DNA from: Gammaproteobacteria bacterium
Lineage (GTDB): Bacteria; Pseudomonadota; Gammaproteobacteria; GRL18
NCBI GenBank assembly: GCA_016744395.1
Contig: JADGEK010000012.1
Coordinates: 2,986-66,985, forward strand
Reading direction: 5' to 3'
DNA length: 64,000 bases
The notes below the pieces were generated by a model. The model did no database searches. It saw only the letters and a program-made list of their open reading frames with translations, and had not been told where the DNA came from. The position numbers were made by a program, and so were the translations under genes. Shown here piece after piece: positions 1 to 64,000 of this stretch (its first letter is position 1; each line of letters begins with the position of its first letter).

Positions 1-219
1 CCGTCTTGCTTTAATATGCATGTCTTTTAGATTAGCGGTGGTAATCCAAACCCGTTCTCTGGCTTCCAGTATCAGATCTTCAACAACTCTTTGATGCATA
101 TTTTCATGATTTAAAATTTCCATCTGTATCTCATACCCAATTGCCAGATTTTTGTGTAATTCAACTTCTTCATTTAATCGTTCAATCGTTTCACACGGCA
201 CCGTTGGTATTTTTTTCAA
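1..219 (-). CDS. Partial ORF (first 73 codons; continues past the window start). Function unknown, with a faint resemblance to PLD/HKD-family N-termini.
   Basis: Hand translation of the minus strand from TTG at 219-217: LKKIPTVPCETIERLNEEVELHKNLAIGYEIQMEILNHENMHQRVVEDLILEARERVWITTANLKDMHIKARR. It stays open to position 1. An in-frame TAA lies two codons upstream of the TTG. It is absent from the ORF track because it is truncated by the window edge. Confidence 0.3.
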   Translation of the reverse strand, partial: MKKIPTVPCETIERLNEEVELHKNLAIGYEIQMEILNHENMHQRVVEDLILEARERVWITTANLKDMHIKARR

Positions 220-628
220 CTTTTATAGTGTTTATACTAGACAGCTCTAAGCACATCATAGCGTACATATTAGGCTCCTAAAAGCTTATATTAATTATAT
301 CCAGTCTCATTTTTCCTACAAATCTGTCTTTGGTTCGTCTTATTATCTTAGAATTCATCCTTTTGAAGACTTTGCTCAGTATCAACTTTTAACTCAGTAA
401 ACTGCTTAATCTAATTTTTATATCTTCAATTAAGGCAATTACTTGACATTAATACAAGGTTATTCTACACCTAAAGTGTGACTGTATTTTCAATTCATCA
501 AATAGACTTAGTCACTTATTCATTACTTTTTAGGGCCGCGGAAATTAAGGCAAGTCTTGCGTTTCTGTTCTTAATTAAGGTGTTTCTTCAATATTATCAT
601 TATCAATGAAAAATGAAGGGAATACATA

Positions 629-3553
629 ATGAAAAGCAAACTAATCAATACTCAATGTAAAACAATTTTCTCCCTCACTCTCCTTTTTTTGTTTATTCTT
701 TGTTTTACGCCAATGGTCTATGCAAAAAATGATACAAAAGCCTGTATCAATATGGCCAAAAGTGGATTATTAAAAATTTCTGATGATCGTTCAAAACGTT
801 TTCTTGGCAAAGTAGATGAAGATACTGCTCGTTGTCGTGGTGATGAAAAACCAATACCGTATCTCGATACTCCCTGGGTAGACTGGTCTAATTATTACTC
901 CACAGGTGATAGCAGTAGCCGTTTTGAAGGGCAAGAAGCCATTACCAAACTAGGGAAACATTTATTCCCAAATGGTCGAGGAATTGATGGCTCTTTAATT
1001 GATCTAGAATATCAACGTATAGAATTAATAAAATTTAACCTCTTTGATCAGGACACTTATACTGACTACATTTTAGGGCGTGATGGCCAAGCAGGTTCAA
1101 CGTTAAAATACTGGGATGAAATGCGTCTGCCTCCTGAGCATTTGAATTATCAGGACGTAGGTGGTAATGACAAACAATTATGTCAGGGGGATTTGATTAC
1201 CCACAGAACACTGACAGGCATTTGTAATGATTTAGTCAATCCACTGATGGGCTCATCAGGAATGACTTTTGGTCGAAATATGCAATTTGAAACCACCTTT
1301 CCAAGGCTTGGTTTAAATCAGTTAACACGTAACAGACATGGGCAACGAATCAGTTTGCTTAAGCCTGATCCTCAATTAATCAGTCGAAAATTATTTTCCC
1401 GAGAGCAAACATCTGGCAATGGTTGCCATCAGGGAATGGGTGATAAAAACTATTCTAGCAACGCCAATTGTGATTATCTTAAAGCACCCTTTTTTAATGT
1501 TCTCGCCGCTTTCTGGATTCAGTTTATGACTCATGACTGGTTTTCCCACACCATTGAGGGTCATAATAAAAAAGAATTAACAACCGTAGGTTGTTCCTCA
1601 GCCGAAGCCCGAGCCTTAGGCTGTCGTGAAAAGGATAGACGGGAACCTTCTCTCTATGCAAAAACGACAACGCCTGAAACCTTCACAAAGGATGGTCAAA
1701 GCTATAGTAATAGAGCAGCAAAAACAACTCATAATCAGGTGACAGCCTGGTGGGATGCTTCGCAGATATATGGCCATGATGAAAGTTCTCTAAAGCGGGT
1801 ACAACGTGATCCCAATGATCCTGCTAAATTACTGCTTATTAATAATTATCTGCCCTTATTGCCCACTTGTGACACATACACAGAAGACTGTCCCGTACAA
1901 TCACAATGGCAAGGTCAGGAAGCTGCGGGCTTTCCTGCAAACTGGAGTATTGGTACTAGCTTTTACCACAATTTATTTACTCGTGAACATAATTACTTTG
2001 TTGAGCAATTCCGCATAATGCAAAAACAATCACCTGAAGTAGATTCTGGTCTGAGAGATCCTTTGGATGCAAAAGTCGTTATTCGTCTAAAAGACGTTGA
2101 TGATGAACGTTTGTTTCAAGTAGCACGTTTAGTAGTTGCTGCTGAAATTGCAAAAATTCATACTATTGAGTGGACCACACAATTATTATATGACGAACCT
2201 TTATTTGCTGGCATGAATTCAAATTGGTACGGCTTGTTTAATCATGAAGAAGATCGAGTTTCTAAAATTCTCAAGCGCTTATTCAACAAGGATGAAAATA
2301 TACTATCCCGTAAATCAGCCAAGGCAGCAGGTGGTTTGGTTAATTCTTCCAATCCCAAGAAGGCCAATTCAATATATTCGGTATTAGCTTCTGGTGCAGG
2401 TATTTTTGGGATTGGTAATCAAAAAATGAAAGGATTTTTATGGTGGAAAAAAGATGCCTGGGATTTAAATAATCTGGAAGAGGATGTGAATGGTGGTATC
2501 AATCATTTTGGTTCGCCGTTTAATTTCCCTGAAGAATTTACCTCAGTTTACCGCTTACATGCTCTTGTACCCGATTTAATTGAGTATCGTGAAGTTAACA
2601 AGCCAAACAAGATCGCTTTAAAAATACCAGTGTTAGATACTGTCAGAGGTAAAGCCACGGACATGATGCAACAACGGGGTATCGACAGTTGGGCCTTAAG
2701 TATGGGACGACAACGTTTAGGACTTCTGCATCTAAAAAACCAACCCTTATTTTTACAAAACTTACCGATGCCGCAGCTTAATTCTAAGACTAAAAAACTG
2801 GATATTGTAGCCTTAGATTTAATTCGTGATCGGGAACGTGGTGTGCCTCGGTTTAATGAATTTCGACGCCAGATTGGTCTTAAAACCCTAAACAGTTTTG
2901 ATGATTTTATTGATCAACGTCTTGACAAAAATAGTCCACAACGCAAGCATCAGGAAGAAAATATCATCCAGATGCGGGAAATTTATGGTACTCATACCTG
3001 TGATGCCAGTAAAATTATTTCAACGGTGCAACGTAATAAGGATGGAAATTATATTAATGACTGTCTTGGTCATCCTGATGGTTCGGTTGTTGATAACATA
3101 GAAGATGTCGATAATGTTGTTGGTTGGCTATCTGAATATACACGGCCACATGGTTTTGCTATTTCTGAAACACAATTTCATATTTTTATCATTAACGCCT
3201 CACGTCGACTTTTCAGTGATCGTTTTTTTACTTCCAGTTTTCGTCCTGAATTTTATTCAACTCTGGGTTATAACTGGGTACTCAATGATGGTCAGCTTTC
3301 TGAGTGCCCCTATCCTGTTAGTACTATGAAAGATGGTGAAAAAGTCTGTCAGGAGCCAGATAAAATTAATGACCATGTGATGAAAGTATCTCCTCTCAAA
3401 CGGATCATGATGCGTAATATTCCAGAGCTTAAAAAAGAATTAATGGCAGTGAAAAATATTTTTGACCCTTGGGCAAGAGACCGAGGTGAATTTTATTCAC
3501 TGGAATGGAAAGCACGTCAGGGTGCTGAAACAGATTCGGCTTTTTCTCAATAA
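629..3553 (+). CDS. Secreted haem oxygenase of the animal-haem-peroxidase/cyclooxygenase superfamily (fatty-acid alpha-dioxygenase/COX-like)
   Basis: N-terminal Sec-type signal (hydrophobic stretch ending VYA/KND). Distal-His motif FWIQFMTHDWFSH (His codon 1532-1534). Proximal motif PEEFTSVYRLHALVPD, with Tyr (2549-2551) three residues before His (2558-2560), as in plant alpha-dioxygenase SVYRMH and COX YHWH. A purine-rich RBS-like stretch (AAGGGAA) lies upstream of the ATG. Confidence 0.8.
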   Translation: MKSKLINTQCKTIFSLTLLFLFILCFTPMVYAKNDTKACINMAKSGLLKISDDRSKRFLGKVDEDTARCRGDEKPIPYLDTPWVDWSNYYSTGDSSSRFEGQEAITKLGKHLFPNGRGIDGSLIDLEYQRIELIKFNLFDQDTYTDYILGRDGQAGSTLKYWDEMRLPPEHLNYQDVGGNDKQLCQGDLITHRTLTGICNDLVNPLMGSSGMTFGRNMQFETTFPRLGLNQLTRNRHGQRISLLKPDPQLISRKLFSREQTSGNGCHQGMGDKNYSSNANCDYLKAPFFNVLAAFWIQFMTHDWFSHTIEGHNKKELTTVGCSSAEARALGCREKDRREPSLYAKTTTPETFTKDGQSYSNRAAKTTHNQVTAWWDASQIYGHDESSLKRVQRDPNDPAKLLLINNYLPLLPTCDTYTEDCPVQSQWQGQEAAGFPANWSIGTSFYHNLFTREHNYFVEQFRIMQKQSPEVDSGLRDPLDAKVVIRLKDVDDERLFQVARLVVAAEIAKIHTIEWTTQLLYDEPLFAGMNSNWYGLFNHEEDRVSKILKRLFNKDENILSRKSAKAAGGLVNSSNPKKANSIYSVLASGAGIFGIGNQKMKGFLWWKKDAWDLNNLEEDVNGGINHFGSPFNFPEEFTSVYRLHALVPDLIEYREVNKPNKIALKIPVLDTVRGKATDMMQQRGIDSWALSMGRQRLGLLHLKNQPLFLQNLPMPQLNSKTKKLDIVALDLIRDRERGVPRFNEFRRQIGLKTLNSFDDFIDQRLDKNSPQRKHQEENIIQMREIYGTHTCDASKIISTVQRNKDGNYINDCLGHPDGSVVDNIEDVDNVVGWLSEYTRPHGFAISETQFHIFIINASRRLFSDRFFTSSFRPEFYSTLGYNWVLNDGQLSECPYPVSTMKDGEKVCQEPDKINDHVMKVSPLKRIMMRNIPELKKELMAVKNIFDPWARDRGEFYSLEWKARQGAETDSAFSQ

Positions 3554-3576
3554 TACAGTTCTCAATGAGGGTCTGA

Positions 3577-4671
3577 ATGATGATGAATCAACAGACAGTT
3601 TGGTGCTATCAATTACATGTCTCATACAAATTCCTACTACTGATTGTATTAACATCTGGATGTAGCAGCACTGGAAATGATGCAAGTATTGAGCAATTAG
3701 AGGCTGAAATGAATCAGCGTATTGAATTAATTTCACGTTCTGAAACTGAAGTGAATATTGAAAGTCAGAGTAATGAAATATATGGAAATGTATTACAAAA
3801 AAAAGTAATACCAAGATTTAATCAAGCAAAAACAGTCGCCTGCCTGAATGCACACTTTCAGGTTCATGATAAGCTTCCTGAAAATTTACAGCATGGGATC
3901 TTTTCTTCAGCAAAGAATTATCCCGCTATACTACGGTTTGCTAACGCCACAAATCATGATGATTCTAAAAAAGACATCCGAGGAGTATCAATCAGACTTT
4001 CTAATGTCGAGGGAGATATACTTTGGGGGCAGCCAGGAATTCAGGACTTTATTTTTAATAGTTATCCAGCCCTGTTTGTCGCCACACCAGAACAATTTTT
4101 AGAATTTATTCAAGCCCGTCAGGAAGATGCCAAACTCAGTTTCTTTTTTAATCCTTTTAACCCACATCTTAAATCCTTCTGGATTGTTTTCAAGGCTCGG
4201 GAAAAACATAAGAGTCTGTTTGATATCCGTTATTGGAGTACCGTCCCATTTCAGTTAGGAGAAGCCACTGATCAGGTGGTGAAATATTCACTCATACCCT
4301 GCTCTGATTATACGACCAAGAAAGTAGTGAGCCCTGGTGAACATCAATTCCGAGGCGCCATGAAAAAACATCTAAAACAGACTCAGGCTTGTTTTTATTT
4401 CGCCGTTCAACCACAAGTTGATGTTCAAACAATGCCCATAGAAGATGCATCTGTCATCTGGGACGAAACAGTTTCACCCTTTCAAAAAGTGGCGACAATC
4501 CGTATTAGTGAGCAGAACTTTGATACTCCTGACGCTTTGAAGGCTTGTGAACAGAGCAGTTTTAATCCCTGGCAAAGCCTCAGTGCACATAAACCTTTAG
4601 GCAAAATGAATGCAGTACGCCGTAGTGTTTACGATAAGGCTGCAAAGCTTCGAGGTTCTGGTTTCAAGTGA
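3577..4671 (+). CDS. Small catalase-related haemoprotein, probable lipoprotein
   Basis: Lipobox-like VLTSGC after a hydrophobic N-terminus. Catalase-core-like HGIFSSAKNYPAILRFAN...DIRGVSIRL. C-terminal proximal-Tyr-type motif RRSVYDKAAKLR. Paralogous to the 8071-9267 product. Confidence 0.7.
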   Translation: MMMNQQTVWCYQLHVSYKFLLLIVLTSGCSSTGNDASIEQLEAEMNQRIELISRSETEVNIESQSNEIYGNVLQKKVIPRFNQAKTVACLNAHFQVHDKLPENLQHGIFSSAKNYPAILRFANATNHDDSKKDIRGVSIRLSNVEGDILWGQPGIQDFIFNSYPALFVATPEQFLEFIQARQEDAKLSFFFNPFNPHLKSFWIVFKAREKHKSLFDIRYWSTVPFQLGEATDQVVKYSLIPCSDYTTKKVVSPGEHQFRGAMKKHLKQTQACFYFAVQPQVDVQTMPIEDASVIWDETVSPFQKVATIRISEQNFDTPDALKACEQSSFNPWQSLSAHKPLGKMNAVRRSVYDKAAKLRGSGFK

Positions 4672-4743
4672 TTATATTAGAGTGATGCGTTTAGAATGAT
4701 TGGTTTAACATTTATTAAAAATTCATACCATGGAGTATTCGTC

Positions 4744-5193
4744 ATGCATAGCACCGTTGAATTATGGTTAGGTAAGTCCAGAGACGAACTGGATGAAATT
4801 TATCGAAATGCCATCCCTGGAGAGATTCCTTCAGGAGATACACGTGGTACGGCTATTCTTAGTGGTTCCGTTTTTTCTAAAATAATCGCTCTATTGGCTC
4901 GTATTTTTTTCTGGCAGGGAAAAGTGTTTGATTTATATTGTCCCTGTGGCCAGGCTGGGCTGCTTGTTAATAAAATTACTCCCTTTAGTCTGACTTTTAT
5001 TGTGGCCAAAGTGTATAAAGAGAATAGTTGGCTTGACGAAAAAGACACGATAGTTATTGATTACTCTAAGACATCGTTCTTTGCAAAAGCAATCAGAGAT
5101 GAAATTCGTGAGGTGGAACCTGGCGTGTACCTGGGTAAAGTCTGGTGGGGAAAAACACGAATTTTAGATTTCGCTCTGACTCAGGCGGATTAG
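4744..5193 (+). CDS. Hypothetical protein (about 149 aa)
   Basis: ORF 4696-5193 from the track. I prefer the ATG at 4744 because GGAG lies 9 nt upstream. No family recognised with confidence. It is packed between haem-enzyme genes. Confidence 0.5.
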   Translation: MHSTVELWLGKSRDELDEIYRNAIPGEIPSGDTRGTAILSGSVFSKIIALLARIFFWQGKVFDLYCPCGQAGLLVNKITPFSLTFIVAKVYKENSWLDEKDTIVIDYSKTSFFAKAIRDEIREVEPGVYLGKVWWGKTRILDFALTQAD

Positions 5194-5195
5194 CA

Positions 5196-6500
5196 ATGAC
5201 ACCTCAATCAACATTTATGATTGTGGCCTCAGTTCGTGAAGGTCAGTTAGACAAGCTCAGAACACTGCTGGCCAGCATGAATAAAAGTAATACTCAAGTC
5301 GACCCTAATAATACTTTAGTCCCTTTTGCCCAATACAGTCACTTGCATGTTGCCCGTTTTGTTATTCTTGAAGCAAATACTGCTGATGATATTAAAGAAT
5401 ATGGGCTAGCACCCTACCCATGGCAACCAGCTCTGGCATTTCTCGGAGATTGTGATGGTGATAGTAATATTTTTCTTGCGCAATTGGTCGCAAGAAGTGA
5501 ACCTGGACTAAAAAAAATATTTGCCCATTGTGATGATTTTTCTTCGCATGAGATAAACTTATTGAACTGGTTCAAAGCACATAGTCATACACCCAATGCA
5601 AACTATATCAATTGGATTGGGCGCACCGTCACACAGGTCCATGAAGAAGCCATATTACATAAAAAATTATCCGCTTATCTGCAAAAAATTGTTGAAGATA
5701 TTGGCCCTGGCAATGCACGCGCCATACGGCAAAAACTCCTGTCCTATATTGAATTTGAAAAGTATGAAGGCCGACTTGTCTTGACCCCAGTAGAACCCAG
5801 TTCGATTTTGTGGACTATAAGCAATCTATGGCATAAATTATCTATTCCACTGTTTCTACTACTATTACTGCCCCTATTTCTTATCTCTGCACCCTTTTAT
5901 GCCTGGTATTTACGAAAGCTTGAACGATCTGATCCTGAAATTGTTATTCGACCTGAGCGTCAATATATCGAAACCTTATCACTTCAGGAAGATCACACTA
6001 TAACTAATCAATTTAATGTCCTGGGTGAAGTAAAGCCAGGTTTGTTTCGTTTGTATACCATGAAGTTTGCTCTATTTTTACTCAACTATGCTTCCCGGCA
6101 CATTTATAATCGCGGCTTTCTCACCCGAGTAAGAACCATTCATTTTGCCCGCTGGGTACTGATGGATAATAATCGAAGAGTGTATTTTGCCAGTAATTAC
6201 GATGGTAGTCAGGAAAGTTATATGGATGATTTTATAAACAAAGTTGGTTGGGGATTAAATCTGGTCTTTAGTAATGGTGTCTCCTACCCGCAAACAAAGT
6301 GGTTGATTAAAGGCGGAGCAGGACATGAACAAAAATTCAAACAAACACTGAGACGACATCAATTGCCTTCAGAAGTCTGGTATAAGGCCTACCCCGAGCT
6401 CACGGCTTACGAGATCTCACGCAATATGCTTATTCGACTAGGAGTAGAGGTACGTCAGGCCAATGATAAACAGATACGTGAATGGTTAGCCTTGATCTAA
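5196..6500 (+). CDS. Unknown protein with a central hydrophobic hairpin (DyP-neighbour protein)
   Basis: Track ORF 5145-6500, trimmed to the in-frame ATG at 5196, 2 nt after the upstream stop. Central hydrophobic stretch SIPLFLLLLLPLFLISAPFYAWYL. C-terminal IHFARWVLMDNNRRVYFASNYDGSQESYMDDF. Confidence 0.55.
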   Translation: MTPQSTFMIVASVREGQLDKLRTLLASMNKSNTQVDPNNTLVPFAQYSHLHVARFVILEANTADDIKEYGLAPYPWQPALAFLGDCDGDSNIFLAQLVARSEPGLKKIFAHCDDFSSHEINLLNWFKAHSHTPNANYINWIGRTVTQVHEEAILHKKLSAYLQKIVEDIGPGNARAIRQKLLSYIEFEKYEGRLVLTPVEPSSILWTISNLWHKLSIPLFLLLLLPLFLISAPFYAWYLRKLERSDPEIVIRPERQYIETLSLQEDHTITNQFNVLGEVKPGLFRLYTMKFALFLLNYASRHIYNRGFLTRVRTIHFARWVLMDNNRRVYFASNYDGSQESYMDDFINKVGWGLNLVFSNGVSYPQTKWLIKGGAGHEQKFKQTLRRHQLPSEVWYKAYPELTAYEISRNMLIRLGVEVRQANDKQIREWLALI

Positions 6501-6556
6501 CAATTGGCTGGCATACATAGGTAAAACTGAGAAGATAACACTTTAGGAAGAATACA

Positions 6557-8074
6557 ATGAAAAGTGCTGATCATTTTGAATTTGACGATCTCCAGGGATT
6601 GCTGAGATTTAGTCATGGGCATTTGACAGAAACTTGCTTTATGTTACTCAACGTCAGTAATTCCATAGCCGCAAAACAATGGCTTAAAGCAGCATCTATT
6701 ACTAATGCGAGCTCAGTGCACCCATTACCTGAAACTGCAGTTCAGATTGCTTTTTCTGTGGCTGGCTTGCGTATTCTTGGATTAAATGAACGTCTTATCG
6801 AACAATTTTCTGATGAATTTATCGTTGGAATGGCAGGTGATGAGAGTCGCTCCCGGCGTTTGGGTGATATTGCAGCCAATGACCCAAAAAATTGGCAATG
6901 GGGTGGTGATGCCCAACAGGTTCCTCATGTCTTATTATTACTGTATACCAAGGATGGTCTAATGAAAAATTTTCGTAGACATCTTGAGGACAAAAACTTT
7001 CATCAGGCATTTCAATTGCACAGTGTTTTACCGACACTGGACATTGGTTTGATTGAACCTTTTGGCTTTGCTGATGGCATCAGTCAACCCAAAATTGACT
7101 GGACTGACAAGCAAAGTACAGACATTCATGAACGTGAAGGCTATTCCAACACAGTAGCCATTGGGGAAGTGGTTTTGGGTTATCCCAACGAATATGGTGA
7201 ATACACAAACAGGCCTCTAGTTAATCCTAAGTTACAACCTAATTCAGAGAAACTTAAAACCGCATACGATGATGTATCACTCAAAGATCTGGGGCGAAAC
7301 GGCAGTTATCTCGTCGTTCGACAGCTGAACCAGGATGTACCAGGTTTCTGGCAATATCTCCATAAGCAAAGTTACTCTGACACAGACAAACGCAATGAGC
7401 TTGCTGCATCAATGGTGGGTAGACAACGCAATGGTGATCCTTTGATAACATCTCGTGTGCAATCAACTCATAATGCAGCAGAAGATAAGAATGATTTTAC
7501 TTATGAGCAAGATTTACAAGGACATCAATGTCCCTTTGGTGCGCACATTCGTCGTGCCAACCCACGTACTGGTGATTTCCCCCATGGAGTAACAGGTTTT
7601 TTTAATCGTCTGATTAAAATTTTGGGCTTTGGTTTAAACAAACCTGATGATGATTTGATTGCAGCCACCCGTTTTCATCGTTTACTGCGCCGTGGACGCA
7701 GTTATGGCTCCTTTATCAGTCCAGAGGATGCAATCAAGGCCAATGACTCTGATGAAGAACGAGGTCTACAGTTTATGTGTCTGGTAGCCAATATCACACG
7801 CCAGTTTGAGTTTGTTCAGAATGCATGGATGATAAGCAGTAAGTTCAATGGTGCACACCAGGAAAGTGATCCCTTATTAGGTCATCGGGAACCTTTACTT
7901 AGTGGAGAACCTAGCAATGAGTTTAGCCGCCCTATGGCATCTGGATCAAGGCAGACGGTCTGTAATTTACCACAATTTGTGACACTCCGAGGCGGTGCTT
8001 ATTTTTTCATGCCAGGGCTAAGTGCCATTCAATATATTGCTTCCTTGCCATCGAACAAGGATGATTTGTCATGA
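6557..8074 (+). CDS. DyP-type haem peroxidase
   Basis: GXXDG motif GFADGISQP, proximal-His region GAHIRRANPR, distal-Arg region LLRRGRSYG, and C-terminal QFEFVQNAW. No signal peptide is visible. Confidence 0.85.
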   Translation: MKSADHFEFDDLQGLLRFSHGHLTETCFMLLNVSNSIAAKQWLKAASITNASSVHPLPETAVQIAFSVAGLRILGLNERLIEQFSDEFIVGMAGDESRSRRLGDIAANDPKNWQWGGDAQQVPHVLLLLYTKDGLMKNFRRHLEDKNFHQAFQLHSVLPTLDIGLIEPFGFADGISQPKIDWTDKQSTDIHEREGYSNTVAIGEVVLGYPNEYGEYTNRPLVNPKLQPNSEKLKTAYDDVSLKDLGRNGSYLVVRQLNQDVPGFWQYLHKQSYSDTDKRNELAASMVGRQRNGDPLITSRVQSTHNAAEDKNDFTYEQDLQGHQCPFGAHIRRANPRTGDFPHGVTGFFNRLIKILGFGLNKPDDDLIAATRFHRLLRRGRSYGSFISPEDAIKANDSDEERGLQFMCLVANITRQFEFVQNAWMISSKFNGAHQESDPLLGHREPLLSGEPSNEFSRPMASGSRQTVCNLPQFVTLRGGAYFFMPGLSAIQYIASLPSNKDDLS

Positions 8075-9267
8075 ACATAAAGACTCCAATTCTAAGATTC
8101 ATTCACTCTATTATCCTAGTTTTCTTACATATTGAACGCAGGTTGGAGCCCTGGTTCCGGCCCCAATTAAACCGTTTATTTCGAGAATTCATCGCTAATA
8201 TTACTCAGTATTTTATTAATTTTCAACGTAAGAATGAAGGTATGGAACTCGCACAAGAATTCATTACTCCTGATGAGGATCAAAGCCTTGATGATATCAT
8301 TGACTTGATGGCTGATCAGATGCGAGGACATTTTAAGCCTGGTCATTATGAACGAGGGGGAAATACAAAAACTCATGGAATTGTTCGTGCGCAAGTCATT
8401 ATTCATAAAGATCTCCCAGAAAAATTTCGTCATGGAATTTTTTCCAAAGCGACAACTTATGAGGCTTATGTGCGTTTTTCCGGGCCAGGACCCGATGTAC
8501 CCACTGATATTGACGATGTTGGTTTTGTCAGTATGGCAGTCAAATTGCTGGATGTACCTGGAGAAAAACTGCTGGATGAAGAAAAAATGACACAAGATTT
8601 CATCACGATCTGCACCCCCACTTTTGTGACTCCCAATACCCGTGAAAATGCGAAACTTCAGTATTGGAGTTTAATCGATATGCCTGTTTATTATTTCATA
8701 AACCCCAAAGATCCTCATTTTTTGGATTTAATCATGCAAGGTTTATGGAATGAAACCCAATATAACCCTCTGGGTCAGCGATATTGGAGTTGTGTTCCTT
8801 ATTTAATGGGTGAGGGTCAAGCAATGATGTATTCCTTTGTACCAAAAACTGAGGTTGAAAAACATATCTCTGGACTACCCTTTGGTACACCACCTGTTAA
8901 TTATTTACGAGATAATATGACAAAAACTCTAGCAGAAAAAGAAGTTGAATTTGATCTGATGGTACAACTACAGACTGATCCACATTTGATGCCAATCGAG
9001 AATGCGGCAGTTCGCTGGCCTGAAAAATTGTCTCCATTTATTTCAGTAGCCACAGTACATATCCCAAAGCAAAGTTTTAACTCTGAAGCTCAGTTTAAAT
9101 TTGCACAAAATCTTAAAATGAATCCATGGCATTGTATCCCTGAACATCGACCTTTGGGTAATCAAAATCGAGCACGTTTAAAGATGTATTATGAATTATC
9201 AAAATTCCGTCAGGAAATGAATCAGACAAAACATGTAGAGCCCAGTGGTAAAGAAATATTTGAATAA
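8071..9267 (+). CDS. Small catalase-related haemoprotein (second paralog)
   Basis: ATGA start/stop overlap with the DyP gene. Catalase-like GNTKTHGIVRAQV (distal-His position), HGIFSKATTYEAYVRFSGPG, and a C-terminal proximal-Tyr-type motif RARLKMYYELSKFR. Confidence 0.7.
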   Translation: MNIKTPILRFIHSIILVFLHIERRLEPWFRPQLNRLFREFIANITQYFINFQRKNEGMELAQEFITPDEDQSLDDIIDLMADQMRGHFKPGHYERGGNTKTHGIVRAQVIIHKDLPEKFRHGIFSKATTYEAYVRFSGPGPDVPTDIDDVGFVSMAVKLLDVPGEKLLDEEKMTQDFITICTPTFVTPNTRENAKLQYWSLIDMPVYYFINPKDPHFLDLIMQGLWNETQYNPLGQRYWSCVPYLMGEGQAMMYSFVPKTEVEKHISGLPFGTPPVNYLRDNMTKTLAEKEVEFDLMVQLQTDPHLMPIENAAVRWPEKLSPFISVATVHIPKQSFNSEAQFKFAQNLKMNPWHCIPEHRPLGNQNRARLKMYYELSKFRQEMNQTKHVEPSGKEIFE

Positions 9268-9377
9268 TCCATAAATTTTAGCTGAAAAAGGCTTTTCTTT
9301 TAGGTAGGGAAACGGCTTAAATATCTGTAAGCCTGTTATCCCTTTTATGGAAGCCAATAGCGATTACGAACCAGTAT

Positions 9378-10808
9378 TTATAAAGGTTTCAAATTGTGAT
9401 CTTTCAGGTTAATCAGTTTATCGGTTTGTTGGCGATTAAGTATCAAATCAACCAATGTCGTTGTATTTGGGTATAAAAAAGAAGTCCCTTCTCCGTCTTT
9501 TTTCGTACCATCATAGACAACAAATGTACCAGTTTTATAAGAAATATTAGGCAAAGGACTCGCAGCACTTACCTCCATAATAAGTCGAGCCTTCGATTGA
9601 TTTAAGGTTGCTTGCATTTCAGAAAGACTGTTGAGCTTGAGCATGAGTACCCTACAAGAAGGGTCAGCTGAGTGTTTATAATATTTTTTATTAAGTTGAT
9701 CATCAATCTCATGGGATAACTTAGAAAGCTCATTTTTTTTATCACCAGTCAAACCATTATCAACATAAAAGTGGATATAATAATCTTCAACAGAGCGATC
9801 GACATCATCGCGTGCGCTAAAAAAGAATTGTTGATACTTGTCTTTATAACGCCCTTCAGCCTTTAGATAATTTTTTTCGTTAATTTCCCTGAATTTCTCG
9901 GCTACTTCTGAATACTCATGAGAACTATTTACACTCATCGCTTTCTTGACCAATGACTTCGGTCCGATTCTTCTCTTAAAAGGCGCTTTGTTTGCCTCAA
10001 TTAAGGAACCGTGATTCATTTCATGGAAAACAGCAAAAGGGATATGATTAAATTTATTTTCTTTATGCCATTTTACCTTAGCAGGCTGTCCAGGGCTTAA
10101 AAAATCAATGGTACATTTTCTGGTATTGAGATTTGTGCCACAAATCCTTACCGTTCCATCGGTCCCTGGTTTTTTTCGGGCTTTTACGACAAAGGACTCC
10201 GCTTTGTCAGCATAATCAAACCCAGCAGCAAAAACAAAAGGATAGCATGTCAGATTTTCGTCCTCATTATTTAAAAAATAGTCAAAACCATGTAAATCCA
10301 TTTCTGAAAGTTCCCACTGAAAGGGACTGGCAGGTTCTAAGGCCTGCAAAACAATCTTACCTGACTCAAAAAAGTCCTCAGCCTTATATGAAAAAGGATT
10401 GAAAAAAGTTGAACGTAATCGCCCAAGAACTGATTGTCCCATGCTTGCCAGGTCAGAACCAAAGTTTGCAGGCGCAAAAAAAAGAATCCGTTTTACAGGG
10501 CAATCTATCTTAAGCCCCAACTCAATTTGGCGTTGACGGCGAAGGGCAAGCCAACTTCTTACAACTAACGCACCTGTACTGTGACAAGCTACATTAATTC
10601 GTTCGCCCTTATCAAAGTGTTTACTATAATCAGTATCTAGTTTATCAGCAAAATCACGAAAGGTCGCCTGATCATCCATACTCGCATAATCCGTATGAAA
10701 AACGTCTTTTTTATCTATTTTTAAATGTTCAACAAAAAAATCACGCAAACTTTTAAAGCTCATGGAACTATCAGAATATCCATGAATGATTAGCATTTTC
10801 TCAGCCAT
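9378..10808 (-). CDS. Alpha/beta-hydrolase (lipase/esterase-like) with an unknown C-terminal domain of about 300 aa
   Basis: N-terminal MLIIHGYSDS, a nucleophile-elbow-like VACHSTGALVVRSW (H-S-T-G), and FFAPANFGSDLA. The remainder is unrecognised. Confidence 0.6.
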   Translation of the reverse strand: MAEKMLIIHGYSDSSMSFKSLRDFFVEHLKIDKKDVFHTDYASMDDQATFRDFADKLDTDYSKHFDKGERINVACHSTGALVVRSWLALRRQRQIELGLKIDCPVKRILFFAPANFGSDLASMGQSVLGRLRSTFFNPFSYKAEDFFESGKIVLQALEPASPFQWELSEMDLHGFDYFLNNEDENLTCYPFVFAAGFDYADKAESFVVKARKKPGTDGTVRICGTNLNTRKCTIDFLSPGQPAKVKWHKENKFNHIPFAVFHEMNHGSLIEANKAPFKRRIGPKSLVKKAMSVNSSHEYSEVAEKFREINEKNYLKAEGRYKDKYQQFFFSARDDVDRSVEDYYIHFYVDNGLTGDKKNELSKLSHEIDDQLNKKYYKHSADPSCRVLMLKLNSLSEMQATLNQSKARLIMEVSAASPLPNISYKTGTFVVYDGTKKDGEGTSFLYPNTTTLVDLILNRQQTDKLINLKDHNLKPL

Positions 10809-11098
10809 ACAATCAACTCCCTTTTTTCGTTACTATTTAATTGGATCGAGACTAACTTATTCATATTTTAGTAGTTAACAATCAGTTTTGACAGGCTGTT
10901 TAATTATTATATGTTATTATTCATAATTTCCAATTATTTAACAAAAAAAGCGATATGTTTTTCATAGCTTCTAATTCTTGTAAACTATTACATTGGTGTT
11001 TCAGAAATTTATGTTGTTTGAGAAATTAATGAAGAACCACAAAAAAACTCGGCCATCGTAAATGAAACATCAGGTTGAATAGTTCTTCCTTGAAATTA

Positions 11099-11674
11099 TT
11101 ATGAGTCTTCTTCAGTATATGCTTCAACTATTGCACTATTAATTTGATAGCCTGCTTCACCAATTTCAGTTGTTGTTTTATCTAAGGTGAGTTTTCCAGA
11201 AATTTGTATTGGCTGATCTGCATCATCGATACTAATTTCTTGTCCAGGTGCTGTTTTAACGAGTATTGTTTGATTAGCTGGTGGTGCTGGAACGTGAATA
11301 CAGGCACCAAAATAAGGGACTAATAAAAACTCACTGATTTTTCCATTATTTTGTGTTAAAGGTGCAATAAAACCTGGTAGTTTAATCTGTTTATTGGCCA
11401 GTTTTTTATTGAGTGGAGCGACTGCCATTTCATCAATAATTTTTTGATAAATTATTTCCGCTTGAGAAGAGTCATCTCTTAAACTATCAATTTCTTCTTT
11501 ATATTTTAATATAATGGCGTTTGGGGAATATTCATCAGGGATTAGATCATCCCACTCAATTTCCTCTGCTTCCTGAATACTTTGAGCAATATTTTTTTCC
11601 TGGACCTCTACTGAACTGTCCTTCTCACAAGCGAATAAAAATAAAAAACAAAAAAATACAATATAATTTTTCAT
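11099..11674 (-). CDS. DUF3299-type lipoprotein (ZrgD-like)
   Basis: Lipobox LFACE. Hallmark EFLLVPYFGACIHVPAPPANQ. Last gene of the ZrgA-type cluster. Confidence 0.7.
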   Translation of the reverse strand: MKNYIVFFCFLFLFACEKDSSVEVQEKNIAQSIQEAEEIEWDDLIPDEYSPNAIILKYKEEIDSLRDDSSQAEIIYQKIIDEMAVAPLNKKLANKQIKLPGFIAPLTQNNGKISEFLLVPYFGACIHVPAPPANQTILVKTAPGQEISIDDADQPIQISGKLTLDKTTTEIGEAGYQINSAIVEAYTEEDS

Positions 11675-11684
11675 ATAGTTCCTA

Positions 11685-12941
11685 CTAAAATTTGACGGTT
11701 AAACCATCAGTTAATGATTGTTTGTAAGCAATATATCCTGGTATTAAACTTAATAACAAACTTAAAAAAACTGCAATGATTAATATTACAAACTGTTCAC
11801 TATCAAGAAAATTAATGGCCAGATGTAAACCATATAATTCAGTAATCAACGGCTGAATCAATATTTGTATCAGGTATAATGAAAGAACGCCAAAAAAACA
11901 GCCTGATGAAACCACAAATAATGCTTCTAAAGAAAACAGTATCATAATGTGATAAGGATGTGCACCCACTGCTCTGAGCACTGCCATTTCGCGACGGCGC
12001 TCATTTAATGTTGATAATAATGTAGTCAACAAACCCATCAGCCCTGAAAGCAAGACTAACGTCGATATAGTCATTAGTATTTTTTCAAAACTGCCCACCA
12101 TCTGCCATAAATTAGCCAGCGTGCTACCTGGCACAATAGCCAAAAGAGGTTCTTTGTTAAATTGGTTGATTTTACGCTGTAGACGAAATGTATCAATTTT
12201 TCTTTCAAGTCCAAGCATAAATGCAGTGATAGACTTTGGTTTTAAGGATGATTCTTGTGTTTGTTCAGCAGAGATGCTTAATGAAGAGCGTGAGCCTGAT
12301 TGCCAGCCTATATGAATAGCTTCAATGCCAGATAGTGAAACATGAATTGTTCTGTCAACTGGGGTGCCAGTCTTTTTCAAGATGCCAACAATACGAAAGG
12401 GTTTATCATCATGTTCTGAAAATTTTGTAGAAACAATACCATGAGATAAAATAATTTGTTTCCCAAGCGAATATTTTAATTGGTGAGCAACATCATAGCC
12501 AATCACAGCATCGTAAATATGATTAAACGCAGAGCCTGATAAAAATTTAAGTTGCTGAGAGTCTGCATATTGATAGTGACGAAAAAAATCTTGTGTGGTA
12601 CCCATAACTCTAAATCCACGATGAGAATCTCCCAGAGAAATGGGTACTGACCATTTAACTGATTTCATTTTTATAATGTCTTGATAAGATGCGTAGGATA
12701 CATTATTAGTTGCATTACCAATGCGAAAAACACTATACAATAATAGATTAATTGGTCCACTACGGGCACCAACAATCAAGTCTGTTTGCGAAATAGTATT
12801 TAAAAAAGTATTTTTAGCTTCTTTACGTATTTTATCAACACCCATCAATAAAAATATACTAATGGCAATTGATATCATAGCCAGGGATAAACTGGTTTTT
12901 CGATTCCACGCACTTTTGGCTGCCAATTTAAATAGTTTCAT
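11685..12941 (-). CDS. ABC transporter permease, FtsX/MacB-like (ZrgC-like)
   Basis: 418 aa. One N-terminal TM segment, a large periplasmic loop, three C-terminal TM segments, and the motif ERRREMAVLRAVGA. Confidence 0.8.
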   Translation of the reverse strand: MKLFKLAAKSAWNRKTSLSLAMISIAISIFLLMGVDKIRKEAKNTFLNTISQTDLIVGARSGPINLLLYSVFRIGNATNNVSYASYQDIIKMKSVKWSVPISLGDSHRGFRVMGTTQDFFRHYQYADSQQLKFLSGSAFNHIYDAVIGYDVAHQLKYSLGKQIILSHGIVSTKFSEHDDKPFRIVGILKKTGTPVDRTIHVSLSGIEAIHIGWQSGSRSSLSISAEQTQESSLKPKSITAFMLGLERKIDTFRLQRKINQFNKEPLLAIVPGSTLANLWQMVGSFEKILMTISTLVLLSGLMGLLTTLLSTLNERRREMAVLRAVGAHPYHIMILFSLEALFVVSSGCFFGVLSLYLIQILIQPLITELYGLHLAINFLDSEQFVILIIAVFLSLLLSLIPGYIAYKQSLTDGLTVKF

Positions 12942-12954
12942 TTGCCCTCCCCTA

Positions 12955-13644
12955 TTAAATTAAATCTACTTGATTAATATCTGACATTTCAACAACTCTG
13001 GAAAAATATTTTGCCAAATAAGGATCATGACTGACAAAAATGATGGTGCTTTTTTGTTGATCAGCTTCATAAAATAATAGTTCTAAAAATTTCAAACGAT
13101 TTTCTGTATCTAAAGCAGAAGTTGGTTCATCGGCGATAATTATTTCAGGGCTTCCAATCAGAGCTCGGGCGACTGCAACACGTTGTTGTTGACCCACGCT
13201 TAATGTATTCACTGATTTTCCAAATAAGTTTTTAGGTATTTGTAATTCTTGAAGTAAATTAACACTGGTTTGGTGTAAATCATCGATACGACTCATTCGT
13301 TTGTCAGAAAACCAACATGGTAATTGAACATTTTCCAGTAATGTCAAATAGGGTAAAAGATTGAATTGCTGAAATATTACCCCTAAATGATCGACTCTAA
13401 ATTGATCTAATTGAGTGCTCGATAAATTATTTAGCTCTACATCCAGGACTTGTACGCTTCCGAAATTCGGTTTATTGATTCCAGTAAGAATGTTTAACAG
13501 TGTTGTTTTCCCACTACCGCTGCTACCCTGAATAAATAAGTGCTCTCCTTGAGCAATTGTTAATTGATTAATATTTATTATTTCTGCAACGTGTGATGAC
13601 CAACTAAAGTGAACATCATTTAATTGAATAACGGGATTTTCCAT
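12955..13644 (-). CDS. ABC transporter ATP-binding protein (ZrgB-like)
   Basis: Walker A GSSGSGKTT, ABC signature LSVGQQQRVAVARAL, Walker B IIIADEPTSALD. Confidence 0.9.
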   Translation of the reverse strand: MENPVIQLNDVHFSWSSHVAEIININQLTIAQGEHLFIQGSSGSGKTTLLNILTGINKPNFGSVQVLDVELNNLSSTQLDQFRVDHLGVIFQQFNLLPYLTLLENVQLPCWFSDKRMSRIDDLHQTSVNLLQELQIPKNLFGKSVNTLSVGQQQRVAVARALIGSPEIIIADEPTSALDTENRLKFLELLFYEADQQKSTIIFVSHDPYLAKYFSRVVEMSDINQVDLI

Positions 13645-13826
13645 TTGTAAAAAGTCCTTAAAAGCATCTTGAAAATTTAAAACTTAATAACTGAATTAAC
13701 GCTACTTTTAACCGACCCATTCTTCAGAAAAGGAATTTGGAGGATTGAAAATCAACAACTTATCCCCCTATGGTCCCCCTTTGAAAAACAGGGAAGCTAA
13801 AAAATTAATCTAGAGATGGTCAGTAA

Positions 13827-14381
13827 TTAGAAATCAATATGACTATTGTTGATGCTTAAAGTCTTTGCTGATTGCTTATTATTAGACAGCCATTGAACAT
13901 CCAGTTGCTCAAAACCTGGAAAATTCTCAAACAGAGGTTTTAAGTTAACATTGGTTAAGTGCTTATTATCACCGCATTGATACTGATAAATCACTTCAAA
14001 CTCACTATGAGCTTCCTCATGAGCTTCTTCCTCGTGATGGTGAATTTCATCATTTTTATGGGAAAATGGTGACTCCACTTCAACAGATTTCAATTTGCAT
14101 TGTGCAGATTTTGGTATTATCAGAATGTTATCCGTTGTTTTCAAACGTGTAATAGCATTGGCTAGTAGTTGTTGCTGTTTTTCTGTTTTAGGTTGATGTT
14201 CAAAGCCTAAAATATTATGAGCAGGGCTGTGCAATTCAATGATGACATCCTCTTTGGAAATGGCGATTGCAAGTTCAGCTTTACCATGCTGATGTGCATT
14301 TTGTTGACGAGACTCTGTTTCAGCATAGGAAAAACCACTAAAAACAATAAAAAAAACAATAAGACATTGACTCATTTTCAT
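13827..14381 (-). CDS. zrgA: Zinc uptake protein ZrgA-like (DUF2796), periplasmic and His-rich
   Basis: Signal peptide. His/Glu tract HHHEEEAHEEAHSE plus scattered His residues. It sits directly upstream of the ABC ATPase, permease and DUF3299 genes, as in the Vibrio zrgABCD arrangement (recalled, not searched). Confidence 0.6.
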   Translation of the reverse strand: MKMSQCLIVFFIVFSGFSYAETESRQQNAHQHGKAELAIAISKEDVIIELHSPAHNILGFEHQPKTEKQQQLLANAITRLKTTDNILIIPKSAQCKLKSVEVESPFSHKNDEIHHHEEEAHEEAHSEFEVIYQYQCGDNKHLTNVNLKPLFENFPGFEQLDVQWLSNNKQSAKTLSINNSHIDF

Positions 14382-14459
14382 AAGTTATAGCTCCAAAAGG
14401 TATTGGGGATTAAAATACTATGAGCATATAAATACACTCAGATAAATTTATACTAAAAT

Positions 14460-14774
14460 TTAAGAAGCAGTCTGGTAAGGAGGTGCACGGATTAAATAAT
14501 CATTTTGAAAGAAATGAAGGCTAAATGAATTGAAATAGTTTATTGCAGAAAAAAAGAGGTTAGATGAGGGGATTGCAATATTATCAAACAGAGCATCATA
14601 TGATTGCTCAAGTGAAATAAAAATTTCACAAGATTCATCTTCTTGATGAAATGGATGCTCAGTCGCATGCACAAGCAATCCACTCTGACTAACGAGTAGC
14701 AGAGTAATAATGACAATTAGATGAAACCTTTTATAGCTGTTAAATTTCATAAAGTGCATTAATTGAGGTTGCAA
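14460..14774 (-). CDS. Small exported His/Cys-containing protein (possibly DUF2946-like)
   Basis: Hydrophobic N-terminus HLIVIITLLLVSQSGLLVHA, then TEHPFHQEDESCE, with a C-terminal RAPP. The start could instead be the ATG at 14750. It lies upstream of zrgA on the same strand. Confidence 0.35.
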   Translation of the reverse strand: MQPQLMHFMKFNSYKRFHLIVIITLLLVSQSGLLVHATEHPFHQEDESCEIFISLEQSYDALFDNIAIPSSNLFFSAINYFNSFSLHFFQNDYLIRAPPYQTAS

Positions 14775-14985
14775 AGTCCATGCTTAATCAAAGGTTATAT
14801 TAAATAAATTATTTATTATAGAGATACTAACATAATATTTTTCAGTATTTAAATTAAATATCACCTTCTTATATTAACTATCAATATTTTATTAATTGTG
14901 TATGAAGTATTTAGTGTAGAAATTTAACCCTTTCTTAACCCTCTTTGTAAGATAATAATCTCAGAAATATTTTTGAGGTTATTGA

Positions 14986-16353
14986 ATGAAAACGAATAAG
15001 ACATTAAGGCTGCTTTTTATTGCCACCTTAATCAGTGCTATTTATGCTTGTCAACACATTGATACAATTGAATCCAGCAGTCGAATTGAACAGGATTTAA
15101 GTGCACATAGCCAGTGGCAGTCTGAACAGTTTCATGCACAAACTGTTATACAACTCATAGACTTGCTGGCAATTCCTGAACTAAATGAATTGATTAATCA
15201 AGGTCTAAAGAATAATCCTGGCATTCAAAGTACCGCTTTAGCCATTCAAGTGGCTTACCTTCAGAAAAAAGTGACTCGAAGTGATGCTTTACCTGCAGTT
15301 CAATTGGATCTTGATGCAGATAACGCAAAGGGTAATGATACAACCTATAGCAATCGTTTGTCAGTGAGTTGGGAGCTGGATTTATGGGAAAGAATAGCAG
15401 ATTCTGTACGTCGAGACGAAATGTCAATTGCTCAAATTCAAAGCAATTATCAGGCGACTCGTGATGCTTTGGCTGCAGATATTATGCGTAACTGGCTGAA
15501 TATTATATACCAACAGCAACTGATCAAAACAGAAAAACAACGTCTTGGGGTTTTAAAAAAGAATCAAGATATTATTTTAAAGCGCTATCGAGTGGGTCTT
15601 GGAGAACTGGAAGATTTAGACACAGCCAATAGTACGATTGCTTCCACAAAAGGGACTCTGGTCGAGTATGAAGAAGAATTGGCCAATGCACATCGAAGTT
15701 TAAAGCAAATACTTGGCGAGCTGGCAATTGATTATCACCTGCCCACAATATCACATTTCCCCGCTGTGATTGTTCCTCTTGCAACTGAGCCTAAATTTGA
15801 TCTGGCAAGACGTCCTGATTTACAGGCAATTTATTATGATATTCTCGCAAAGCAATATGCCGTCAGTGTCGCCTATAAAATGTTACTGCCCCGCTTTAGT
15901 TTAACGGCTTCTTTAGAAGAAAGTAACTCCGATCTGAGTGATGTTTTATTTAAAAGTCCTGCATGGAATTTATTAGGGAATTTAACAGCACCTCTATATC
16001 AGGGTGGAATGCTCAGGGCTGAAGCTGAAATTGCAGAACTAGATAAGGAAAAGGCTTTTTTAAATTATAAAGAACAATTACTAGAAGCGGTATATGAGGT
16101 TGAAACAGGCTTAAGTCGTGAATATGCATTAGAACAACAACAAACCCATATTCGTGAGGCATTAAGAAATGCAAAACGCAGTGCGGCACACTATCAGCTT
16201 AAATATCGTAAAGGACTGGTTGATGTTTTGGATCTACTCACAGTTCAGAAAAAAACCTTTGATTTACAGATTCAGGTCACACAAATTATGTATCAGCAAT
16301 TAACGAATCGTATTGATCTCGGTCTGGCATTAGGATTAGGAGTAATGAAATGA
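14986..16353 (+). CDS. Efflux outer-membrane factor lipoprotein (NodT/TolC family)
   Basis: Lipobox AIYAC. Two-repeat OMF architecture with typical coiled segments. First gene of the RND operon. Confidence 0.8.
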   Translation: MKTNKTLRLLFIATLISAIYACQHIDTIESSSRIEQDLSAHSQWQSEQFHAQTVIQLIDLLAIPELNELINQGLKNNPGIQSTALAIQVAYLQKKVTRSDALPAVQLDLDADNAKGNDTTYSNRLSVSWELDLWERIADSVRRDEMSIAQIQSNYQATRDALAADIMRNWLNIIYQQQLIKTEKQRLGVLKKNQDIILKRYRVGLGELEDLDTANSTIASTKGTLVEYEEELANAHRSLKQILGELAIDYHLPTISHFPAVIVPLATEPKFDLARRPDLQAIYYDILAKQYAVSVAYKMLLPRFSLTASLEESNSDLSDVLFKSPAWNLLGNLTAPLYQGGMLRAEAEIAELDKEKAFLNYKEQLLEAVYEVETGLSREYALEQQQTHIREALRNAKRSAAHYQLKYRKGLVDVLDLLTVQKKTFDLQIQVTQIMYQQLTNRIDLGLALGLGVMK

Positions 16354-17510
16354 TAATAAATATAAAAGGAATGCCTATTATAGTGACTTTATTAGCCGTT
16401 GCCAGCATCATGGCTGCTATCAGTTATAATGCTGAAAACATGAAGCAACAAGAAATGGGCAATGTAAAAACTAAATCACTGAAGGCTCCTGACATTAGCG
16501 TTGTTAAAGTGCAACAGGCTGATTTTCAATCGGTTATAACTGGTTATGGTGAGGCACAGGCACACTATCAACTGGAGCTCACGAGCGAAGTGAGTGGAAA
16601 AATTGAAATATTATCAGCAGTGTTAGAAACAGGCCATAATATTAAAACATCTGATTTATTGGTGACATTGGATGATACTCAATACAAAGAGGCACTAGCA
16701 ACAGCCAAAGCAGATTATGCTGATGCCAGACTGGCTTTACTTGAGGAGCAAAGACGAGGACAACAGTCTCAATTGGAGTGGGAGCAATCTGGCCTAAAAG
16801 GAAAACCAGAATCCCCACTTGTCTTACGTCAACCACAATTAGACTTTGCACAGGCACGATTAGAACAAGCCAAAAACACACTTAAAACAGCACAGAAAAA
16901 CCTCAGTAAAACAAAGATCCATGCCCCTTTTAATGCGGTGGTAGTCAAGCGAAATGTTCAGCCTGGTCGTTTTCTACAAGTGGGAACTGCCATTGCCACT
17001 GTCTATAGCACTGATAAAATTGAAGTCATGATCCCTCTTTCAGGAAATAACTGGCAGTTGCTGACTCAAATAAAAAAAGGGGATCACAAATTCTGGACTA
17101 TTACTTTAACTAACATTGAAAATCAACAGCAATGGCAAGGCTATGTTGGTCGAGTTGAACAACATATCGATAATGACAATCGTCAACGAACTTTGGTAGT
17201 GATTGTTGAGGATCCCCTTCAACAGAAAATACCATTGTACCCAGGGACTTTTTTACGTGCAGAAATACCAGGAAAGATTTTACAAAATATCTGGCGTATC
17301 CCTGCCTCTGCCATTTCTCAAACGGGTGATATATGGGTGGTTGCTAAGGATAATACTTTAAGTCGATATCCTGTCACAAAACTTTATGGACAGGGAGAGT
17401 TCAGCTATATCCTACCCGTCAATGCTCAACAGCATGCATTAATTGTTTTAAGACCACTTAATAGTTATGTTGTAGGGATGCAAATAAACCCAAGAGAGAA
17501 CAAATCATGA
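16350..17510 (+). CDS. RND efflux periplasmic adaptor (membrane fusion protein)
   Basis: ATGA overlap with the upstream gene. N-terminal TM segment, a coiled-coil hairpin region, and the lipoyl/beta-barrel motif KIHAPFNAVVVKRNVQPG. Confidence 0.8.
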   Translation: MIINIKGMPIIVTLLAVASIMAAISYNAENMKQQEMGNVKTKSLKAPDISVVKVQQADFQSVITGYGEAQAHYQLELTSEVSGKIEILSAVLETGHNIKTSDLLVTLDDTQYKEALATAKADYADARLALLEEQRRGQQSQLEWEQSGLKGKPESPLVLRQPQLDFAQARLEQAKNTLKTAQKNLSKTKIHAPFNAVVVKRNVQPGRFLQVGTAIATVYSTDKIEVMIPLSGNNWQLLTQIKKGDHKFWTITLTNIENQQQWQGYVGRVEQHIDNDNRQRTLVVIVEDPLQQKIPLYPGTFLRAEIPGKILQNIWRIPASAISQTGDIWVVAKDNTLSRYPVTKLYGQGEFSYILPVNAQQHALIVLRPLNSYVVGMQINPRENKS

Positions 17511-20500
17511 TGGCTGAAAACCCTCAATCAGGTATTATCAGTTGGTTTGCCAGTAATCCAGTCTCAGCCAATTTATTAATGTTGGTGGTTATTTGTTTAG
17601 GCTTACTATCGTTTAATAATCTTCGTAAAGAAGCATTTCCCCCAATGGAACCTGACTCAATTACGGTCTCTGTTACTTATGAAAGTGGTGATGCCAAACG
17701 TGCAGAAGAAGGTATTACGATAAAAATAGAAGAAGCACTGGAAACGGTCTCTGGTATAAAGCGTATTACTTCAACCTCCACTGCGACAGGCAGCCAGGTA
17801 AGCATTGAAAAAAACAGTGACTATAACCTTGATACACTACTGACAGATGTAAAAAATAATGTGGATTCAATTTATAATTTACCTTTGAATGCTGAAAATC
17901 CTGTGATTGAAAAAGAACGTCATCAGAATCATGCCTTATGGCTACAACTCTATGGTGAGGCTGATCGAGAAAGCTTACAACAATTGGCTGAGAAATTAAA
18001 AATAGATTTACTGGCTAAATCATGGATCAGTGAGTTGAAGATCAAAGGTAAAGCACAACCTATGATTTCAATTGAAGTAAACGAAGGACTTTTGCAATCG
18101 TATGATTTGACTATCACTGAAATTGCAACTGCCATAAAAAATGAATCATCAACCTCTTTGACCACCAGTTTGCGTAATGACAATAAAACATTACGTTTGA
18201 AGGTGGCAGAACAGGCCTATCACTCTGGTGACTTTTCACGCATTCCTATAATAAAACAAAGTGATGGTTCTTTAATTACCCTGGCTGATGTTGCCAAAGT
18301 AACAGAAACCTTTGAAGATGATCCACAAATTTTGTCACGTTATAATAAACAAAATGCCATTGCCATTGAGCTTTATAGTGATGAGTATGGTGATATTACT
18401 AAAATTGTCGAACAGGCTCACGATGTAATGCAAAACTGGCATGATCGAAATCTTTTACCCAAAAATGTTATGTTGGAGAGTTGGGAAGATCAAAGTTTTC
18501 TCATTACCGATCGTCTTAGCCTGTTAACTTCAAATGCCCTCTCTGGCATTGCCCTGGTCTTCATCATATTGGCCTTATTCCTAAATTTACGTGTTGCACT
18601 ATGGGTTGCTGCTGGTTTGCCCTTTGTCTTCTTTGGCGCCCTATTTTTTATGACTGACAACTTTGCTAATCTGACCATTAATGAAATGACAACATTTGGT
18701 TTTATCCTGGCTTTAGGTATTGTGGTTGATGATGCCGTTGTTGTTGGTGAAAGTATCTATTCTACTCGAAGATTAGAGGGCGATACCCTCGAAAGCACGA
18801 TTAAAGGGACACTTAATGTGGCGACTCCCACTTTGTTTGGCGTATTAACCACCATGGCTGCTTTTATCTCTCTGGCTAATTTATCAGGTATGATGGGGCA
18901 TGTCTATTCACAGTTTGCAACCATTATTACCATTTGTTTACTATTGTCTATCATCGAATCAAAACTCATATTACCAGCTCATATGGCACACTTAAATACT
19001 CATCGAAAACAAACTGTATGGTGGCGTAATCCCTGGCAATTCATTCAAAGCCATTGTGATATGAGCCTGCAATGGTTTAACCAAAACATTTATCGCTATG
19101 TCATTGAATATGCATTACGGTTTCGCTATGCGGTGGTCCTTTTCTTTATTGCCTTATTGATTCTGGTACTTGGTATGCCCAATACAGGTGCCGTAAGGGT
19201 GGTTTTTTTTCCTGAGATTCTAGGTTCAGTGGTTTCTGTCAATATGACCATGCAAAATGATGCCAGCTTTGGTCAAACTCGAATTAATCTTAATCAATTG
19301 GAAGACTTGGCTATATTGGCCGATAAACAATTAATGATGAGTAGAGAACAAACTGGTAGCAATATTACAAGTTTACAACTGTTGTCTGAGGATGATTTTT
19401 CAGGAAAAATTACCATTGAACTCAGCCCTGAATCCACTTATAACGTGGTTGAATTTGAAAAAAAATGGCAAGCGTTAGCAGGAACACCTGAAGGTGTAAA
19501 AAAACTCAAGTTTATGGCCAGTTTTGGCATGATGGATAATTTCAAAGTTGAGTTAAAATCATTGAATGAATCAACCGTCAAGGCAGCTGGTGAACAGTTT
19601 AAATCCATGCTTAAGCAAACAGCCGGGGTCAGTGGTATCGATGATAATCTTAATCCAGGTCAGCCACAGCTGCGTTTTGAACTGACAGAACAAGGGTTCG
19701 CAATGGAAATGGATACCGCCTCCTTAGCACGTCAGGTTCTACAAATGTTTGGTGGTGAAATAGTACAGCGCTATCAACGGGATCAAGATGAAATCAGAGT
19801 TCGTGTTCGATACCCGGAAGAGGCTCGCCAAACTCTTGCGGATGTACAAAAAGCCCATGTCCGTACTCCCTCTGGTCAAGTGGTACCACTCACCTCTGTG
19901 GCTAAAGTAATGTTTAACTTTCAACAAGATGAAGTCACTCGAATTAATGCACAGCGAGCAGTCTACCTGACCGCAGTGGTTGATAAGAGTATTATTGCAC
20001 CACAAGAATTAGTACAGTATCTACAACGAGAACTGGTGCCAGAGCTTATGGCTCAATACCCTGATCTGACCATTCATTTTGCAGGTGAAGCTGAAGAACA
20101 GATGGAAACCACGAGTTCTATGATAGAGTTATTTATTGTTGCTTTATTGGCCATTTATGTATTGCTGGCAGTACCATTGAAGTCGTACATACAACCCTTT
20201 TTGATAATGACTGCGATACCCTTTGGTGTTGTTGGTGCTATTTTGGGCCACTGGTTTAATGATTTGGCCTTAAGTATTTTATCATTAAATGGTATTCTGG
20301 CTCTGAGTGGTGTGGTTGTTAATGATAGTTTACTCTTAGTGTCACGTTTTAATCAGTTACGAAAACAAGACATCTCCATACATGACGCTATTGTAGAAAC
20401 GTGTATGGGACGTTTACGTGCTGTATTACTGACCTCTGTCACTACTTTTGCTGGCCTGGCACCGTTATTAAGTGAGACATCTATGCAGGCCCAATTTTTA

Positions 20501-20647
20501 ATACCAGCAGCAGCTTCAATGGGATATGGAATCTTGTTTGCTACAGTGATCACTCTTATTCTAGTGCCCTCTTTGTTAAAAATTCAAGATGATTTTATAT
20601 CTTTGTTTGCGATCTCTACACCGAAACAATTGGAAGCCGTATCATGA
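17507..20647 (+). CDS. RND efflux transporter permease (AcrB/AcrD/AcrF superfamily)
   Basis: 1046 aa, 12-TM layout with two large loops, and GIVVDDAVVVGESI in TM4. ATGA overlap with the adaptor gene. Confidence 0.9.
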   Translation: MMAENPQSGIISWFASNPVSANLLMLVVICLGLLSFNNLRKEAFPPMEPDSITVSVTYESGDAKRAEEGITIKIEEALETVSGIKRITSTSTATGSQVSIEKNSDYNLDTLLTDVKNNVDSIYNLPLNAENPVIEKERHQNHALWLQLYGEADRESLQQLAEKLKIDLLAKSWISELKIKGKAQPMISIEVNEGLLQSYDLTITEIATAIKNESSTSLTTSLRNDNKTLRLKVAEQAYHSGDFSRIPIIKQSDGSLITLADVAKVTETFEDDPQILSRYNKQNAIAIELYSDEYGDITKIVEQAHDVMQNWHDRNLLPKNVMLESWEDQSFLITDRLSLLTSNALSGIALVFIILALFLNLRVALWVAAGLPFVFFGALFFMTDNFANLTINEMTTFGFILALGIVVDDAVVVGESIYSTRRLEGDTLESTIKGTLNVATPTLFGVLTTMAAFISLANLSGMMGHVYSQFATIITICLLLSIIESKLILPAHMAHLNTHRKQTVWWRNPWQFIQSHCDMSLQWFNQNIYRYVIEYALRFRYAVVLFFIALLILVLGMPNTGAVRVVFFPEILGSVVSVNMTMQNDASFGQTRINLNQLEDLAILADKQLMMSREQTGSNITSLQLLSEDDFSGKITIELSPESTYNVVEFEKKWQALAGTPEGVKKLKFMASFGMMDNFKVELKSLNESTVKAAGEQFKSMLKQTAGVSGIDDNLNPGQPQLRFELTEQGFAMEMDTASLARQVLQMFGGEIVQRYQRDQDEIRVRVRYPEEARQTLADVQKAHVRTPSGQVVPLTSVAKVMFNFQQDEVTRINAQRAVYLTAVVDKSIIAPQELVQYLQRELVPELMAQYPDLTIHFAGEAEEQMETTSSMIELFIVALLAIYVLLAVPLKSYIQPFLIMTAIPFGVVGAILGHWFNDLALSILSLNGILALSGVVVNDSLLLVSRFNQLRKQDISIHDAIVETCMGRLRAVLLTSVTTFAGLAPLLSETSMQAQFLIPAAASMGYGILFATVITLILVPSLLKIQDDFISLFAISTPKQLEAVS

Positions 20648-21321
20648 CTTTAAATGTCTTAGTGGTCGAAGATAATCTGGATCTGGCAGCAGCCATTATT
20701 GACTATCTTGAAACCGAAAACATTGCCAGTGATCATTCTTCCAATGGCGTTTCTGGGCTTGCACAGATAAAGACTAATGATTATCAGGTCATTATTTTAG
20801 ATTTAAATATACCACGGATGGATGGTTTAAGTGTCTGCGAAAATATGCGTCAACAAGGTATTGATACACCAGTTTTGATGTTGACAGCACGCGATAGTTT
20901 AGCCGATAAAATTGCAGGTTTTGATGCTGGTACAGATGATTATCTGGTCAAACCATTTGCAATGAAAGAGCTTGTAATACGAGTAAAAGCTTTGGGGAAG
21001 CGACGTAGTGGACAAATTACTTTTTTACAAGTTGAGGATTTGACGCTTGACTTAAAGCAAAAAAAAGCTTTCCGCATGGAACAGCCTTTAAAATTAACCC
21101 CTATTGCCCTAAAACTGTTAGAGGTTTTAATGAGGGCCAGTCCCAATCCAGTCAGCAGAAATGAATTAATTAATGAGGTTTGGGGTGATGATGGACCTGA
21201 TAGTAATAGCCTTAAAGTACATATTTATAATTTAAGGCGACAAATAGATGGACAGTATTCAAACAGCTCTCCCCTACTAAAAACAATTACAGGTTATGGT
21301 TTTTCTCTCAAAAAGCCATAG
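20644..21321 (+). CDS. OmpR-family response regulator
   Basis: Receiver domain (VLVVEDN, ILDLNIPRMDG, KPF) plus a winged-helix output domain (LTPIALKLLEVL...GYGFSL). ATGA overlap with the RND gene. Confidence 0.9.
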   Translation: MTLNVLVVEDNLDLAAAIIDYLETENIASDHSSNGVSGLAQIKTNDYQVIILDLNIPRMDGLSVCENMRQQGIDTPVLMLTARDSLADKIAGFDAGTDDYLVKPFAMKELVIRVKALGKRRSGQITFLQVEDLTLDLKQKKAFRMEQPLKLTPIALKLLEVLMRASPNPVSRNELINEVWGDDGPDSNSLKVHIYNLRRQIDGQYSNSSPLLKTITGYGFSLKKP

Positions 21322-21337
21322 TGTTTAAGAGAATATA

Positions 21338-22603
21338 ATGAAAATAAGAATCAGTTTAAAACTGTATTTTTTAAGTGCTATGCTCATGCTTGGTATTATT
21401 ATAGTGACCAGTTCTTCTGTTTTAATGATGAATTATTTTGTTCAAGGCTTAGATACTGTCCTACAAGTTAATATGAGAAATGCCGCTGAAAAAACTGTGG
21501 CAAAAGATGGTAGTCCTGCAACGATACTTAACTATCATGTGGCTACGCGATGGCTGGATGTTCCTGATGTAATAAAACAAAATATCCCAAAGCCACCCGA
21601 ACTATCACCTGGTTTTATTAAAGTAATCGATGGTAGTAACTGGTTTGAACCGCCTGATTCAGGATATTTTGTATTAAGGGTTAAAGGGAAACAAGGACAA
21701 GAATTTTATGTTTCACACTTATTTGAGAAACATGAAGAACCTAAAATTGAGAATAAAGGACTGCCCCCATCTTTGACAATTATCATTGTTGGAATGATTA
21801 CTATTTGTTTGATTTTTGTGCTTTTAGTTTTAATGATCCGTTCGGTAGCATCTCCCGTTGAAAAATTAGGTGATTGGGCGAAAAACCTGAATGCAGATAA
21901 ACTGAACAATTCACCTCCTGATTTCCAATATAATGAATTGAATAAGCTTGCTCTGATTATAAAAAGTAGTTTACATTCCGTACAAAAAGCATTGCAACGA
22001 GAACATGATTTCCTTCGCCATGCCAGCCATGAATTACGTACACCAATAACTGTTTTGAGAGGTAATATTGATTTATTAAAAAAAATTAAGTCGTGTTCAA
22101 CCAGTAAAGAAATTACCATTATTGAGCGTATAGAGCGAGCTTGCTTCACTATGGGTGATCTGACTGAAACTTTATTATGGTTAAGCCGTGAAAATGAAAC
22201 ACCACCATTTAAGGAAAGCATTGCTTTGGATATACTACTAAAAGAATTAGTCGATGAATTAAAATATTTGCTACAAGGAAAAGAAGTTGAAATTGTAATT
22301 AATTCTAAGCCTTATCAAATTGAAGCCCCTAGGTCTGCTTGTCGAATGGTGCTCAACAATTTAATCAGAAATGCCTTTGAGCATACACAAACAGGTACTA
22401 TCTTTATTGAGCAATTTAATGCTCACATATTAATAAATAATCGTAACACCAATATTAAAGAAAAAAAAGAGGAACTTGGATTTGGTCTGGGTTTAAAACT
22501 GACAAAAAAACTGAGTCGGCGATTTGACTGGTCTTATTTAAGTGAACCCACTGAATTTGGACATAATGTTAAAGTGAATTTTGCTCCTAAGTCAAAAAAT
22601 TAA
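21338..22603 (+). CDS. Sensor histidine kinase
   Basis: Two TM segments, H-box HASHELRTPITVLRGN, N-box NLIRNAFEHT, G-box GFGLGL. Confidence 0.85.
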   Translation: MKIRISLKLYFLSAMLMLGIIIVTSSSVLMMNYFVQGLDTVLQVNMRNAAEKTVAKDGSPATILNYHVATRWLDVPDVIKQNIPKPPELSPGFIKVIDGSNWFEPPDSGYFVLRVKGKQGQEFYVSHLFEKHEEPKIENKGLPPSLTIIIVGMITICLIFVLLVLMIRSVASPVEKLGDWAKNLNADKLNNSPPDFQYNELNKLALIIKSSLHSVQKALQREHDFLRHASHELRTPITVLRGNIDLLKKIKSCSTSKEITIIERIERACFTMGDLTETLLWLSRENETPPFKESIALDILLKELVDELKYLLQGKEVEIVINSKPYQIEAPRSACRMVLNNLIRNAFEHTQTGTIFIEQFNAHILINNRNTNIKEKKEELGFGLGLKLTKKLSRRFDWSYLSEPTEFGHNVKVNFAPKSKN

Positions 22604-22663
22604 TGGAATCTATGTGCAGATTCAAATTTGTATTATTTTTCAAGGTTAAGCAACATAAATTAA

Positions 22664-22697
22664 AATAAGAGTACCACAAAAGAATACTCTTATTTTG
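22664..22697. terminator. Bidirectional rho-independent terminator between convergent genes
   Basis: Perfect 10-bp inverted repeat AATAAGAGTA (22664-22673) / TACTCTTATT (22685-22694) with an 11-nt loop. It is flanked by a T-run on the plus strand and an A-run on the 5' side (a T-run for the minus strand). Confidence 0.6.
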
Positions 22698-22703
22698 TTT
22701 GTA

Positions 22704-23399
22704 TTACGCTTGTAACTTTAAAATACTGCTGATTTCCTCATTGTTTGTTTGATATTGTTGAAGCATAGCCTGGACCAGCTTTGATATTTGATCACTGCTA
22801 CTTGCTGTCGTATCTTGCCCGTCATCCTCTTCTTGAGTTTTAGAATGATGATTATCCATAGCTGCCTGTAACTCTTCCTGTGTTACCTTGCCATCTCCGT
22901 CTGCATCAGCATCATTGAATAAACTACTGATTCGTGAACTATCTTCATTTTCACCAGGGTGTTTCAAAGCTTCCGTGAACTCTGAAAGATCTAAACTACC
23001 ATCTTCATCAGTATCACTAGAAGAAATGAGCTCTTCAGCATTTTGACCTTCACCATTTGCTGGTGGAGGAGGCGGTGGTGGCATGTTATTGCCCATACCT
23101 TGTTGTTGCATCTGTTGAATTAATAGATCACTGATAGCAATACTTGCCTCTTCAGTTGTGACTGAGCCATCGCCGTCTGAATCCATTTGTGAAAATAAAC
23201 CATCAATACTTTCAGAATCTGAGCTTTCACTCGTTTCGAACAAACTGGTAAATTCTGATTTACTGATAATACCATCACTATCGGCATCAGCTTTAGCTAA
23301 TAGTTTTTCTGAAATTTTATCAGGTTCAGGTGACGTTCGCTGTCGCATTCCTGACATCATTGATGCTGAATATCCGCTTGTTCCAATACTATCAATCAT
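22704..23399 (-). CDS. Acidic EF-hand calcium-binding protein (four canonical loops) with a central Pro7 tract
   Basis: Loops DADSDGIISKSE, DSDGDGSVTTEE, DTDEDGSLDLSE and DADGDGKVTQEE. PPPPPPP is encoded at 23061-23081. Confidence 0.8.
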   Translation of the reverse strand: MIDSIGTSGYSASMMSGMRQRTSPEPDKISEKLLAKADADSDGIISKSEFTSLFETSESSDSESIDGLFSQMDSDGDGSVTTEEASIAISDLLIQQMQQQGMGNNMPPPPPPPANGEGQNAEELISSSDTDEDGSLDLSEFTEALKHPGENEDSSRISSLFNDADADGDGKVTQEELQAAMDNHHSKTQEEDDGQDTTASSSDQISKLVQAMLQQYQTNNEEISSILKLQA

Positions 23400-23471
23400 A
23401 GTATTTACTCCTTTAATAATTCTGTTGATGTAAGATAAACAAATATGTCATTGTGTATTTCTAATCATGAT

Positions 23472-23506
23472 TCATTGCCATGTAGCGGCAAATCATTGCC
23501 ATGTAG
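23472..23506. promoter_or_regulatory. Perfect 14-bp direct repeat TCATTGCCATGTAG x2 (21-bp period); candidate operator
   Basis: Copies at 23472-23485 and 23493-23506, with a degenerate third copy (GTCATGCCAT) about 22 bp further on. The repeats lie 73-107 bp upstream of the EF-hand gene start. Confidence 0.4.
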
Positions 23507-23630
23507 TGTAAATCAGTCATGCCATTTATTTTTTGTTTTATGAAAATAGCCCGCAGTATAATAATCCTTAACTCAGTCTTTTATGAAAGTTGTCATAAAA
23601 AATGTTCACTTTAACTTTAGTTTTAAAATG

Positions 23631-23656
23631 TGCAGGAAATATGAAGGAATTGTGGA
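23631..23656. promoter_or_regulatory. Shared motif copy 1: TGCAGGAAATATGAAG plus a tandem 11-bp half-site
   Basis: The 16-mer is identical to 33683-33698. It contains tandem half-sites GGAAATATGAA (23635-23645) and GGAATTGTGGA (23646-23656), the typical geometry for OmpR/PhoB-family binding sites. Confidence 0.4.
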
Positions 23657-23737
23657 TTTTAGGGGTGAATTTCTTATTTTCATGTAAAAAAAGGGTATTA
23701 TGAGTAATATCCAATTTAATTAATTATCAGAAAAAAA

Positions 23738-25204
23738 ATGAATTTTAAAATCTGGCACAAATTGGCACTTCTATTAATCATAGTTACCACATTAACTGTG
23801 ATAATAGGAATTGGCCTGTCTCAATTAAGCTTTAAAAGTGGGTTTAAAGATTATCTAAACAAACAAGAGCAACGTCATTTAACCAATCTCAGTAACAATT
23901 TATTGACTGCTTATGAAAAGAATTTTGGTTGGGAGTTCATCCGTGATAATAATCGCTTATGGTTTTTTTATTTACGCCCTAAGCCCCCACAATTTAATAC
24001 AGGTATTGATAAACATTGGGGAGAATTACCAAAAGATGATTTAAAATTCACTGATAGTATGCGAATGCCTCCTCCTCCCCCTCCTCCACATTTCCCTCCA
24101 CGTGGGGATGGTTTTGACTTTAAAAATAAATTTCCTAAAATTGCTTTATTAGATACCGATAAACAACTTATTGTCGGAGAGTTATCCGACAAAGATAATT
24201 CTGAATATTATCCTCTAAAAAGCAAGGGAGGAATTGTTGCCTATATTCAAAAAGAAAGATTTACAGGATTTACTGACCATTTGGATAAAATGTTTGCAGC
24301 AAAACAAAGTAATGCTTTTCTTCTTAACAGCTTTATTTCTCTTATCTTGTCGATAATCATTGCTTTAATTATTTCAGTTTATTTTCGAAAACGAATCAAT
24401 GCCTTGACACAAATTGCTCAACAACTAACATCAGGAGAATACAAACAACGGATCTCCATCAACCAAAAAGATGAATTAGGACAATTAGGAATACACTTCA
24501 ATACATTGGCAGAAACTTTACAAAAAAATCAACAATCACAACAACAGTGGATTGCTGATATTTCCCATGAACTCCGCACGCCTATAGCGATATTAAAAGG
24601 TGAACTTGAAGCAATCGATGATGGGATTCATCCTTTAAACAAGCATTCAATTAAGTCTCTTTCACAAGAAACAGAACGTTTAAATAAATTAATTGCAGAT
24701 CTCTACCAATTATCAATTTCAGATATGGGTGCTTTAAAATATTTAAAACAGAAATTTATTTTTAACAAGTTAATAGATGAATTATCAGAGTGTTTTTTTA
24801 CGCGCTATTCAAAAAAAGGTATCTCTTTAAGAGTAAATAATTCTATTCCAGATTATTTTGAAATCAATGCAGATAAACAGCGACTCTATCAATTATTAAG
24901 TAATTTATTAGAAAATTCATTACGCTATACCGATCCTGATGGTGAAGTCTTGCTTCATTGCATGGAGAACAAAAAAGAAGTTGTTCTGGTAATAGAAGAT
25001 TCAGCTCCTGGCATTGATAATAATAAAATAACACATATTTTTGATAGACTCTTCCGAGTGGAAAATTCACGTTCACGATCAAATGGCGGGGCAGGTCTGG
25101 GATTAGCTATTGCGAAACAAATAGTGTTAGCTCATCAGGGAAATATTTTTGCAAGCCCTTCTTGTCTTGGTGGAATAAAGATTGCATGTATTATACCAAA
25201 ATAA
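23738..25204 (+). CDS. Sensor histidine kinase (BaeS/CpxA-like) with a Pro7 tract in the periplasmic loop
   Basis: Two TM segments, a HAMP domain, H-box SHELRTPIAILKGE, N-box LLENSLRYT, G-box GGAGLGLAIAKQIV. PPPPPPP is encoded at 24068-24088. Confidence 0.85.
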   Translation: MNFKIWHKLALLLIIVTTLTVIIGIGLSQLSFKSGFKDYLNKQEQRHLTNLSNNLLTAYEKNFGWEFIRDNNRLWFFYLRPKPPQFNTGIDKHWGELPKDDLKFTDSMRMPPPPPPPHFPPRGDGFDFKNKFPKIALLDTDKQLIVGELSDKDNSEYYPLKSKGGIVAYIQKERFTGFTDHLDKMFAAKQSNAFLLNSFISLILSIIIALIISVYFRKRINALTQIAQQLTSGEYKQRISINQKDELGQLGIHFNTLAETLQKNQQSQQQWIADISHELRTPIAILKGELEAIDDGIHPLNKHSIKSLSQETERLNKLIADLYQLSISDMGALKYLKQKFIFNKLIDELSECFFTRYSKKGISLRVNNSIPDYFEINADKQRLYQLLSNLLENSLRYTDPDGEVLLHCMENKKEVVLVIEDSAPGIDNNKITHIFDRLFRVENSRSRSNGGAGLGLAIAKQIVLAHQGNIFASPSCLGGIKIACIIPK

Positions 25205-25234
25205 AGCAAACTTATACCCAGAAAAATAAAGCTT

Positions 25235-25912
25235 ATGCCAAAACACATTTTAATTGTTGAAGATGAATCCAAAATTGCCAACTTGCTCCAAAGTTATTTT
25301 CAAGCCAGTCAATACCAAACTACAATCTTAGATCATGGAACGCATGTTACTGGCTGGGTTAAATACCATAAGCCTGCAATGATTTTATTAGATTTAATGT
25401 TGCCAGGTAAGGATGGAATCGACATTTGTCGAGAAATTCGACATTTTTCAAATATACCCATTATTATGATCACGGCACGTATCGATGAAATAGATAGGAT
25501 TATTGGTCTTGAGATTGGTGCTGACGATTATATCTGTAAACCTTTTAGTCCACGAGAAGTTGTACTACGGGCAAAAGTAATATTTCGTCGATTAGCTCCC
25601 TTACTTGATTGCAAACAGAGCCAAAAGCTAAAATTATTTCTTGATGAAGAAAAATATATTGCTAATTATAATCAAACAGAATTAGACTTGACTCCTGTAG
25701 AATTCAGACTTCTCACTTTTTTTCACAAAAAACCTGGGAAAGTTTTTTCTCGTGAACAGCTCATGAACGCTTTGTATGAAGATCAGCGTATTGTGACCGA
25801 CCGTACTATCGATAGCCATATCAGAAATCTTAGAAAAAAATTACTTCATGCAGGCTGTACAGATGAAATAATTCATTCAGTCTATGGTGTTGGTTATAAA
25901 TATGAATTATGA
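25235..25912 (+). CDS. OmpR-family response regulator (BaeR-like)
   Basis: Receiver domain (ILIVEDE, LLDLMLPGKDG, KPF) plus a winged-helix domain (LTPVEFRLLTFF...GVGYK). Confidence 0.9.
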   Translation: MPKHILIVEDESKIANLLQSYFQASQYQTTILDHGTHVTGWVKYHKPAMILLDLMLPGKDGIDICREIRHFSNIPIIMITARIDEIDRIIGLEIGADDYICKPFSPREVVLRAKVIFRRLAPLLDCKQSQKLKLFLDEEKYIANYNQTELDLTPVEFRLLTFFHKKPGKVFSREQLMNALYEDQRIVTDRTIDSHIRNLRKKLLHAGCTDEIIHSVYGVGYKYEL

Positions 25913-26044
25913 GGCTCTATAGCAACCATTAATTCTGTACACTAAACATCTCCTTTATTTTTGCACATTTTATTCATACTCTCTGCATATTTTAAGCGTA
26001 AAATTTTTTACGTATGATAAATAAGATTCATTGGGGAGAATAAA

Positions 26045-27358
26045 ATGGCAAGTCTGACTCTTGGTGGAGTGAACTTGGATGTACAAGGACTCGTTTCTCA
26101 ATTAATGGAGGTTGAGAGTGTTCCCCTTGAGCGTCTTCAAGAAAAAGCGAGTGAGTACGAATCTAAACTAAGTGCTATGGGACGTTTAAAAAGTGCTCTA
26201 TCTGCTTTTCAAACATCAATGGGGAGTCTTGGGTCTCTTGATCAATTTGAAACATATAAAGTATCCACTTCTGAATCATCATCCGATCAAAGTTTTACTG
26301 CCACTGTAGATAGTGATGCAACAGCTGGTGCCTTTTCCATTGAAGTTGAGAACTTAGCAAGAGCTAATAAGTTTGGTTCTACTACAGCTTTTGCTAGTAG
26401 TGATACTGCGATTACAACATCCTCGTCCAGTTTAGATGTCAGTGTCGGTAGTGATTCATTTTCCATTGATATTAAAGATCAATCACTTGAACAAATTCGA
26501 GATGCCATCAATAGTGCCGCAGAATCAGGAGATGTCGGTGTTTCAGCATCAATTATTCAGGAGGATTCCAATTCTTTTCAACTGGTATTAACCGCATCAG
26601 AAACTGGTCTTGACAATAAAATTGTGGTGTCAGGCACAGCTGCAACAACTCTTGATTTAAGTGAAAAACAAACAGCACTGGATGCAACTGTTCTGGTCGA
26701 TAATAGCTACACGATAAGTAGTGCATCAAATACTATTGATGATGCAATTTCAGGCATTTCTCTTAATTTGCTCAAGGAAAGTACAGATACAGTTGACTTA
26801 AAGATAGAAAGAGACATTGATGCAGTTGAAGAATCTATAGGGAATTTTGTGAGTGCTTTTAACACATTGAATAGTACGATTAAAGCATTAAAGGAAAGTG
26901 GTTTAGAAAATGATAGTATCACAAACAGTATCTTAACAAATATAAAAAGTGAATTTAATAGTAGTGCTGGATTGACTGGTTCATTTAATTATCTTGCAGA
27001 AATAGGTATAACCTCAAATGCCGAAACTGGCGATTTGGAGCTTGACAGTGATAAGTTGGAAACTGCAGTCGCTCTTGATTATGAAGCAATTGCTCAATTA
27101 TTTGCTAATGACAACAAGGGCATTGCATTTCGTCTGGAACAAGAAATGGATGAATACTTGAGCTACGATGGCCTGATAGAATCTCGTGAAGAAGGCCTAA
27201 ATTCAAGAATTAGATATAATGAAGATTCTCAATTAAGGATGGAATATCGGCTGGAAAAAATTGAAGCACAATATCTAAAAAAATTCAGTGCACTAGACTC
27301 TCTTATTTCAGAATCAAATTCAACGAGTTCATATTTAACCCAGCAATTAGAGAGTTAG
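26045..27358 (+). CDS. fliD: Flagellar filament cap protein FliD
   Basis: N-terminus VQGLVSQLMEVESVPLERLQEKASEYESKLSAMGRLKSALSAF, and a C-terminal region typical of FliD. Confidence 0.85.
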   Translation: MASLTLGGVNLDVQGLVSQLMEVESVPLERLQEKASEYESKLSAMGRLKSALSAFQTSMGSLGSLDQFETYKVSTSESSSDQSFTATVDSDATAGAFSIEVENLARANKFGSTTAFASSDTAITTSSSSLDVSVGSDSFSIDIKDQSLEQIRDAINSAAESGDVGVSASIIQEDSNSFQLVLTASETGLDNKIVVSGTAATTLDLSEKQTALDATVLVDNSYTISSASNTIDDAISGISLNLLKESTDTVDLKIERDIDAVEESIGNFVSAFNTLNSTIKALKESGLENDSITNSILTNIKSEFNSSAGLTGSFNYLAEIGITSNAETGDLELDSDKLETAVALDYEAIAQLFANDNKGIAFRLEQEMDEYLSYDGLIESREEGLNSRIRYNEDSQLRMEYRLEKIEAQYLKKFSALDSLISESNSTSSYLTQQLES

Positions 27359-27367
27359 AAATATTTC

Positions 27368-27826
27368 ATGAACTATGACAATAAAGATTTAGTAATAAAG
27401 AAATATACAAAAGAAAGCAATCAAAGTACTGCTGCTTTTGCCAACCCTCACCAATTGATTCAAATGCTGATGCAAGGGGCATTAGAAAAAATAGCGATTG
27501 CCAAAGGATTTATGAAAAATGGTAATATTGCAAAAAAAGGTGAATATATCTCATGGGCTATTTCTATTATTGAAGGCTTGAGAGTCAGCCTGGATCATAG
27601 CCTGGAAGGAAGAATTTCAGAAAATTTGGAATCTTTGTATCTTTATATGAATAATCGTTTGGCTCTGGCTAATTTGAATAATTCACAAGAAATGTTGGAT
27701 GAGGTCACAGGCTTATTGCTTGATATTAAATCCGGTTGGGATAATATTTCCCAGGATGTGATTGATGAGCATGCTAATAGTGTAGCAGGTCTTCGTCCAG
27801 AATCTTTAACAAATACTAAAATTTAA
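27368..27826 (+). CDS. fliS: Flagellar export chaperone FliS
   Basis: NPHQLIQMLMQGALEKIAIAKG...KGEYISWAISIIEGLRVSLD. Positioned just after fliD. Confidence 0.85.
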   Translation: MNYDNKDLVIKKYTKESNQSTAAFANPHQLIQMLMQGALEKIAIAKGFMKNGNIAKKGEYISWAISIIEGLRVSLDHSLEGRISENLESLYLYMNNRLALANLNNSQEMLDEVTGLLLDIKSGWDNISQDVIDEHANSVAGLRPESLTNTKI

Positions 27827-27844
27827 TATTAAAGCCCGAACTTT

Positions 27845-28162
27845 ATGAATGCAAATAGAAATTTTGAACTCAATCAATTCCAAAAGATCAGTCAAAAAAT
27901 GCTAACTTTAGCTGAGGCTAATGATTGGGAGAGAATACATGAATTAGAAACTGAACGAAAAAAATTAATACAGTCATTTTTTGAAAAACAGCAAACTTCA
28001 ATCCAGAACTTATCTCATGAGGATTGTCATAAAGTTGAACAGACTATTAAAAATGTGTTATCCATTAATCATAAATTGTCACAATTAGCAGAACAAAAAA
28101 AAGTATCTATCAGCCTAAAGTATAAGATATTAAATAAAAATACAGATTATCGGGTACATTGA
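27845..28162 (+). CDS. FliT-like small helical protein
   Basis: Assigned only from position after fliS, size (105 aa) and helical, charged composition. Confidence 0.4.
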   Translation: MNANRNFELNQFQKISQKMLTLAEANDWERIHELETERKKLIQSFFEKQQTSIQNLSHEDCHKVEQTIKNVLSINHKLSQLAEQKKVSISLKYKILNKNTDYRVH

Positions 28163-28269
28163 AATAAGCTCTTATTATGTACATTTTACATCAATAATAT
28201 TTTAATGACATATTGGTTGGATTAGTTTCCAGTCACAGTTTTTTTTATTTGAATAAATAAAAGTATACC

Positions 28270-29226
28270 TCAAAGATAATCAAACAATGAAAGCCCCTGA
28301 ATTTTTGTAAATGCCTGTTGTGAAGCTTGAAGACCAACTTGTTGTTGTTCCAGTCGACTAACTGCTTCCGTATAATCAAGATCTTCTGTATCGGATAACG
28401 TCGATGCCAGTTGTACTAAATAATTACTATTGATGTTTTCCTGATTTTCAGTCGCATTGATTCGTGCACCAATTGCCGCCTGTGAATCGACGACTTGGCC
28501 AAGAGCCTGATCAATATTTTCAATAATACGTGACATAGACTCATGAAAATCTTCAGTTGGACTGGATGATGGGGATCCAGTATTGGTACTCAAAACCGTT
28601 TCTAATTCTTTAACAATCGAAAATATACTCATTGGATAGGTATTACTAGTATCTCCATTATCACTATCACGTATATTCATAAACGTATCAAAGCCATTAT
28701 CACCGCTGGCAATTTGACGAGTGGAACTGACTTGTAAAAGCTGTTGGCCTTGATCCCCCTGATACTCAACAACACCACCATTATTAACAAAGGGAACATT
28801 ACGATTGTCAAATCCACCAAATAAAAATTCACCATTACCATTAGTTGTATTTGAAAAACCGATGATTGCTTCAAAATGTTCCTGAATTTCAAGAGATATT
28901 TCTTCACGTTGAGATGCATCATAGGTATCGTTATTAGCCTGTATACTTAGTTCTCTGACTCTTTGCAATGTATCAACAATACCCTGAAGTGAGGTCTCCT
29001 CTATCTCTAAAGAACTTTTTAGCACATTTATGTTATCCTCAAATTGTTCAGTTCTTGATTTTGCCTGGTTAAGGCCTAGCACTCTTGCAGCTGCTGCTGG
29101 ATCATCAGATGGGGATGTAATACGTTTTCCAGTAGAAAGCTGTAAATAGGTTTCATTAAGCTTGATGCTCTGATTGTTTATAGAAGTCACACCCTGTGAA
29201 TAAACCGTGCTTGTCGCAACTCTCAT
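28270..29226 (-). CDS. flgL: Flagellar hook-filament junction protein FlgL
   Basis: MRVATSTVY...LSTGKRITSPSDDPAAAARVL at the N-terminus, and a flagellin-like C-terminal helix. Confidence 0.85.
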   Translation of the reverse strand: MRVATSTVYSQGVTSINNQSIKLNETYLQLSTGKRITSPSDDPAAAARVLGLNQAKSRTEQFEDNINVLKSSLEIEETSLQGIVDTLQRVRELSIQANNDTYDASQREEISLEIQEHFEAIIGFSNTTNGNGEFLFGGFDNRNVPFVNNGGVVEYQGDQGQQLLQVSSTRQIASGDNGFDTFMNIRDSDNGDTSNTYPMSIFSIVKELETVLSTNTGSPSSSPTEDFHESMSRIIENIDQALGQVVDSQAAIGARINATENQENINSNYLVQLASTLSDTEDLDYTEAVSRLEQQQVGLQASQQAFTKIQGLSLFDYL

Positions 29227-29277
29227 AGTTAGTTACCTTGCCTGTCAGTTTTTAGAATAGGGTTCATTTCAATATTG

Positions 29278-31239
29278 TCATACAGCATTGATCAAAGTTT
29301 GAAACATTTCATCAGCAATAGATACCACTCTGGCAGAAGCTTGATATGCCTGCTGAAACTTAAGTAAATTGGCCGCTTCTTCATCCAGATTTACCCCTGA
29401 ATAGTTTTCTCTATCAGTGATAGCCTGTTCATTTAATGTTTGTTGTGCTGCCAGATCAACCTGCGCTGAATAAGTTTGAGTTCCAACATCTGAGACAATG
29501 ATTCCATAAGCATTCTGAAAGTCTGTTGAGCTGTTTTCCATTGTTTTGCTCGTCTGTAGTTGTGTCATCAAAAGGCCATTTCGATTATCATCGTAGGGAT
29601 CTGAATTGTTCTCTATAACAAACACATCCCCCTGTTCAGGTTGTCCAGTAATTTCAAAGGTAATATTTCCATAACCTGAAAAAGTAACTGACTTGCCGCC
29701 ATTATCAGTGCTTGGATCATAAGCTATTGTTCCACCAGGACCACCTACTACATCAAATCCAGGTATGCTGTCGTTATAGGTTAAAGTAATATCATCAGTT
29801 AAGGGTATATTGGTCAAATTACTAATGGATGGAAGGCTGATATCGCCAGTTCCAGAATTAATGGCACTGCCTGTTGTCCCAGGTATAGTTAAATCAGTAT
29901 CGTTACCTTGTCGAGAAATGATGGGTGATGCAAGCGCAATATCCAGAACATTATTAACGTTTACATCAAAGCTTGCTGCAGCATCATAGGTTGGTCGCAT
30001 TAAAAAACTTTCACCACTGGCAATATCACTGGTGATAGTAAAACCTTCAGTTGTACTCATGGCTGTATTTAAATCAGCAATACTATTCGCTGAATAACTC
30101 ACATTATCGTCTAATCGAGTTAAAACATAAGTACCTGAGTTATTATCAAGACGAAAATCACTGGTTGATAATACTTGGCTATCCGTAATAGTTAAAGAGG
30201 CCGTTGTTGATGAATCTTGACCAGCTAAACCTGAAATTGGTCCAGATAAGTCCATAAAGAAATCACCGCCATTTAACTCCTGTAATGTCATACCAAGCCC
30301 ATGCTGGGCATTAATTTCCTCGGATAGAGCTATAGCAACTCTACCTAGACCGTTACGGGTAGGTTCCAATACATCTTGTTTAAAATCAATAACACCCTGT
30401 AGCTGACCTCCTGAGATCTGCTCAGTTACATTGACTGAAGCATTACCCTGTGTCATTACTATGTCTAAATCTTGTGAGTTAAATTGATTTTGCTGAGTTT
30501 CCAATGTAGAAGCAACTGAACCAACAACCAATGATTGGCCTGAGCCAATAAACAGATTTGCTGCCCCATCATCCTGATAGACAACACTAACATCTATATT
30601 TTCAGCAATCTGTTTAATCAATACCTCACGTTGATCAATCAGATCATTCGGTAGATCACCCTGCCCTGCACCCATTTTTTGTACAATATCGACATTCAAT
30701 TGGGCAATCGATCTGGCTGCATCAGTAACTTCCTGTGTCAAATTAACCAGTTCTTGATTCACTTGATCATTTAACTGAGTAAATCGATCATCCAGCAGTT
30801 GGAATCGGCTTGCCAAAGTTTCAGCCTCAGTTAATAATACTTGCCGTGTTGATGTGGATGAAGGATCATCATTAGCATCCTGTAACGCACTAAAAAAACT
30901 TTCCAGAGTAGAGGTAAGTCCAGAATCAGAATTAGCCAAAATATTATCAATTTGTTCAGAGAGTTCCAAAAATGCATCAACCTGGCCGAGTTGGCTATTA
31001 GAATTGCGTACCTGTTCTTCCAAATATTCATCGGCAAGACGAACTGTAGTCTGTGCACTAACCCCCGTTCCTATATATCCTGAGCCTGAATATTGTGGAA
31101 GATTAGCTTCCTGTTCAGTCCGTTGGCGAGAATATCCTTCTGTATTGACATTGGAAATATTATGACTGGTTGTAGCTAATTGTTTTTGAGATGTGAGCAA
31201 TCCCGATGTTCCTATGCTCAATATACTGCCACTAGCCAT
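29278..31239 (-). CDS. flgK: Flagellar hook-associated protein FlgK
   Basis: SIGTSGLLTSQKQLATTSHNISNVNTEGYSRQ at the N-terminus. C-terminal NLDEEAANLLKFQQAYQASARV. Confidence 0.9.
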   Translation of the reverse strand: MASGSILSIGTSGLLTSQKQLATTSHNISNVNTEGYSRQRTEQEANLPQYSGSGYIGTGVSAQTTVRLADEYLEEQVRNSNSQLGQVDAFLELSEQIDNILANSDSGLTSTLESFFSALQDANDDPSSTSTRQVLLTEAETLASRFQLLDDRFTQLNDQVNQELVNLTQEVTDAARSIAQLNVDIVQKMGAGQGDLPNDLIDQREVLIKQIAENIDVSVVYQDDGAANLFIGSGQSLVVGSVASTLETQQNQFNSQDLDIVMTQGNASVNVTEQISGGQLQGVIDFKQDVLEPTRNGLGRVAIALSEEINAQHGLGMTLQELNGGDFFMDLSGPISGLAGQDSSTTASLTITDSQVLSTSDFRLDNNSGTYVLTRLDDNVSYSANSIADLNTAMSTTEGFTITSDIASGESFLMRPTYDAAASFDVNVNNVLDIALASPIISRQGNDTDLTIPGTTGSAINSGTGDISLPSISNLTNIPLTDDITLTYNDSIPGFDVVGGPGGTIAYDPSTDNGGKSVTFSGYGNITFEITGQPEQGDVFVIENNSDPYDDNRNGLLMTQLQTSKTMENSSTDFQNAYGIIVSDVGTQTYSAQVDLAAQQTLNEQAITDRENYSGVNLDEEAANLLKFQQAYQASARVVSIADEMFQTLINAV

Positions 31240-31399
31240 ATTGAATCTCCTTAATCGTTATTAATGTACGAACCCAGTCACAGTCACCTAGAGAATGAAG
31301 AATGAAAAATGACAATTTCAAACAGTTATATACAGATAAAATATTTAATATGTTTTCCATTTATAATTTAGCCTGATGTAAAAAAACATAAGAGTTTTT

Positions 31400-32776
31400 T
31401 TACAACTGGATAATAGTTTGGGTAATAGTATCCGCTGTTGTAATTGTTTTAGCATTTGCCTGAAAATTACGCTGTGCAGTGATAAGGTTGATTAGCTGTT
31501 CCGTTAAGTCCACATTAGAATCTTCTAGAGCACCTGAGTTAATTAACCCAGCATTACCACTGCCTGGTACATTTTGAATCCCAGAACCTGATGCAAAGGT
31601 CTCACCCCAATAATTGCTGCCTAACTGACTAAGGCCCTGATTATTTGTGAAATTAGTCAGAAAAACCTGCCCCAAATTATTAGATTGTCCATTAGTAAAG
31701 CTTGCAGTGATAATACCTGAATCATCTACTTCAATGCCTGAAAGTTGTCCTGACGTATAACCATTTTGAGTTAAATTAGTAACACCAAAATCAGCCCCGT
31801 ACTGGGTCAAGTCACTGAAATCAATTGAAATGGATTGATCTATGGTCGTACCACCACCTGTTGTCATAACAGGATTACTGGGATAACCCAGGTTTGTCGT
31901 AAAAGAAGAAGTCCCCCCTGAACCTGATAATGACGTTGAGTCTATCGTACCATTGTTTTGAAAAGTTACAGTTTCCAATGGGTTAGTTGATAACCCAGAA
32001 ATACCATGTCCAGTACCAGTGAAGATAATCTGTGGTTCTGAGGAGCTTGAAGCCTGGACTGCAGAAGAATCCATATTGTGAAAAATATTTCCATTTGCAT
32101 CGACTTGTTTAATACCAACTTCCCAGGTATTTGCTGATGATTTTCTAAAATAGATGGATGTTAACATTGGATTACCAAGAGAATCATAGGAAGTAAATGA
32201 TGTTGTATGATTATAACTATCAGGATCGACTGTACCCTGAGAATCCATGGTAAACGAAGTCGTTGGTATTGTTTCCCCTGAATCGATATTAGCGATTAAT
32301 GTCGCTATTGAGGTCTCATTAGGTTCGATGTTTGTACTGACGATCTGTAAATCAACTACTGAGCCAGTATTAATATTGTTTGTGAGAGGATCGACACCAT
32401 AACCTTTTAATGTTGAACCGTTGTTATCAACGATGTATCCATCTAGATCGACTTTAAATTCACCGCTACGAGTATACACACGATTTCCTGATGTATCATC
32501 GAGAGTAAAAAAACCATCTCCAGTTATTCCCATGTCTAAATTATTTTCAGTGAAAATAATATTACCTTGTGTAAACTGTTGAGCTGTCGCAGCAAGGCTG
32601 ACACCACTACCTATGGCAGTTGTTGCAGAGCCAAACTTACTGGTGGCATAGACATCAGAAAATTCAGCTCTTGACTGTTTAAAGCCAGTCGTACTTACAT
32701 TGGATATATTGTTACCGGTAACTTTTAAATCTGCCTGTGCCGCATTTAAGCCGCTTAAACCAATATTAAATGGCAT
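31400..32776 (-). CDS. flgE: Flagellar hook protein FlgE
   Basis: MPFNIGLSGLNAAQADLKVTGNNISNVSTTGFK at the N-terminus. C-terminal SNVDLTEQLINLITAQRNFQANAK. Confidence 0.9.
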   Translation of the reverse strand: MPFNIGLSGLNAAQADLKVTGNNISNVSTTGFKQSRAEFSDVYATSKFGSATTAIGSGVSLAATAQQFTQGNIIFTENNLDMGITGDGFFTLDDTSGNRVYTRSGEFKVDLDGYIVDNNGSTLKGYGVDPLTNNINTGSVVDLQIVSTNIEPNETSIATLIANIDSGETIPTTSFTMDSQGTVDPDSYNHTTSFTSYDSLGNPMLTSIYFRKSSANTWEVGIKQVDANGNIFHNMDSSAVQASSSSEPQIIFTGTGHGISGLSTNPLETVTFQNNGTIDSTSLSGSGGTSSFTTNLGYPSNPVMTTGGGTTIDQSISIDFSDLTQYGADFGVTNLTQNGYTSGQLSGIEVDDSGIITASFTNGQSNNLGQVFLTNFTNNQGLSQLGSNYWGETFASGSGIQNVPGSGNAGLINSGALEDSNVDLTEQLINLITAQRNFQANAKTITTADTITQTIIQL

Positions 32777-32810
32777 AATTAATCTCCTGTTTTCTGGCTT
32801 TTTATATAAG

Positions 32811-33488
32811 TTATCTGATTTCTTCTACTTCTGACAAATAAACACTTCCTGAACCGACAAGGTTTAATTTTATTCCTTGTCCATCCTGTCCAACGGTTAC
32901 ACTATCAACTTTGGCACTAACGAGTACTTCCTGAGCAGTCTCTTCACCACTAATATCTGCAGTCGCTTGAACTTGATAACTACCAGCTGGTAAATTATTT
33001 CCACTATTATCTGTACCATCCCAGCTAAAACTGATTTCACCAGCAGCTTGTGTACCCATTGAAATGGTTTTGACTAATTGACCTGAAGAATCAGTAATTT
33101 CAATAGATAGATCAGTAGTTGATGCACTTAAGTTGATCGATCCTTCCACGTTATTACCACTCTCAAGTTCTGCATTTCCTCCTGGAGCCAAAACACTTCG
33201 ACCAACAAGATTGGAAGCTTGTAACACTGAAGAGGATTGCATTATAGAAGTAAAGCTTTCAAATGATTCCTGTAATTCCTCAATTCCAGCAGCAGTTTCA
33301 AATTGTGCTAATTGACTCAAAAAGTCACCATTTTCTTGCGGCTCCAGTGGGTCCTGGTTTTCTAACTGTGCAATCAGTAACTGCATAAATTGATCCTGAC
33401 TACTTTCTTCCGTCTTGGTCTCAGTATCACTGCTTCCTGTCAGTCCTAAGCTTTCATATATTGATACACTATTATCAATGGTTGACAT
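32811..33488 (-). CDS. flgD: Flagellar hook cap/assembly protein FlgD
   Basis: QDQFMQLLIAQLENQDPLEPQENGDFLSQLAQF, and a FlgD Ig-like C-terminal half. Confidence 0.85.
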   Translation of the reverse strand: MSTIDNSVSIYESLGLTGSSDTETKTEESSQDQFMQLLIAQLENQDPLEPQENGDFLSQLAQFETAAGIEELQESFESFTSIMQSSSVLQASNLVGRSVLAPGGNAELESGNNVEGSINLSASTTDLSIEITDSSGQLVKTISMGTQAAGEISFSWDGTDNSGNNLPAGSYQVQATADISGEETAQEVLVSAKVDSVTVGQDGQGIKLNLVGSGSVYLSEVEEIR

Positions 33489-33682
33489 TTTAATTCCCCT
33501 GATTGCTTAATCTTATTTATAACGATTTCTTTCTACTCAATGCATCAACCTCAATTTAAAATAAAAATGAAGTATCGATTAAATTAACCTGGCATACATG
33601 TCGTTAGTAAATAGGTAAACATTTACCTTTTGTCGTGAAAAAAACTCTTACAATTTTTTATTATTAATTTACTAGTAGAATA

Positions 33683-33708
33683 TGCAGGAAATATGAAGAC
33701 AATATGGA
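33683..33708. promoter_or_regulatory. Shared motif copy 2: TGCAGGAAATATGAAG plus a tandem 11-bp half-site
   Basis: The 16-mer is identical to 23631-23646. Half-sites are GGAAATATGAA (33687-33697) and GACAATATGGA (33698-33708). Downstream similarity GATTTTAGAGATGA matches GATTTTAGGGGTGA in copy 1. Confidence 0.4.
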
Positions 33709-34027
33709 GAAGTTACTGATTTTAGAGATGAGGCAAATTTAATGGTTAAATGGTTTAAGAGAATTATTTATCAATTTTAATTTCTAATATGGACTCTCTA
33801 AAAGTTTCATTATTTTTATCAATTTCATTAATCAATCATTAAAATCATCTTATTATGCCTCGAAAAAGCATTTCGTTTATGATGTTTACAATAAGCATAT
33901 TTTAAGCAAGCAAAAGAATTACTATTGTTTCTACAAAGCAATAAACTTCATTATTTCTTCACATTTCATTCATACTCACTGCTCATTTCAAGCATAAACT
34001 TTTTACTGAGATATAAAATAAATTTGA

Positions 34028-34585
34028 ATGAAGGGAAAAATAATGATTATTGCAATAAAGAAATCAATGATGCTATTTTATAGTTTGATGGTGTTGGGTG
34101 TATTCGGATTTATTAATAATGATACTTATGCAGATCAAAGACCAGGGCCAACCAGACACAGTCCTGTTCATCACCAACCTCACTTCCCTGGCCCAAGTAT
34201 CTATTATGAAAGAAGAGGTCCCTCAAAGCCTTATATTAGACATCGTGGATATGGACACTATCTTCAAGATGATGCCTATCCATGGATAGCCTTCACAGCA
34301 ATAACGCTAAAAGTACTGGATAATGTCAATGAAGATCAGAAAAGAGCTCATGAGTCTGCTCAAGTTAAAGCAACGACAGCACCTGTTGGAGAGAAGGTTA
34401 TCTGGAATGCTGGTAGTGCAACAGGTTCTGTTACAACAGTCCGGGACGGGACAAGTACTTCAGGACGCTATTGTCGTGAATTTCAGCATCAAGTCAAAAT
34501 CGCAGGCAATAATCAGCAAGCATATGGCGTAGCTTGCAGGCAACCCGATGGATCTTGGGAAGTTATAACAACAAACTCAAACTGA
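34028..34585 (+). CDS. Secreted protein with a His/Pro/Arg/Tyr-rich linker and a C-terminal surface-antigen-like domain (17-kDa antigen/RT0821-Lpp0805-like)
   Basis: Signal peptide ending TYA/DQ. Low-complexity RPGPTRHSPVHHQPHFPGPSIYYERRGPSKPYIRHRGYGHY. C-terminal GRYCREFQHQVKIAGNNQQAYGVACRQPDGSWEV. The start could instead be the ATG at 34043. Confidence 0.6.
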   Translation: MKGKIMIIAIKKSMMLFYSLMVLGVFGFINNDTYADQRPGPTRHSPVHHQPHFPGPSIYYERRGPSKPYIRHRGYGHYLQDDAYPWIAFTAITLKVLDNVNEDQKRAHESAQVKATTAPVGEKVIWNAGSATGSVTTVRDGTSTSGRYCREFQHQVKIAGNNQQAYGVACRQPDGSWEVITTNSN

Positions 34586-34767
34586 GAATCCAATCTTAAA
34601 ATAAAGACACAGGCACTCTTGAACATGGCTATCATCGAGTAAAACACAATTTAAAAGCTTGTCTTTTGTCAGAGAGTAATAAAGTTAATGCAAAAGGCTT
34701 AAACAACAAAGATCGTGTTTAAAAATCACTAGGGCTAAGATAAAGTTTTTATCATACAGATAATTGT

Positions 34768-37230
34768 CTAAAAATCATTTTGCAACATATCAGTTATATC
34801 ATTTGCTGGTAAAGGTTTGCTGTATAGATAGCCCTGGAATTCATCACAGCCGTGTTCACGCAGAAATTCTGCTTGCTCAGGCTTCTCAACTCCTTCAGCA
34901 ATGACCTTCAATCCTAGACGTTTGCCCATGGTTAAAATGGTCAGTGCTATTTCTTTGGCTACATCATCTTTGGCAATATCGCGAATAAATGACTGATCGA
35001 TCTTGAGTCGGTTCAAGGGAAAATAGCGCAGATTGCTCAAACTTGAATAACCGGTGCCGAAATCATCAATGGCCAATTCCACCCCCTGTTGCTTAAGTTT
35101 CTGCATAATTGACAAAGTAATATCTAAGTTATGCATCAATGAGCTTTCTGTTATCTCCAGTTCCAGTTGTTCTGGACAGATATTTATCTGTTTAAGTAAT
35201 GAAGCAACACGAGTGACAAGCGTTTGATCTGCAAATTGTACTGGTGATACATTAACAGCCATCCGAATTGGTCTTAAGCCGTTTTGTTGCCATTCCCATA
35301 GTTGTAAACAGGCAGTACTCAATACCCAGTCACCTATGTTCTTTATCAATCCAACGTGTTCTGCAACGGGTATGAATGTTTCTGGTCCAATCCGGCCCAG
35401 TACGGGGTTCTCCCACCTCAATAAGGCCTCAACACCTATAAGTTGACCTGAGCTGGAATCAACCTGTGGCTGATAATAAACTTCAAATTCATTGTTATCC
35501 AAGGCGTGAATAAGTGCCTGCTCCAATCTGGAACGTACTTCCAGTCGGCGTTCTATATCCTGTGAGTAAACACAGACATGTTCGTTGTAGTCAATACGTG
35601 ATTTAAACATTGCGGTGTAAGCGTTACGTAATAAGACCAGACCGTCCTCGCTATCATCGGGCCAGACACTAACGCCAATCTGTGGTGATAAAAGTAATTC
35701 ACGGTGATTAAGATTGAATGGCTTCGTAAGTGCATTTAACAAAGTCTGTGTCATAACCAGAACACTGGCCTGATCCTTAATACCATAGATCAGCACGGCA
35801 AAGTCATCACCATTGAGATGTGCAATAAACTTGTCCTCATTCAGTGCCTGATCCAGTCGCTTGGAAATGGCTTGAAGTATTGGATTGGCCAAGGGCCTGC
35901 CCAGTACCACACTTGCAGCCCCTGGCCAATTGATGTGCAAGATCATAAGGCATGCCATGCCAGTCAAAGGCTCAATGACCACATCCAGATCACGCAAACG
36001 CTCTTCTAACATGCCATGATTGGGTAGACCCGTCACATTATTGTACTGGCGTTGTTGACTAAGCTGCGAAAGGAGCCTGCTTCTAAGTCTGATATCTTCT
36101 CCAATCTGCCAGAGTGACCAGACAGGCCAAGCCAAAACCAATAGCAATAATGCCGTAAATGGGGCAAACCACACTTTAAAAATCCAGAGTATGCAAATGC
36201 TGAATAACACAACAATGATCAGTGCTATCATCATAGCCAAAAGCCCCTTACGCATGGTCTGCAGCAGAATCAAAGGCAGTATAAAAGCGAGCAATACAGC
36301 AGTTAAAACACTTTGTTGCAATGCTCCTAATTCTTCCAGTATATGCCCCTGCAGGAGGCCGTTAAGAATATGTGCATTTAATTCAATACCTGGCATTCTT
36401 TCATGGGAAGGTGCTGCAGGGGTAGAAATGGAATCCCCTAATCCTGCTGCTGTTGCTCCAATAAGAACGTACTTATCCTGAATCCACTTTTCATCAACAC
36501 GGCCTGCCAGTACATCAGTGTATGACACCTGTCGGGGGCGTTGGTCATGAGAGGAGTAAGGGGTTAGCAGGGAGAATTGGCGTTGCCAGACATTTTCGGA
36601 GGCACTGACCTGAGACTTTTTATAAGCTGCCAACTCTAAAGGTTGCTGGCCTGATACTTGTAGCAAAGCTAGTGAAAATGTTGGCCAACGGGCATCACCC
36701 AAACCAGCATAAAGGAAAAAGCGTCGATTCAGTCCGTCACTGTCCAGTTCAATATCAACATGTCCCATGGCTTTGGCTGCAACAACCAGCTCAGGAATGG
36801 ATACTAACTCATCAATACCACCCTGAACTGTCTTCTGCATGGGGGCTAGAACCAGAACCACTCGACCATTGTTCATAATACTTTGGGCAAGCTGAGAATC
36901 TGCCCCGACATCATCATTCTGTGCTTCGGAAAAAAGTATATCAAGACCTATTGCCCTGGGTTTCATTTTGGAGAGTTTATCAATCAGCTCGGCATGGACC
37001 CGACGTGACCAAGGCCAGCGTCCTAGATCTCTGAGGCTGGCATCATCAATTGCGACAATCAGTACCTGATCCAACATCATCGGTGATTGTATTGGATAAA
37101 TAACATCATATAGCAGATAATCCATTTTTCGAAATGACTGGGTCGCAGATAGCCAGCTTCCAATCAATACCCCGAACAGGCTGAGCAGTATAATCAGCCA
37201 GAGCTGTTTTCGATAAAATGGTTGAGCCAT
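34768..37230 (-). CDS. CHASE2 sensor / degenerate GGDEF / EAL protein (likely a c-di-GMP phosphodiesterase)
   Basis: N-terminal TM segment plus a periplasmic CHASE2-like region and a TM bundle. The GGDEF position reads NGDDF (35800-35814). EAL motifs are intact: GVEALLRW, DDFGTGYSSL, KIDQSFIRD. Confidence 0.8.
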   Translation of the reverse strand: MAQPFYRKQLWLIILLSLFGVLIGSWLSATQSFRKMDYLLYDVIYPIQSPMMLDQVLIVAIDDASLRDLGRWPWSRRVHAELIDKLSKMKPRAIGLDILFSEAQNDDVGADSQLAQSIMNNGRVVLVLAPMQKTVQGGIDELVSIPELVVAAKAMGHVDIELDSDGLNRRFFLYAGLGDARWPTFSLALLQVSGQQPLELAAYKKSQVSASENVWQRQFSLLTPYSSHDQRPRQVSYTDVLAGRVDEKWIQDKYVLIGATAAGLGDSISTPAAPSHERMPGIELNAHILNGLLQGHILEELGALQQSVLTAVLLAFILPLILLQTMRKGLLAMMIALIIVVLFSICILWIFKVWFAPFTALLLLVLAWPVWSLWQIGEDIRLRSRLLSQLSQQRQYNNVTGLPNHGMLEERLRDLDVVIEPLTGMACLMILHINWPGAASVVLGRPLANPILQAISKRLDQALNEDKFIAHLNGDDFAVLIYGIKDQASVLVMTQTLLNALTKPFNLNHRELLLSPQIGVSVWPDDSEDGLVLLRNAYTAMFKSRIDYNEHVCVYSQDIERRLEVRSRLEQALIHALDNNEFEVYYQPQVDSSSGQLIGVEALLRWENPVLGRIGPETFIPVAEHVGLIKNIGDWVLSTACLQLWEWQQNGLRPIRMAVNVSPVQFADQTLVTRVASLLKQINICPEQLELEITESSLMHNLDITLSIMQKLKQQGVELAIDDFGTGYSSLSNLRYFPLNRLKIDQSFIRDIAKDDVAKEIALTILTMGKRLGLKVIAEGVEKPEQAEFLREHGCDEFQGYLYSKPLPANDITDMLQNDF

Positions 37231-37233
37231 AAC

Positions 37234-38889
37234 TTACAGTAACAGAAATCCGAAGATGCCAAGAGTCGGTACCCACCACCAAGTGTCATCAGGCAAGGGG
37301 TCTACCCGTTGAATGCTTCCCCAAGGCCCCTGATAGCCGTCCGTTTCAATTGCTCTAACTCTTAAATAACGTGCTTGACCGCTAATAGCGTCAAACGCCA
37401 GTTGTGCCTCGTTAGTTTTAACATCCATTTCAAGCACAGAAAAAGTATCCTCCTCAGACAATTGCACCTGGTAGTTTAGTCCTTCCCTCTCCTGGGGCCA
37501 GGTTGCGACAAGTTTACCATCATCGGGGGCCGCTAGCTGCACTTGTACTTTTTCGGGCATCGGCCTGATTTCATAATGACGGATGGTGCCCTCAGGTCCA
37601 ACTTTACCATCTGCAGCGATACTGTTCAGCTGCCAGTAATACGAACCAGGCTCTGATAACTCCAAAGTATTAAAACGGGTATCTGTTAGCCCATCCTTAG
37701 TGAGCAGTAATTGCTGAAAACCTTCATCTGAGGCTATTTTCAAACGATAGCTTTTTGCATCGGTCAAATTAGTCCATTGCAAAATTGGTGCTTTACCACG
37801 CAAGACAGCATCAATATCGGGCTTTAGCTGTACAGGAGGTTGAGGCCGAGCATCCTGCATCAGTTTTTTAATAGTATCCCGACCTTCAAATCCTTGTGAA
37901 TCAATGCCACGAACACGCAGGTAATAAGAGCCATCGTCCAGCTCTGGTAATGCGGCCCGATTATAATGACTGAGCTGTTCCCAAATCAAAGTGTTAAACT
38001 GGCTGTTGTTCGACAGCTCAACCCGATATTGAACAGCATCTTTTATGGGTTGCCAGAGTATCATGACATTAAGAGTACGTATGGGGTCGGGGATATCCTC
38101 CAGCTCAGGTGCTGAAAGTAGTGCTACTACCTGTTCAGGTGCCTTTCCCTGTTCCACTCGGGTCCCAAATCCAGTCAACAGTAATGTATCTCTGTTAGCA
38201 GCACTGACCTTAACTTTGCCTTCCAGCACTTCAATACGTGACAATTTAGTCTCTTCATTTACTGAAGTGCGGTACTCGGTACCACGTACCGCACTGATCG
38301 CAGATGGTGTGTGTATTTCGAAGCGCGAACCTGGGCCGACAGCTGGCTTCACACGAGTGTCCATACGACCAGATAATAGACGTACACGCGAGTCCACCAT
38401 GCCAGTGGTACCATGAGCAGTTAGATGATCAAAGTGCATACGACTATTGCTGTGCAGTGTTAATACCGAGTGATCGGCAAACTGAACCGCCACTGAGGTA
38501 TCACTCCCGGTAATTAGTTCATCGCCCAAGTAAACCTTTGTACCAAATTTAACCGATTTCTCAGAATTACCTTTGGCCCGCTTTAACTCGAGATTACTGC
38601 CACTGAACAATTGTATTTCGGCTGGTATGCTATTACTACTGCGCACCCATTTAAAGGGGATCCTCAGGCGAGTACCCGGACGCATTTTTTTTGGTTGCTC
38701 AATATTATTGATCTTACGGATTTGTTCAAAACGTGTTACACGGTCCAAGTGTTTTTCACTAAAATCCCAAAGGTTATCACCCTCTACGGTTGTATAAATC
38801 CAGTGTTGTCCATAGGACTGAGTAGAAGCAAGCAGAAGACCTGCAAACAATACAATGAATGATTTCAGTCGTATGCGAAGTTGAGTCAT
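37234..38889 (-). CDS. LysM plus FecR-domain periplasmic protein (usual partner of CHASE2 sensors)
   Basis: Trimmed from the track start (39051) to the ATG at 38889 (MTQLRIRLKSF..., a signal peptide). This removes the overlap with the MCP gene. LysM-like YTTVEGDNLWDFS...PGTRLRIP. FecR-like GDELITGSDTSVAVQFADHSVLTL. C-terminal TM segment. Confidence 0.7.
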   Translation of the reverse strand: MTQLRIRLKSFIVLFAGLLLASTQSYGQHWIYTTVEGDNLWDFSEKHLDRVTRFEQIRKINNIEQPKKMRPGTRLRIPFKWVRSSNSIPAEIQLFSGSNLELKRAKGNSEKSVKFGTKVYLGDELITGSDTSVAVQFADHSVLTLHSNSRMHFDHLTAHGTTGMVDSRVRLLSGRMDTRVKPAVGPGSRFEIHTPSAISAVRGTEYRTSVNEETKLSRIEVLEGKVKVSAANRDTLLLTGFGTRVEQGKAPEQVVALLSAPELEDIPDPIRTLNVMILWQPIKDAVQYRVELSNNSQFNTLIWEQLSHYNRAALPELDDGSYYLRVRGIDSQGFEGRDTIKKLMQDARPQPPVQLKPDIDAVLRGKAPILQWTNLTDAKSYRLKIASDEGFQQLLLTKDGLTDTRFNTLELSEPGSYYWQLNSIAADGKVGPEGTIRHYEIRPMPEKVQVQLAAPDDGKLVATWPQEREGLNYQVQLSEEDTFSVLEMDVKTNEAQLAFDAISGQARYLRVRAIETDGYQGPWGSIQRVDPLPDDTWWWVPTLGIFGFLLL

Positions 38890-38905
38890 AAAATGCACTT
38901 TATTT

Positions 38906-40552
38906 TTAAATCTTAAACTGTTGAATATAGCCTTGAAGTTCAACAGCCATACCAGAAAGTTCATTAGCGGAATGTTCGTTTTTACTGGAGTTTTCAGCCG
39001 TAACACCAGCAATTTTACTAATATTGTGGATATTTTTATCAATAGTCTCACTCACTTGACTTTGTTCTTTTGCTGCATCGGCTATATGGGCATTCATATT
39101 ATTAATAAGCTGAATGGCATCAATAATTTCATCTAATGCCTTACCAGCATCAGCAGCAGTTTCGACTGCTGAACTTCCTTTTTTACGGCCCTCGGACATA
39201 ACATTTACTGCATTTTTTGCTCCAGATTGCAAACGGTCAATCATTTGTTCTATTTCAGCCGTGGATTCTTGTGTTTTAACCGCCAGGGTTCTAACTTCAT
39301 CGGCAACGACTGCGAACCCTCTACCCTGTTCACCAGCTCTTGCTGCTTCAATTGCTGCATTTAAGGCAAGTAAATTGGTTTGTTCAGCAATTCCTTTAAT
39401 AACATCCAACACAGAACCAATATTTTCGCTGTCTTCTTGTAAGTGAGCAAGAACACCAGAAGCACTGTCAACCTCTTTAGCGAGATCTTCAATCGCATTT
39501 ATGGTTTTAGTTACAATCTGCTGTCCCTGTTTCGTATTATGCATCGCTTTTTCGGCAACATCTGCGGCATTTGCTGTACTTGACTCTACTTCTTGGATAG
39601 AAGATGTCATTTGAGTAATAGCCGATGCAACATCGTCAGTAGCTTGTTGTTGCTTGGTAATTGCTGAATGGTTTTCGCGTGTAATTTCCCCAACATGGTC
39701 AACTGAAGCGCTCACTTGACTCGAAGAATTTACGATTTGGCGAATTAAGTGTTGTAGCTTATCTAAAAACTGATTGAATGTTTTGGATAAAATACCTAAC
39801 TCATCATTACTTTTAACATCAATACGAACCGTTAAATCACCCTGACCAGAAGCAATATCGCTAACTCTTTCTATGATTTTATTGATCATTGCACAAGCAG
39901 TTTTGGGTAATACAAAGCTAACCAGTAAACAAAATAGTACTCCAATTACTGAAGTGACTAAAGAGGTTGTTATACTGGCTTCAGATTCTTGATAAGCGTG
40001 TTGTGTCACTATGTCAATTTCTTTCTCTATTTCCTCAGTCATTTCATCAATAATAGAGCGGATCTCATTGAAAGCCTGGTCAGCTTGACCAAAACTTAAA
40101 TCAATAGCAGTTTGTCTTCCTGTAGCTTTATCGGCAGTTCGTTCTGATTGAACTTTAAGTGTTAACGGTTTCCATAATATGTGTTTTTTTAAAGCTAATT
40201 TGGCTTTATCCTTTAAATGTTGACTTGAAATAAGCTGAGAAAATTTTCCAAGACGTTGTTCTACTTGTTCAATATTCTCATTATGTTGCCCGACTAAGGC
40301 TTTAAATTCATTAGATTGTGCTTCAACAAAAATAAAACTGCGCTCTGCAACTTGGGCTTGATAGAGATCCCTATCTGCTTGAAGAAGTATATCAATACTA
40401 GGTAGATACTCATCGGCTATTTTTTTTAAGTTGCTGTCTTGTGTGTTAAGGCCAAGAACTCCAACGCTGGAAATAATAATAATTAGGATGGCTATGATAA
40501 AAAGCGGAATAGCAAGCTTCCAGCGAAAACTTAAATTATTTAAAAAATTCAT
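38906..40552 (-). CDS. Methyl-accepting chemotaxis protein
   Basis: Two TM segments, a HAMP domain, and the highly conserved signalling hairpin [32 protein letters not shown]. Confidence 0.9.
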
Positions 40553-40968
40553 AATATCCTCATCTTATTGGTACATTCTAGATTTATATATCGAATCAAT
40601 AAAATCTGATTACAAATCATTATTATTTTTCATGTTCTAGCATCAGCATTAAATGCAAATATATTATTAATATAGATCAAAAATAGTCATTGTCAAAATT
40701 AATTAGTTTAGCAATGTTTATGATAAGCATGGTTAAGATACGGGCGTGCTCTAAGAAAAAAACTATGCTTTGATTATTTGTATCAGTGATTACACACATG
40801 GCTGGCTTGATTTACCAAGTGATAGCAAAAGAAACCGATAAAACTATTTTTCGCCTAAAATATTATTTTATTGTAATAATGCTGTCACAAACATCATATA
40901 TCCTATTCTTATTCACACCCTTTGTTTTAATAAATTATGAATGAACATTTAAGTAATGGTTAACCCTA

Positions 40969-41274
40969 ATGAAACTTAAAAAAACACTAAGTCATCTAAA
41001 AGACCTTTTTACAAAAAAAGAACCCAATAAAAAATATAATGACAAAATGAACATGATATTGGATCAGCTGAAAGGCAAAGCAATTCAACTTGAAATTCAA
41101 CTGGAAAGTGAAGAGAACGAAAGAGAACGTAAAAAAATATACCTGAAGCTTAAAGTTATTAATAAACAGATTAGAAAGGGTGAAAAACTAATACAAGAAA
41201 GGGTAAAAGTCCCTCTTAAGCAAAAGAAAGTCACTGAAACACAGCTCGCAGCGATTTCAGTCTACGAGAAATGA
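40969..41274 (+). CDS. Small Lys-rich coiled-coil protein, unknown function
   Basis: ORF track only. 101 aa, highly charged and helical in composition. Confidence 0.35.
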   Translation: MKLKKTLSHLKDLFTKKEPNKKYNDKMNMILDQLKGKAIQLEIQLESEENERERKKIYLKLKVINKQIRKGEKLIQERVKVPLKQKKVTETQLAAISVYEK

Positions 41275-41368
41275 TGGCTGAAATACAAAAAATGAATAGA
41301 CTGTATTTTCAATTTATTGATTAAAAAATAGCATTTAATTTCCTGGGCTTATTCAGGTGCTGAACCCA

Positions 41369-41954
41369 TTATTCGTCAGTACCAATACTTCCACCCATAT
41401 CAGAGACCAGCCGCTGATATTCAGTATCCTTATGTAATAAATTCCGCCCACCGATAACAAGCTTGTCGACAGTTTCTTCACTGAGAGCAAAACTGGTTGG
41501 TATTTTGTTAAAGAAGGTTTGCAGTTTAGGCTCTCTTATACTCTGTAAGCCAATATTAATAATGTAAGCCTAGATTTGTCTTTGAGGCATTGATATCTCT
41601 TTTGCCCAACGCTCGACACTACGCTTCATTAATTCCTGAGTAGTAAGTAGTACTATTATATCGATGCAATTGAACATCACTCATCGCTGAAATGGTCTCA
41701 CCAATAGAAGGTTCCTCACGACTAAACGACATGTCAGGTCTGGGTTGTGTTAATGCTGCGGCACGAGTGCCTCCTCCTGAGAAGCTTAAAATGAGTGTAA
41801 TATCATCCTTAGTATCTTCTTTAGCCCAGGAATGCCAGGAATAACCATCATAGTCAACAGTCTTTTGGGGGAGGTTATCAATAACCCCATAAGACGTGCA
41901 ACCCACCATAATAAAAGCAACGAGTAAGTTGATTGTGAGGTAGTATAGAGGCAT
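41369..41954 (-). pseudogene. Decayed patatin-like phospholipase lipoprotein gene
   Basis: The N-terminal fragment (41619-41954) has a lipobox (MVGC) and the patatin oxyanion motif SFSGGGTRAAAL, then loses similarity and stops. A different frame (41369-41569) encodes the typical family C-terminus ...FFNKIPTSFALSEETVDKLVIGGRNLLHKDTEYQRLV*. No GxSxG is present, and the total span is only about 195 codons. Confidence 0.55.
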
Positions 41955-42196
41955 TACTCACTGTATTCCTGGTAGGCTTTAGACCCCCCCATGATTAATG
42001 CCCCTAGACCTGCACCAATGAGTGTTGATTTACGGTTGTCACCAATAATAACTCCAGCAGCAGCTCCACCGACAGCCCCAATTGCAGCACTTTGGGTAAT
42101 TGCCATGCCTTTGTGGTTTGTGGGTGTATTGTATGGATTAGTAGAGCAACCTGTTGCTATGACAAAAACAAGTGATACAAATATAATATTTTTCAT
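41954..42196 (-). CDS. Glycine-zipper lipoprotein (OsmB/YMGG-like)
   Basis: Lipobox ATGC. AIGAVGGAAAGVIIGDNRKSTLIGAGLGALIMGG. Its stop overlaps the pseudogene ATG (TAATG). Confidence 0.7.
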   Translation of the reverse strand: MKNIIFVSLVFVIATGCSTNPYNTPTNHKGMAITQSAAIGAVGGAAAGVIIGDNRKSTLIGAGLGALIMGGSKAYQEYSE

Positions 42197-42396
42197 AATC
42201 TCTGTCCGTTTTTTAAATTAAGGCTATTATAAACGTAAGAACCTGAATCAAATATGAACCAATAACTACAATAGTTTATCGATCAGTTATTGATAAATTA
42301 TATTGTTCTTAATCAAATAGATACTAATAATAATTAATGTTAAATGTAAGTCTGGCTCATGGAAATATTTTCATACGGATAAGGCATGCCTTGTCT

Positions 42397-43626
42397 CTAT
42401 TTAAAAATCCCCTTATACATTGTATTTGCCACTGTATAGCGATCACTCCCCCACTTAGATTGGTTTAACATGATCACAAAGGGATAGCTTTCTCCTTTTG
42501 GTGAAAGCATAAAACCTGTATAAGTTGATATTCCTTTAAGAGTGCCTGTTTTTGCTTGAAATCGTCCTTTATCGATTCTTAATAAATCCTGATGTGGTTT
42601 AAAATGATTGAGTATTTCTATCATTTGATTAGCAGTAAACTGATTGTTCCGAGATAAACCAGAGCCTTCTTCTAAAGTAAAATGATTAATACCTATGGTA
42701 TTCATTAAAAATTCTGAAACAGCCTGTCGCCCTTTGTTGAGATCAGCAGGTGCACCTTTTTGCTGTCCGCCCAAAATAATAAAGAGTTGATTGGCTATTA
42801 GATTATTGGAAAATTTTAATAAACTTTTAATAATATTTGATATCGGTTTTGATTGATGTGTATAAATAATTTTTGAGTTCTCAGGCATTTCTTGATTGAT
42901 AATCTTAAGTGGCACATTTATTCCTTCGTTTCTAAGAAATATTTGCATCAGTTCAGAAAAATATCGTAGAGTTAACTTGCTATTTTGCCCAATATTAATA
43001 CGATGCTTACCTGCTGATAACTTTTTTGCCAATGAGATTGCCGTTGGCGTCAATGGCGTTTGTTGCTCAGCACTGATGAGCAACCCCTTTCTTGTTCGGT
43101 GTACATTGATGGTATTATAATTGGCTACCAATGCGCCCACTGTTGAGTCATAGGGATTGTTGCTATTTGATTGGCCATGTATTTTTAGATTAGAATTAAA
43201 AAAGCTGGTATCAAGCCAGAATCCTTTTAAAGGAACACCTGATTTGCTTTTTAATTTCTTTTTTAGTTGTTTGGCAATGGCCGATAATGATTCTGAAACC
43301 AGTGATGGGTCACCAAAACCTTTTACACCCAAATAGTGATCTTCTGTGAGGTAAAATTCAGTTTTAATTCTATAGTCTTTGCCTAATTTTGAAATAAATG
43401 CATCTGCAGTTGCGATTTTTAAAATGGATGCAGGAATCATTTTTTTTTCAGCATTATGAGAAAAAATGGTATTACCTTTTGGGTCCTGGACTACAATAGA
43501 ACCACCCTTGAGCTGGGGTATAATCTGGCTTGTCCAGTTGCTGGCATGACAATCAGCAAACAATAACAGGGTGATAAATAGGATTATTTTATACATTAAC
43601 AAGATCTTCATGAATGAGTGGAGCAT
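42397..43626 (-). CDS. D-alanyl-D-alanine carboxypeptidase/endopeptidase, PBP4 (S13) family
   Basis: SxxK motif PASILKI. SxN motif LLKFSNNLIANQLF (compare E. coli DacB KKSDNMIAD, recalled from memory). KTG motif AKTGTLKG. Confidence 0.8.
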   Translation of the reverse strand: MLHSFMKILLMYKIILFITLLLFADCHASNWTSQIIPQLKGGSIVVQDPKGNTIFSHNAEKKMIPASILKIATADAFISKLGKDYRIKTEFYLTEDHYLGVKGFGDPSLVSESLSAIAKQLKKKLKSKSGVPLKGFWLDTSFFNSNLKIHGQSNSNNPYDSTVGALVANYNTINVHRTRKGLLISAEQQTPLTPTAISLAKKLSAGKHRINIGQNSKLTLRYFSELMQIFLRNEGINVPLKIINQEMPENSKIIYTHQSKPISNIIKSLLKFSNNLIANQLFIILGGQQKGAPADLNKGRQAVSEFLMNTIGINHFTLEEGSGLSRNNQFTANQMIEILNHFKPHQDLLRIDKGRFQAKTGTLKGISTYTGFMLSPKGESYPFVIMLNQSKWGSDRYTVANTMYKGIFK

Positions 43627-43938
43627 ATTTTTTTATATGTAACACTTTCAAAGGTTTCACGATTGGACTCTTTCATTTACTATGTGATTCAAAGAATTTT
43701 TTTTATCGAATTTTAGGAAAATTTAATCACTGATATATCAAATAAATGAGTATAAACCTTATTTTTAGATAAAATAAGAAATAACTTTCCTATATAAAAA
43801 AGAAACAATGAATTATAGGTTATAGGATAGGATATATCTTACATATAAGATATCTTTATAGACTGTTTATAGGTAAATATTCACGTTTGTGTGATAATTA
43901 GCCAAGAGTAAATATCTAACACACATTGGAGAATAACA

Positions 43939-44154
43939 TTGAATTTATTTAAAAATAATGTCGGTAAAATTGATCGTGTCATTAGACTGGTTGTGGGTAT
44001 TATTTTAATTGGAAATGTTTTTTATGCACTGCACCATCCTATCGGTTGGGTTGGTATCATATTGATTGTGACAGGAATTGCAGGTAAGTGTCCTCTTTAT
44101 TCAATACTTGGTCTTAATACTAAAACATTGTCCGAAAAAGCAGGTCTGAAATAA
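43939..44154 (+). CDS. DUF2892 (YgaP-like) small membrane protein
   Basis: TTG start preceded by GGAGAA. GKIDRVIRLVVGIILI...GKCPLYSILGLNT. Confidence 0.7.
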   Translation: MNLFKNNVGKIDRVIRLVVGIILIGNVFYALHHPIGWVGIILIVTGIAGKCPLYSILGLNTKTLSEKAGLK

Positions 44155-44164
44155 GGAGAGTTTT

Positions 44165-44422
44165 ATGGAAGCTCAAGGAATTATAATGATGGTGCTTATT
44201 GGTGCTTTAGCTGGATGGCTGGCAGGACTGATATTAAAAGGCAAAGGGATGGGGTTTCTTATAAATGCTGTCGTTGGGATAGTCGGAGCATTTATCGGCA
44301 GCTACCTGTTTGGCTTGATTGGTTTTTCTGTTGGCAGCGGCTTAATTGGAGCAGTCATCACATCCACAGCAGGTGCTGTGGTATTGCTTGCTATTGTTGG
44401 TGTTTTGAGAAAATCTCAATAA
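44165..44422 (+). CDS. GlsB/YeaQ/YmgE-family stress membrane protein
   Basis: GALAGWLAGLILKGKGMGFLINAVVGIVGAFIGSYLF, a three-TM glycine-rich pattern. Confidence 0.8.
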   Translation: MEAQGIIMMVLIGALAGWLAGLILKGKGMGFLINAVVGIVGAFIGSYLFGLIGFSVGSGLIGAVITSTAGAVVLLAIVGVLRKSQ

Positions 44423-44542
44423 ATTTAAGTTCACTCGAATGACAAATTTAATAAAAAATAAACTATTTATGAACTTTTATTAATTGACACAAGTCAAAGA
44501 CTTAACGGCAAGTCAATGCCATTTAATCCAGAGAATAATACA

Positions 44543-45163
44543 ATGAAAAAATTACTGATTTTATGTACTTCTATCACATGTTTCTCTTTATCCAATAGTG
44601 TATTAGCTGAGCAATCAAGCTGGGATACCGTTAAACAAAAATCGGGTGAAACCTGGGAAGCAACAAAAAAAGCATCTGGTGAAACTTGGGAAGCCACTAA
44701 GGAAGCTTCTGGCGTCGCATGGGAAAAGACAAAAGAAATGTCCAATGAAACTTGGAGTAATGTCAAAGAAAGTTCTAATGATGGTTGGGACAATGCTAAA
44801 GACAATTCCAATGAAGGCTGGGATCAGGCAAAAGTACAATCCAGTGATACATGGGATAAAGCTAAAAAACAATCCAATGCAATATGGGAAGAGGCAAAAG
44901 TAAAATCAAGCCATGCATGGGATACTGTGACCGATGAAGCGACCTGGCAGGCCGCGAAAGAAAAGTCTCATTCTTATTGGATGTCTGCAAAAGAAAAATC
45001 ACATACAGTCTGGAGCGAAGCTAAGGCAGACTCTCATGAAGCATGGAATAATGGTAAAGATTATTCATATCAACAGTGGGAAAAAGCTAAAGCAATATCA
45101 GCACGTGGCTGGGATGCAAGTAAAAATAATAGTGTTGAGAGTGAACCCGCTATCACACAATAG
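44543..45163 (+). CDS. Secreted protein built of 16 phased 11-residue W-x3-K repeats
   Basis: Start moved to MKKLLILCTS... (signal peptide ending VLA/EQ). Trp recurs every 11 residues (one 9-residue spacing): SGETWEATKKA SGETWEATKEA SGVAWEKTKEM SNETWSNVKES, and so on. Confidence 0.75.
   Translation: MKKLLILCTSITCFSLSNSVLAEQSSWDTVKQKSGETWEATKKASGETWEATKEASGVAWEKTKEMSNETWSNVKESSNDGWDNAKDNSNEGWDQAKVQSSDTWDKAKKQSNAIWEEAKVKSSHAWDTVTDEATWQAAKEKSHSYWMSAKEKSHTVWSEAKADSHEAWNNGKDYSYQQWEKAKAISARGWDASKNNSVESEPAITQ
44612..45130 (+). repeat. In-frame 33-bp tandem repeat array (about 15.7 units) inside the CDS
   Basis: TGG codons run from 44621 to 45110. Fifteen intervals total 489 nt, which is 15x33 minus one 6-nt shortening. 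The units have diverged at the nucleotide level. Confidence 0.8.
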
Positions 45164-45259
45164 TCAATCTATTGATGTATGGTGCTTTATTAGCTGCTCC
45201 CTCTGCACCAAAAGTAGATACCTGAGGCGAAGGAGGAACCTGAAGAAATAGAAAATTCT

Positions 45260-46192
45260 TTATTCTCTTGCCAATTGGGCCGTAAATAAAAGCGAGCTAA
45301 AAGCCTCACCGTCTTTATAAGAAAGCGCCAGTTTGCCATTAACAAAACTGTATTTTTCAATATTTGAAAGCGCCTTTAGGAAACGAGATTCAAGCTCCAT
45401 CAAGTCTTCAGGGCAAGCCATACGTGTTCCCCCTGTTTTGCTGATATTAAGCTCTCCTATAGACTTGCCTGGTTTAATACTAGCGAAATAATGATTACAG
45501 CCACTTCGACCTGATATTTTATCACCTTCAACTTGCAGAGTAATATTAATATCTTTAGGCAAGGCTTCACGCCAGTTGATATGAGTTAACCTCCATTGGA
45601 CACCTTCAAGGTCAGTCATTGAAACTGACCCAAGCGATTGGGCTTTACTTTCTATCAATTGATTATTCTTCAATGACCAGCTACGCAATACTTTATGGGT
45701 TGGACAACATGCCGCATCATTATGAGTTGCCTGAATAACATCTAATTCAATTTTTCCTTGATTGACCCGTCCCATTCTTAATTGAACTCTATCGCCAATG
45801 AGATGAGTGGACAGATTAGCTATTTTATTATTTTGAGAGCCTAATATTGCCATAAAGACACGAGTGCCTGAACCACCTGAACTTTCCCATAAAAAAACCA
45901 CACGCTCATCAGAACCATTGCCATCCACATCACCAATAAATGAAAAATCTTTGATAAGACCCACTGTTGGTCTGGATGCACCACCTTTCACAAAGGGAAC
46001 TCCTGACCATTTCCCATCTTTTAAGTGAACATTTTTATTTTTATAAATGCCATGGTAAACAGCATCCATGGCAATACTCATGCCTGGAGTGCCAGGAGAG
46101 GCATCAGATGAACTTGCTACACTGGCATTAATTATTAATAGGCTAAAGCTAATTAATAATATTGATTGAAATATTGCTTTATAAGTGTTCAA
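45260..46192 (-). CDS. Secreted META-domain (HslJ-like) protein with an extra N-terminal domain
   Basis: Signal peptide. C-terminal META pattern LEGVQWRLTHI...GRSGCNHYFASI...GGTRMACPEDLMELESRFLKAL. Confidence 0.7.
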   Translation of the reverse strand: MNTYKAIFQSILLISFSLLIINASVASSSDASPGTPGMSIAMDAVYHGIYKNKNVHLKDGKWSGVPFVKGGASRPTVGLIKDFSFIGDVDGNGSDERVVFLWESSGGSGTRVFMAILGSQNNKIANLSTHLIGDRVQLRMGRVNQGKIELDVIQATHNDAACCPTHKVLRSWSLKNNQLIESKAQSLGSVSMTDLEGVQWRLTHINWREALPKDINITLQVEGDKISGRSGCNHYFASIKPGKSIGELNISKTGGTRMACPEDLMELESRFLKALSNIEKYSFVNGKLALSYKDGEAFSSLLFTAQLARE

Positions 46193-46250
46193 TTATTACT
46201 CCAATATAAATATATTTTTTAATTCTTTAATAATAGTATATGTACAGCAG

Positions 46251-46664
46251 TTATTCTAATGCACTCATATTTGTACTATATTTATAAAGTTTTTCCCTTA
46301 TCCATATTAAAGCCTCATTTTGGTTTAAAAATGATTTTGAATCACCAACATAGTCAGCAATATGAGCCTGGCATACTTCAGTGAGACTAAATTGCAACAT
46401 TGATGACTCAACAATAGCGATAAATAAGTTCGAATTAATCTTAGAAATTTTTTGAAAAATAGTGCTAATTTCTATAATATCTTCTGCAGTGACATTGTAT
46501 TCTGAGCACCATGACTTATCAATAATCTGGTATTCCAGGTTACTTACTTTATCTTGTTGATAAATTTTATTTTGAGCGTCAATGACTTCTTTGCCATTGA
46601 CTTCATCACAAATGCGCATAATAACACCTCTACCCTCATCAACATAGTTTATGTCTATTGTCAT
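46251..46664 (-). CDS. Hypothetical protein (137 aa)
   Basis: ORF track only; no motif recognised. Confidence 0.4.
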   Translation of the reverse strand: MTIDINYVDEGRGVIMRICDEVNGKEVIDAQNKIYQQDKVSNLEYQIIDKSWCSEYNVTAEDIIEISTIFQKISKINSNLFIAIVESSMLQFSLTEVCQAHIADYVGDSKSFLNQNEALIWIREKLYKYSTNMSALE

Positions 46665-46688
46665 AAATCACCTTTTAATCATCATTTT

Positions 46689-46871
46689 TTAATGAAAATA
46701 CTTATCATACAAGACACCTGAAGTTTGATCTTTATAACTTGAAATGGCTTTTTCAAATGCCATTTCTAATGTATAAAGGATTTCATCAGGTAGTTTGTCA
46801 TCATTTTCAAGCTCCCATAATTTTATAAATTTTATCCAATGCTCGACTTCATCAAAAATATCATTTTCCAT
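46689..46871 (-). CDS. Hypothetical small acidic protein (60 aa)
   Basis: ORF track only. It lies 24 bp upstream of the 137-aa ORF on the same strand. Confidence 0.3.
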   Translation of the reverse strand: MENDIFDEVEHWIKFIKLWELENDDKLPDEILYTLEMAFEKAISSYKDQTSGVLYDKYFH

Positions 46872-47016
46872 TTGTTTTTTACCTTCTATTTTTATTGATA
46901 ATAAAAAAAAACAGAGTGATTTTCATGACTTAATATGACAAAAAAATTGACCTTTTCAGACAATTGAGTTATTTATAAATTGTAATGCTTTTTATCAAGT
47001 AATTTCTGAGAGAGAT

Positions 47017-48009
47017 ATGCAGACAACTATTTCCGCTCCAACGACTAAAATTCTTTATAAGCTTATGGAAAAATATGAGCTTAATAGTGAGGCGTTGTTT
47101 CTTGAAGCTGGCATACAAAAGAAAGATTTAACCAATATTAATAAAAGAATCAGTTATGAAGTACTTCATGGTTTATGGGAGCAGGCAACTACTCTAATCG
47201 ATGATCCATGTTTTGGTTTAAAAGGTGTTAATATCTGGCATCCCTCAGATTTAAGTGCCTTAGGATATGCATGGCTTACAAGTGCAACCTTAAGAGAGGC
47301 TCTGGAGCGTTTCCAACGATATATTAAAATTGCAACAGAATTTTATGAGTTTGAATTAATACAATCCAATATCGGTTATGAATTGGTGTTTCATTTTAAA
47401 GACAAAGAAACTTTGAATATGGCTCAGGTTGATGCTTCTATAGCCATTGTTATGGAAATGTGCCGCATTAATTTAGAACAATCAACAAGCCCTATTTCTG
47501 TCTTATTATCTCATTCTGAACCTGAATGTAAAAATGCGTACACTTCTTATTTTGGTTGTCCTGTTGAATTTAATCAACCTGACAATAAAATAATATTACC
47601 CATTAATATTGTCGATATACCTTTATTTAATAGTGACCCAAATCTTGCCCTGATGAATGATCAGGCCATTGTTCAATATCTTCAGAAACTCAATGATACC
47701 GATATTATATGTCAGGTAAAAAAAGTGATTACTGAACACCTGACTTTAGGCATTACCAATGAGCAAGTTGCTTATACACTTAATATGAGTGAAAGAACCA
47801 TGAATCGGCGATTAAGAGAGCAGGGATTTACATTCAAAGACATCTTAAAAGATGTTCGTATTAATTTAAGTAAATTGTACATCAAAAAAAATCAATTTAA
47901 CGTCACTGAAATTGCCTTTCAACTTGGTTTTTCAGATTCCAGTTCATTTAGCCGGGCTTTCAAACGATGGACAGGTGCATCGCCTTTAGAATATAAAAAA
48001 AGGAACTGA
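47017..48009 (+). CDS. AraC-family transcriptional regulator
   Basis: C-terminal double HTH (VAYTLNMSERTMNRRLREQG...IAFQLGFSDSSSFSRAFKRWTGASPLEY). N-terminal AraC-type effector-binding-like domain. Confidence 0.85.
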   Translation: MQTTISAPTTKILYKLMEKYELNSEALFLEAGIQKKDLTNINKRISYEVLHGLWEQATTLIDDPCFGLKGVNIWHPSDLSALGYAWLTSATLREALERFQRYIKIATEFYEFELIQSNIGYELVFHFKDKETLNMAQVDASIAIVMEMCRINLEQSTSPISVLLSHSEPECKNAYTSYFGCPVEFNQPDNKIILPINIVDIPLFNSDPNLALMNDQAIVQYLQKLNDTDIICQVKKVITEHLTLGITNEQVAYTLNMSERTMNRRLREQGFTFKDILKDVRINLSKLYIKKNQFNVTEIAFQLGFSDSSSFSRAFKRWTGASPLEYKKRN

Positions 48010-48259
48010 TTTTTCTTAGCCCCTATATTTATTGCTATTTAATGGAGTCTATTATATGTTTGATCTTTATGATTATATTGGATTCAATTTTTTTAATACT
48101 ATCAAAATTAGGCAGACCATCTCTGCTGGCGAATTAAATCAGAAAAAACATAACCATTCCCTGTTTAAAATTTCCTATCGTTAATTTAATTCCTCCTTAT
48201 CCTTTTTTCGTATATAATTTTAACCAGATTACAAGAAACTCAAGATAGCAGGTGATCAC

Positions 48260-49807
48260 ATTAACAATCGCTTCATCATTTTTTCTGATACGGATAACGA
48301 TACTGCCTGTATTGATAACACCCTTGAGTTTGCGGGGCTGTTACTTAAAAAAAACAAACTGGATGAATGTATCAATGGTTTATCCATTATTCATACGGGA
48401 GATTTCCTGGATAAAAAAGCGCCTGATCTGAATAGTATTGAGTATTGGCAAACCTTAGAACAGCAAGTGCAGGAAAGTGGTGGATTTGCCCATCTTTTGG
48501 CAGGGAATCATGAGCAGGAAATCTGGCAAAAGATCCAAAATGGCGAAACCTATGGACTCTCTGAAGATGACTTAAAAGTACTCTGTCGCTTTATTGAAAC
48601 ACTAGACTTATTCTATGTGGACGGCCCCTTACTCTTTATCCATGCCTACCCTACCCTGGAATTTTTGCGAGTACTTTTACACTACAAAGAAGTCACTGGC
48701 CATGCTCTTAATCAATTTAATAATGATCATTACAAAAAGTCCTTCAAGTCTGTTGAGTCTTTAAGCCAATACAGTTACACCAAAGGAAAGATGAGTGATC
48801 ATTATCTGCTTTATGATCTGGAAAATATCGCTTCTTATTATCGAAAAAATGGCTTGGAAATTACCACAATCCTAGAAAAACTGGAAATTGACTGCATTAT
48901 TCATGGACATCGACCACAGCGTTCCGGGGTACAAATCGACTATGAATTTAGTAAATGGCTCTCTGACATTCGAATGATTGGTAATGATACTCGAGTCAAA
49001 TCAGAGGGACTTGGTGCTACCCTGATACGCATGGATATCGGTCGGGCAGCACAAGTTATTTTTATTAACTCAAGAAACACCAATAAAAAGACTCGCAAGA
49101 AATTACGTCATCTGCTCCGCCTCTCTGCACCAGAATCAGCAACACTACAGCAAAAAATAACTGAATCAAAGCTATGTTGGGAACTCAACAAAAGAATTGA
49201 CCATATAAATCAGATCCATAAAGAATCTATGTTTGCTGTAGAGAATAAACTACAGGCTCAACGTACTTCACATTTATTACAACAAGAAGTACTACAGGAA
49301 GAGCTGCAGCAGAAAAATGACTTAAATTTTACCAACCGTGATCAAATAAAATCACTTGAAGCGAACATCAAACTATTAGAACACAAATTACAGCAACATG
49401 ATAAACAACAAACCACCGATCAAAATTTAAACAATAAAAAAGAAGTCCCTATCCTTGGAGTATCAAAATTTTCACTGGAAATAGCCAATAAACACAATAA
49501 TATTACCGAAAAAACTCTGGAAAGTCTGGAACAGTCCAGTATGCAGCTACAGCAGGAATTGAAAAAAAGTAATGAGACCCGCAAGCAGGCGGTGGATTAT
49601 TTACGCGTCTGTCATGAAGCTAATCAAAATATGAACAAAAATCTCAAACAATGTTCTGATGACAAAACTGAATTAGAAAAAGCCTATCATGATATACAAA
49701 AAATAAAATCGACAGAAAAAAAAGAAAACACACCTGACAAAGAAACGATTTATATTGCTATTATTTCTTCCGTTTTAACGGGTTTGGCTGTTTTTTTCCT
49801 TTTTTAA
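48260..49807 (+). CDS. Metallophosphoesterase fused to a long coiled coil and a C-terminal TM anchor (start codon uncertain)
   Basis: Motifs GNHE and IIHGHRP lie in the track ORF (48467-49807). Motifs I and II (RFIIFSDTDND, IIHTGDFLDK) lie in the same frame upstream, where there is no ATG/GTG/TTG. The best candidate start is ATT 48260 after AGGTGA. The C-terminus has Q/K/E-rich heptads, then IYIAIISSVLTGLAVFFLF. Confidence 0.6.
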   Translation: MNNRFIIFSDTDNDTACIDNTLEFAGLLLKKNKLDECINGLSIIHTGDFLDKKAPDLNSIEYWQTLEQQVQESGGFAHLLAGNHEQEIWQKIQNGETYGLSEDDLKVLCRFIETLDLFYVDGPLLFIHAYPTLEFLRVLLHYKEVTGHALNQFNNDHYKKSFKSVESLSQYSYTKGKMSDHYLLYDLENIASYYRKNGLEITTILEKLEIDCIIHGHRPQRSGVQIDYEFSKWLSDIRMIGNDTRVKSEGLGATLIRMDIGRAAQVIFINSRNTNKKTRKKLRHLLRLSAPESATLQQKITESKLCWELNKRIDHINQIHKESMFAVENKLQAQRTSHLLQQEVLQEELQQKNDLNFTNRDQIKSLEANIKLLEHKLQQHDKQQTTDQNLNNKKEVPILGVSKFSLEIANKHNNITEKTLESLEQSSMQLQQELKKSNETRKQAVDYLRVCHEANQNMNKNLKQCSDDKTELEKAYHDIQKIKSTEKKENTPDKETIYIAIISSVLTGLAVFFLF

Positions 49808-49906
49808 CTTAAGCTGGAAGTCTGGAGTATTCATTTAAATCAAAGTAAACTAGCTTACTGAGTATTATTTATCCGATTAAAATAAGTGTGACAGGCAGAA
49901 ATAAAA

Positions 49907-51445
49907 ATGACCCTAACTGACATTGAGCCTTTTCAGTTTTTTTTGAACAAACCATTAATAACCACGAAAAACTCTCTAAGTATCACTGCTGAATTATATC
50001 TTAAACAGACAGAGGTAACTGTTGACAGTGCTTATTGCCTGGATGATTTTGAAAGCAGTCTGAAAGCTTCTAAACGTTTATTAATACGCTATAAAAATAA
50101 CTTATTACTTTTGCAGACCAGTATTCCTGGAGCACTCAGTCAAAAATGTCCGTCTAAATGGCGCTTTATCCCACAATTAGAAGATGGTGAAGTCAAAAAT
50201 AAGCTTAGCAATTGCAGCTCAATCCGGGCATTTTTACCTGGTGATAAAACTCAGCTGCTCATAGAGCAATACAGCTTGCTGGACGACGATCTCAAAACAA
50301 TTGCCCGTTGCACCTTATATCATCTGAATAATGCTGATAAGTCTTTTATTCTAGGCATAACACAGCCTTTGCGAGGTTATGACCATGAGCATGAATTGTT
50401 TCAGAAATTTCTTTATGAGCAAGGTGCCGTTGCCATAGATTCATATAATGATGTTTATGCACAATGCGGTTTCGATCAGCCCCTCTATAAAGCCAAACCC
50501 AAACTAGAACTCGCAGTGGATACTCCAGCCATTGAGACAACGAATCATCTTATTCAGGTTTTTATGGCCATTGCCCGGCAAAATGAAGATGGGATAAAAG
50601 CTGATTACGACACTGAATTTTTGCATGATTATCGGGTTAGTTTAAGAAAAGTCCGCTCTGTTTTAAGTCTCTTTAAGGGAGTCTATAGTGAAGCTGAAAA
50701 TATTGCATTAAAACAGTCATTTTCAGATATTATGAAAGGCACAAATCAATTGCGTGATTTGGATGTTTATTTACTAGACAAGCAGGAGTTAGTCAGCTTA
50801 TTACCTGAACGTATGCATGCTGGTCTGGAACAGATGTTTGATGCTTTTTCTGTGGAGCGAAAGAAACAGCTGCAACAAGTCACTAAAATGTTAAATAGTA
50901 AAAGCTATCAACAGGCAATAGCCGCCTTACAAGAAAAATTCAGTAACACAGAAAACTTACAATCAGGGCCAAAAGCCTTAATTGCCTCTTTGCCTTTTGC
51001 AACCAAGCTGATCTGGAAGCGTTATACTAAAGTCTGTCAGATAGCCCGGCAAATTACAGCTGAAACACCCGATGAAGAAGTCCATCAGTTGCGTATTCAA
51101 TGTAAAAAATTACGTTATTTAATGGAATTTTTCTCTGACTTATTCCCGCAAAAAATGCTCAAACATCTGATCAAAGCCCTGAAACGACTTCAGGATAACT
51201 TGGGTCGCTTTAATGATTTTTCTGTACAGCAGGAATCATTGCAGGAATTTCTCAGCACTTATGCAAAGAAACACCGCAATAAAAATTTAATTGCCATGGC
51301 CGAAAGTATTGGAGCACTGATTATTTTATTACAACAAAAACAGTGTCGTGAACGGGATCAGGTCATGCAATCTTTTTCTTCTTTTGACAGTCTCAAAATA
51401 AGAGATGAATTTTCTCAAGTTTTCCATCATGGTATCAATCAATGA
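49907..51445 (+). CDS. CHAD-domain protein with an unknown N-terminal domain of about 230 aa
   Basis: CHAD His/Arg helices EFLHDYRVSLRKVRSVLSLF and EEVHQLRIQCKKLRYLMEFF. Confidence 0.75.
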   Translation: MTLTDIEPFQFFLNKPLITTKNSLSITAELYLKQTEVTVDSAYCLDDFESSLKASKRLLIRYKNNLLLLQTSIPGALSQKCPSKWRFIPQLEDGEVKNKLSNCSSIRAFLPGDKTQLLIEQYSLLDDDLKTIARCTLYHLNNADKSFILGITQPLRGYDHEHELFQKFLYEQGAVAIDSYNDVYAQCGFDQPLYKAKPKLELAVDTPAIETTNHLIQVFMAIARQNEDGIKADYDTEFLHDYRVSLRKVRSVLSLFKGVYSEAENIALKQSFSDIMKGTNQLRDLDVYLLDKQELVSLLPERMHAGLEQMFDAFSVERKKQLQQVTKMLNSKSYQQAIAALQEKFSNTENLQSGPKALIASLPFATKLIWKRYTKVCQIARQITAETPDEEVHQLRIQCKKLRYLMEFFSDLFPQKMLKHLIKALKRLQDNLGRFNDFSVQQESLQEFLSTYAKKHRNKNLIAMAESIGALIILLQQKQCRERDQVMQSFSSFDSLKIRDEFSQVFHHGINQ

Positions 51446-52182
51446 AAATAATTGCCTGTTATAGTAATAAGGGTGGTGTCGGTAAAACGGCCACTTCTGT
51501 TAATCTGGCTTATGCTAGTGCCCATGCGGGTAAGCGTACTCTCTTATGTGATTTAGATCCTCAGGGTGCCGCCAGCTTTTATTATCGTATCAAACCCTCT
51601 CGTAAACTGGCTGAACAGGCTTTTTTTAAAGATGTCGATAAGTTTACCCGAGCCATTCGAGCCAGTGATTTTGACAACCTGGATATCATTCCTGCTAATA
51701 TGACTTATCGGGATTTTGATATTTTTCTATCCCGTATGAAAAACAGCCGCTCTCGTCTAAAAAAAGCCTTGAGTGCTCTGCATAATGAGTATGATGTCAT
51801 CATACTGGATTGTCCACCCAATATATCCCGCTTATCAGAAAATATATTTAAAGTATCTGATTCAATTATTGTCCCAGTGATACCAACCACCTTATCCGAG
51901 AGAACTTTTTTTCAGCTTCTTGATTTTTTCAAAGAAAACAAACTGAATAAGAAAAAATTATTACCCTTCTTTTCCATGGCACAAAAACAGAAAAAACTTC
52001 ATAAAGAAACCATGGCAAGACTACGCAAACAATATAAACGATTTTTATCAACACCCATTCCTTTTTCATCCGATATTGAAAAAATGGGGATTCACCGTGC
52101 TCCAGTACTAAGCTATGCAAAATCAAAAGCAGCAGCCAAGGCCTATAAAGCCTTATGGCATGAAATCAGTAATAAGTTTTAA
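51442..52182 (+). CDS. Orphan ParA/MinD-family ATPase
   Basis: Deviant Walker A SNKGGVGKTATS, plus LCDLDPQGAAS. ATGA overlap with the CHAD gene. No parB-like gene is nearby. Confidence 0.85.
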   Translation: MKIIACYSNKGGVGKTATSVNLAYASAHAGKRTLLCDLDPQGAASFYYRIKPSRKLAEQAFFKDVDKFTRAIRASDFDNLDIIPANMTYRDFDIFLSRMKNSRSRLKKALSALHNEYDVIILDCPPNISRLSENIFKVSDSIIVPVIPTTLSERTFFQLLDFFKENKLNKKKLLPFFSMAQKQKKLHKETMARLRKQYKRFLSTPIPFSSDIEKMGIHRAPVLSYAKSKAAAKAYKALWHEISNKF

Positions 52183-52187
52183 TCCGT

Positions 52188-52213
52188 GTGCATCCGTCTA
52201 TTTACGGATGCAC
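52188..52213. other. Stable GC-containing hairpin without a U-tract, 3' of the ParA gene
   Basis: Perfect 10-bp inverted repeat GTGCATCCGT (52188-52197) / ACGGATGCAC (52204-52213) with a 6-nt loop. No T-run follows on either strand, so its role as a terminator is uncertain. Confidence 0.4.
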
Positions 52214-52352
52214 CGCATCTAAAGAGTTATTCATTGCGGTTTACATTGCCTCTAATTGCAGTATTCTTTCACTGCATAGGTGGTGTATCAACTGTTCTTC
52301 TTGTTCTTTATACGCTCATACTTTACAGAGTATCTCCAGAGACAAAATCAAT

Positions 52353-52991
52353 CTATAAATACTTTAAGGCTTTTTTAAACCCCTCTCGCTCTATGATACG
52401 AGCATAATAATCATCAATACATTTGTTTTTAAATTTTATATTATTTTCATGAGCCCAGTGCAGGCTATGAGCTAAAAGAATATCTGCTGCCGAAAATGAC
52501 TGCCCTAAAATCCAATTATTATTACTAAGACCCTGTTCTAAAATGTTTAAAACCATTCTAAATTCATACAATGCTGTTCTTAATATTTCAGGCACTTGAT
52601 ATTTCTGAGGCAGTGAAAATTGATGTTTAGCCATTGTCCATAGTGGTTGCTCAAATTCACAGAGGGCAAAAAAGCACCATTGATTATAATTTGCTCTAGC
52701 TAATGTGCCACATTCAGGTATGTAAATATCACTTTTTCCTGAATGGTTTACATATTTATCACCTAAATAGGTAATGATGGCTGCAGATTCAGTTAATATC
52801 AGTTCCTGATCAACAAGAACCGGGACTTTCCCAGATGGATTAAGCTTAAGAAAGAATTCTTCTTCAAGCTGACCCTTGTTGGGGTTTAATTTATGATACT
52901 CAAACTGAACATTGAGTTCCTGGAACATCCAAATAACTCGAAATGAACGTGAATTTCCAAAACCATACAGTTTCATCAATGATTGACTCAA
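52353..52991 (-). CDS. Glutathione S-transferase family protein
   Basis: Thioredoxin-like N-terminal domain (MKLYGFGNSRSFRVIWMFQEL...GKVPVLVD...LTESAAIITYL) and a helical C-terminal domain. Confidence 0.75.
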   Translation of the reverse strand: MSQSLMKLYGFGNSRSFRVIWMFQELNVQFEYHKLNPNKGQLEEEFFLKLNPSGKVPVLVDQELILTESAAIITYLGDKYVNHSGKSDIYIPECGTLARANYNQWCFFALCEFEQPLWTMAKHQFSLPQKYQVPEILRTALYEFRMVLNILEQGLSNNNWILGQSFSAADILLAHSLHWAHENNIKFKNKCIDDYYARIIEREGFKKALKYL

Positions 52992-53024
52992 TAATTTAGT
53001 TTCAATACGAATGTATTGTCTTGC

Positions 53025-54068
53025 TTAAAGCAGCCCTTTTATTAGAGGGTAGAATGAAATGGCCAAAGCGGTAGCTCCCATAAGGATTGCGATAATACTC
53101 AATAGATTAGAATTTTTATCGGCTTTTGACTCAATAATTTCTTCTAATATTTGAAGTTTTCTATTATGTTGAGCTAATTGATCTTGTATTTTAGATTCAA
53201 TCAGGCTTTGTGCTACTTCATGCTCTAATAGAACTGACACATAAGTAGACAAGTTGTTTTCAATAGCGGAATGAATTTTTGTATCCACAATTTCATTGAT
53301 CGTTGAATTAATGAGAGCATTGATGTCAACCGCATCTTGTTCTGCTTTAAATTCATTAAAACGATTATTGATAGACTCTTCAATATCAACTTTTAATTCT
53401 CGCAGTGAATTATTATCAATTTTTGAAACCTTATCATCAATGTAGCTATAAGTACCTTCAAGTGATTTTTTGACCGTAAAAATCACTTTTTCTTCCAGTT
53501 GCTCCGATAGTGCTCTGAGTTGTTCATTGGAGTTGTTTGCACATTCTTCAGTAAAAGTGGCGATCTGTGTTGAAGCGACTTGATTGGCCACTTTTTCAGC
53601 AATACTAGTCGCTAGATCAGAAATGGGTTGTTGAAAACTCTTCAACATGTCATCCTTATTGATAGACGGTTCAAGTGGAGTGACTTCAGCTTCTTGCTGA
53701 CTGAAGTCATTAATAACGGTTTCAAGGGGTTCTGTCGATGATGACTTGCACATATAACCAGCAGCACCTAGAGAAAAAGCTTTTTGCTTATCTTCGTCTG
53801 ATTCTTTCCCCGTACACATTACAATAGGGATATTAGAGAATTTTGGATTGGAGTGAATTTGAGTCGTTGCTTCAAAGCCATCCATTCCCGGCATCAAACA
53901 GTCCATAAAAATAATGTCAGGCAATGATTCATTTTGTTCTAAAAAGTCAATTGACGCTTCACCAGAATCCACCATATTGACTGAAATACCACGGCTGGCT
54001 AACTGTTTTTTTAGTACAACGCGAGCCATTTGAGAGTCATCAACGATTAGGGCTGATTTGATTTCCAT
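53025..54068 (-). CDS. CheY-like receiver protein with a coiled-coil extension and a C-terminal TM anchor
   Basis: Receiver domain ALIVDDSQMARVV...IIFMDCLMPGMDGFEAT...PIVMCTGK...GYMCK. About 200 aa of helical, acidic sequence follows, then LLSIIAILMGATALAISFYPLI. Confidence 0.75.
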   Translation of the reverse strand: MEIKSALIVDDSQMARVVLKKQLASRGISVNMVDSGEASIDFLEQNESLPDIIFMDCLMPGMDGFEATTQIHSNPKFSNIPIVMCTGKESDEDKQKAFSLGAAGYMCKSSSTEPLETVINDFSQQEAEVTPLEPSINKDDMLKSFQQPISDLATSIAEKVANQVASTQIATFTEECANNSNEQLRALSEQLEEKVIFTVKKSLEGTYSYIDDKVSKIDNNSLRELKVDIEESINNRFNEFKAEQDAVDINALINSTINEIVDTKIHSAIENNLSTYVSVLLEHEVAQSLIESKIQDQLAQHNRKLQILEEIIESKADKNSNLLSIIAILMGATALAISFYPLIKGLL

Positions 54069-54082
54069 ACTGAAATTCCTTT

Positions 54083-54784
54083 CTATTTTTTCATAAAAGT
54101 CAGAATATTGAGATAATGTTTAAGATAATATTCTGCTTCTTTTTGAATTTGTTTTTGTTTAAATTCAGATTGTGTTGCTAGCTGATGGGGTGAATTATCA
54201 AGCCAATCTATACATGATACCCATAACGTCTTTTTCCCTGTCAAAGTAAACGCCGTTAAGCTACCTTGCTTTCTAAGTCGACGTTGAGAGATAATTACCT
54301 TATGTTTAACTTGCTCAAGCTGATCTTTGAGTGGTTTACTCAGATCAAACTCGACAGACTGAATCAGTTCATGTTTATTGGTTTCTGCAGGGTTGTCAGG
54401 TGCGTCATACTCAGGCGGTAAGGGACGCCATGTTATATCAACCTCTAAAGCAGTTAAATCAGGATTATTTGGAAATTGAAAGAAGCCCCATTTATTACCC
54501 ATCCAACACTCTATTAATAGCTTATCATCTGAAATAGAACAGTGACCATCTTGTTCTGAAGAAGGATCAACAATTTTATAGGATCGAGGGTCCTGCTTCC
54601 ATGCTTGATAGTCCATATCAGGTGAGCGCCCATAGTCTTTTTCAAGGGCACGCCACTGTTTAATGAACCACTTATAATCCATCTGATAGTCAGGATTTCG
54701 GCGAAGAAATTCCCAGGCCCATTGCTCTTTATTAAGTGAATGAGTATATGAGTAATCAGGTCTATTTAATTGGGCAATTTCCAA
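54083..54784 (-). CDS. DUF6499-like (proteobacterial transcriptional-regulator-domain) protein
   Basis: N-terminal WAWEFLRRNPDYQMDY signature. It overlaps the WD40 gene end by 19 nt. Confidence 0.5.
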   Translation of the reverse strand: MEIAQLNRPDYSYTHSLNKEQWAWEFLRRNPDYQMDYKWFIKQWRALEKDYGRSPDMDYQAWKQDPRSYKIVDPSSEQDGHCSISDDKLLIECWMGNKWGFFQFPNNPDLTALEVDITWRPLPPEYDAPDNPAETNKHELIQSVEFDLSKPLKDQLEQVKHKVIISQRRLRKQGSLTAFTLTGKKTLWVSCIDWLDNSPHQLATQSEFKQKQIQKEAEYYLKHYLNILTFMKK

Positions 54785-55776
54785 AATTGTAAAATACCTC
54801 TTGAGGTTTCACTGATTAATTGGTGTGATTGCTTAGAAAAAGCCATGGTTGTCACATTAGCGAGAGATGACTGCCAAACATAGCGTCGTTTGGGCTTCTT
54901 TGTCATGAGTTTATTACCTGTTTTAATATCCCATAGAATGATTTCTTCTCTGGAATAACCTGTAGCAATGGTTTTGCTGTCAGCTGAAAAGACAGCTGAA
55001 GCCACTGTTGCTCTGATTTTATTGAGGCGACGAACTAATTTTCCAGTATGTGTATTCCAAATAAAAATTCCATCAGAGGCTGCATTGGTCATAGCGTATT
55101 GACCATCAGGAGAGAGCTGTACTTTGGATACTTTAGAAATATGTGACCAGGTATATTTTAGTTCACCTGTTTGTAAATCCCATAAGCGTGCTTTGGTATC
55201 ATCTGAGCCAGATAAAGCATAACGTCCATCGGCTGAAAGAGCGACACTGGTGATAATATCATCGTGATAAAAACCGTATTTAATCCCGCCAGTCCGTAAA
55301 TGAAAATAAACAATTCGATAGAGTGGGTATTGGCCACTTTTGTCTCGTGCTGAAACCAACGCATATTCACCGTCACTGGACAGTTTAATTGCACGAATAT
55401 CATCCATTGACCAAAAATAAAGCACTTTATTCGCTTTTAAACTGAACAAAGCCATTGTTCCCTGTTCAGCTGTCACAACAAATTCATTATTGGCAGAAAA
55501 ATCCGCTGCAATCACACCTGCCTTAGGAGAATTATCATGTTGCCATTGAGAAATGACTTTATTTGTTTTGGCTTCAATTAATTCAACATAGCCTTGAGAG
55601 TGAGCAATCAATACGTATTGACCATCATGGGATAAGGTAATACTAATCGCATTATCTGTATGCTCAATAGTCTTATCGGCCTGGTCATAAAGACAACCAC
55701 TCAATAAAACGATGAATAAACAAAGCAATAGAAAAATTGATGTTTTGAGAAGCTTCTTCTTAAAAAAAATAAACAT
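54766..55776 (-). CDS. WD40/beta-propeller repeat lipoprotein
   Basis: Lipobox LLSGC. Repeated units such as ITSVALSADGRYALSGSDDTKARLWDLQTGE. Confidence 0.75.
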   Translation of the reverse strand: MFIFFKKKLLKTSIFLLLCLFIVLLSGCLYDQADKTIEHTDNAISITLSHDGQYVLIAHSQGYVELIEAKTNKVISQWQHDNSPKAGVIAADFSANNEFVVTAEQGTMALFSLKANKVLYFWSMDDIRAIKLSSDGEYALVSARDKSGQYPLYRIVYFHLRTGGIKYGFYHDDIITSVALSADGRYALSGSDDTKARLWDLQTGELKYTWSHISKVSKVQLSPDGQYAMTNAASDGIFIWNTHTGKLVRRLNKIRATVASAVFSADSKTIATGYSREEIILWDIKTGNKLMTKKPKRRYVWQSSLANVTTMAFSKQSHQLISETSRGILQFWKLPN

Positions 55777-55821
55777 TAGATCCTCAATCTTGTTATAGGA
55801 GCGAAATTAACACGGTTAAAA

Positions 55822-56244
55822 TTAATGCGAACGCTCAAATAGGAACTGTCGGTATTTTTCATCGCCTTCTTGAAAAACACTCTCACCCTCTAGATCATAC
55901 GCCAGTTGAAGTTCATCCCTTGCGCATTGAGTGTCTTCTAATTCAAAACAACAAATACCTAATAACAAATGAACCAACGGGTTATTGATCGCACCACTGC
56001 AAATTATTGCTTCAAGAAGCTTTTCTTTCGCTAAATTAAAATCATCTAAAGTAAGCAAGCATTCTGCCTGACCTAGTTTAATCCACAAAGCAGCATCCCA
56101 TAGTTGCTTGGGTTCAGGTAATGTATTCCAGGCTTTTTGATATTCTGTAATCGCTTGTGAAAACTCTTCATTTTCAATTAAATGCTCAGCTTTACTGTTA
56201 AAAGCTTCTAATTTTCTAAATAATTTATCTTCTAGCATCATCAT
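55822..56244 (-). CDS. Small TPR-like helical-repeat protein
   Basis: 140 aa. Helix-turn-helix repeat pattern (EEFSQAITEYQKAWNTLP, LGQAECLLTLDDFNLAKEKLLEAI). Confidence 0.4.
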   Translation of the reverse strand: MMMLEDKLFRKLEAFNSKAEHLIENEEFSQAITEYQKAWNTLPEPKQLWDAALWIKLGQAECLLTLDDFNLAKEKLLEAIICSGAINNPLVHLLLGICCFELEDTQCARDELQLAYDLEGESVFQEGDEKYRQFLFERSH

Positions 56245-56258
56245 TAAGCACCGAATTT

Positions 56259-58376
56259 CTAAGCATATAATTTTCTATATTCATCTGTCAGGTCAATCAT
56301 TTCTGCAAAGCCAATGATTTCTTTATACTCCTGATTCAATAGTTTAGCAGAGGCTTTATTTAAAGTTTCGACTTTATCTAAAGTCATATTACGATACAGT
56401 TTATCAACAACCAAATTATTCATAAACTTTATATTGATGCAAACTCCATTATTGTTCAGAATAAATGCAACGAGACGCTCAAGTTGCTCATTGTTAATTA
56501 ATTCAAAGTCTGTGATTGAAAAAATACTTTTATTCCCCAATTCATCCGTATCTATATAGAGAAATAACATAAAACTCTGTGTATTTTTATCCGATGCTTT
56601 AACTGTACGCTGATGAAATTCATTGAGTCGTAGTTCAGTGGTTAAAAAACGAAAATCATAACCATGCCCTTGGACATATAATTTTTCTGCAAATTGATTT
56701 GGGGTTTCAGTCATTCCAATTTCACGAATGTAATGATGGTTGGTTCTATCTCTGGTAATGACAATGGGAATAGTCTGAATATTTTCAGTCACAAAGGCTT
56801 CATAAAATGTAGTATTAACCGTATCTATTTTATCTCTTAAACACAACTCTAACTTCGCCCGATTCCGTTTAACCAGTTTAGTGAAAAATTGATTAATGGT
56901 TCTATGACATTCATTGGTATTGCGAATAACACCCAGAAAAAGGCCATCATTTCTCTTTCTGGAAATCATAATGCGATGTGGGATGTTTTTTAACTCAGTG
57001 GAAATACCTTTTATCATTAGACTGGAAAAAGTAATTTCAACGGATGAACCGTTTGGAATATCAACCTCTTGCGTGATTACTAAGCCTAATCCTGAACGGG
57101 AAAAATCAATGGTTTTAGCAGAGTATGTCAGATTATTAAATTTAATTGAAACATCCATTTCGTATTGATAACGAGGGTCATAGCGATGATGTTCAACATT
57201 AAAACTGACAATTTCAGGATGGCGTAATTCAGTTTGATCAAATGTATCAATGACATGTGCATCAGCCATTCTTATTTTTTGGTTATTTCTGATAACTGAT
57301 AGAGTAATAACTTCGCCCGCATTAAATTTTAAAGGCTGTAAAAAGATGGCCTGTCGACAAAATATTTTAGTAATATCAATAAAAATGACCTGAGCAATGG
57401 ATTCTGAAGCGCGTTTATCAATGACCTTGGAGGCCATCGCATCAATGCGTTGGATTTTACTCAACATTGCCGTAATTTTTTCTGCTACAGGCTTTCTATT
57501 AAGATTTGTCATGGTCTTAAATATTCGACCTTTACAGGTTTTTACTTTGAAAGCGACTTGTGACATTTCATCTTTAGTTTGTAATTCAAAATCAAAAACA
57601 GAATGAAAATTATTCTTTTCCCAATAGGTAAACAAGATTGAAGATTCATTATTACGAGCCATCTTTGCAAATTTTTCAATTCGATGTGGGATACAAAAAG
57701 CATCAAATTGGGGTGCTTTTGTCTCATTGCTCAGATACTCAAAAAAGTGTTTGTTTCGGTCGGTTTGTATAACCGTATCAATATAAAACCCCAGTTCTTG
57801 TGTCCAATGAACAAACATAGGGACATGTTGCATATTAACAGAATATAAGTTCTCATAATATTGTGCTTTAGACGCGCAAATTCGATCAGTGGCATCTATT
57901 TTATATCGTAGTCGATTGCCCGTAATGAAACGTTGAAAGAAATCCATTGTCGATGATGAAAGATTCGACTGAATTAAACTAATGTATGTTTTTTCACCAA
58001 CATGTTTAACCTCTTTAATCAAATATTCTATTGTCTCAAAGGGGGTAAACTCATCGACACCACCGATTATGGAGTTTTGACTTTCAACAAATTTATCAAA
58101 GGTTATTGCCACCTTTGTACCTTCCTGAATGAAGGTTCTGGGCATAAATATTTGTAAACCATTGACGGAAAGGTTTTTGCTTTTGACTGAATACTTAATA
58201 CCAGAGTAATTCATCGTTAAAGGCATGACATAAAGTAAACGAGGTTCATTTCGTTTAACAAAATAGCCTAAGGGAAAAATATTAGGTTGATAACTCCCGA
58301 TATTATCAGGAATTTGTTGTTTGATCTTTTTAAAGTAACTCTTATCAGAGGATGATTTGTCAGCTATTGTCGGCAT
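56259..58376 (-). CDS. Large dual-PilZ-domain protein (putative c-di-GMP receptor)
   Basis: First PilZ: RNEPR (residues 42-46), then NLSVNG (68-73). Second PilZ, mid-protein: RYDPR followed by DFSRSG. The rest of the 705 aa is unrecognised. Confidence 0.7.
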   Translation of the reverse strand: MPTIADKSSSDKSYFKKIKQQIPDNIGSYQPNIFPLGYFVKRNEPRLLYVMPLTMNYSGIKYSVKSKNLSVNGLQIFMPRTFIQEGTKVAITFDKFVESQNSIIGGVDEFTPFETIEYLIKEVKHVGEKTYISLIQSNLSSSTMDFFQRFITGNRLRYKIDATDRICASKAQYYENLYSVNMQHVPMFVHWTQELGFYIDTVIQTDRNKHFFEYLSNETKAPQFDAFCIPHRIEKFAKMARNNESSILFTYWEKNNFHSVFDFELQTKDEMSQVAFKVKTCKGRIFKTMTNLNRKPVAEKITAMLSKIQRIDAMASKVIDKRASESIAQVIFIDITKIFCRQAIFLQPLKFNAGEVITLSVIRNNQKIRMADAHVIDTFDQTELRHPEIVSFNVEHHRYDPRYQYEMDVSIKFNNLTYSAKTIDFSRSGLGLVITQEVDIPNGSSVEITFSSLMIKGISTELKNIPHRIMISRKRNDGLFLGVIRNTNECHRTINQFFTKLVKRNRAKLELCLRDKIDTVNTTFYEAFVTENIQTIPIVITRDRTNHHYIREIGMTETPNQFAEKLYVQGHGYDFRFLTTELRLNEFHQRTVKASDKNTQSFMLFLYIDTDELGNKSIFSITDFELINNEQLERLVAFILNNNGVCINIKFMNNLVVDKLYRNMTLDKVETLNKASAKLLNQEYKEIIGFAEMIDLTDEYRKLYA

Positions 58377-58491
58377 AAATTTTTAAATGAATAACTTCTT
58401 TGTACCATTAATTGAATTTTGTTCAGTATAAGTAATATATAGCTGAAATATAATATTTGTCTATTGTTAATTGTTGATAATTTAGGTTTTT

Positions 58492-59184
58492 TTATGATTC
58501 AACTTTGTTATTTTCAATACTTTTCGTGTCTGAATTAGTGAGCAACTCATAATGACGATAATAGAGTACATAGGCCATACTTTGGAATAAAAGTAAGAAA
58601 AAAAGCAATAAGAATGGATGAAGCAACTGTAAAACGCTAAAAATAAGTAAGAATACAAATGAAATGACAAGCAAAAGAATAATATCAATTAATATAGTCA
58701 TACTATAGCCTTTAGTATAGTTAAAACTATTGCTAATGGCCTCAAAGGGCGTTTGTTGTTTTAACATAACAAAGTATGGTACAAGAAACAAACGGGTGAA
58801 AAGCCAGATACCAGGTAAAATAAATAAAAGAAAACCTGCAAAAATTAAAAAGCTGGTAATAACATTTGCTAAGAGCATATATGGCCAACGCTTAAGCCCT
58901 TCAAACAAACAATTGAATACACCTCTCCCCTGTTTGCTTGCCAAACTAAAGATAAGTGCAATCAGCCCTCCTACATAAATTGGCTGTATAACCAAATTCA
59001 TCATTTGAGCAAAGGCTTTAATTGATTCAATGCCAATTTGTTCAGCACTGACATCGCCAAAAAAAATTGGAATGAGTATCTGTGCTAGTAAAATAACAAG
59101 AGCAGCAATTAATAATGTAAAAGCGAACAATTTGAATAAATTAACTCGAAAAAAATAAAAAGCTTCTTTAAATGTTTGTGTCAT
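58492..59184 (-). CDS. Polytopic inner-membrane protein (YciC/UPF0259- or DUF975-like)
   Basis: Five or six hydrophobic segments. LPGIWLFTRLFLVPYFVML...AISNSFNYTKG resembles this family. Confidence 0.45.
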   Translation of the reverse strand: MTQTFKEAFYFFRVNLFKLFAFTLLIAALVILLAQILIPIFFGDVSAEQIGIESIKAFAQMMNLVIQPIYVGGLIALIFSLASKQGRGVFNCLFEGLKRWPYMLLANVITSFLIFAGFLLFILPGIWLFTRLFLVPYFVMLKQQTPFEAISNSFNYTKGYSMTILIDIILLLVISFVFLLIFSVLQLLHPFLLLFFLLLFQSMAYVLYYRHYELLTNSDTKSIENNKVES

Positions 59185-59291
59185 GGGAGTGAATAAGATT
59201 GAATTTCAAATGTTAAATTAAAAGAAATAGTCAAAAGCTCTAGAGATTGTAGAAATAGCAGAGCTTTGATTTTGGTCATAACAATAGTTTT

Positions 59292-62200
59292 TTAGGCTAA
59301 ATTTATAATTTCCATTCCAAGGTCCAGACATTCTTTTTCATGTTCATGATTACTCACTACAGCAATACTACTATCTTTATTTATAAGATAGGTTTTTGCC
59401 ACCCTAACCAGATCTTCAATCGTGACAGCTAAAATTTCTTGTCTGAATTTTTGTCTTTGCTCTGCATTTCGACCAAATAAATTGTTATGAAATGCTTGCT
59501 TAGCATCGCCAGCAGGTGATGCAGGTTTATCAAGACTGCTGATAACGCCTAAAATTGCTTCTTCTAACGCCTGATAATCATGCTCAGTATCAATTAACCA
59601 ATGGATGGATTGTTCAAAGTCAGAATAAGTGTCTGATAATCTAGGATCTCGGTATGAGAAAAATTTAAAACAGGCACTTGCAGAATCTTGGCTGGCACCA
59701 CCACCATAGGCACCACCTTGCTCTCGTATAGTACGGTGCAGATAACCATTTCTTAAGAAGCCACCTAAAATGGTCAATGCTGCAGCATCTGAGTGACCAA
59801 CAGGTACTGTGGCAAATGTTTTAGCACAAAAATTAACTTGAGTACTGGTTAACCAGGCTTGTTTCACATGTTTTTTTATTGGCTTGAGATTAATCAGGCG
59901 ATCATCAGTGGCGGACATTTGAAGCTTATTTGATTCTCCCCATAGATTTAAAATATGCTGACTGCAGGCGGAATACGAATCTTCTTCACAAACCAAAAGA
60001 AATTGAGCAGGTGAGTTCTTTAATTTAGAATGTATGCTTTTTAATAAGTCTGTCAGCTGCAGCAATGCCTCTGCTTCTTGCGTATCATCCTGCAAAGAGT
60101 TATCTAATTCTTTAATAAAGGAAATACTGGCAAGACCACGATTATTATGACTTAAATGTGCCACAGGACTCATTCCACTTGAAGCGGCTTGCATTGCTAA
60201 TGAGTGCCCACTGCCTGTAATACTGTTCTCTTTGCGAGTTCTTAATTGAGAAATGAGTTCTTTAATTCGATCCGTTTCATCAAAACGCATATTTTCAAAA
60301 GAATGCTTTAATAGCTCCGCCATTGCTTCGTGGTTCCTTAATAGCGATTTTCCTGAAACACTATAAAAGCCTAATACTTCTTGCTCGTCCTCCGTTTTGC
60401 CACGCAGACTGCTACTGGCATGTATACCACCTGAGACTTGAGATTGACGTATTTGCATCTGTAAGTAATCATCATTACCACAACCTAACTCACCAAAACA
60501 ATAATTGAATAAGGGTAAAAATTTATGTTCTTCATCGCTGAGATCAGGCAAATCAATGATCATCTGCTGATAGACAAGCCCATTAGTCCCTTGATTATAA
60601 TGAGATATTTTTAAACCCTTTTCACTCTTCTGATTTTTATGATTGTAAACCTGTTCATGGCTTTGTGGTATTTTAATGGCTTGTGGCACATCTTCAATGG
60701 TGACTTTAGGTAAAATATCTTCTACATTGTCTTCAGTCTGGTTTTGTCTTTGCTCAAGTTGAGAGGCAAGATGGATTAAATTCTCTTTTTCGACATCAGT
60801 GAGTGATGCTTTAATGTCTGCCAATTGAGCTTTTTCAGCGTCATTTCGATGCTGTTCCAACTGGTCATCGGGTTTATAAGTGACTCTGACTCGATGTGGA
60901 TTGTTAAGCAATTGAGATTTCACCAGATTTTTTACATAATCTGGATCTTGAGCTTTCTCTCGCAATGTTTGTAAAGCCACATCAAGATTCATATGAGTGA
61001 TCACATCTCCTCGATGGATTGCGGTCGATAATCCTGAGAGAATTAATTGCAGGCCAAATGGATAATGATCACCGCCAATTTCACGTTGACTGAGCTCCAA
61101 TTGGTGTAATACGGCTTCAATTTGTTCTTTATTAATACCATTTTGTGCCACATCTTCAAGGACATCAATCACCAGCTCTTGAAAAGCTTGAGCATTTTCA
61201 GGAGATGAACCTTCAAGCCCACAGAGAAAACTCATTTCTTTATTCGAATCTTCAAGGCCGCATAAGGGTGATGGGGAGTTGCCTAAGTCTGTTGTTTCTA
61301 GTGCGAGCATGAGAGGAGAAGCTGAATTTTCTAATAGTAAACTGGATAAAAATTGTGCTTCAAGTTGTTCTTCAAGGTTAATGCTTTGGCCTAAAAGCCA
61401 GGCCATAACAAGATGCGTTTTATTGCTGTGATCTTCTTCTGCATCCAAGGGGTAGCTTTCTTCAATATTAATTTGTGAAAAATAGCGCTTTTCATTATTG
61501 ACTTGGATGGTTTTATCAAGGCGTTCAAATTGAGACAGCACTTGGTTTTCAAATTTCTCCTGATGTATATGTGCAGGAATATCACCAAAAGTCATAAAAA
61601 CCGCATTACTGGGATGGTAATGTACACGATAAAATTCTTTTAACTCTTCATAACTTAAGTCAGGAATATCAGTAGGTTCCCCGCCACTATTAAAGTGATA
61701 TGTAGATGTTGGAAAAAGGTATTTACTCACCGTCTGCCATAATGCACTGACGGTAGATGACATTGCCCCTTTCATTTCATTAAAGACTACCCCCTTAAAT
61801 TGTAAGTCAGTATTTGCATCATCGCCTTGCTCAAACTCAAGTCGGTGACCTTCCTGGGCAAAATCTAATTTATCCAGACGTGAAAAAAATACGGCATCAA
61901 GATAAACATCCAATAGATTATTGAAATCTTTTGGATTTTGACTGGCAAATGGATAAGCAGTCCAATCGCTACTGGTAAAGGCATTCATGAAGGTATTCAA
62001 TGAACGTCTGATCATCATAAAAAAGGGATCTCTGACTGGGTACTTTTTACTGCCACAAAGTGCAGTGTGTTCAAGGATATGAGCGACGCCTGTAGAATCT
62101 GTTGGAATGGTTCGTAATGCGACTAAAAATACATTTTCATCATTATCAGCCGCAATGTGATAATGGTACGCACCTGTTTTTTTATGCTGAAATTGATTAA

Positions 62201-62342
62201 TGACAATATCAAGTGATTCAATTTGTTCACTCTTTATCCATTCAAAGGTTTCATGACATCTGGTCATTTCAGAAAGGGTGGCATCAGATAGAGATGAACG
62301 AGTTGATTGGTTTGTAGTATTTGTATCAGCGGCAACAGTCAT
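59292..62342 (-). CDS. M16C insulinase-family metalloprotease (PreP-like)
   Basis: Inverted zinc motif HILEHTALCGS with downstream E residues. The size of about 1000 aa is typical of the M16C family. Confidence 0.85.
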   Translation of the reverse strand: MTVAADTNTTNQSTRSSLSDATLSEMTRCHETFEWIKSEQIESLDIVINQFQHKKTGAYHYHIAADNDENVFLVALRTIPTDSTGVAHILEHTALCGSKKYPVRDPFFMMIRRSLNTFMNAFTSSDWTAYPFASQNPKDFNNLLDVYLDAVFFSRLDKLDFAQEGHRLEFEQGDDANTDLQFKGVVFNEMKGAMSSTVSALWQTVSKYLFPTSTYHFNSGGEPTDIPDLSYEELKEFYRVHYHPSNAVFMTFGDIPAHIHQEKFENQVLSQFERLDKTIQVNNEKRYFSQINIEESYPLDAEEDHSNKTHLVMAWLLGQSINLEEQLEAQFLSSLLLENSASPLMLALETTDLGNSPSPLCGLEDSNKEMSFLCGLEGSSPENAQAFQELVIDVLEDVAQNGINKEQIEAVLHQLELSQREIGGDHYPFGLQLILSGLSTAIHRGDVITHMNLDVALQTLREKAQDPDYVKNLVKSQLLNNPHRVRVTYKPDDQLEQHRNDAEKAQLADIKASLTDVEKENLIHLASQLEQRQNQTEDNVEDILPKVTIEDVPQAIKIPQSHEQVYNHKNQKSEKGLKISHYNQGTNGLVYQQMIIDLPDLSDEEHKFLPLFNYCFGELGCGNDDYLQMQIRQSQVSGGIHASSSLRGKTEDEQEVLGFYSVSGKSLLRNHEAMAELLKHSFENMRFDETDRIKELISQLRTRKENSITGSGHSLAMQAASSGMSPVAHLSHNNRGLASISFIKELDNSLQDDTQEAEALLQLTDLLKSIHSKLKNSPAQFLLVCEEDSYSACSQHILNLWGESNKLQMSATDDRLINLKPIKKHVKQAWLTSTQVNFCAKTFATVPVGHSDAAALTILGGFLRNGYLHRTIREQGGAYGGGASQDSASACFKFFSYRDPRLSDTYSDFEQSIHWLIDTEHDYQALEEAILGVISSLDKPASPAGDAKQAFHNNLFGRNAEQRQKFRQEILAVTIEDLVRVAKTYLINKDSSIAVVSNHEHEKECLDLGMEIINLA

Positions 62343-62549
62343 TCCAGACAGAACTCCAATTTATTATAGGTATTATGGAAAAATATTATTCATATTTTAG
62401 TAATTCAGTAAGTATTCAATATGGTATCAGTTATAACAAGATACAAGAAAAAAGTATAAGAAAGCTGAGTTTTTTCAACAAATATGAGAAAAGTTTCAAA
62501 AAATGACTATTATATATAATATTACCTATATAAAAATAAGAGTGCATAC

Positions 62550-64000
62550 ATGTCAGACGATATGAAAAGCAAACTAAAAAGTACCTGGTTAGATGGTGCC
62601 AATGCTGCCTGGCTTGAATCTCTGTATGAAAACTATCTGGAAAACCCTGAATCTGTCAGCCCTCAATGGCGAGTCCAATTTGATGTACTCAAAGACAGTA
62701 CTGCACAAAGCAGCAATGAAACACCGCACTCAATAATTCGTGATAACATAAAACGCAGCTTAAAAAGAAACACACTTTCCAGTCCAGTGCCTCCACAAGC
62801 AGCAAATTCTGTCAGTTCATGTGACATTGGGTATGAGCGAAAGCAAGTACATATCTTACAACTCATTAATTCATTTAGAATTTTAGGCCACTTTAAAGCC
62901 AATCTAAATCCACTGTATCAGGAAAATACGACCAATATTCCAGAATTAACATTGGAATACCACCAATTAACGGAATCAGATCTTAAGTTAGAGTTTGATA
63001 CAGGTTCTCTGAACACTGATGATCGGGCCAATCTCAGTAAGATACTACAGGTATTAGAGCAGACTTACTGCCACTCAATCGGTGCTGAATACATGCACAT
63101 CAGCGACACAATAGAAAAACGCTGGATCCAGAAAAAACTGGAAAGTGCCATCAGTATACCGACTTTACATTACAAAGCACGGCAACGGATATTACGACGC
63201 TTAACAGCTGCGGAAGGATTAGAAAAATACCTGCATACTCGTTATGTTGGTCAAAAACGTTTTTCACTAGAAGGTGCTGAATCACTTATTCCTTTATTGG
63301 ATGAGTTAGTACAGTCTTCCGCAACCTATGGTATTAAAGAAACAGTCATTGGCATGGCACATCGGGGCAGGCTTAATGTCCTCATTAATATTTTAGGCAA
63401 AACACCTGGCGAATTATTTGATGAATTTGAAGGAAAAAAAGAAACAGGTGAATACATGGGAGATGTTAAATATCACATGGGATTTTCTTCCGATATTTTA
63501 ACTCCTCTGTCTTCAATGCATTTAACATTAGCCTTCAACCCTTCCCACCTGGAAATTGTTTCCCCTGTGGTTGAAGGATCAGTCAGAGCAAGACAAGAAC
63601 GTCGATTTGATAAAACAGGTGATCAGATCATTCCCATACAACTCCACGGTGATTCTGCATTTGCTGGCCAGGGTGTAGTCATGGAAACCTTTCAGATGTC
63701 ACAATCCAGAGGATATTGTACAAAGGGGACAATTCATATTGTGATCAATAACCAAATTGGATTTACCACCAGCAATGTTGAAGATGTGCGTTCTACTCAA
63801 TACTGCACCGAAGTATCTAAAATGATTAATGCTCCTATTTTTCATGTCAATGGTGATGATCCGGAAGCCGTAGTCTTTGTGGCTAAACTGGCCCTGGATT
63901 ATCGTATAAAATTTAAAAAAGATGTGGTTATTGACATGATCTGTTATCGACGTCATGGCCACAATGAAGCTGACGAGCCTTCTGCAACACAGCCTATGAT
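62550..64000 (+). CDS. sucA: 2-oxoglutarate dehydrogenase E1 component, 5' part (continues past the window end)
   Basis: Hand translation from ATG 62550: MSDDMKSKLKSTWLDGANAAWLESLYENYLENPESVSPQWR..., later YCHSIGAEYMHI, RFSLEGAESLIPLL, GMAHRGRLNVL, HLEIVSPVVEGS, LHGDSAFAGQGVV. It is absent from the track because no stop codon falls in the window. Confidence 0.9.
   Translation, partial: MSDDMKSKLKSTWLDGANAAWLESLYENYLENPESVSPQWRVQFDVLKDSTAQSSNETPHSIIRDNIKRSLKRNTLSSPVPPQAANSVSSCDIGYERKQVHILQLINSFRILGHFKANLNPLYQENTTNIPELTLEYHQLTESDLKLEFDTGSLNTDDRANLSKILQVLEQTYCHSIGAEYMHISDTIEKRWIQKKLESAISIPTLHYKARQRILRRLTAAEGLEKYLHTRYVGQKRFSLEGAESLIPLLDELVQSSATYGIKETVIGMAHRGRLNVLINILGKTPGELFDEFEGKKETGEYMGDVKYHMGFSSDILTPLSSMHLTLAFNPSHLEIVSPVVEGSVRARQERRFDKTGDQIIPIQLHGDSAFAGQGVVMETFQMSQSRGYCTKGTIHIVINNQIGFTTSNVEDVRSTQYCTEVSKMINAPIFHVNGDDPEAVVFVAKLALDYRIKFKKDVVIDMICYRRHGHNEADEPSATQPM

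Follow-up and report, generated by a model that had tools for sequence, protein, structure and literature searches.

A conserved six-gene cluster encoding an exported alpha-dioxygenase-type protein and three other haem enzyme homologs, a candidate operon for fatty-acid oxidation

The window analysed here is a stretch of 64,000 nucleotides from a gammaproteobacterial genome (GenBank assembly GCA_016744395.1, contig JADGEK010000012.1). The ORF listing places six open reading frames in tandem on the + strand at 629-9267, which we called g1 to g6 (Table 1), in exact agreement with a preliminary description of six same-strand genes with gaps of 2-72 bp or an ATGA overlap. With homolog-supported starts, the intergenic gaps are 23, 72, 2 and 56 bp, and g5 and g6 share a 4-nt ATGA overlap; an overlap of 4 or 1 nt between the stop of g5 and the start of g6 is kept in 29 of 38 loci. 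An alternative ATG at 4696 would give a g3 product of 165 aa, without homolog support, and g4 has an alternative GTG start at 5145 in addition to the ATG at 5196. The product of the convergent neighbour matches PDB 6zth (PlaB phospholipase; E 1e-15 over residues 29-229) and, weakly, DUF7379. Other genes around the cluster in the window have zinc uptake, RND efflux, two-component and flagellar functions.

Table 1. Genes of the cluster and its convergent neighbour (positions in the window)
Gene	Positions	Strand	Product	Predicted identity
g1	629..3553	+	974 aa	secreted alpha-dioxygenase-type haem dioxygenase, peroxidase-cyclooxygenase superfamily
g2	3577..4671	+	364 aa	small catalase-related haem protein, lipoprotein in this genome
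g3	4744..5193	+	149 aa	possible FABP/calycin-like lipid-binding barrel, no signal peptide
g4	5196..6500	+	434 aa from ATG	membrane-anchored, very large unnamed family
g5	6557..8074	+	505 aa	class V (C/D-type) DyP haem peroxidase, no export signal
g6	8071..9267	+	398 aa	second catalase-related paralog, translationally coupled to g5
PlaB-type phospholipase A homolog	9378..10808	-	476 aa	convergent neighbour of cluster

In a domain search, g1 matched An_peroxidase with an E-value of 5e-67. Its best solved relatives are the rice and Arabidopsis alpha-dioxygenases (alpha-DOX; PDB 4kvj and 4hhr, E ~1e-57), whereas true peroxidases match it at ~1e-4 only. The roles of the active-site residues were taken from work on the rice enzyme (PMC8720084). 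Each of the 13 residues that act in catalysis, bind the carboxylate or position the alpha carbon is present in g1 and invariant in 78 of 78 homologs: H157, H311, W315, T316, F375, Y379, H382, F549, F552, I553, A556, R558 and R559, in the numbering of the rice (Os) protein. Within this set, H311, W315, T316, F375, F549, F552, I553, A556 and R559 form the fatty-acid site. The g1 protein has the fold of the plant and cyanobacterial alpha-DOXs (OsaDOX, 4kvk/4kvj; Arabidopsis, 4hhr; CsDOX, CalDOX, LepDOX) and shares with them the distal as well as the proximal His, a Y-R-x-H motif containing the catalytic Tyr, the Phe residues that stack, the His/Arg pair that binds the carboxylate and the Thr that positions the alpha carbon. 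The intact fatty-acid site and the Tyr-x-x-His signature of dioxygenases, both kept in all 78 relatives, argue against a plain peroxidase, the outcome that the preliminary description had named as fatal to its reading.

Unlike known alpha-DOXs, of ~620-640 aa, g1 carries ~350 additional residues in unexplained extensions and insertions. It starts with a Sec signal (MKSK...PMVYA, followed by KND), and an export signal, of the Sec or lipoprotein type, is always present across the family. Ten Cys residues, making up five pairs, are also invariant. Because of this signal and the five Cys pairs, g1 is predicted to be periplasmic, in contrast with known alpha-DOXs, which are cytosolic or monotopic. 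Its sequence identifies g1 as a putative exported protein with the complete set of fatty-acid alpha-dioxygenase active-site residues. Of the original designation as a Sec-secreted COX/alpha-dioxygenase-like protein, the alpha-DOX type and the Sec signal hold, but a COX or 10S-DOX type does not, as the substrate motifs differ.

The products of g2 and g6 are small catalase-related proteins. The match of g2 with the Catalase domain is weak (E 1e-6), and its profile matches are better with the coral allene oxide synthase (AOS) domain (1u5u, 2e-9) and MAP_2744c of M. avium (3e4w, 1.5e-7) than with true catalases (~1e-4). It has a lipobox (LTSGC) in this genome, and no export signal was found on g2 in Desulfobacterota. 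On its own, g6 has no Pfam or PDB match; however, hhalign with the g2 family (probability 100, E 1e-58, 30% identity) makes the two clear paralogs and ties g6, through g2, to the group of coral AOS/hydroperoxide lyase domains (1u5u, 3dy5) and MAP_2744c. Proteins of that group are close to g2 and g6 in size (~320-400 aa) and carry the same proximal Arg...Tyr haem ligand motif, and the RxxxY motif is invariant in both the g2 (Arg348/Tyr352) and g6 (Arg369/Tyr373) families. In contrast, their distal sides differ. Alignment to the catalase RxxHAK motif places Gln83 of g2 where catalase relatives have the canonical distal His, which is His67 in cAOS; in g6, this position is taken by Asn98, and an invariant Thr101-His102 pair is displaced by four residues. 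The distal Asn is kept in g2 (Asn161) and absent from g6. We conclude that g2 and g6 are predicted Tyr-ligated, catalase-fold paralogs of a family handling fatty-acid hydroperoxides. Neither has the canonical distal His, and AOS- or lyase-like chemistry should therefore not be assumed; their reactions may differ from those of cAOS, HPL or MAP_2744c.

The g5 protein most resembles 8re3 (1.5e-58), followed by DyP2, AnaPX and fungal DyPs (~1e-38); its match with TIGR01413 (4e-20) lies below the curated cut-off. It shares with class V DyPs (8re3; DyP2, 4g2c; AnaPX, 5c2i; fungal enzymes) the two-domain fold signature, the GXXDG Asp, the proximal His and the distal Arg, and Asp173 (in GFADG), His330 and Arg378-381 are invariant in its family. 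We thus predict g5 to be a catalytically complete class V DyP peroxidase. Unlike those DyPs, it is paired with the 434-aa membrane-anchored g4, of unknown fold, and is translationally coupled to a catalase-related protein; we know of no described DyP with both associations. The >6000 homologs of g4 (2909 representatives at 50% clustering) are all unnamed and devoid of Pfam matches. Hydropathy analysis indicated a hydrophobic segment of 29 residues at 211-239 of g4. Its AF2 model is poor (pLDDT 54), and the N-terminal domain alone weakly resembles ABM/ferredoxin-like folds. Natural fusions of g4 with g5-like DyPs exist (P0487, P0402, P0499 and P0484; 37% identity to g5, E 1e-91); hence, g4 is probably a partner domain of the DyP.

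The small g3 protein is 74-94% identical across phyla, and its 1342 homologs are all unnamed and without Pfam matches. With its AF2 model (pLDDT 61), Foldseek retrieved 4mve (E 3e-5, TM 0.60), then FABP1, a bile-acid-binding protein and CRABP (E 0.06-0.7). On this modest-confidence model, g3 may be an FABP/calycin-like lipid-binding barrel. Among the initial gene calls, those of g2 as a lipoprotein catalase relative, g5 as a DyP peroxidase and g6 as a second catalase relative were borne out. For g3 and g4, listed as unknown, this remains accurate as to named or Pfam homologs, and there are now leads in the FABP-type barrel and the DyP partner domain, respectively.

The order and strand of the six genes recur in 38 of the 60 genomes with enough flanking sequence, far beyond chance, and the gene set has been inherited as a block across phyla. 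The neighbourhood is strongly conserved, contrary to a second outcome that the preliminary description had named as fatal. These genomes belong to Gammaproteobacteria, Desulfobacterota and Sulfurovum, and the hosts of this gene order, numbering in the hundreds, are sediment, symbiont, methane- and sulfur-cycling bacteria. Many of the hosts are sulfate reducers, bacteria not expected to run a lipid pathway that depends on O2. We found no published description of this operon in the literature.

Other loci are partial or variant. Seven have only g1-g2-g3 and 12 only g1, and an alpha-DOX-like gene accompanies g3 in every cluster variant. In six related loci, a g1(-g2)-g3 core is joined to two tandem paralogous RoxA/FadCcp-like di-haem proteins that replace g4-g6. 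A Nitrosomonas locus (L083) has g3-g6 without g2, together with a lipoxygenase, two patatins, an aldehyde dehydrogenase and a second alpha-DOX-like gene. A Tle1-like lipase and two patatins are encoded directly downstream in L084-L087, and patatin or LOX-like genes adjoin stand-alone g1 genes in L069, L075 and L076. Lipase neighbours are sporadic across the loci, and tblastn gave no match for the PlaB homolog beside the cluster in other loci.

Two further known systems bear comparison with this cluster. In Nostoc punctiforme, a linoleate 10S-dioxygenase gene adjoins that of a catalase-related 10S-hydroperoxide lyase (Brash et al. 2014, cited in PMC13049297); the tandem named in the preliminary description is thus a real precedent. 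The g1-g2 pair follows the same logic, a COX-superfamily fatty-acid dioxygenase beside a small catalase-related haem protein that would consume its hydroperoxide. It differs in the alpha-DOX-type rather than 10S-DOX-type motifs and the export of g1, in the Gln at the distal-His position of g2 and in the four additional conserved genes. The other system is the periplasmic oleate diol synthase operon PA2077/PA2078 of P. aeruginosa, coding for FadCcp proteins, which are RoxA-like di-haem cytochrome c peroxidases. The six variant loci resemble it by their two tandem RoxA-like paralogs, a likeness of architecture rather than established orthology; their di-haem proteins have ~500 aa and are anchored in the membrane by their N terminus, whereas the P. 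aeruginosa pair are soluble proteins of 624-634 aa. The cluster in the window has g4-g5-g6 instead of di-haem proteins.

We lean towards the view that the cluster is a single operon serving the oxygen-dependent oxidation of free fatty acids. The active site of g1, the conserved neighbourhood and the lipid-related gene context support, at the computational level, the oxylipin/fatty-acid-hydroperoxide pathway initially proposed. Envelope lipids would be the source of the free fatty acids. The PlaB-like phospholipase encoded next to the cluster might liberate them here, and patatin or Tle1-like lipases might do so in other genomes. In g1, His511 and Arg860 (rice His311 and Arg559) would hold the carboxylate, the Tyr641 radical would take the C-alpha hydrogen and O2 would add, yielding a 2-hydroperoxy fatty acid. 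The g2 protein might reduce it to the 2-hydroxy acid or break it down in a controlled manner to a Cn-1 aldehyde and CO2; it might also supply the peroxide that primes g1. As a small lipid-binding barrel, g3 would shuttle substrate or product. The membrane-anchored g4-g5 DyP and coupled g6 might use peroxide for a second conversion of the lipid product on the cytoplasmic side of the membrane, or remove surplus hydroperoxide; two RoxA/FadCcp-like enzymes would take the place of this module in some genomes. The envelope location first suggested fits the exported g1 and, here, the lipobox-bearing g2, but no export signals were found in g3-g6. Therefore, the pathway would not lie wholly in the envelope, and a hand-over across the membrane between g1 and g3-g6 has to be assumed. 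As its output, the pathway may yield an oxylipin signal or lipids that are shortened or hydroxylated, or it may serve to turn over O2 and peroxide protectively where oxic and anoxic zones meet. To our knowledge, characterised alpha-DOXs are single enzymes, unlike g1 in its conserved multi-haem operon.

The four haem proteins might instead be a battery of peroxidase or catalase-like scavengers that shields hosts that are microaerophilic, or anaerobic but exposed to oxygen, from peroxide and lipid-hydroperoxide damage to envelope and membrane, with g1 not a deliberate hydroperoxide maker. All four come from peroxidase or catalase superfamilies, g2 is related to MAP_2744c-type proteins, which Pakhomova et al. 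are said to have described in 2009 as peroxidases acting on organic hydroperoxides, and the hosts (Desulfobulbales, Sedimenticola, Thiodiazotropha, Sulfurovum, methanotrophs) are typical of oxic-anoxic gradients. We nevertheless regard this explanation as unlikely. A plain peroxidase would have no use for the invariant Tyr-x-x-His and carboxylate site of g1. Catalases need the distal His for heterolysis of H2O2 or ROOH, and neither catalase paralog has it. The lipoxygenase, patatin and aldehyde dehydrogenase partners point to more than scavenging, namely to production and processing.

It is quite improbable that the cluster joins two independent, often adjacent modules, namely a periplasmic fatty-acid dioxygenase unit (g1-g2-g3) and, at the cytoplasmic membrane face, a separate DyP system (g4-g5-g6) that acts on a different and perhaps non-lipid substrate, and that nothing but co-regulation or co-transfer connects the two. 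The loci with g1-g2-g3 or g1 alone and L083, with its different alpha-DOX-like gene and no g2, do show that the parts are separable; the predicted compartments differ, and the g4 family is far larger than the g1 subfamily. However, an alpha-DOX-like gene lies near g4-g6 wherever inspected, be it one of only 28% identity to g1, g3 bridges both modules, and order, strand and short gaps are kept in the 38 genomes across phyla.

Finally, a conflict or defence effector, whose haem enzymes would make toxic lipid peroxidation products or, with phospholipases, destroy membranes under TIR/STAND-type sensor control, is very improbable: TIR/SIR2-like, nSTAND1 and TPR-S genes flank the cluster along with the lipase genes in L084-L087 and L046 has a PAP2-TIR fusion downstream, but TIR/STAND genes adjoin the cluster in just a few of ~50 loci, the neighbours in the window are those listed above, PADLOC gave no match for the six proteins or the PlaB homolog, and g3 and g1 (55-85% identity among relatives) are very highly conserved, unlike fast-evolving defence genes.

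Our best-supported model of the six-gene haem-enzyme cluster (g1-g6) is a fatty-acid alpha-dioxygenase pathway; past the identity of the g1 active site, we infer its steps. The preliminary description had reported six forward-strand genes, and an ORF listing of the window contains all six, with no further long ORF breaking the run. With starts supported by homologs, the intergenic gaps of 23, 72, 2 and 56 bp and the ATGA overlap of g5 and g6 were also found as described. The gene that follows g6, convergent to the cluster, encodes a homologue of a Legionella phospholipase A.

Coordinates of the features discussed, in the window unless another locus is named
Feature	Position	Strand	Description
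Cluster g1-g6	629-9267	+	Six-gene haem-enzyme cluster
g1	629-3553	+	Pfam An_peroxidase PF03098, E 5e-67
g3 start	4744	+	ATG, chosen by homolog support
g4 start	5196	+	ATG, chosen by homolog support
PlaB homologue	9378-10808	-	476 aa; Legionella PlaB phospholipase A (6zth, E 1e-15); weak DUF7379
Probable zinc-uptake set	11099-14381	-	ZrgA-family protein, ABC ATPase, FtsX/MacB-type permease, DUF3299
RND efflux set	14986-22603	+	OEP, HlyD-type adaptor, AcrB-type pump, then OmpR-type regulator and histidine kinase
EF-hand protein	22704-23399	-	Four EF-hands
Flagellar genes	26045-32776		FliD, FlgK, FlgE
CHASE2-GGDEF-EAL protein	34768-37230		
CHAD protein	49907-51445		
L083, Nitrosomonas sp. BQJB01000007.1	1-17000		Lipid-oxygenase island
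L001, Thiosocius teredinicola CP019936.1	14519-17655	opposite to cluster variant	Fatty-acid desaturase, bacterial globin, ferredoxin-NAD(P) reductase-type protein, small ferredoxin
L046	12032-13324	+	PAP2 lipid-phosphatase-TIR fusion

The proposal that g1 is COX/alpha-dioxygenase-like was borne out by profile and PDB searches. Its nearest solved structures are the rice and Arabidopsis alpha-dioxygenases (alpha-DOXs; E ~1e-57), whereas true peroxidases (peroxinectin, LPO and MPO) reach E ~1e-4 only. We carried the residues of rice alpha-DOX (Os), with their roles as listed in PMC8720084, onto g1 through a HMMER alignment, with a construct offset of +3 that was confirmed on four motifs. The distal His157, catalytic Tyr379 and proximal His382 of Os correspond to g1 H302, Y641 and H644, the Tyr lying three residues ahead of the proximal His in both proteins. 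The carboxylate-binding His311 and Arg559 correspond to H511 and R860, and the alpha-carbon-positioning Thr316 to T516. The Os channel residues W315, F375, F549, F552, I553 and A556 correspond to W515, F637, F850, F853, I854 and A857; Phe375 and Phe552 have a stacking role according to the same paper. An equivalent of Os Arg558 is also present. All these residues are invariant in 78 of 78 g1-family members drawn from related loci.

The substrate motifs of cyanobacterial 10S-DOX and COX, as given in PMC13049297, differ from those of g1, which is therefore alpha-DOX-type and not 10S-DOX-type. The central IMxxYIxxITP and terminal GRxxSxIPAxxARxIGxDA motifs of 10S-DOX are absent from g1, and the alpha-DOX motifs AKIHTIEWT and FHIFIINASRRL stand in their place. 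By membership of the alpha-DOX family, g1 is a candidate fatty-acid 2(R)-hydroperoxidase. Known alpha-DOXs are single enzymes of ~530-640 residues devoid of signal peptides, whereas g1 has 974 residues, with additional segments at both termini and inside the chain, and carries a Sec signal and 10 invariant Cys residues. Some of its relatives have a lipoprotein signal instead. The Sec or lipoprotein signal, together with the ten cysteines, indicates that g1 is an extracytoplasmic enzyme.

Relatives of g1 are present in at least 595 species-level genomes. We scanned one genome per species and kept 80 loci, scored by tblastn; 60 loci with at least 6.5 kb of downstream sequence were informative. 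The preliminary description had made its hypothesis depend on a conserved gene neighbourhood, and indeed the g1-g2-g3-g4-g5-g6 series occurs in the same order and on the same strand in 38 of the 60. The hosts include Chromatiales, Sedimenticola, a lucinid symbiont, Granulosicoccus, Cellvibrionaceae, Methylomonas/Methylomicrobium and Sulfurovum, as well as many Desulfobulbales/Desulfuromonadales. At their stop-start junction, g5 and g6 share 4 or 1 nt in 29 of these 38 loci. Seven other informative loci have g1-g2-g3 without the rest, and 12 have g1 alone (for example Manganitrophus, Acidobacteriota and Methylomirabilota). The g1-g2 pair, separated by the 23-bp gap in the window, is kept in 46/60 loci. 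It matches on adjacency the Nostoc tandem of a COX-family dioxygenase and a catalase-related gene, a precedent that the preliminary description had named and that does exist in the literature, as a 10S-DOX with a catalase-related lyase (PMC13049297).

Six variant loci (L038, L040, L042, L048, L050 and L058) have g1(-g2)-g3 followed by two paralogous RoxA/FadCcp-like di-haem cytochromes. These harbour two CXXCH motifs ~215 residues apart and an N-terminal membrane anchor, and their A and B forms are ~35% identical. The pair sits in loci devoid of g4-g6 and in L058; such tandem di-haem proteins are absent from the window and were found only in these six loci. Their architecture is that of PA2077/PA2078, the periplasmic oleate diol synthase pair of P. 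aeruginosa. In Thiosocius teredinicola, the three-gene variant lies beside genes that make up a lipid/O2-related neighbourhood (see table).

The products of g2 and g6 are catalase-related paralogs. A g2 profile built from 25 homologs matched the coral allene oxide synthase domain cAOS (1u5u, 2e-9) and MAP_2744c (3e4w, 1.5e-7), then true catalases at ~1e-4. Alone, g6 had no database match of its own, and it aligned with the g2 family with an hhalign probability of 100 (E 1e-58, 30% identity). Both show the family trait, a catalase core fold in proteins of ~33-43 kDa, and the proximal RxxxY haem-ligand motif is invariant in both (R348/Y352 in g2, R369/Y373 in g6). In contrast with cAOS, which has Thr66-His67 at the position of the catalase RxxH motif, g2 and g6 lack the canonical distal His there. 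We set the distal column from the catalase R-x-x-H-A-K alignment and the ungapped spacing to a downstream Asp/Pro; by sequence alignment only, it appears to hold an invariant Gln83 in g2 and an invariant Asn98 in g6. An invariant Thr101-His102 pair occurs in g6 four residues downstream of the canonical distal-His position. The invariant Asn161 of g2 aligns with Asn137 of cAOS and Asn148 of human catalase, the distal Asn of these enzymes, and g6 has a variable residue in that column. The g2 protein of the window has a lipobox, and gammaproteobacterial g2 proteins are lipoproteins or secreted. In contrast, Desulfobacterota homologs (L002, L007-L009, L011 and L014) have neither a signal peptide nor a lipobox, and the adjoining g1 is still exported.

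No match to g3, g4 or g6 was found in Pfam or NCBIfam, even at E = 10. The g3 protein, of 149 residues, is 74-94% identical across phyla and devoid of a signal peptide; its profile retrieved only noise from PDB sequences. Foldseek searches with an AF2 model (pLDDT 61) gave as best match 4mve, an uncharacterised barrel protein (E 3e-5, TM 0.60), followed by weaker matches to FABP1, bile-acid-binding proteins and CRABPs (E 0.06-0.7). FABPs and calycins were defined as ten- or eight-stranded antiparallel barrels with an internal ligand cavity. The resemblance of g3 to 4mve and FABP barrels, seen by structure in a modest model, is a lead rather than a proof.

g5 codes for a class V DyP peroxidase. 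Its best PDB match is 8re3 (1.5e-58), DyP2, AnaPX and fungal DyPs score ~1e-38, and class V DyPs overall span 1e-58 to 1e-29. The distal Asp of the GXXDG motif (D173, in FGFADG), the proximal H330 and the distal Arg at R378-R381 are invariant in 20/20 sequences. Its profile scores are 24.3 bits for Dyp_perox_C (cut-off 20), 23.4 for DyP_N (27.5) and 72.3 for TIGR01413 (100.5). The g4 proteins, with a single 29-residue hydrophobic segment, form a family without a name, with >6000 clusters at the 90% identity level and 2909 representatives at the 50% level. It includes natural fusions of 812-1066 residues with an N-terminal g4 domain and a C-terminal DyP (P0487, P0402, P0499 and P0484). Of these, P0487 and P0402 were aligned directly with g5, and their DyP halves share 37% identity with the whole of it (E 1e-91). 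These fusions represent Rosetta-stone evidence that g4 and g5 would act as one membrane-anchored unit. In another family member, P0393 (692 aa), the g4-type domain is fused to an endonuclease/exonuclease/phosphatase-family domain. We rejected the idea that g4 is itself a divergent DyP/Cld-like protein, the hhalign probability of g4 against g5 being 0.1; judged from sequence, the link is one of fusion and partnership, not of homology. The AF2 model of g4 (pLDDT 54) had no Foldseek match at E <= 0.001, and a possible ferredoxin-like N-terminal domain is a weak lead.

We examined the genomic context for lipid-related genes. The PlaB homologue in the window is a possible supplier of fatty acids, and its adjoining position is not kept in other genomes. 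The Nitrosomonas locus L083 is a lipid-oxygenase island in which g3-g4-g5-g6 homologs come after another alpha-DOX-like gene, which shares 28% identity with g1 and has the same active-site motifs. It holds two An_peroxidase genes, one coding for a 779-residue alpha-DOX-like protein with a TPR and TM N-terminus, together with a lipoxygenase, two patatins, an aldehyde dehydrogenase, a DUF5995 protein and a DUF900 hydrolase. In metagenomic contigs L084-L087, genes for a Tle1-like lipase and two patatins lie downstream of the six-gene cluster, and patatin or lipoxygenase-like genes adjoin stand-alone g1 genes. These lipid-related neighbours are sporadic, not universal, and all of them suggest that the cluster acts on free fatty acids. 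No regulator or lipase directly flanking the cluster is conserved; the sole recurrent gene is an upstream one of LuxR/GerE type, seen in methanotroph loci (4/81), and the upstream regulator of L084-L087 matches those. Locus L046 has a PAP2-TIR fusion gene two genes downstream of its six-gene cluster.

In the alpha-dioxygenase model, exported g1 would form 2-hydroperoxy fatty acids that the catalase-related g2 would turn over, and g3 would serve as a lipid carrier. At the membrane, the g4-g5 DyP unit and g6 might catalyse another peroxide-dependent reaction or serve for clean-up. What sits ill with this model is a mismatch of predicted compartments, in which g1 lies outside whereas g3-g6 and some g2 proteins lie inside, along with the apparently His-less distal pockets of g2 and g6 and the abundance of the cluster in sulfate reducers. 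Pure peroxide detoxification has some support as an alternative, as does the view that the genes form two independent modules, but both agree less well than the alpha-dioxygenase pathway with the invariance of the fatty-acid site, the conserved gene order and the absence of PADLOC matches. A conflict system also has some support and agrees less well with the same three points. A possible link to such systems is given by an nSTAND1 NTPase and a TIR_2/SIR2-like protein, encoded with the LuxR/GerE-type regulator upstream of the cluster in L084, L086 and L087 (JGI metagenome contigs). A defence-system reading was rejected, PADLOC being negative for the six proteins and the PlaB homologue.

A broader form of the alpha-dioxygenase model is conceivable, if rather doubtful as a whole. 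The cluster would then encode a lipid-oxygenation machine that is very widespread among prokaryotes and has so far escaped notice. Fatty-acid hydroperoxides formed by an exported, long-form alpha-dioxygenase would pass to a new FABP-like carrier and on to a new membrane-anchored DyP complex (g4-g5). This would be coupled to His-less catalase-fold proteins (g2 and g6) with a chemistry unlike that of known allene oxide synthases and lyases. With this machine, sulfur oxidisers, methanotrophs, nitrifiers and sulfate reducers at oxic-anoxic interfaces would make oxylipins or modify the lipids of their envelopes.

We classified the cluster as kin to the bacterial oxylipin clusters that combine a dioxygenase and a catalase-related protein, with several new components. 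In a literature search of incomplete coverage, we found no published account of the six-gene operon or the g4-DyP architecture, nor of any of the proteins g3, g4 and g6; the precedents found were the two-gene system of Nostoc, alpha-DOXs of cyanobacteria and the diol synthase of Pseudomonas. Putative, uncharacterised alpha-DOX sequences have been noted in Proteobacteria and Acidobacteria (PMC8720084). Characterised bacterial oxylipin systems are few: besides a small number of lipoxygenases, they comprise the diol synthase of P. aeruginosa, the 10S-DOX and lyase of Nostoc and three alpha-DOXs from cyanobacteria. Groups of central ecological importance are among the hosts of the cluster, such as the symbionts of lucinids and shipworms, Desulfobulbales, methanotrophs and nitrifiers. 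Three big families of 'hypothetical proteins' (g3, g4 and g6) gain testable functions, and a membrane-anchored DyP architecture and putative His-less catalase-fold haem proteins are now defined. If the alpha-dioxygenase pathway is borne out, it would reveal how gradient bacteria, nominal anaerobes included, use O2 for lipid remodelling or signalling, and the family would offer new secreted alpha-dioxygenases for fatty-aldehyde biocatalysis.

Finally, the GC content of the cluster (0.397) is not distinctive relative to the rest of the window (0.365; other genes, 0.33-0.445), and recent horizontal transfer was rejected on composition. Promoter and terminator scans gave counts no higher than shuffled controls, so they provide no evidence for operon boundaries, and an Rfam search of the window returned no RNA element. 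Beyond the PlaB homologue, the window contains a probable zinc-uptake set unrelated to the cluster, an RND efflux system with its regulators and a gene for an EF-hand protein. The flagellar, CHASE2-GGDEF-EAL and CHAD genes correspond to the ordinary chromosomal setting of a motile bacterium.
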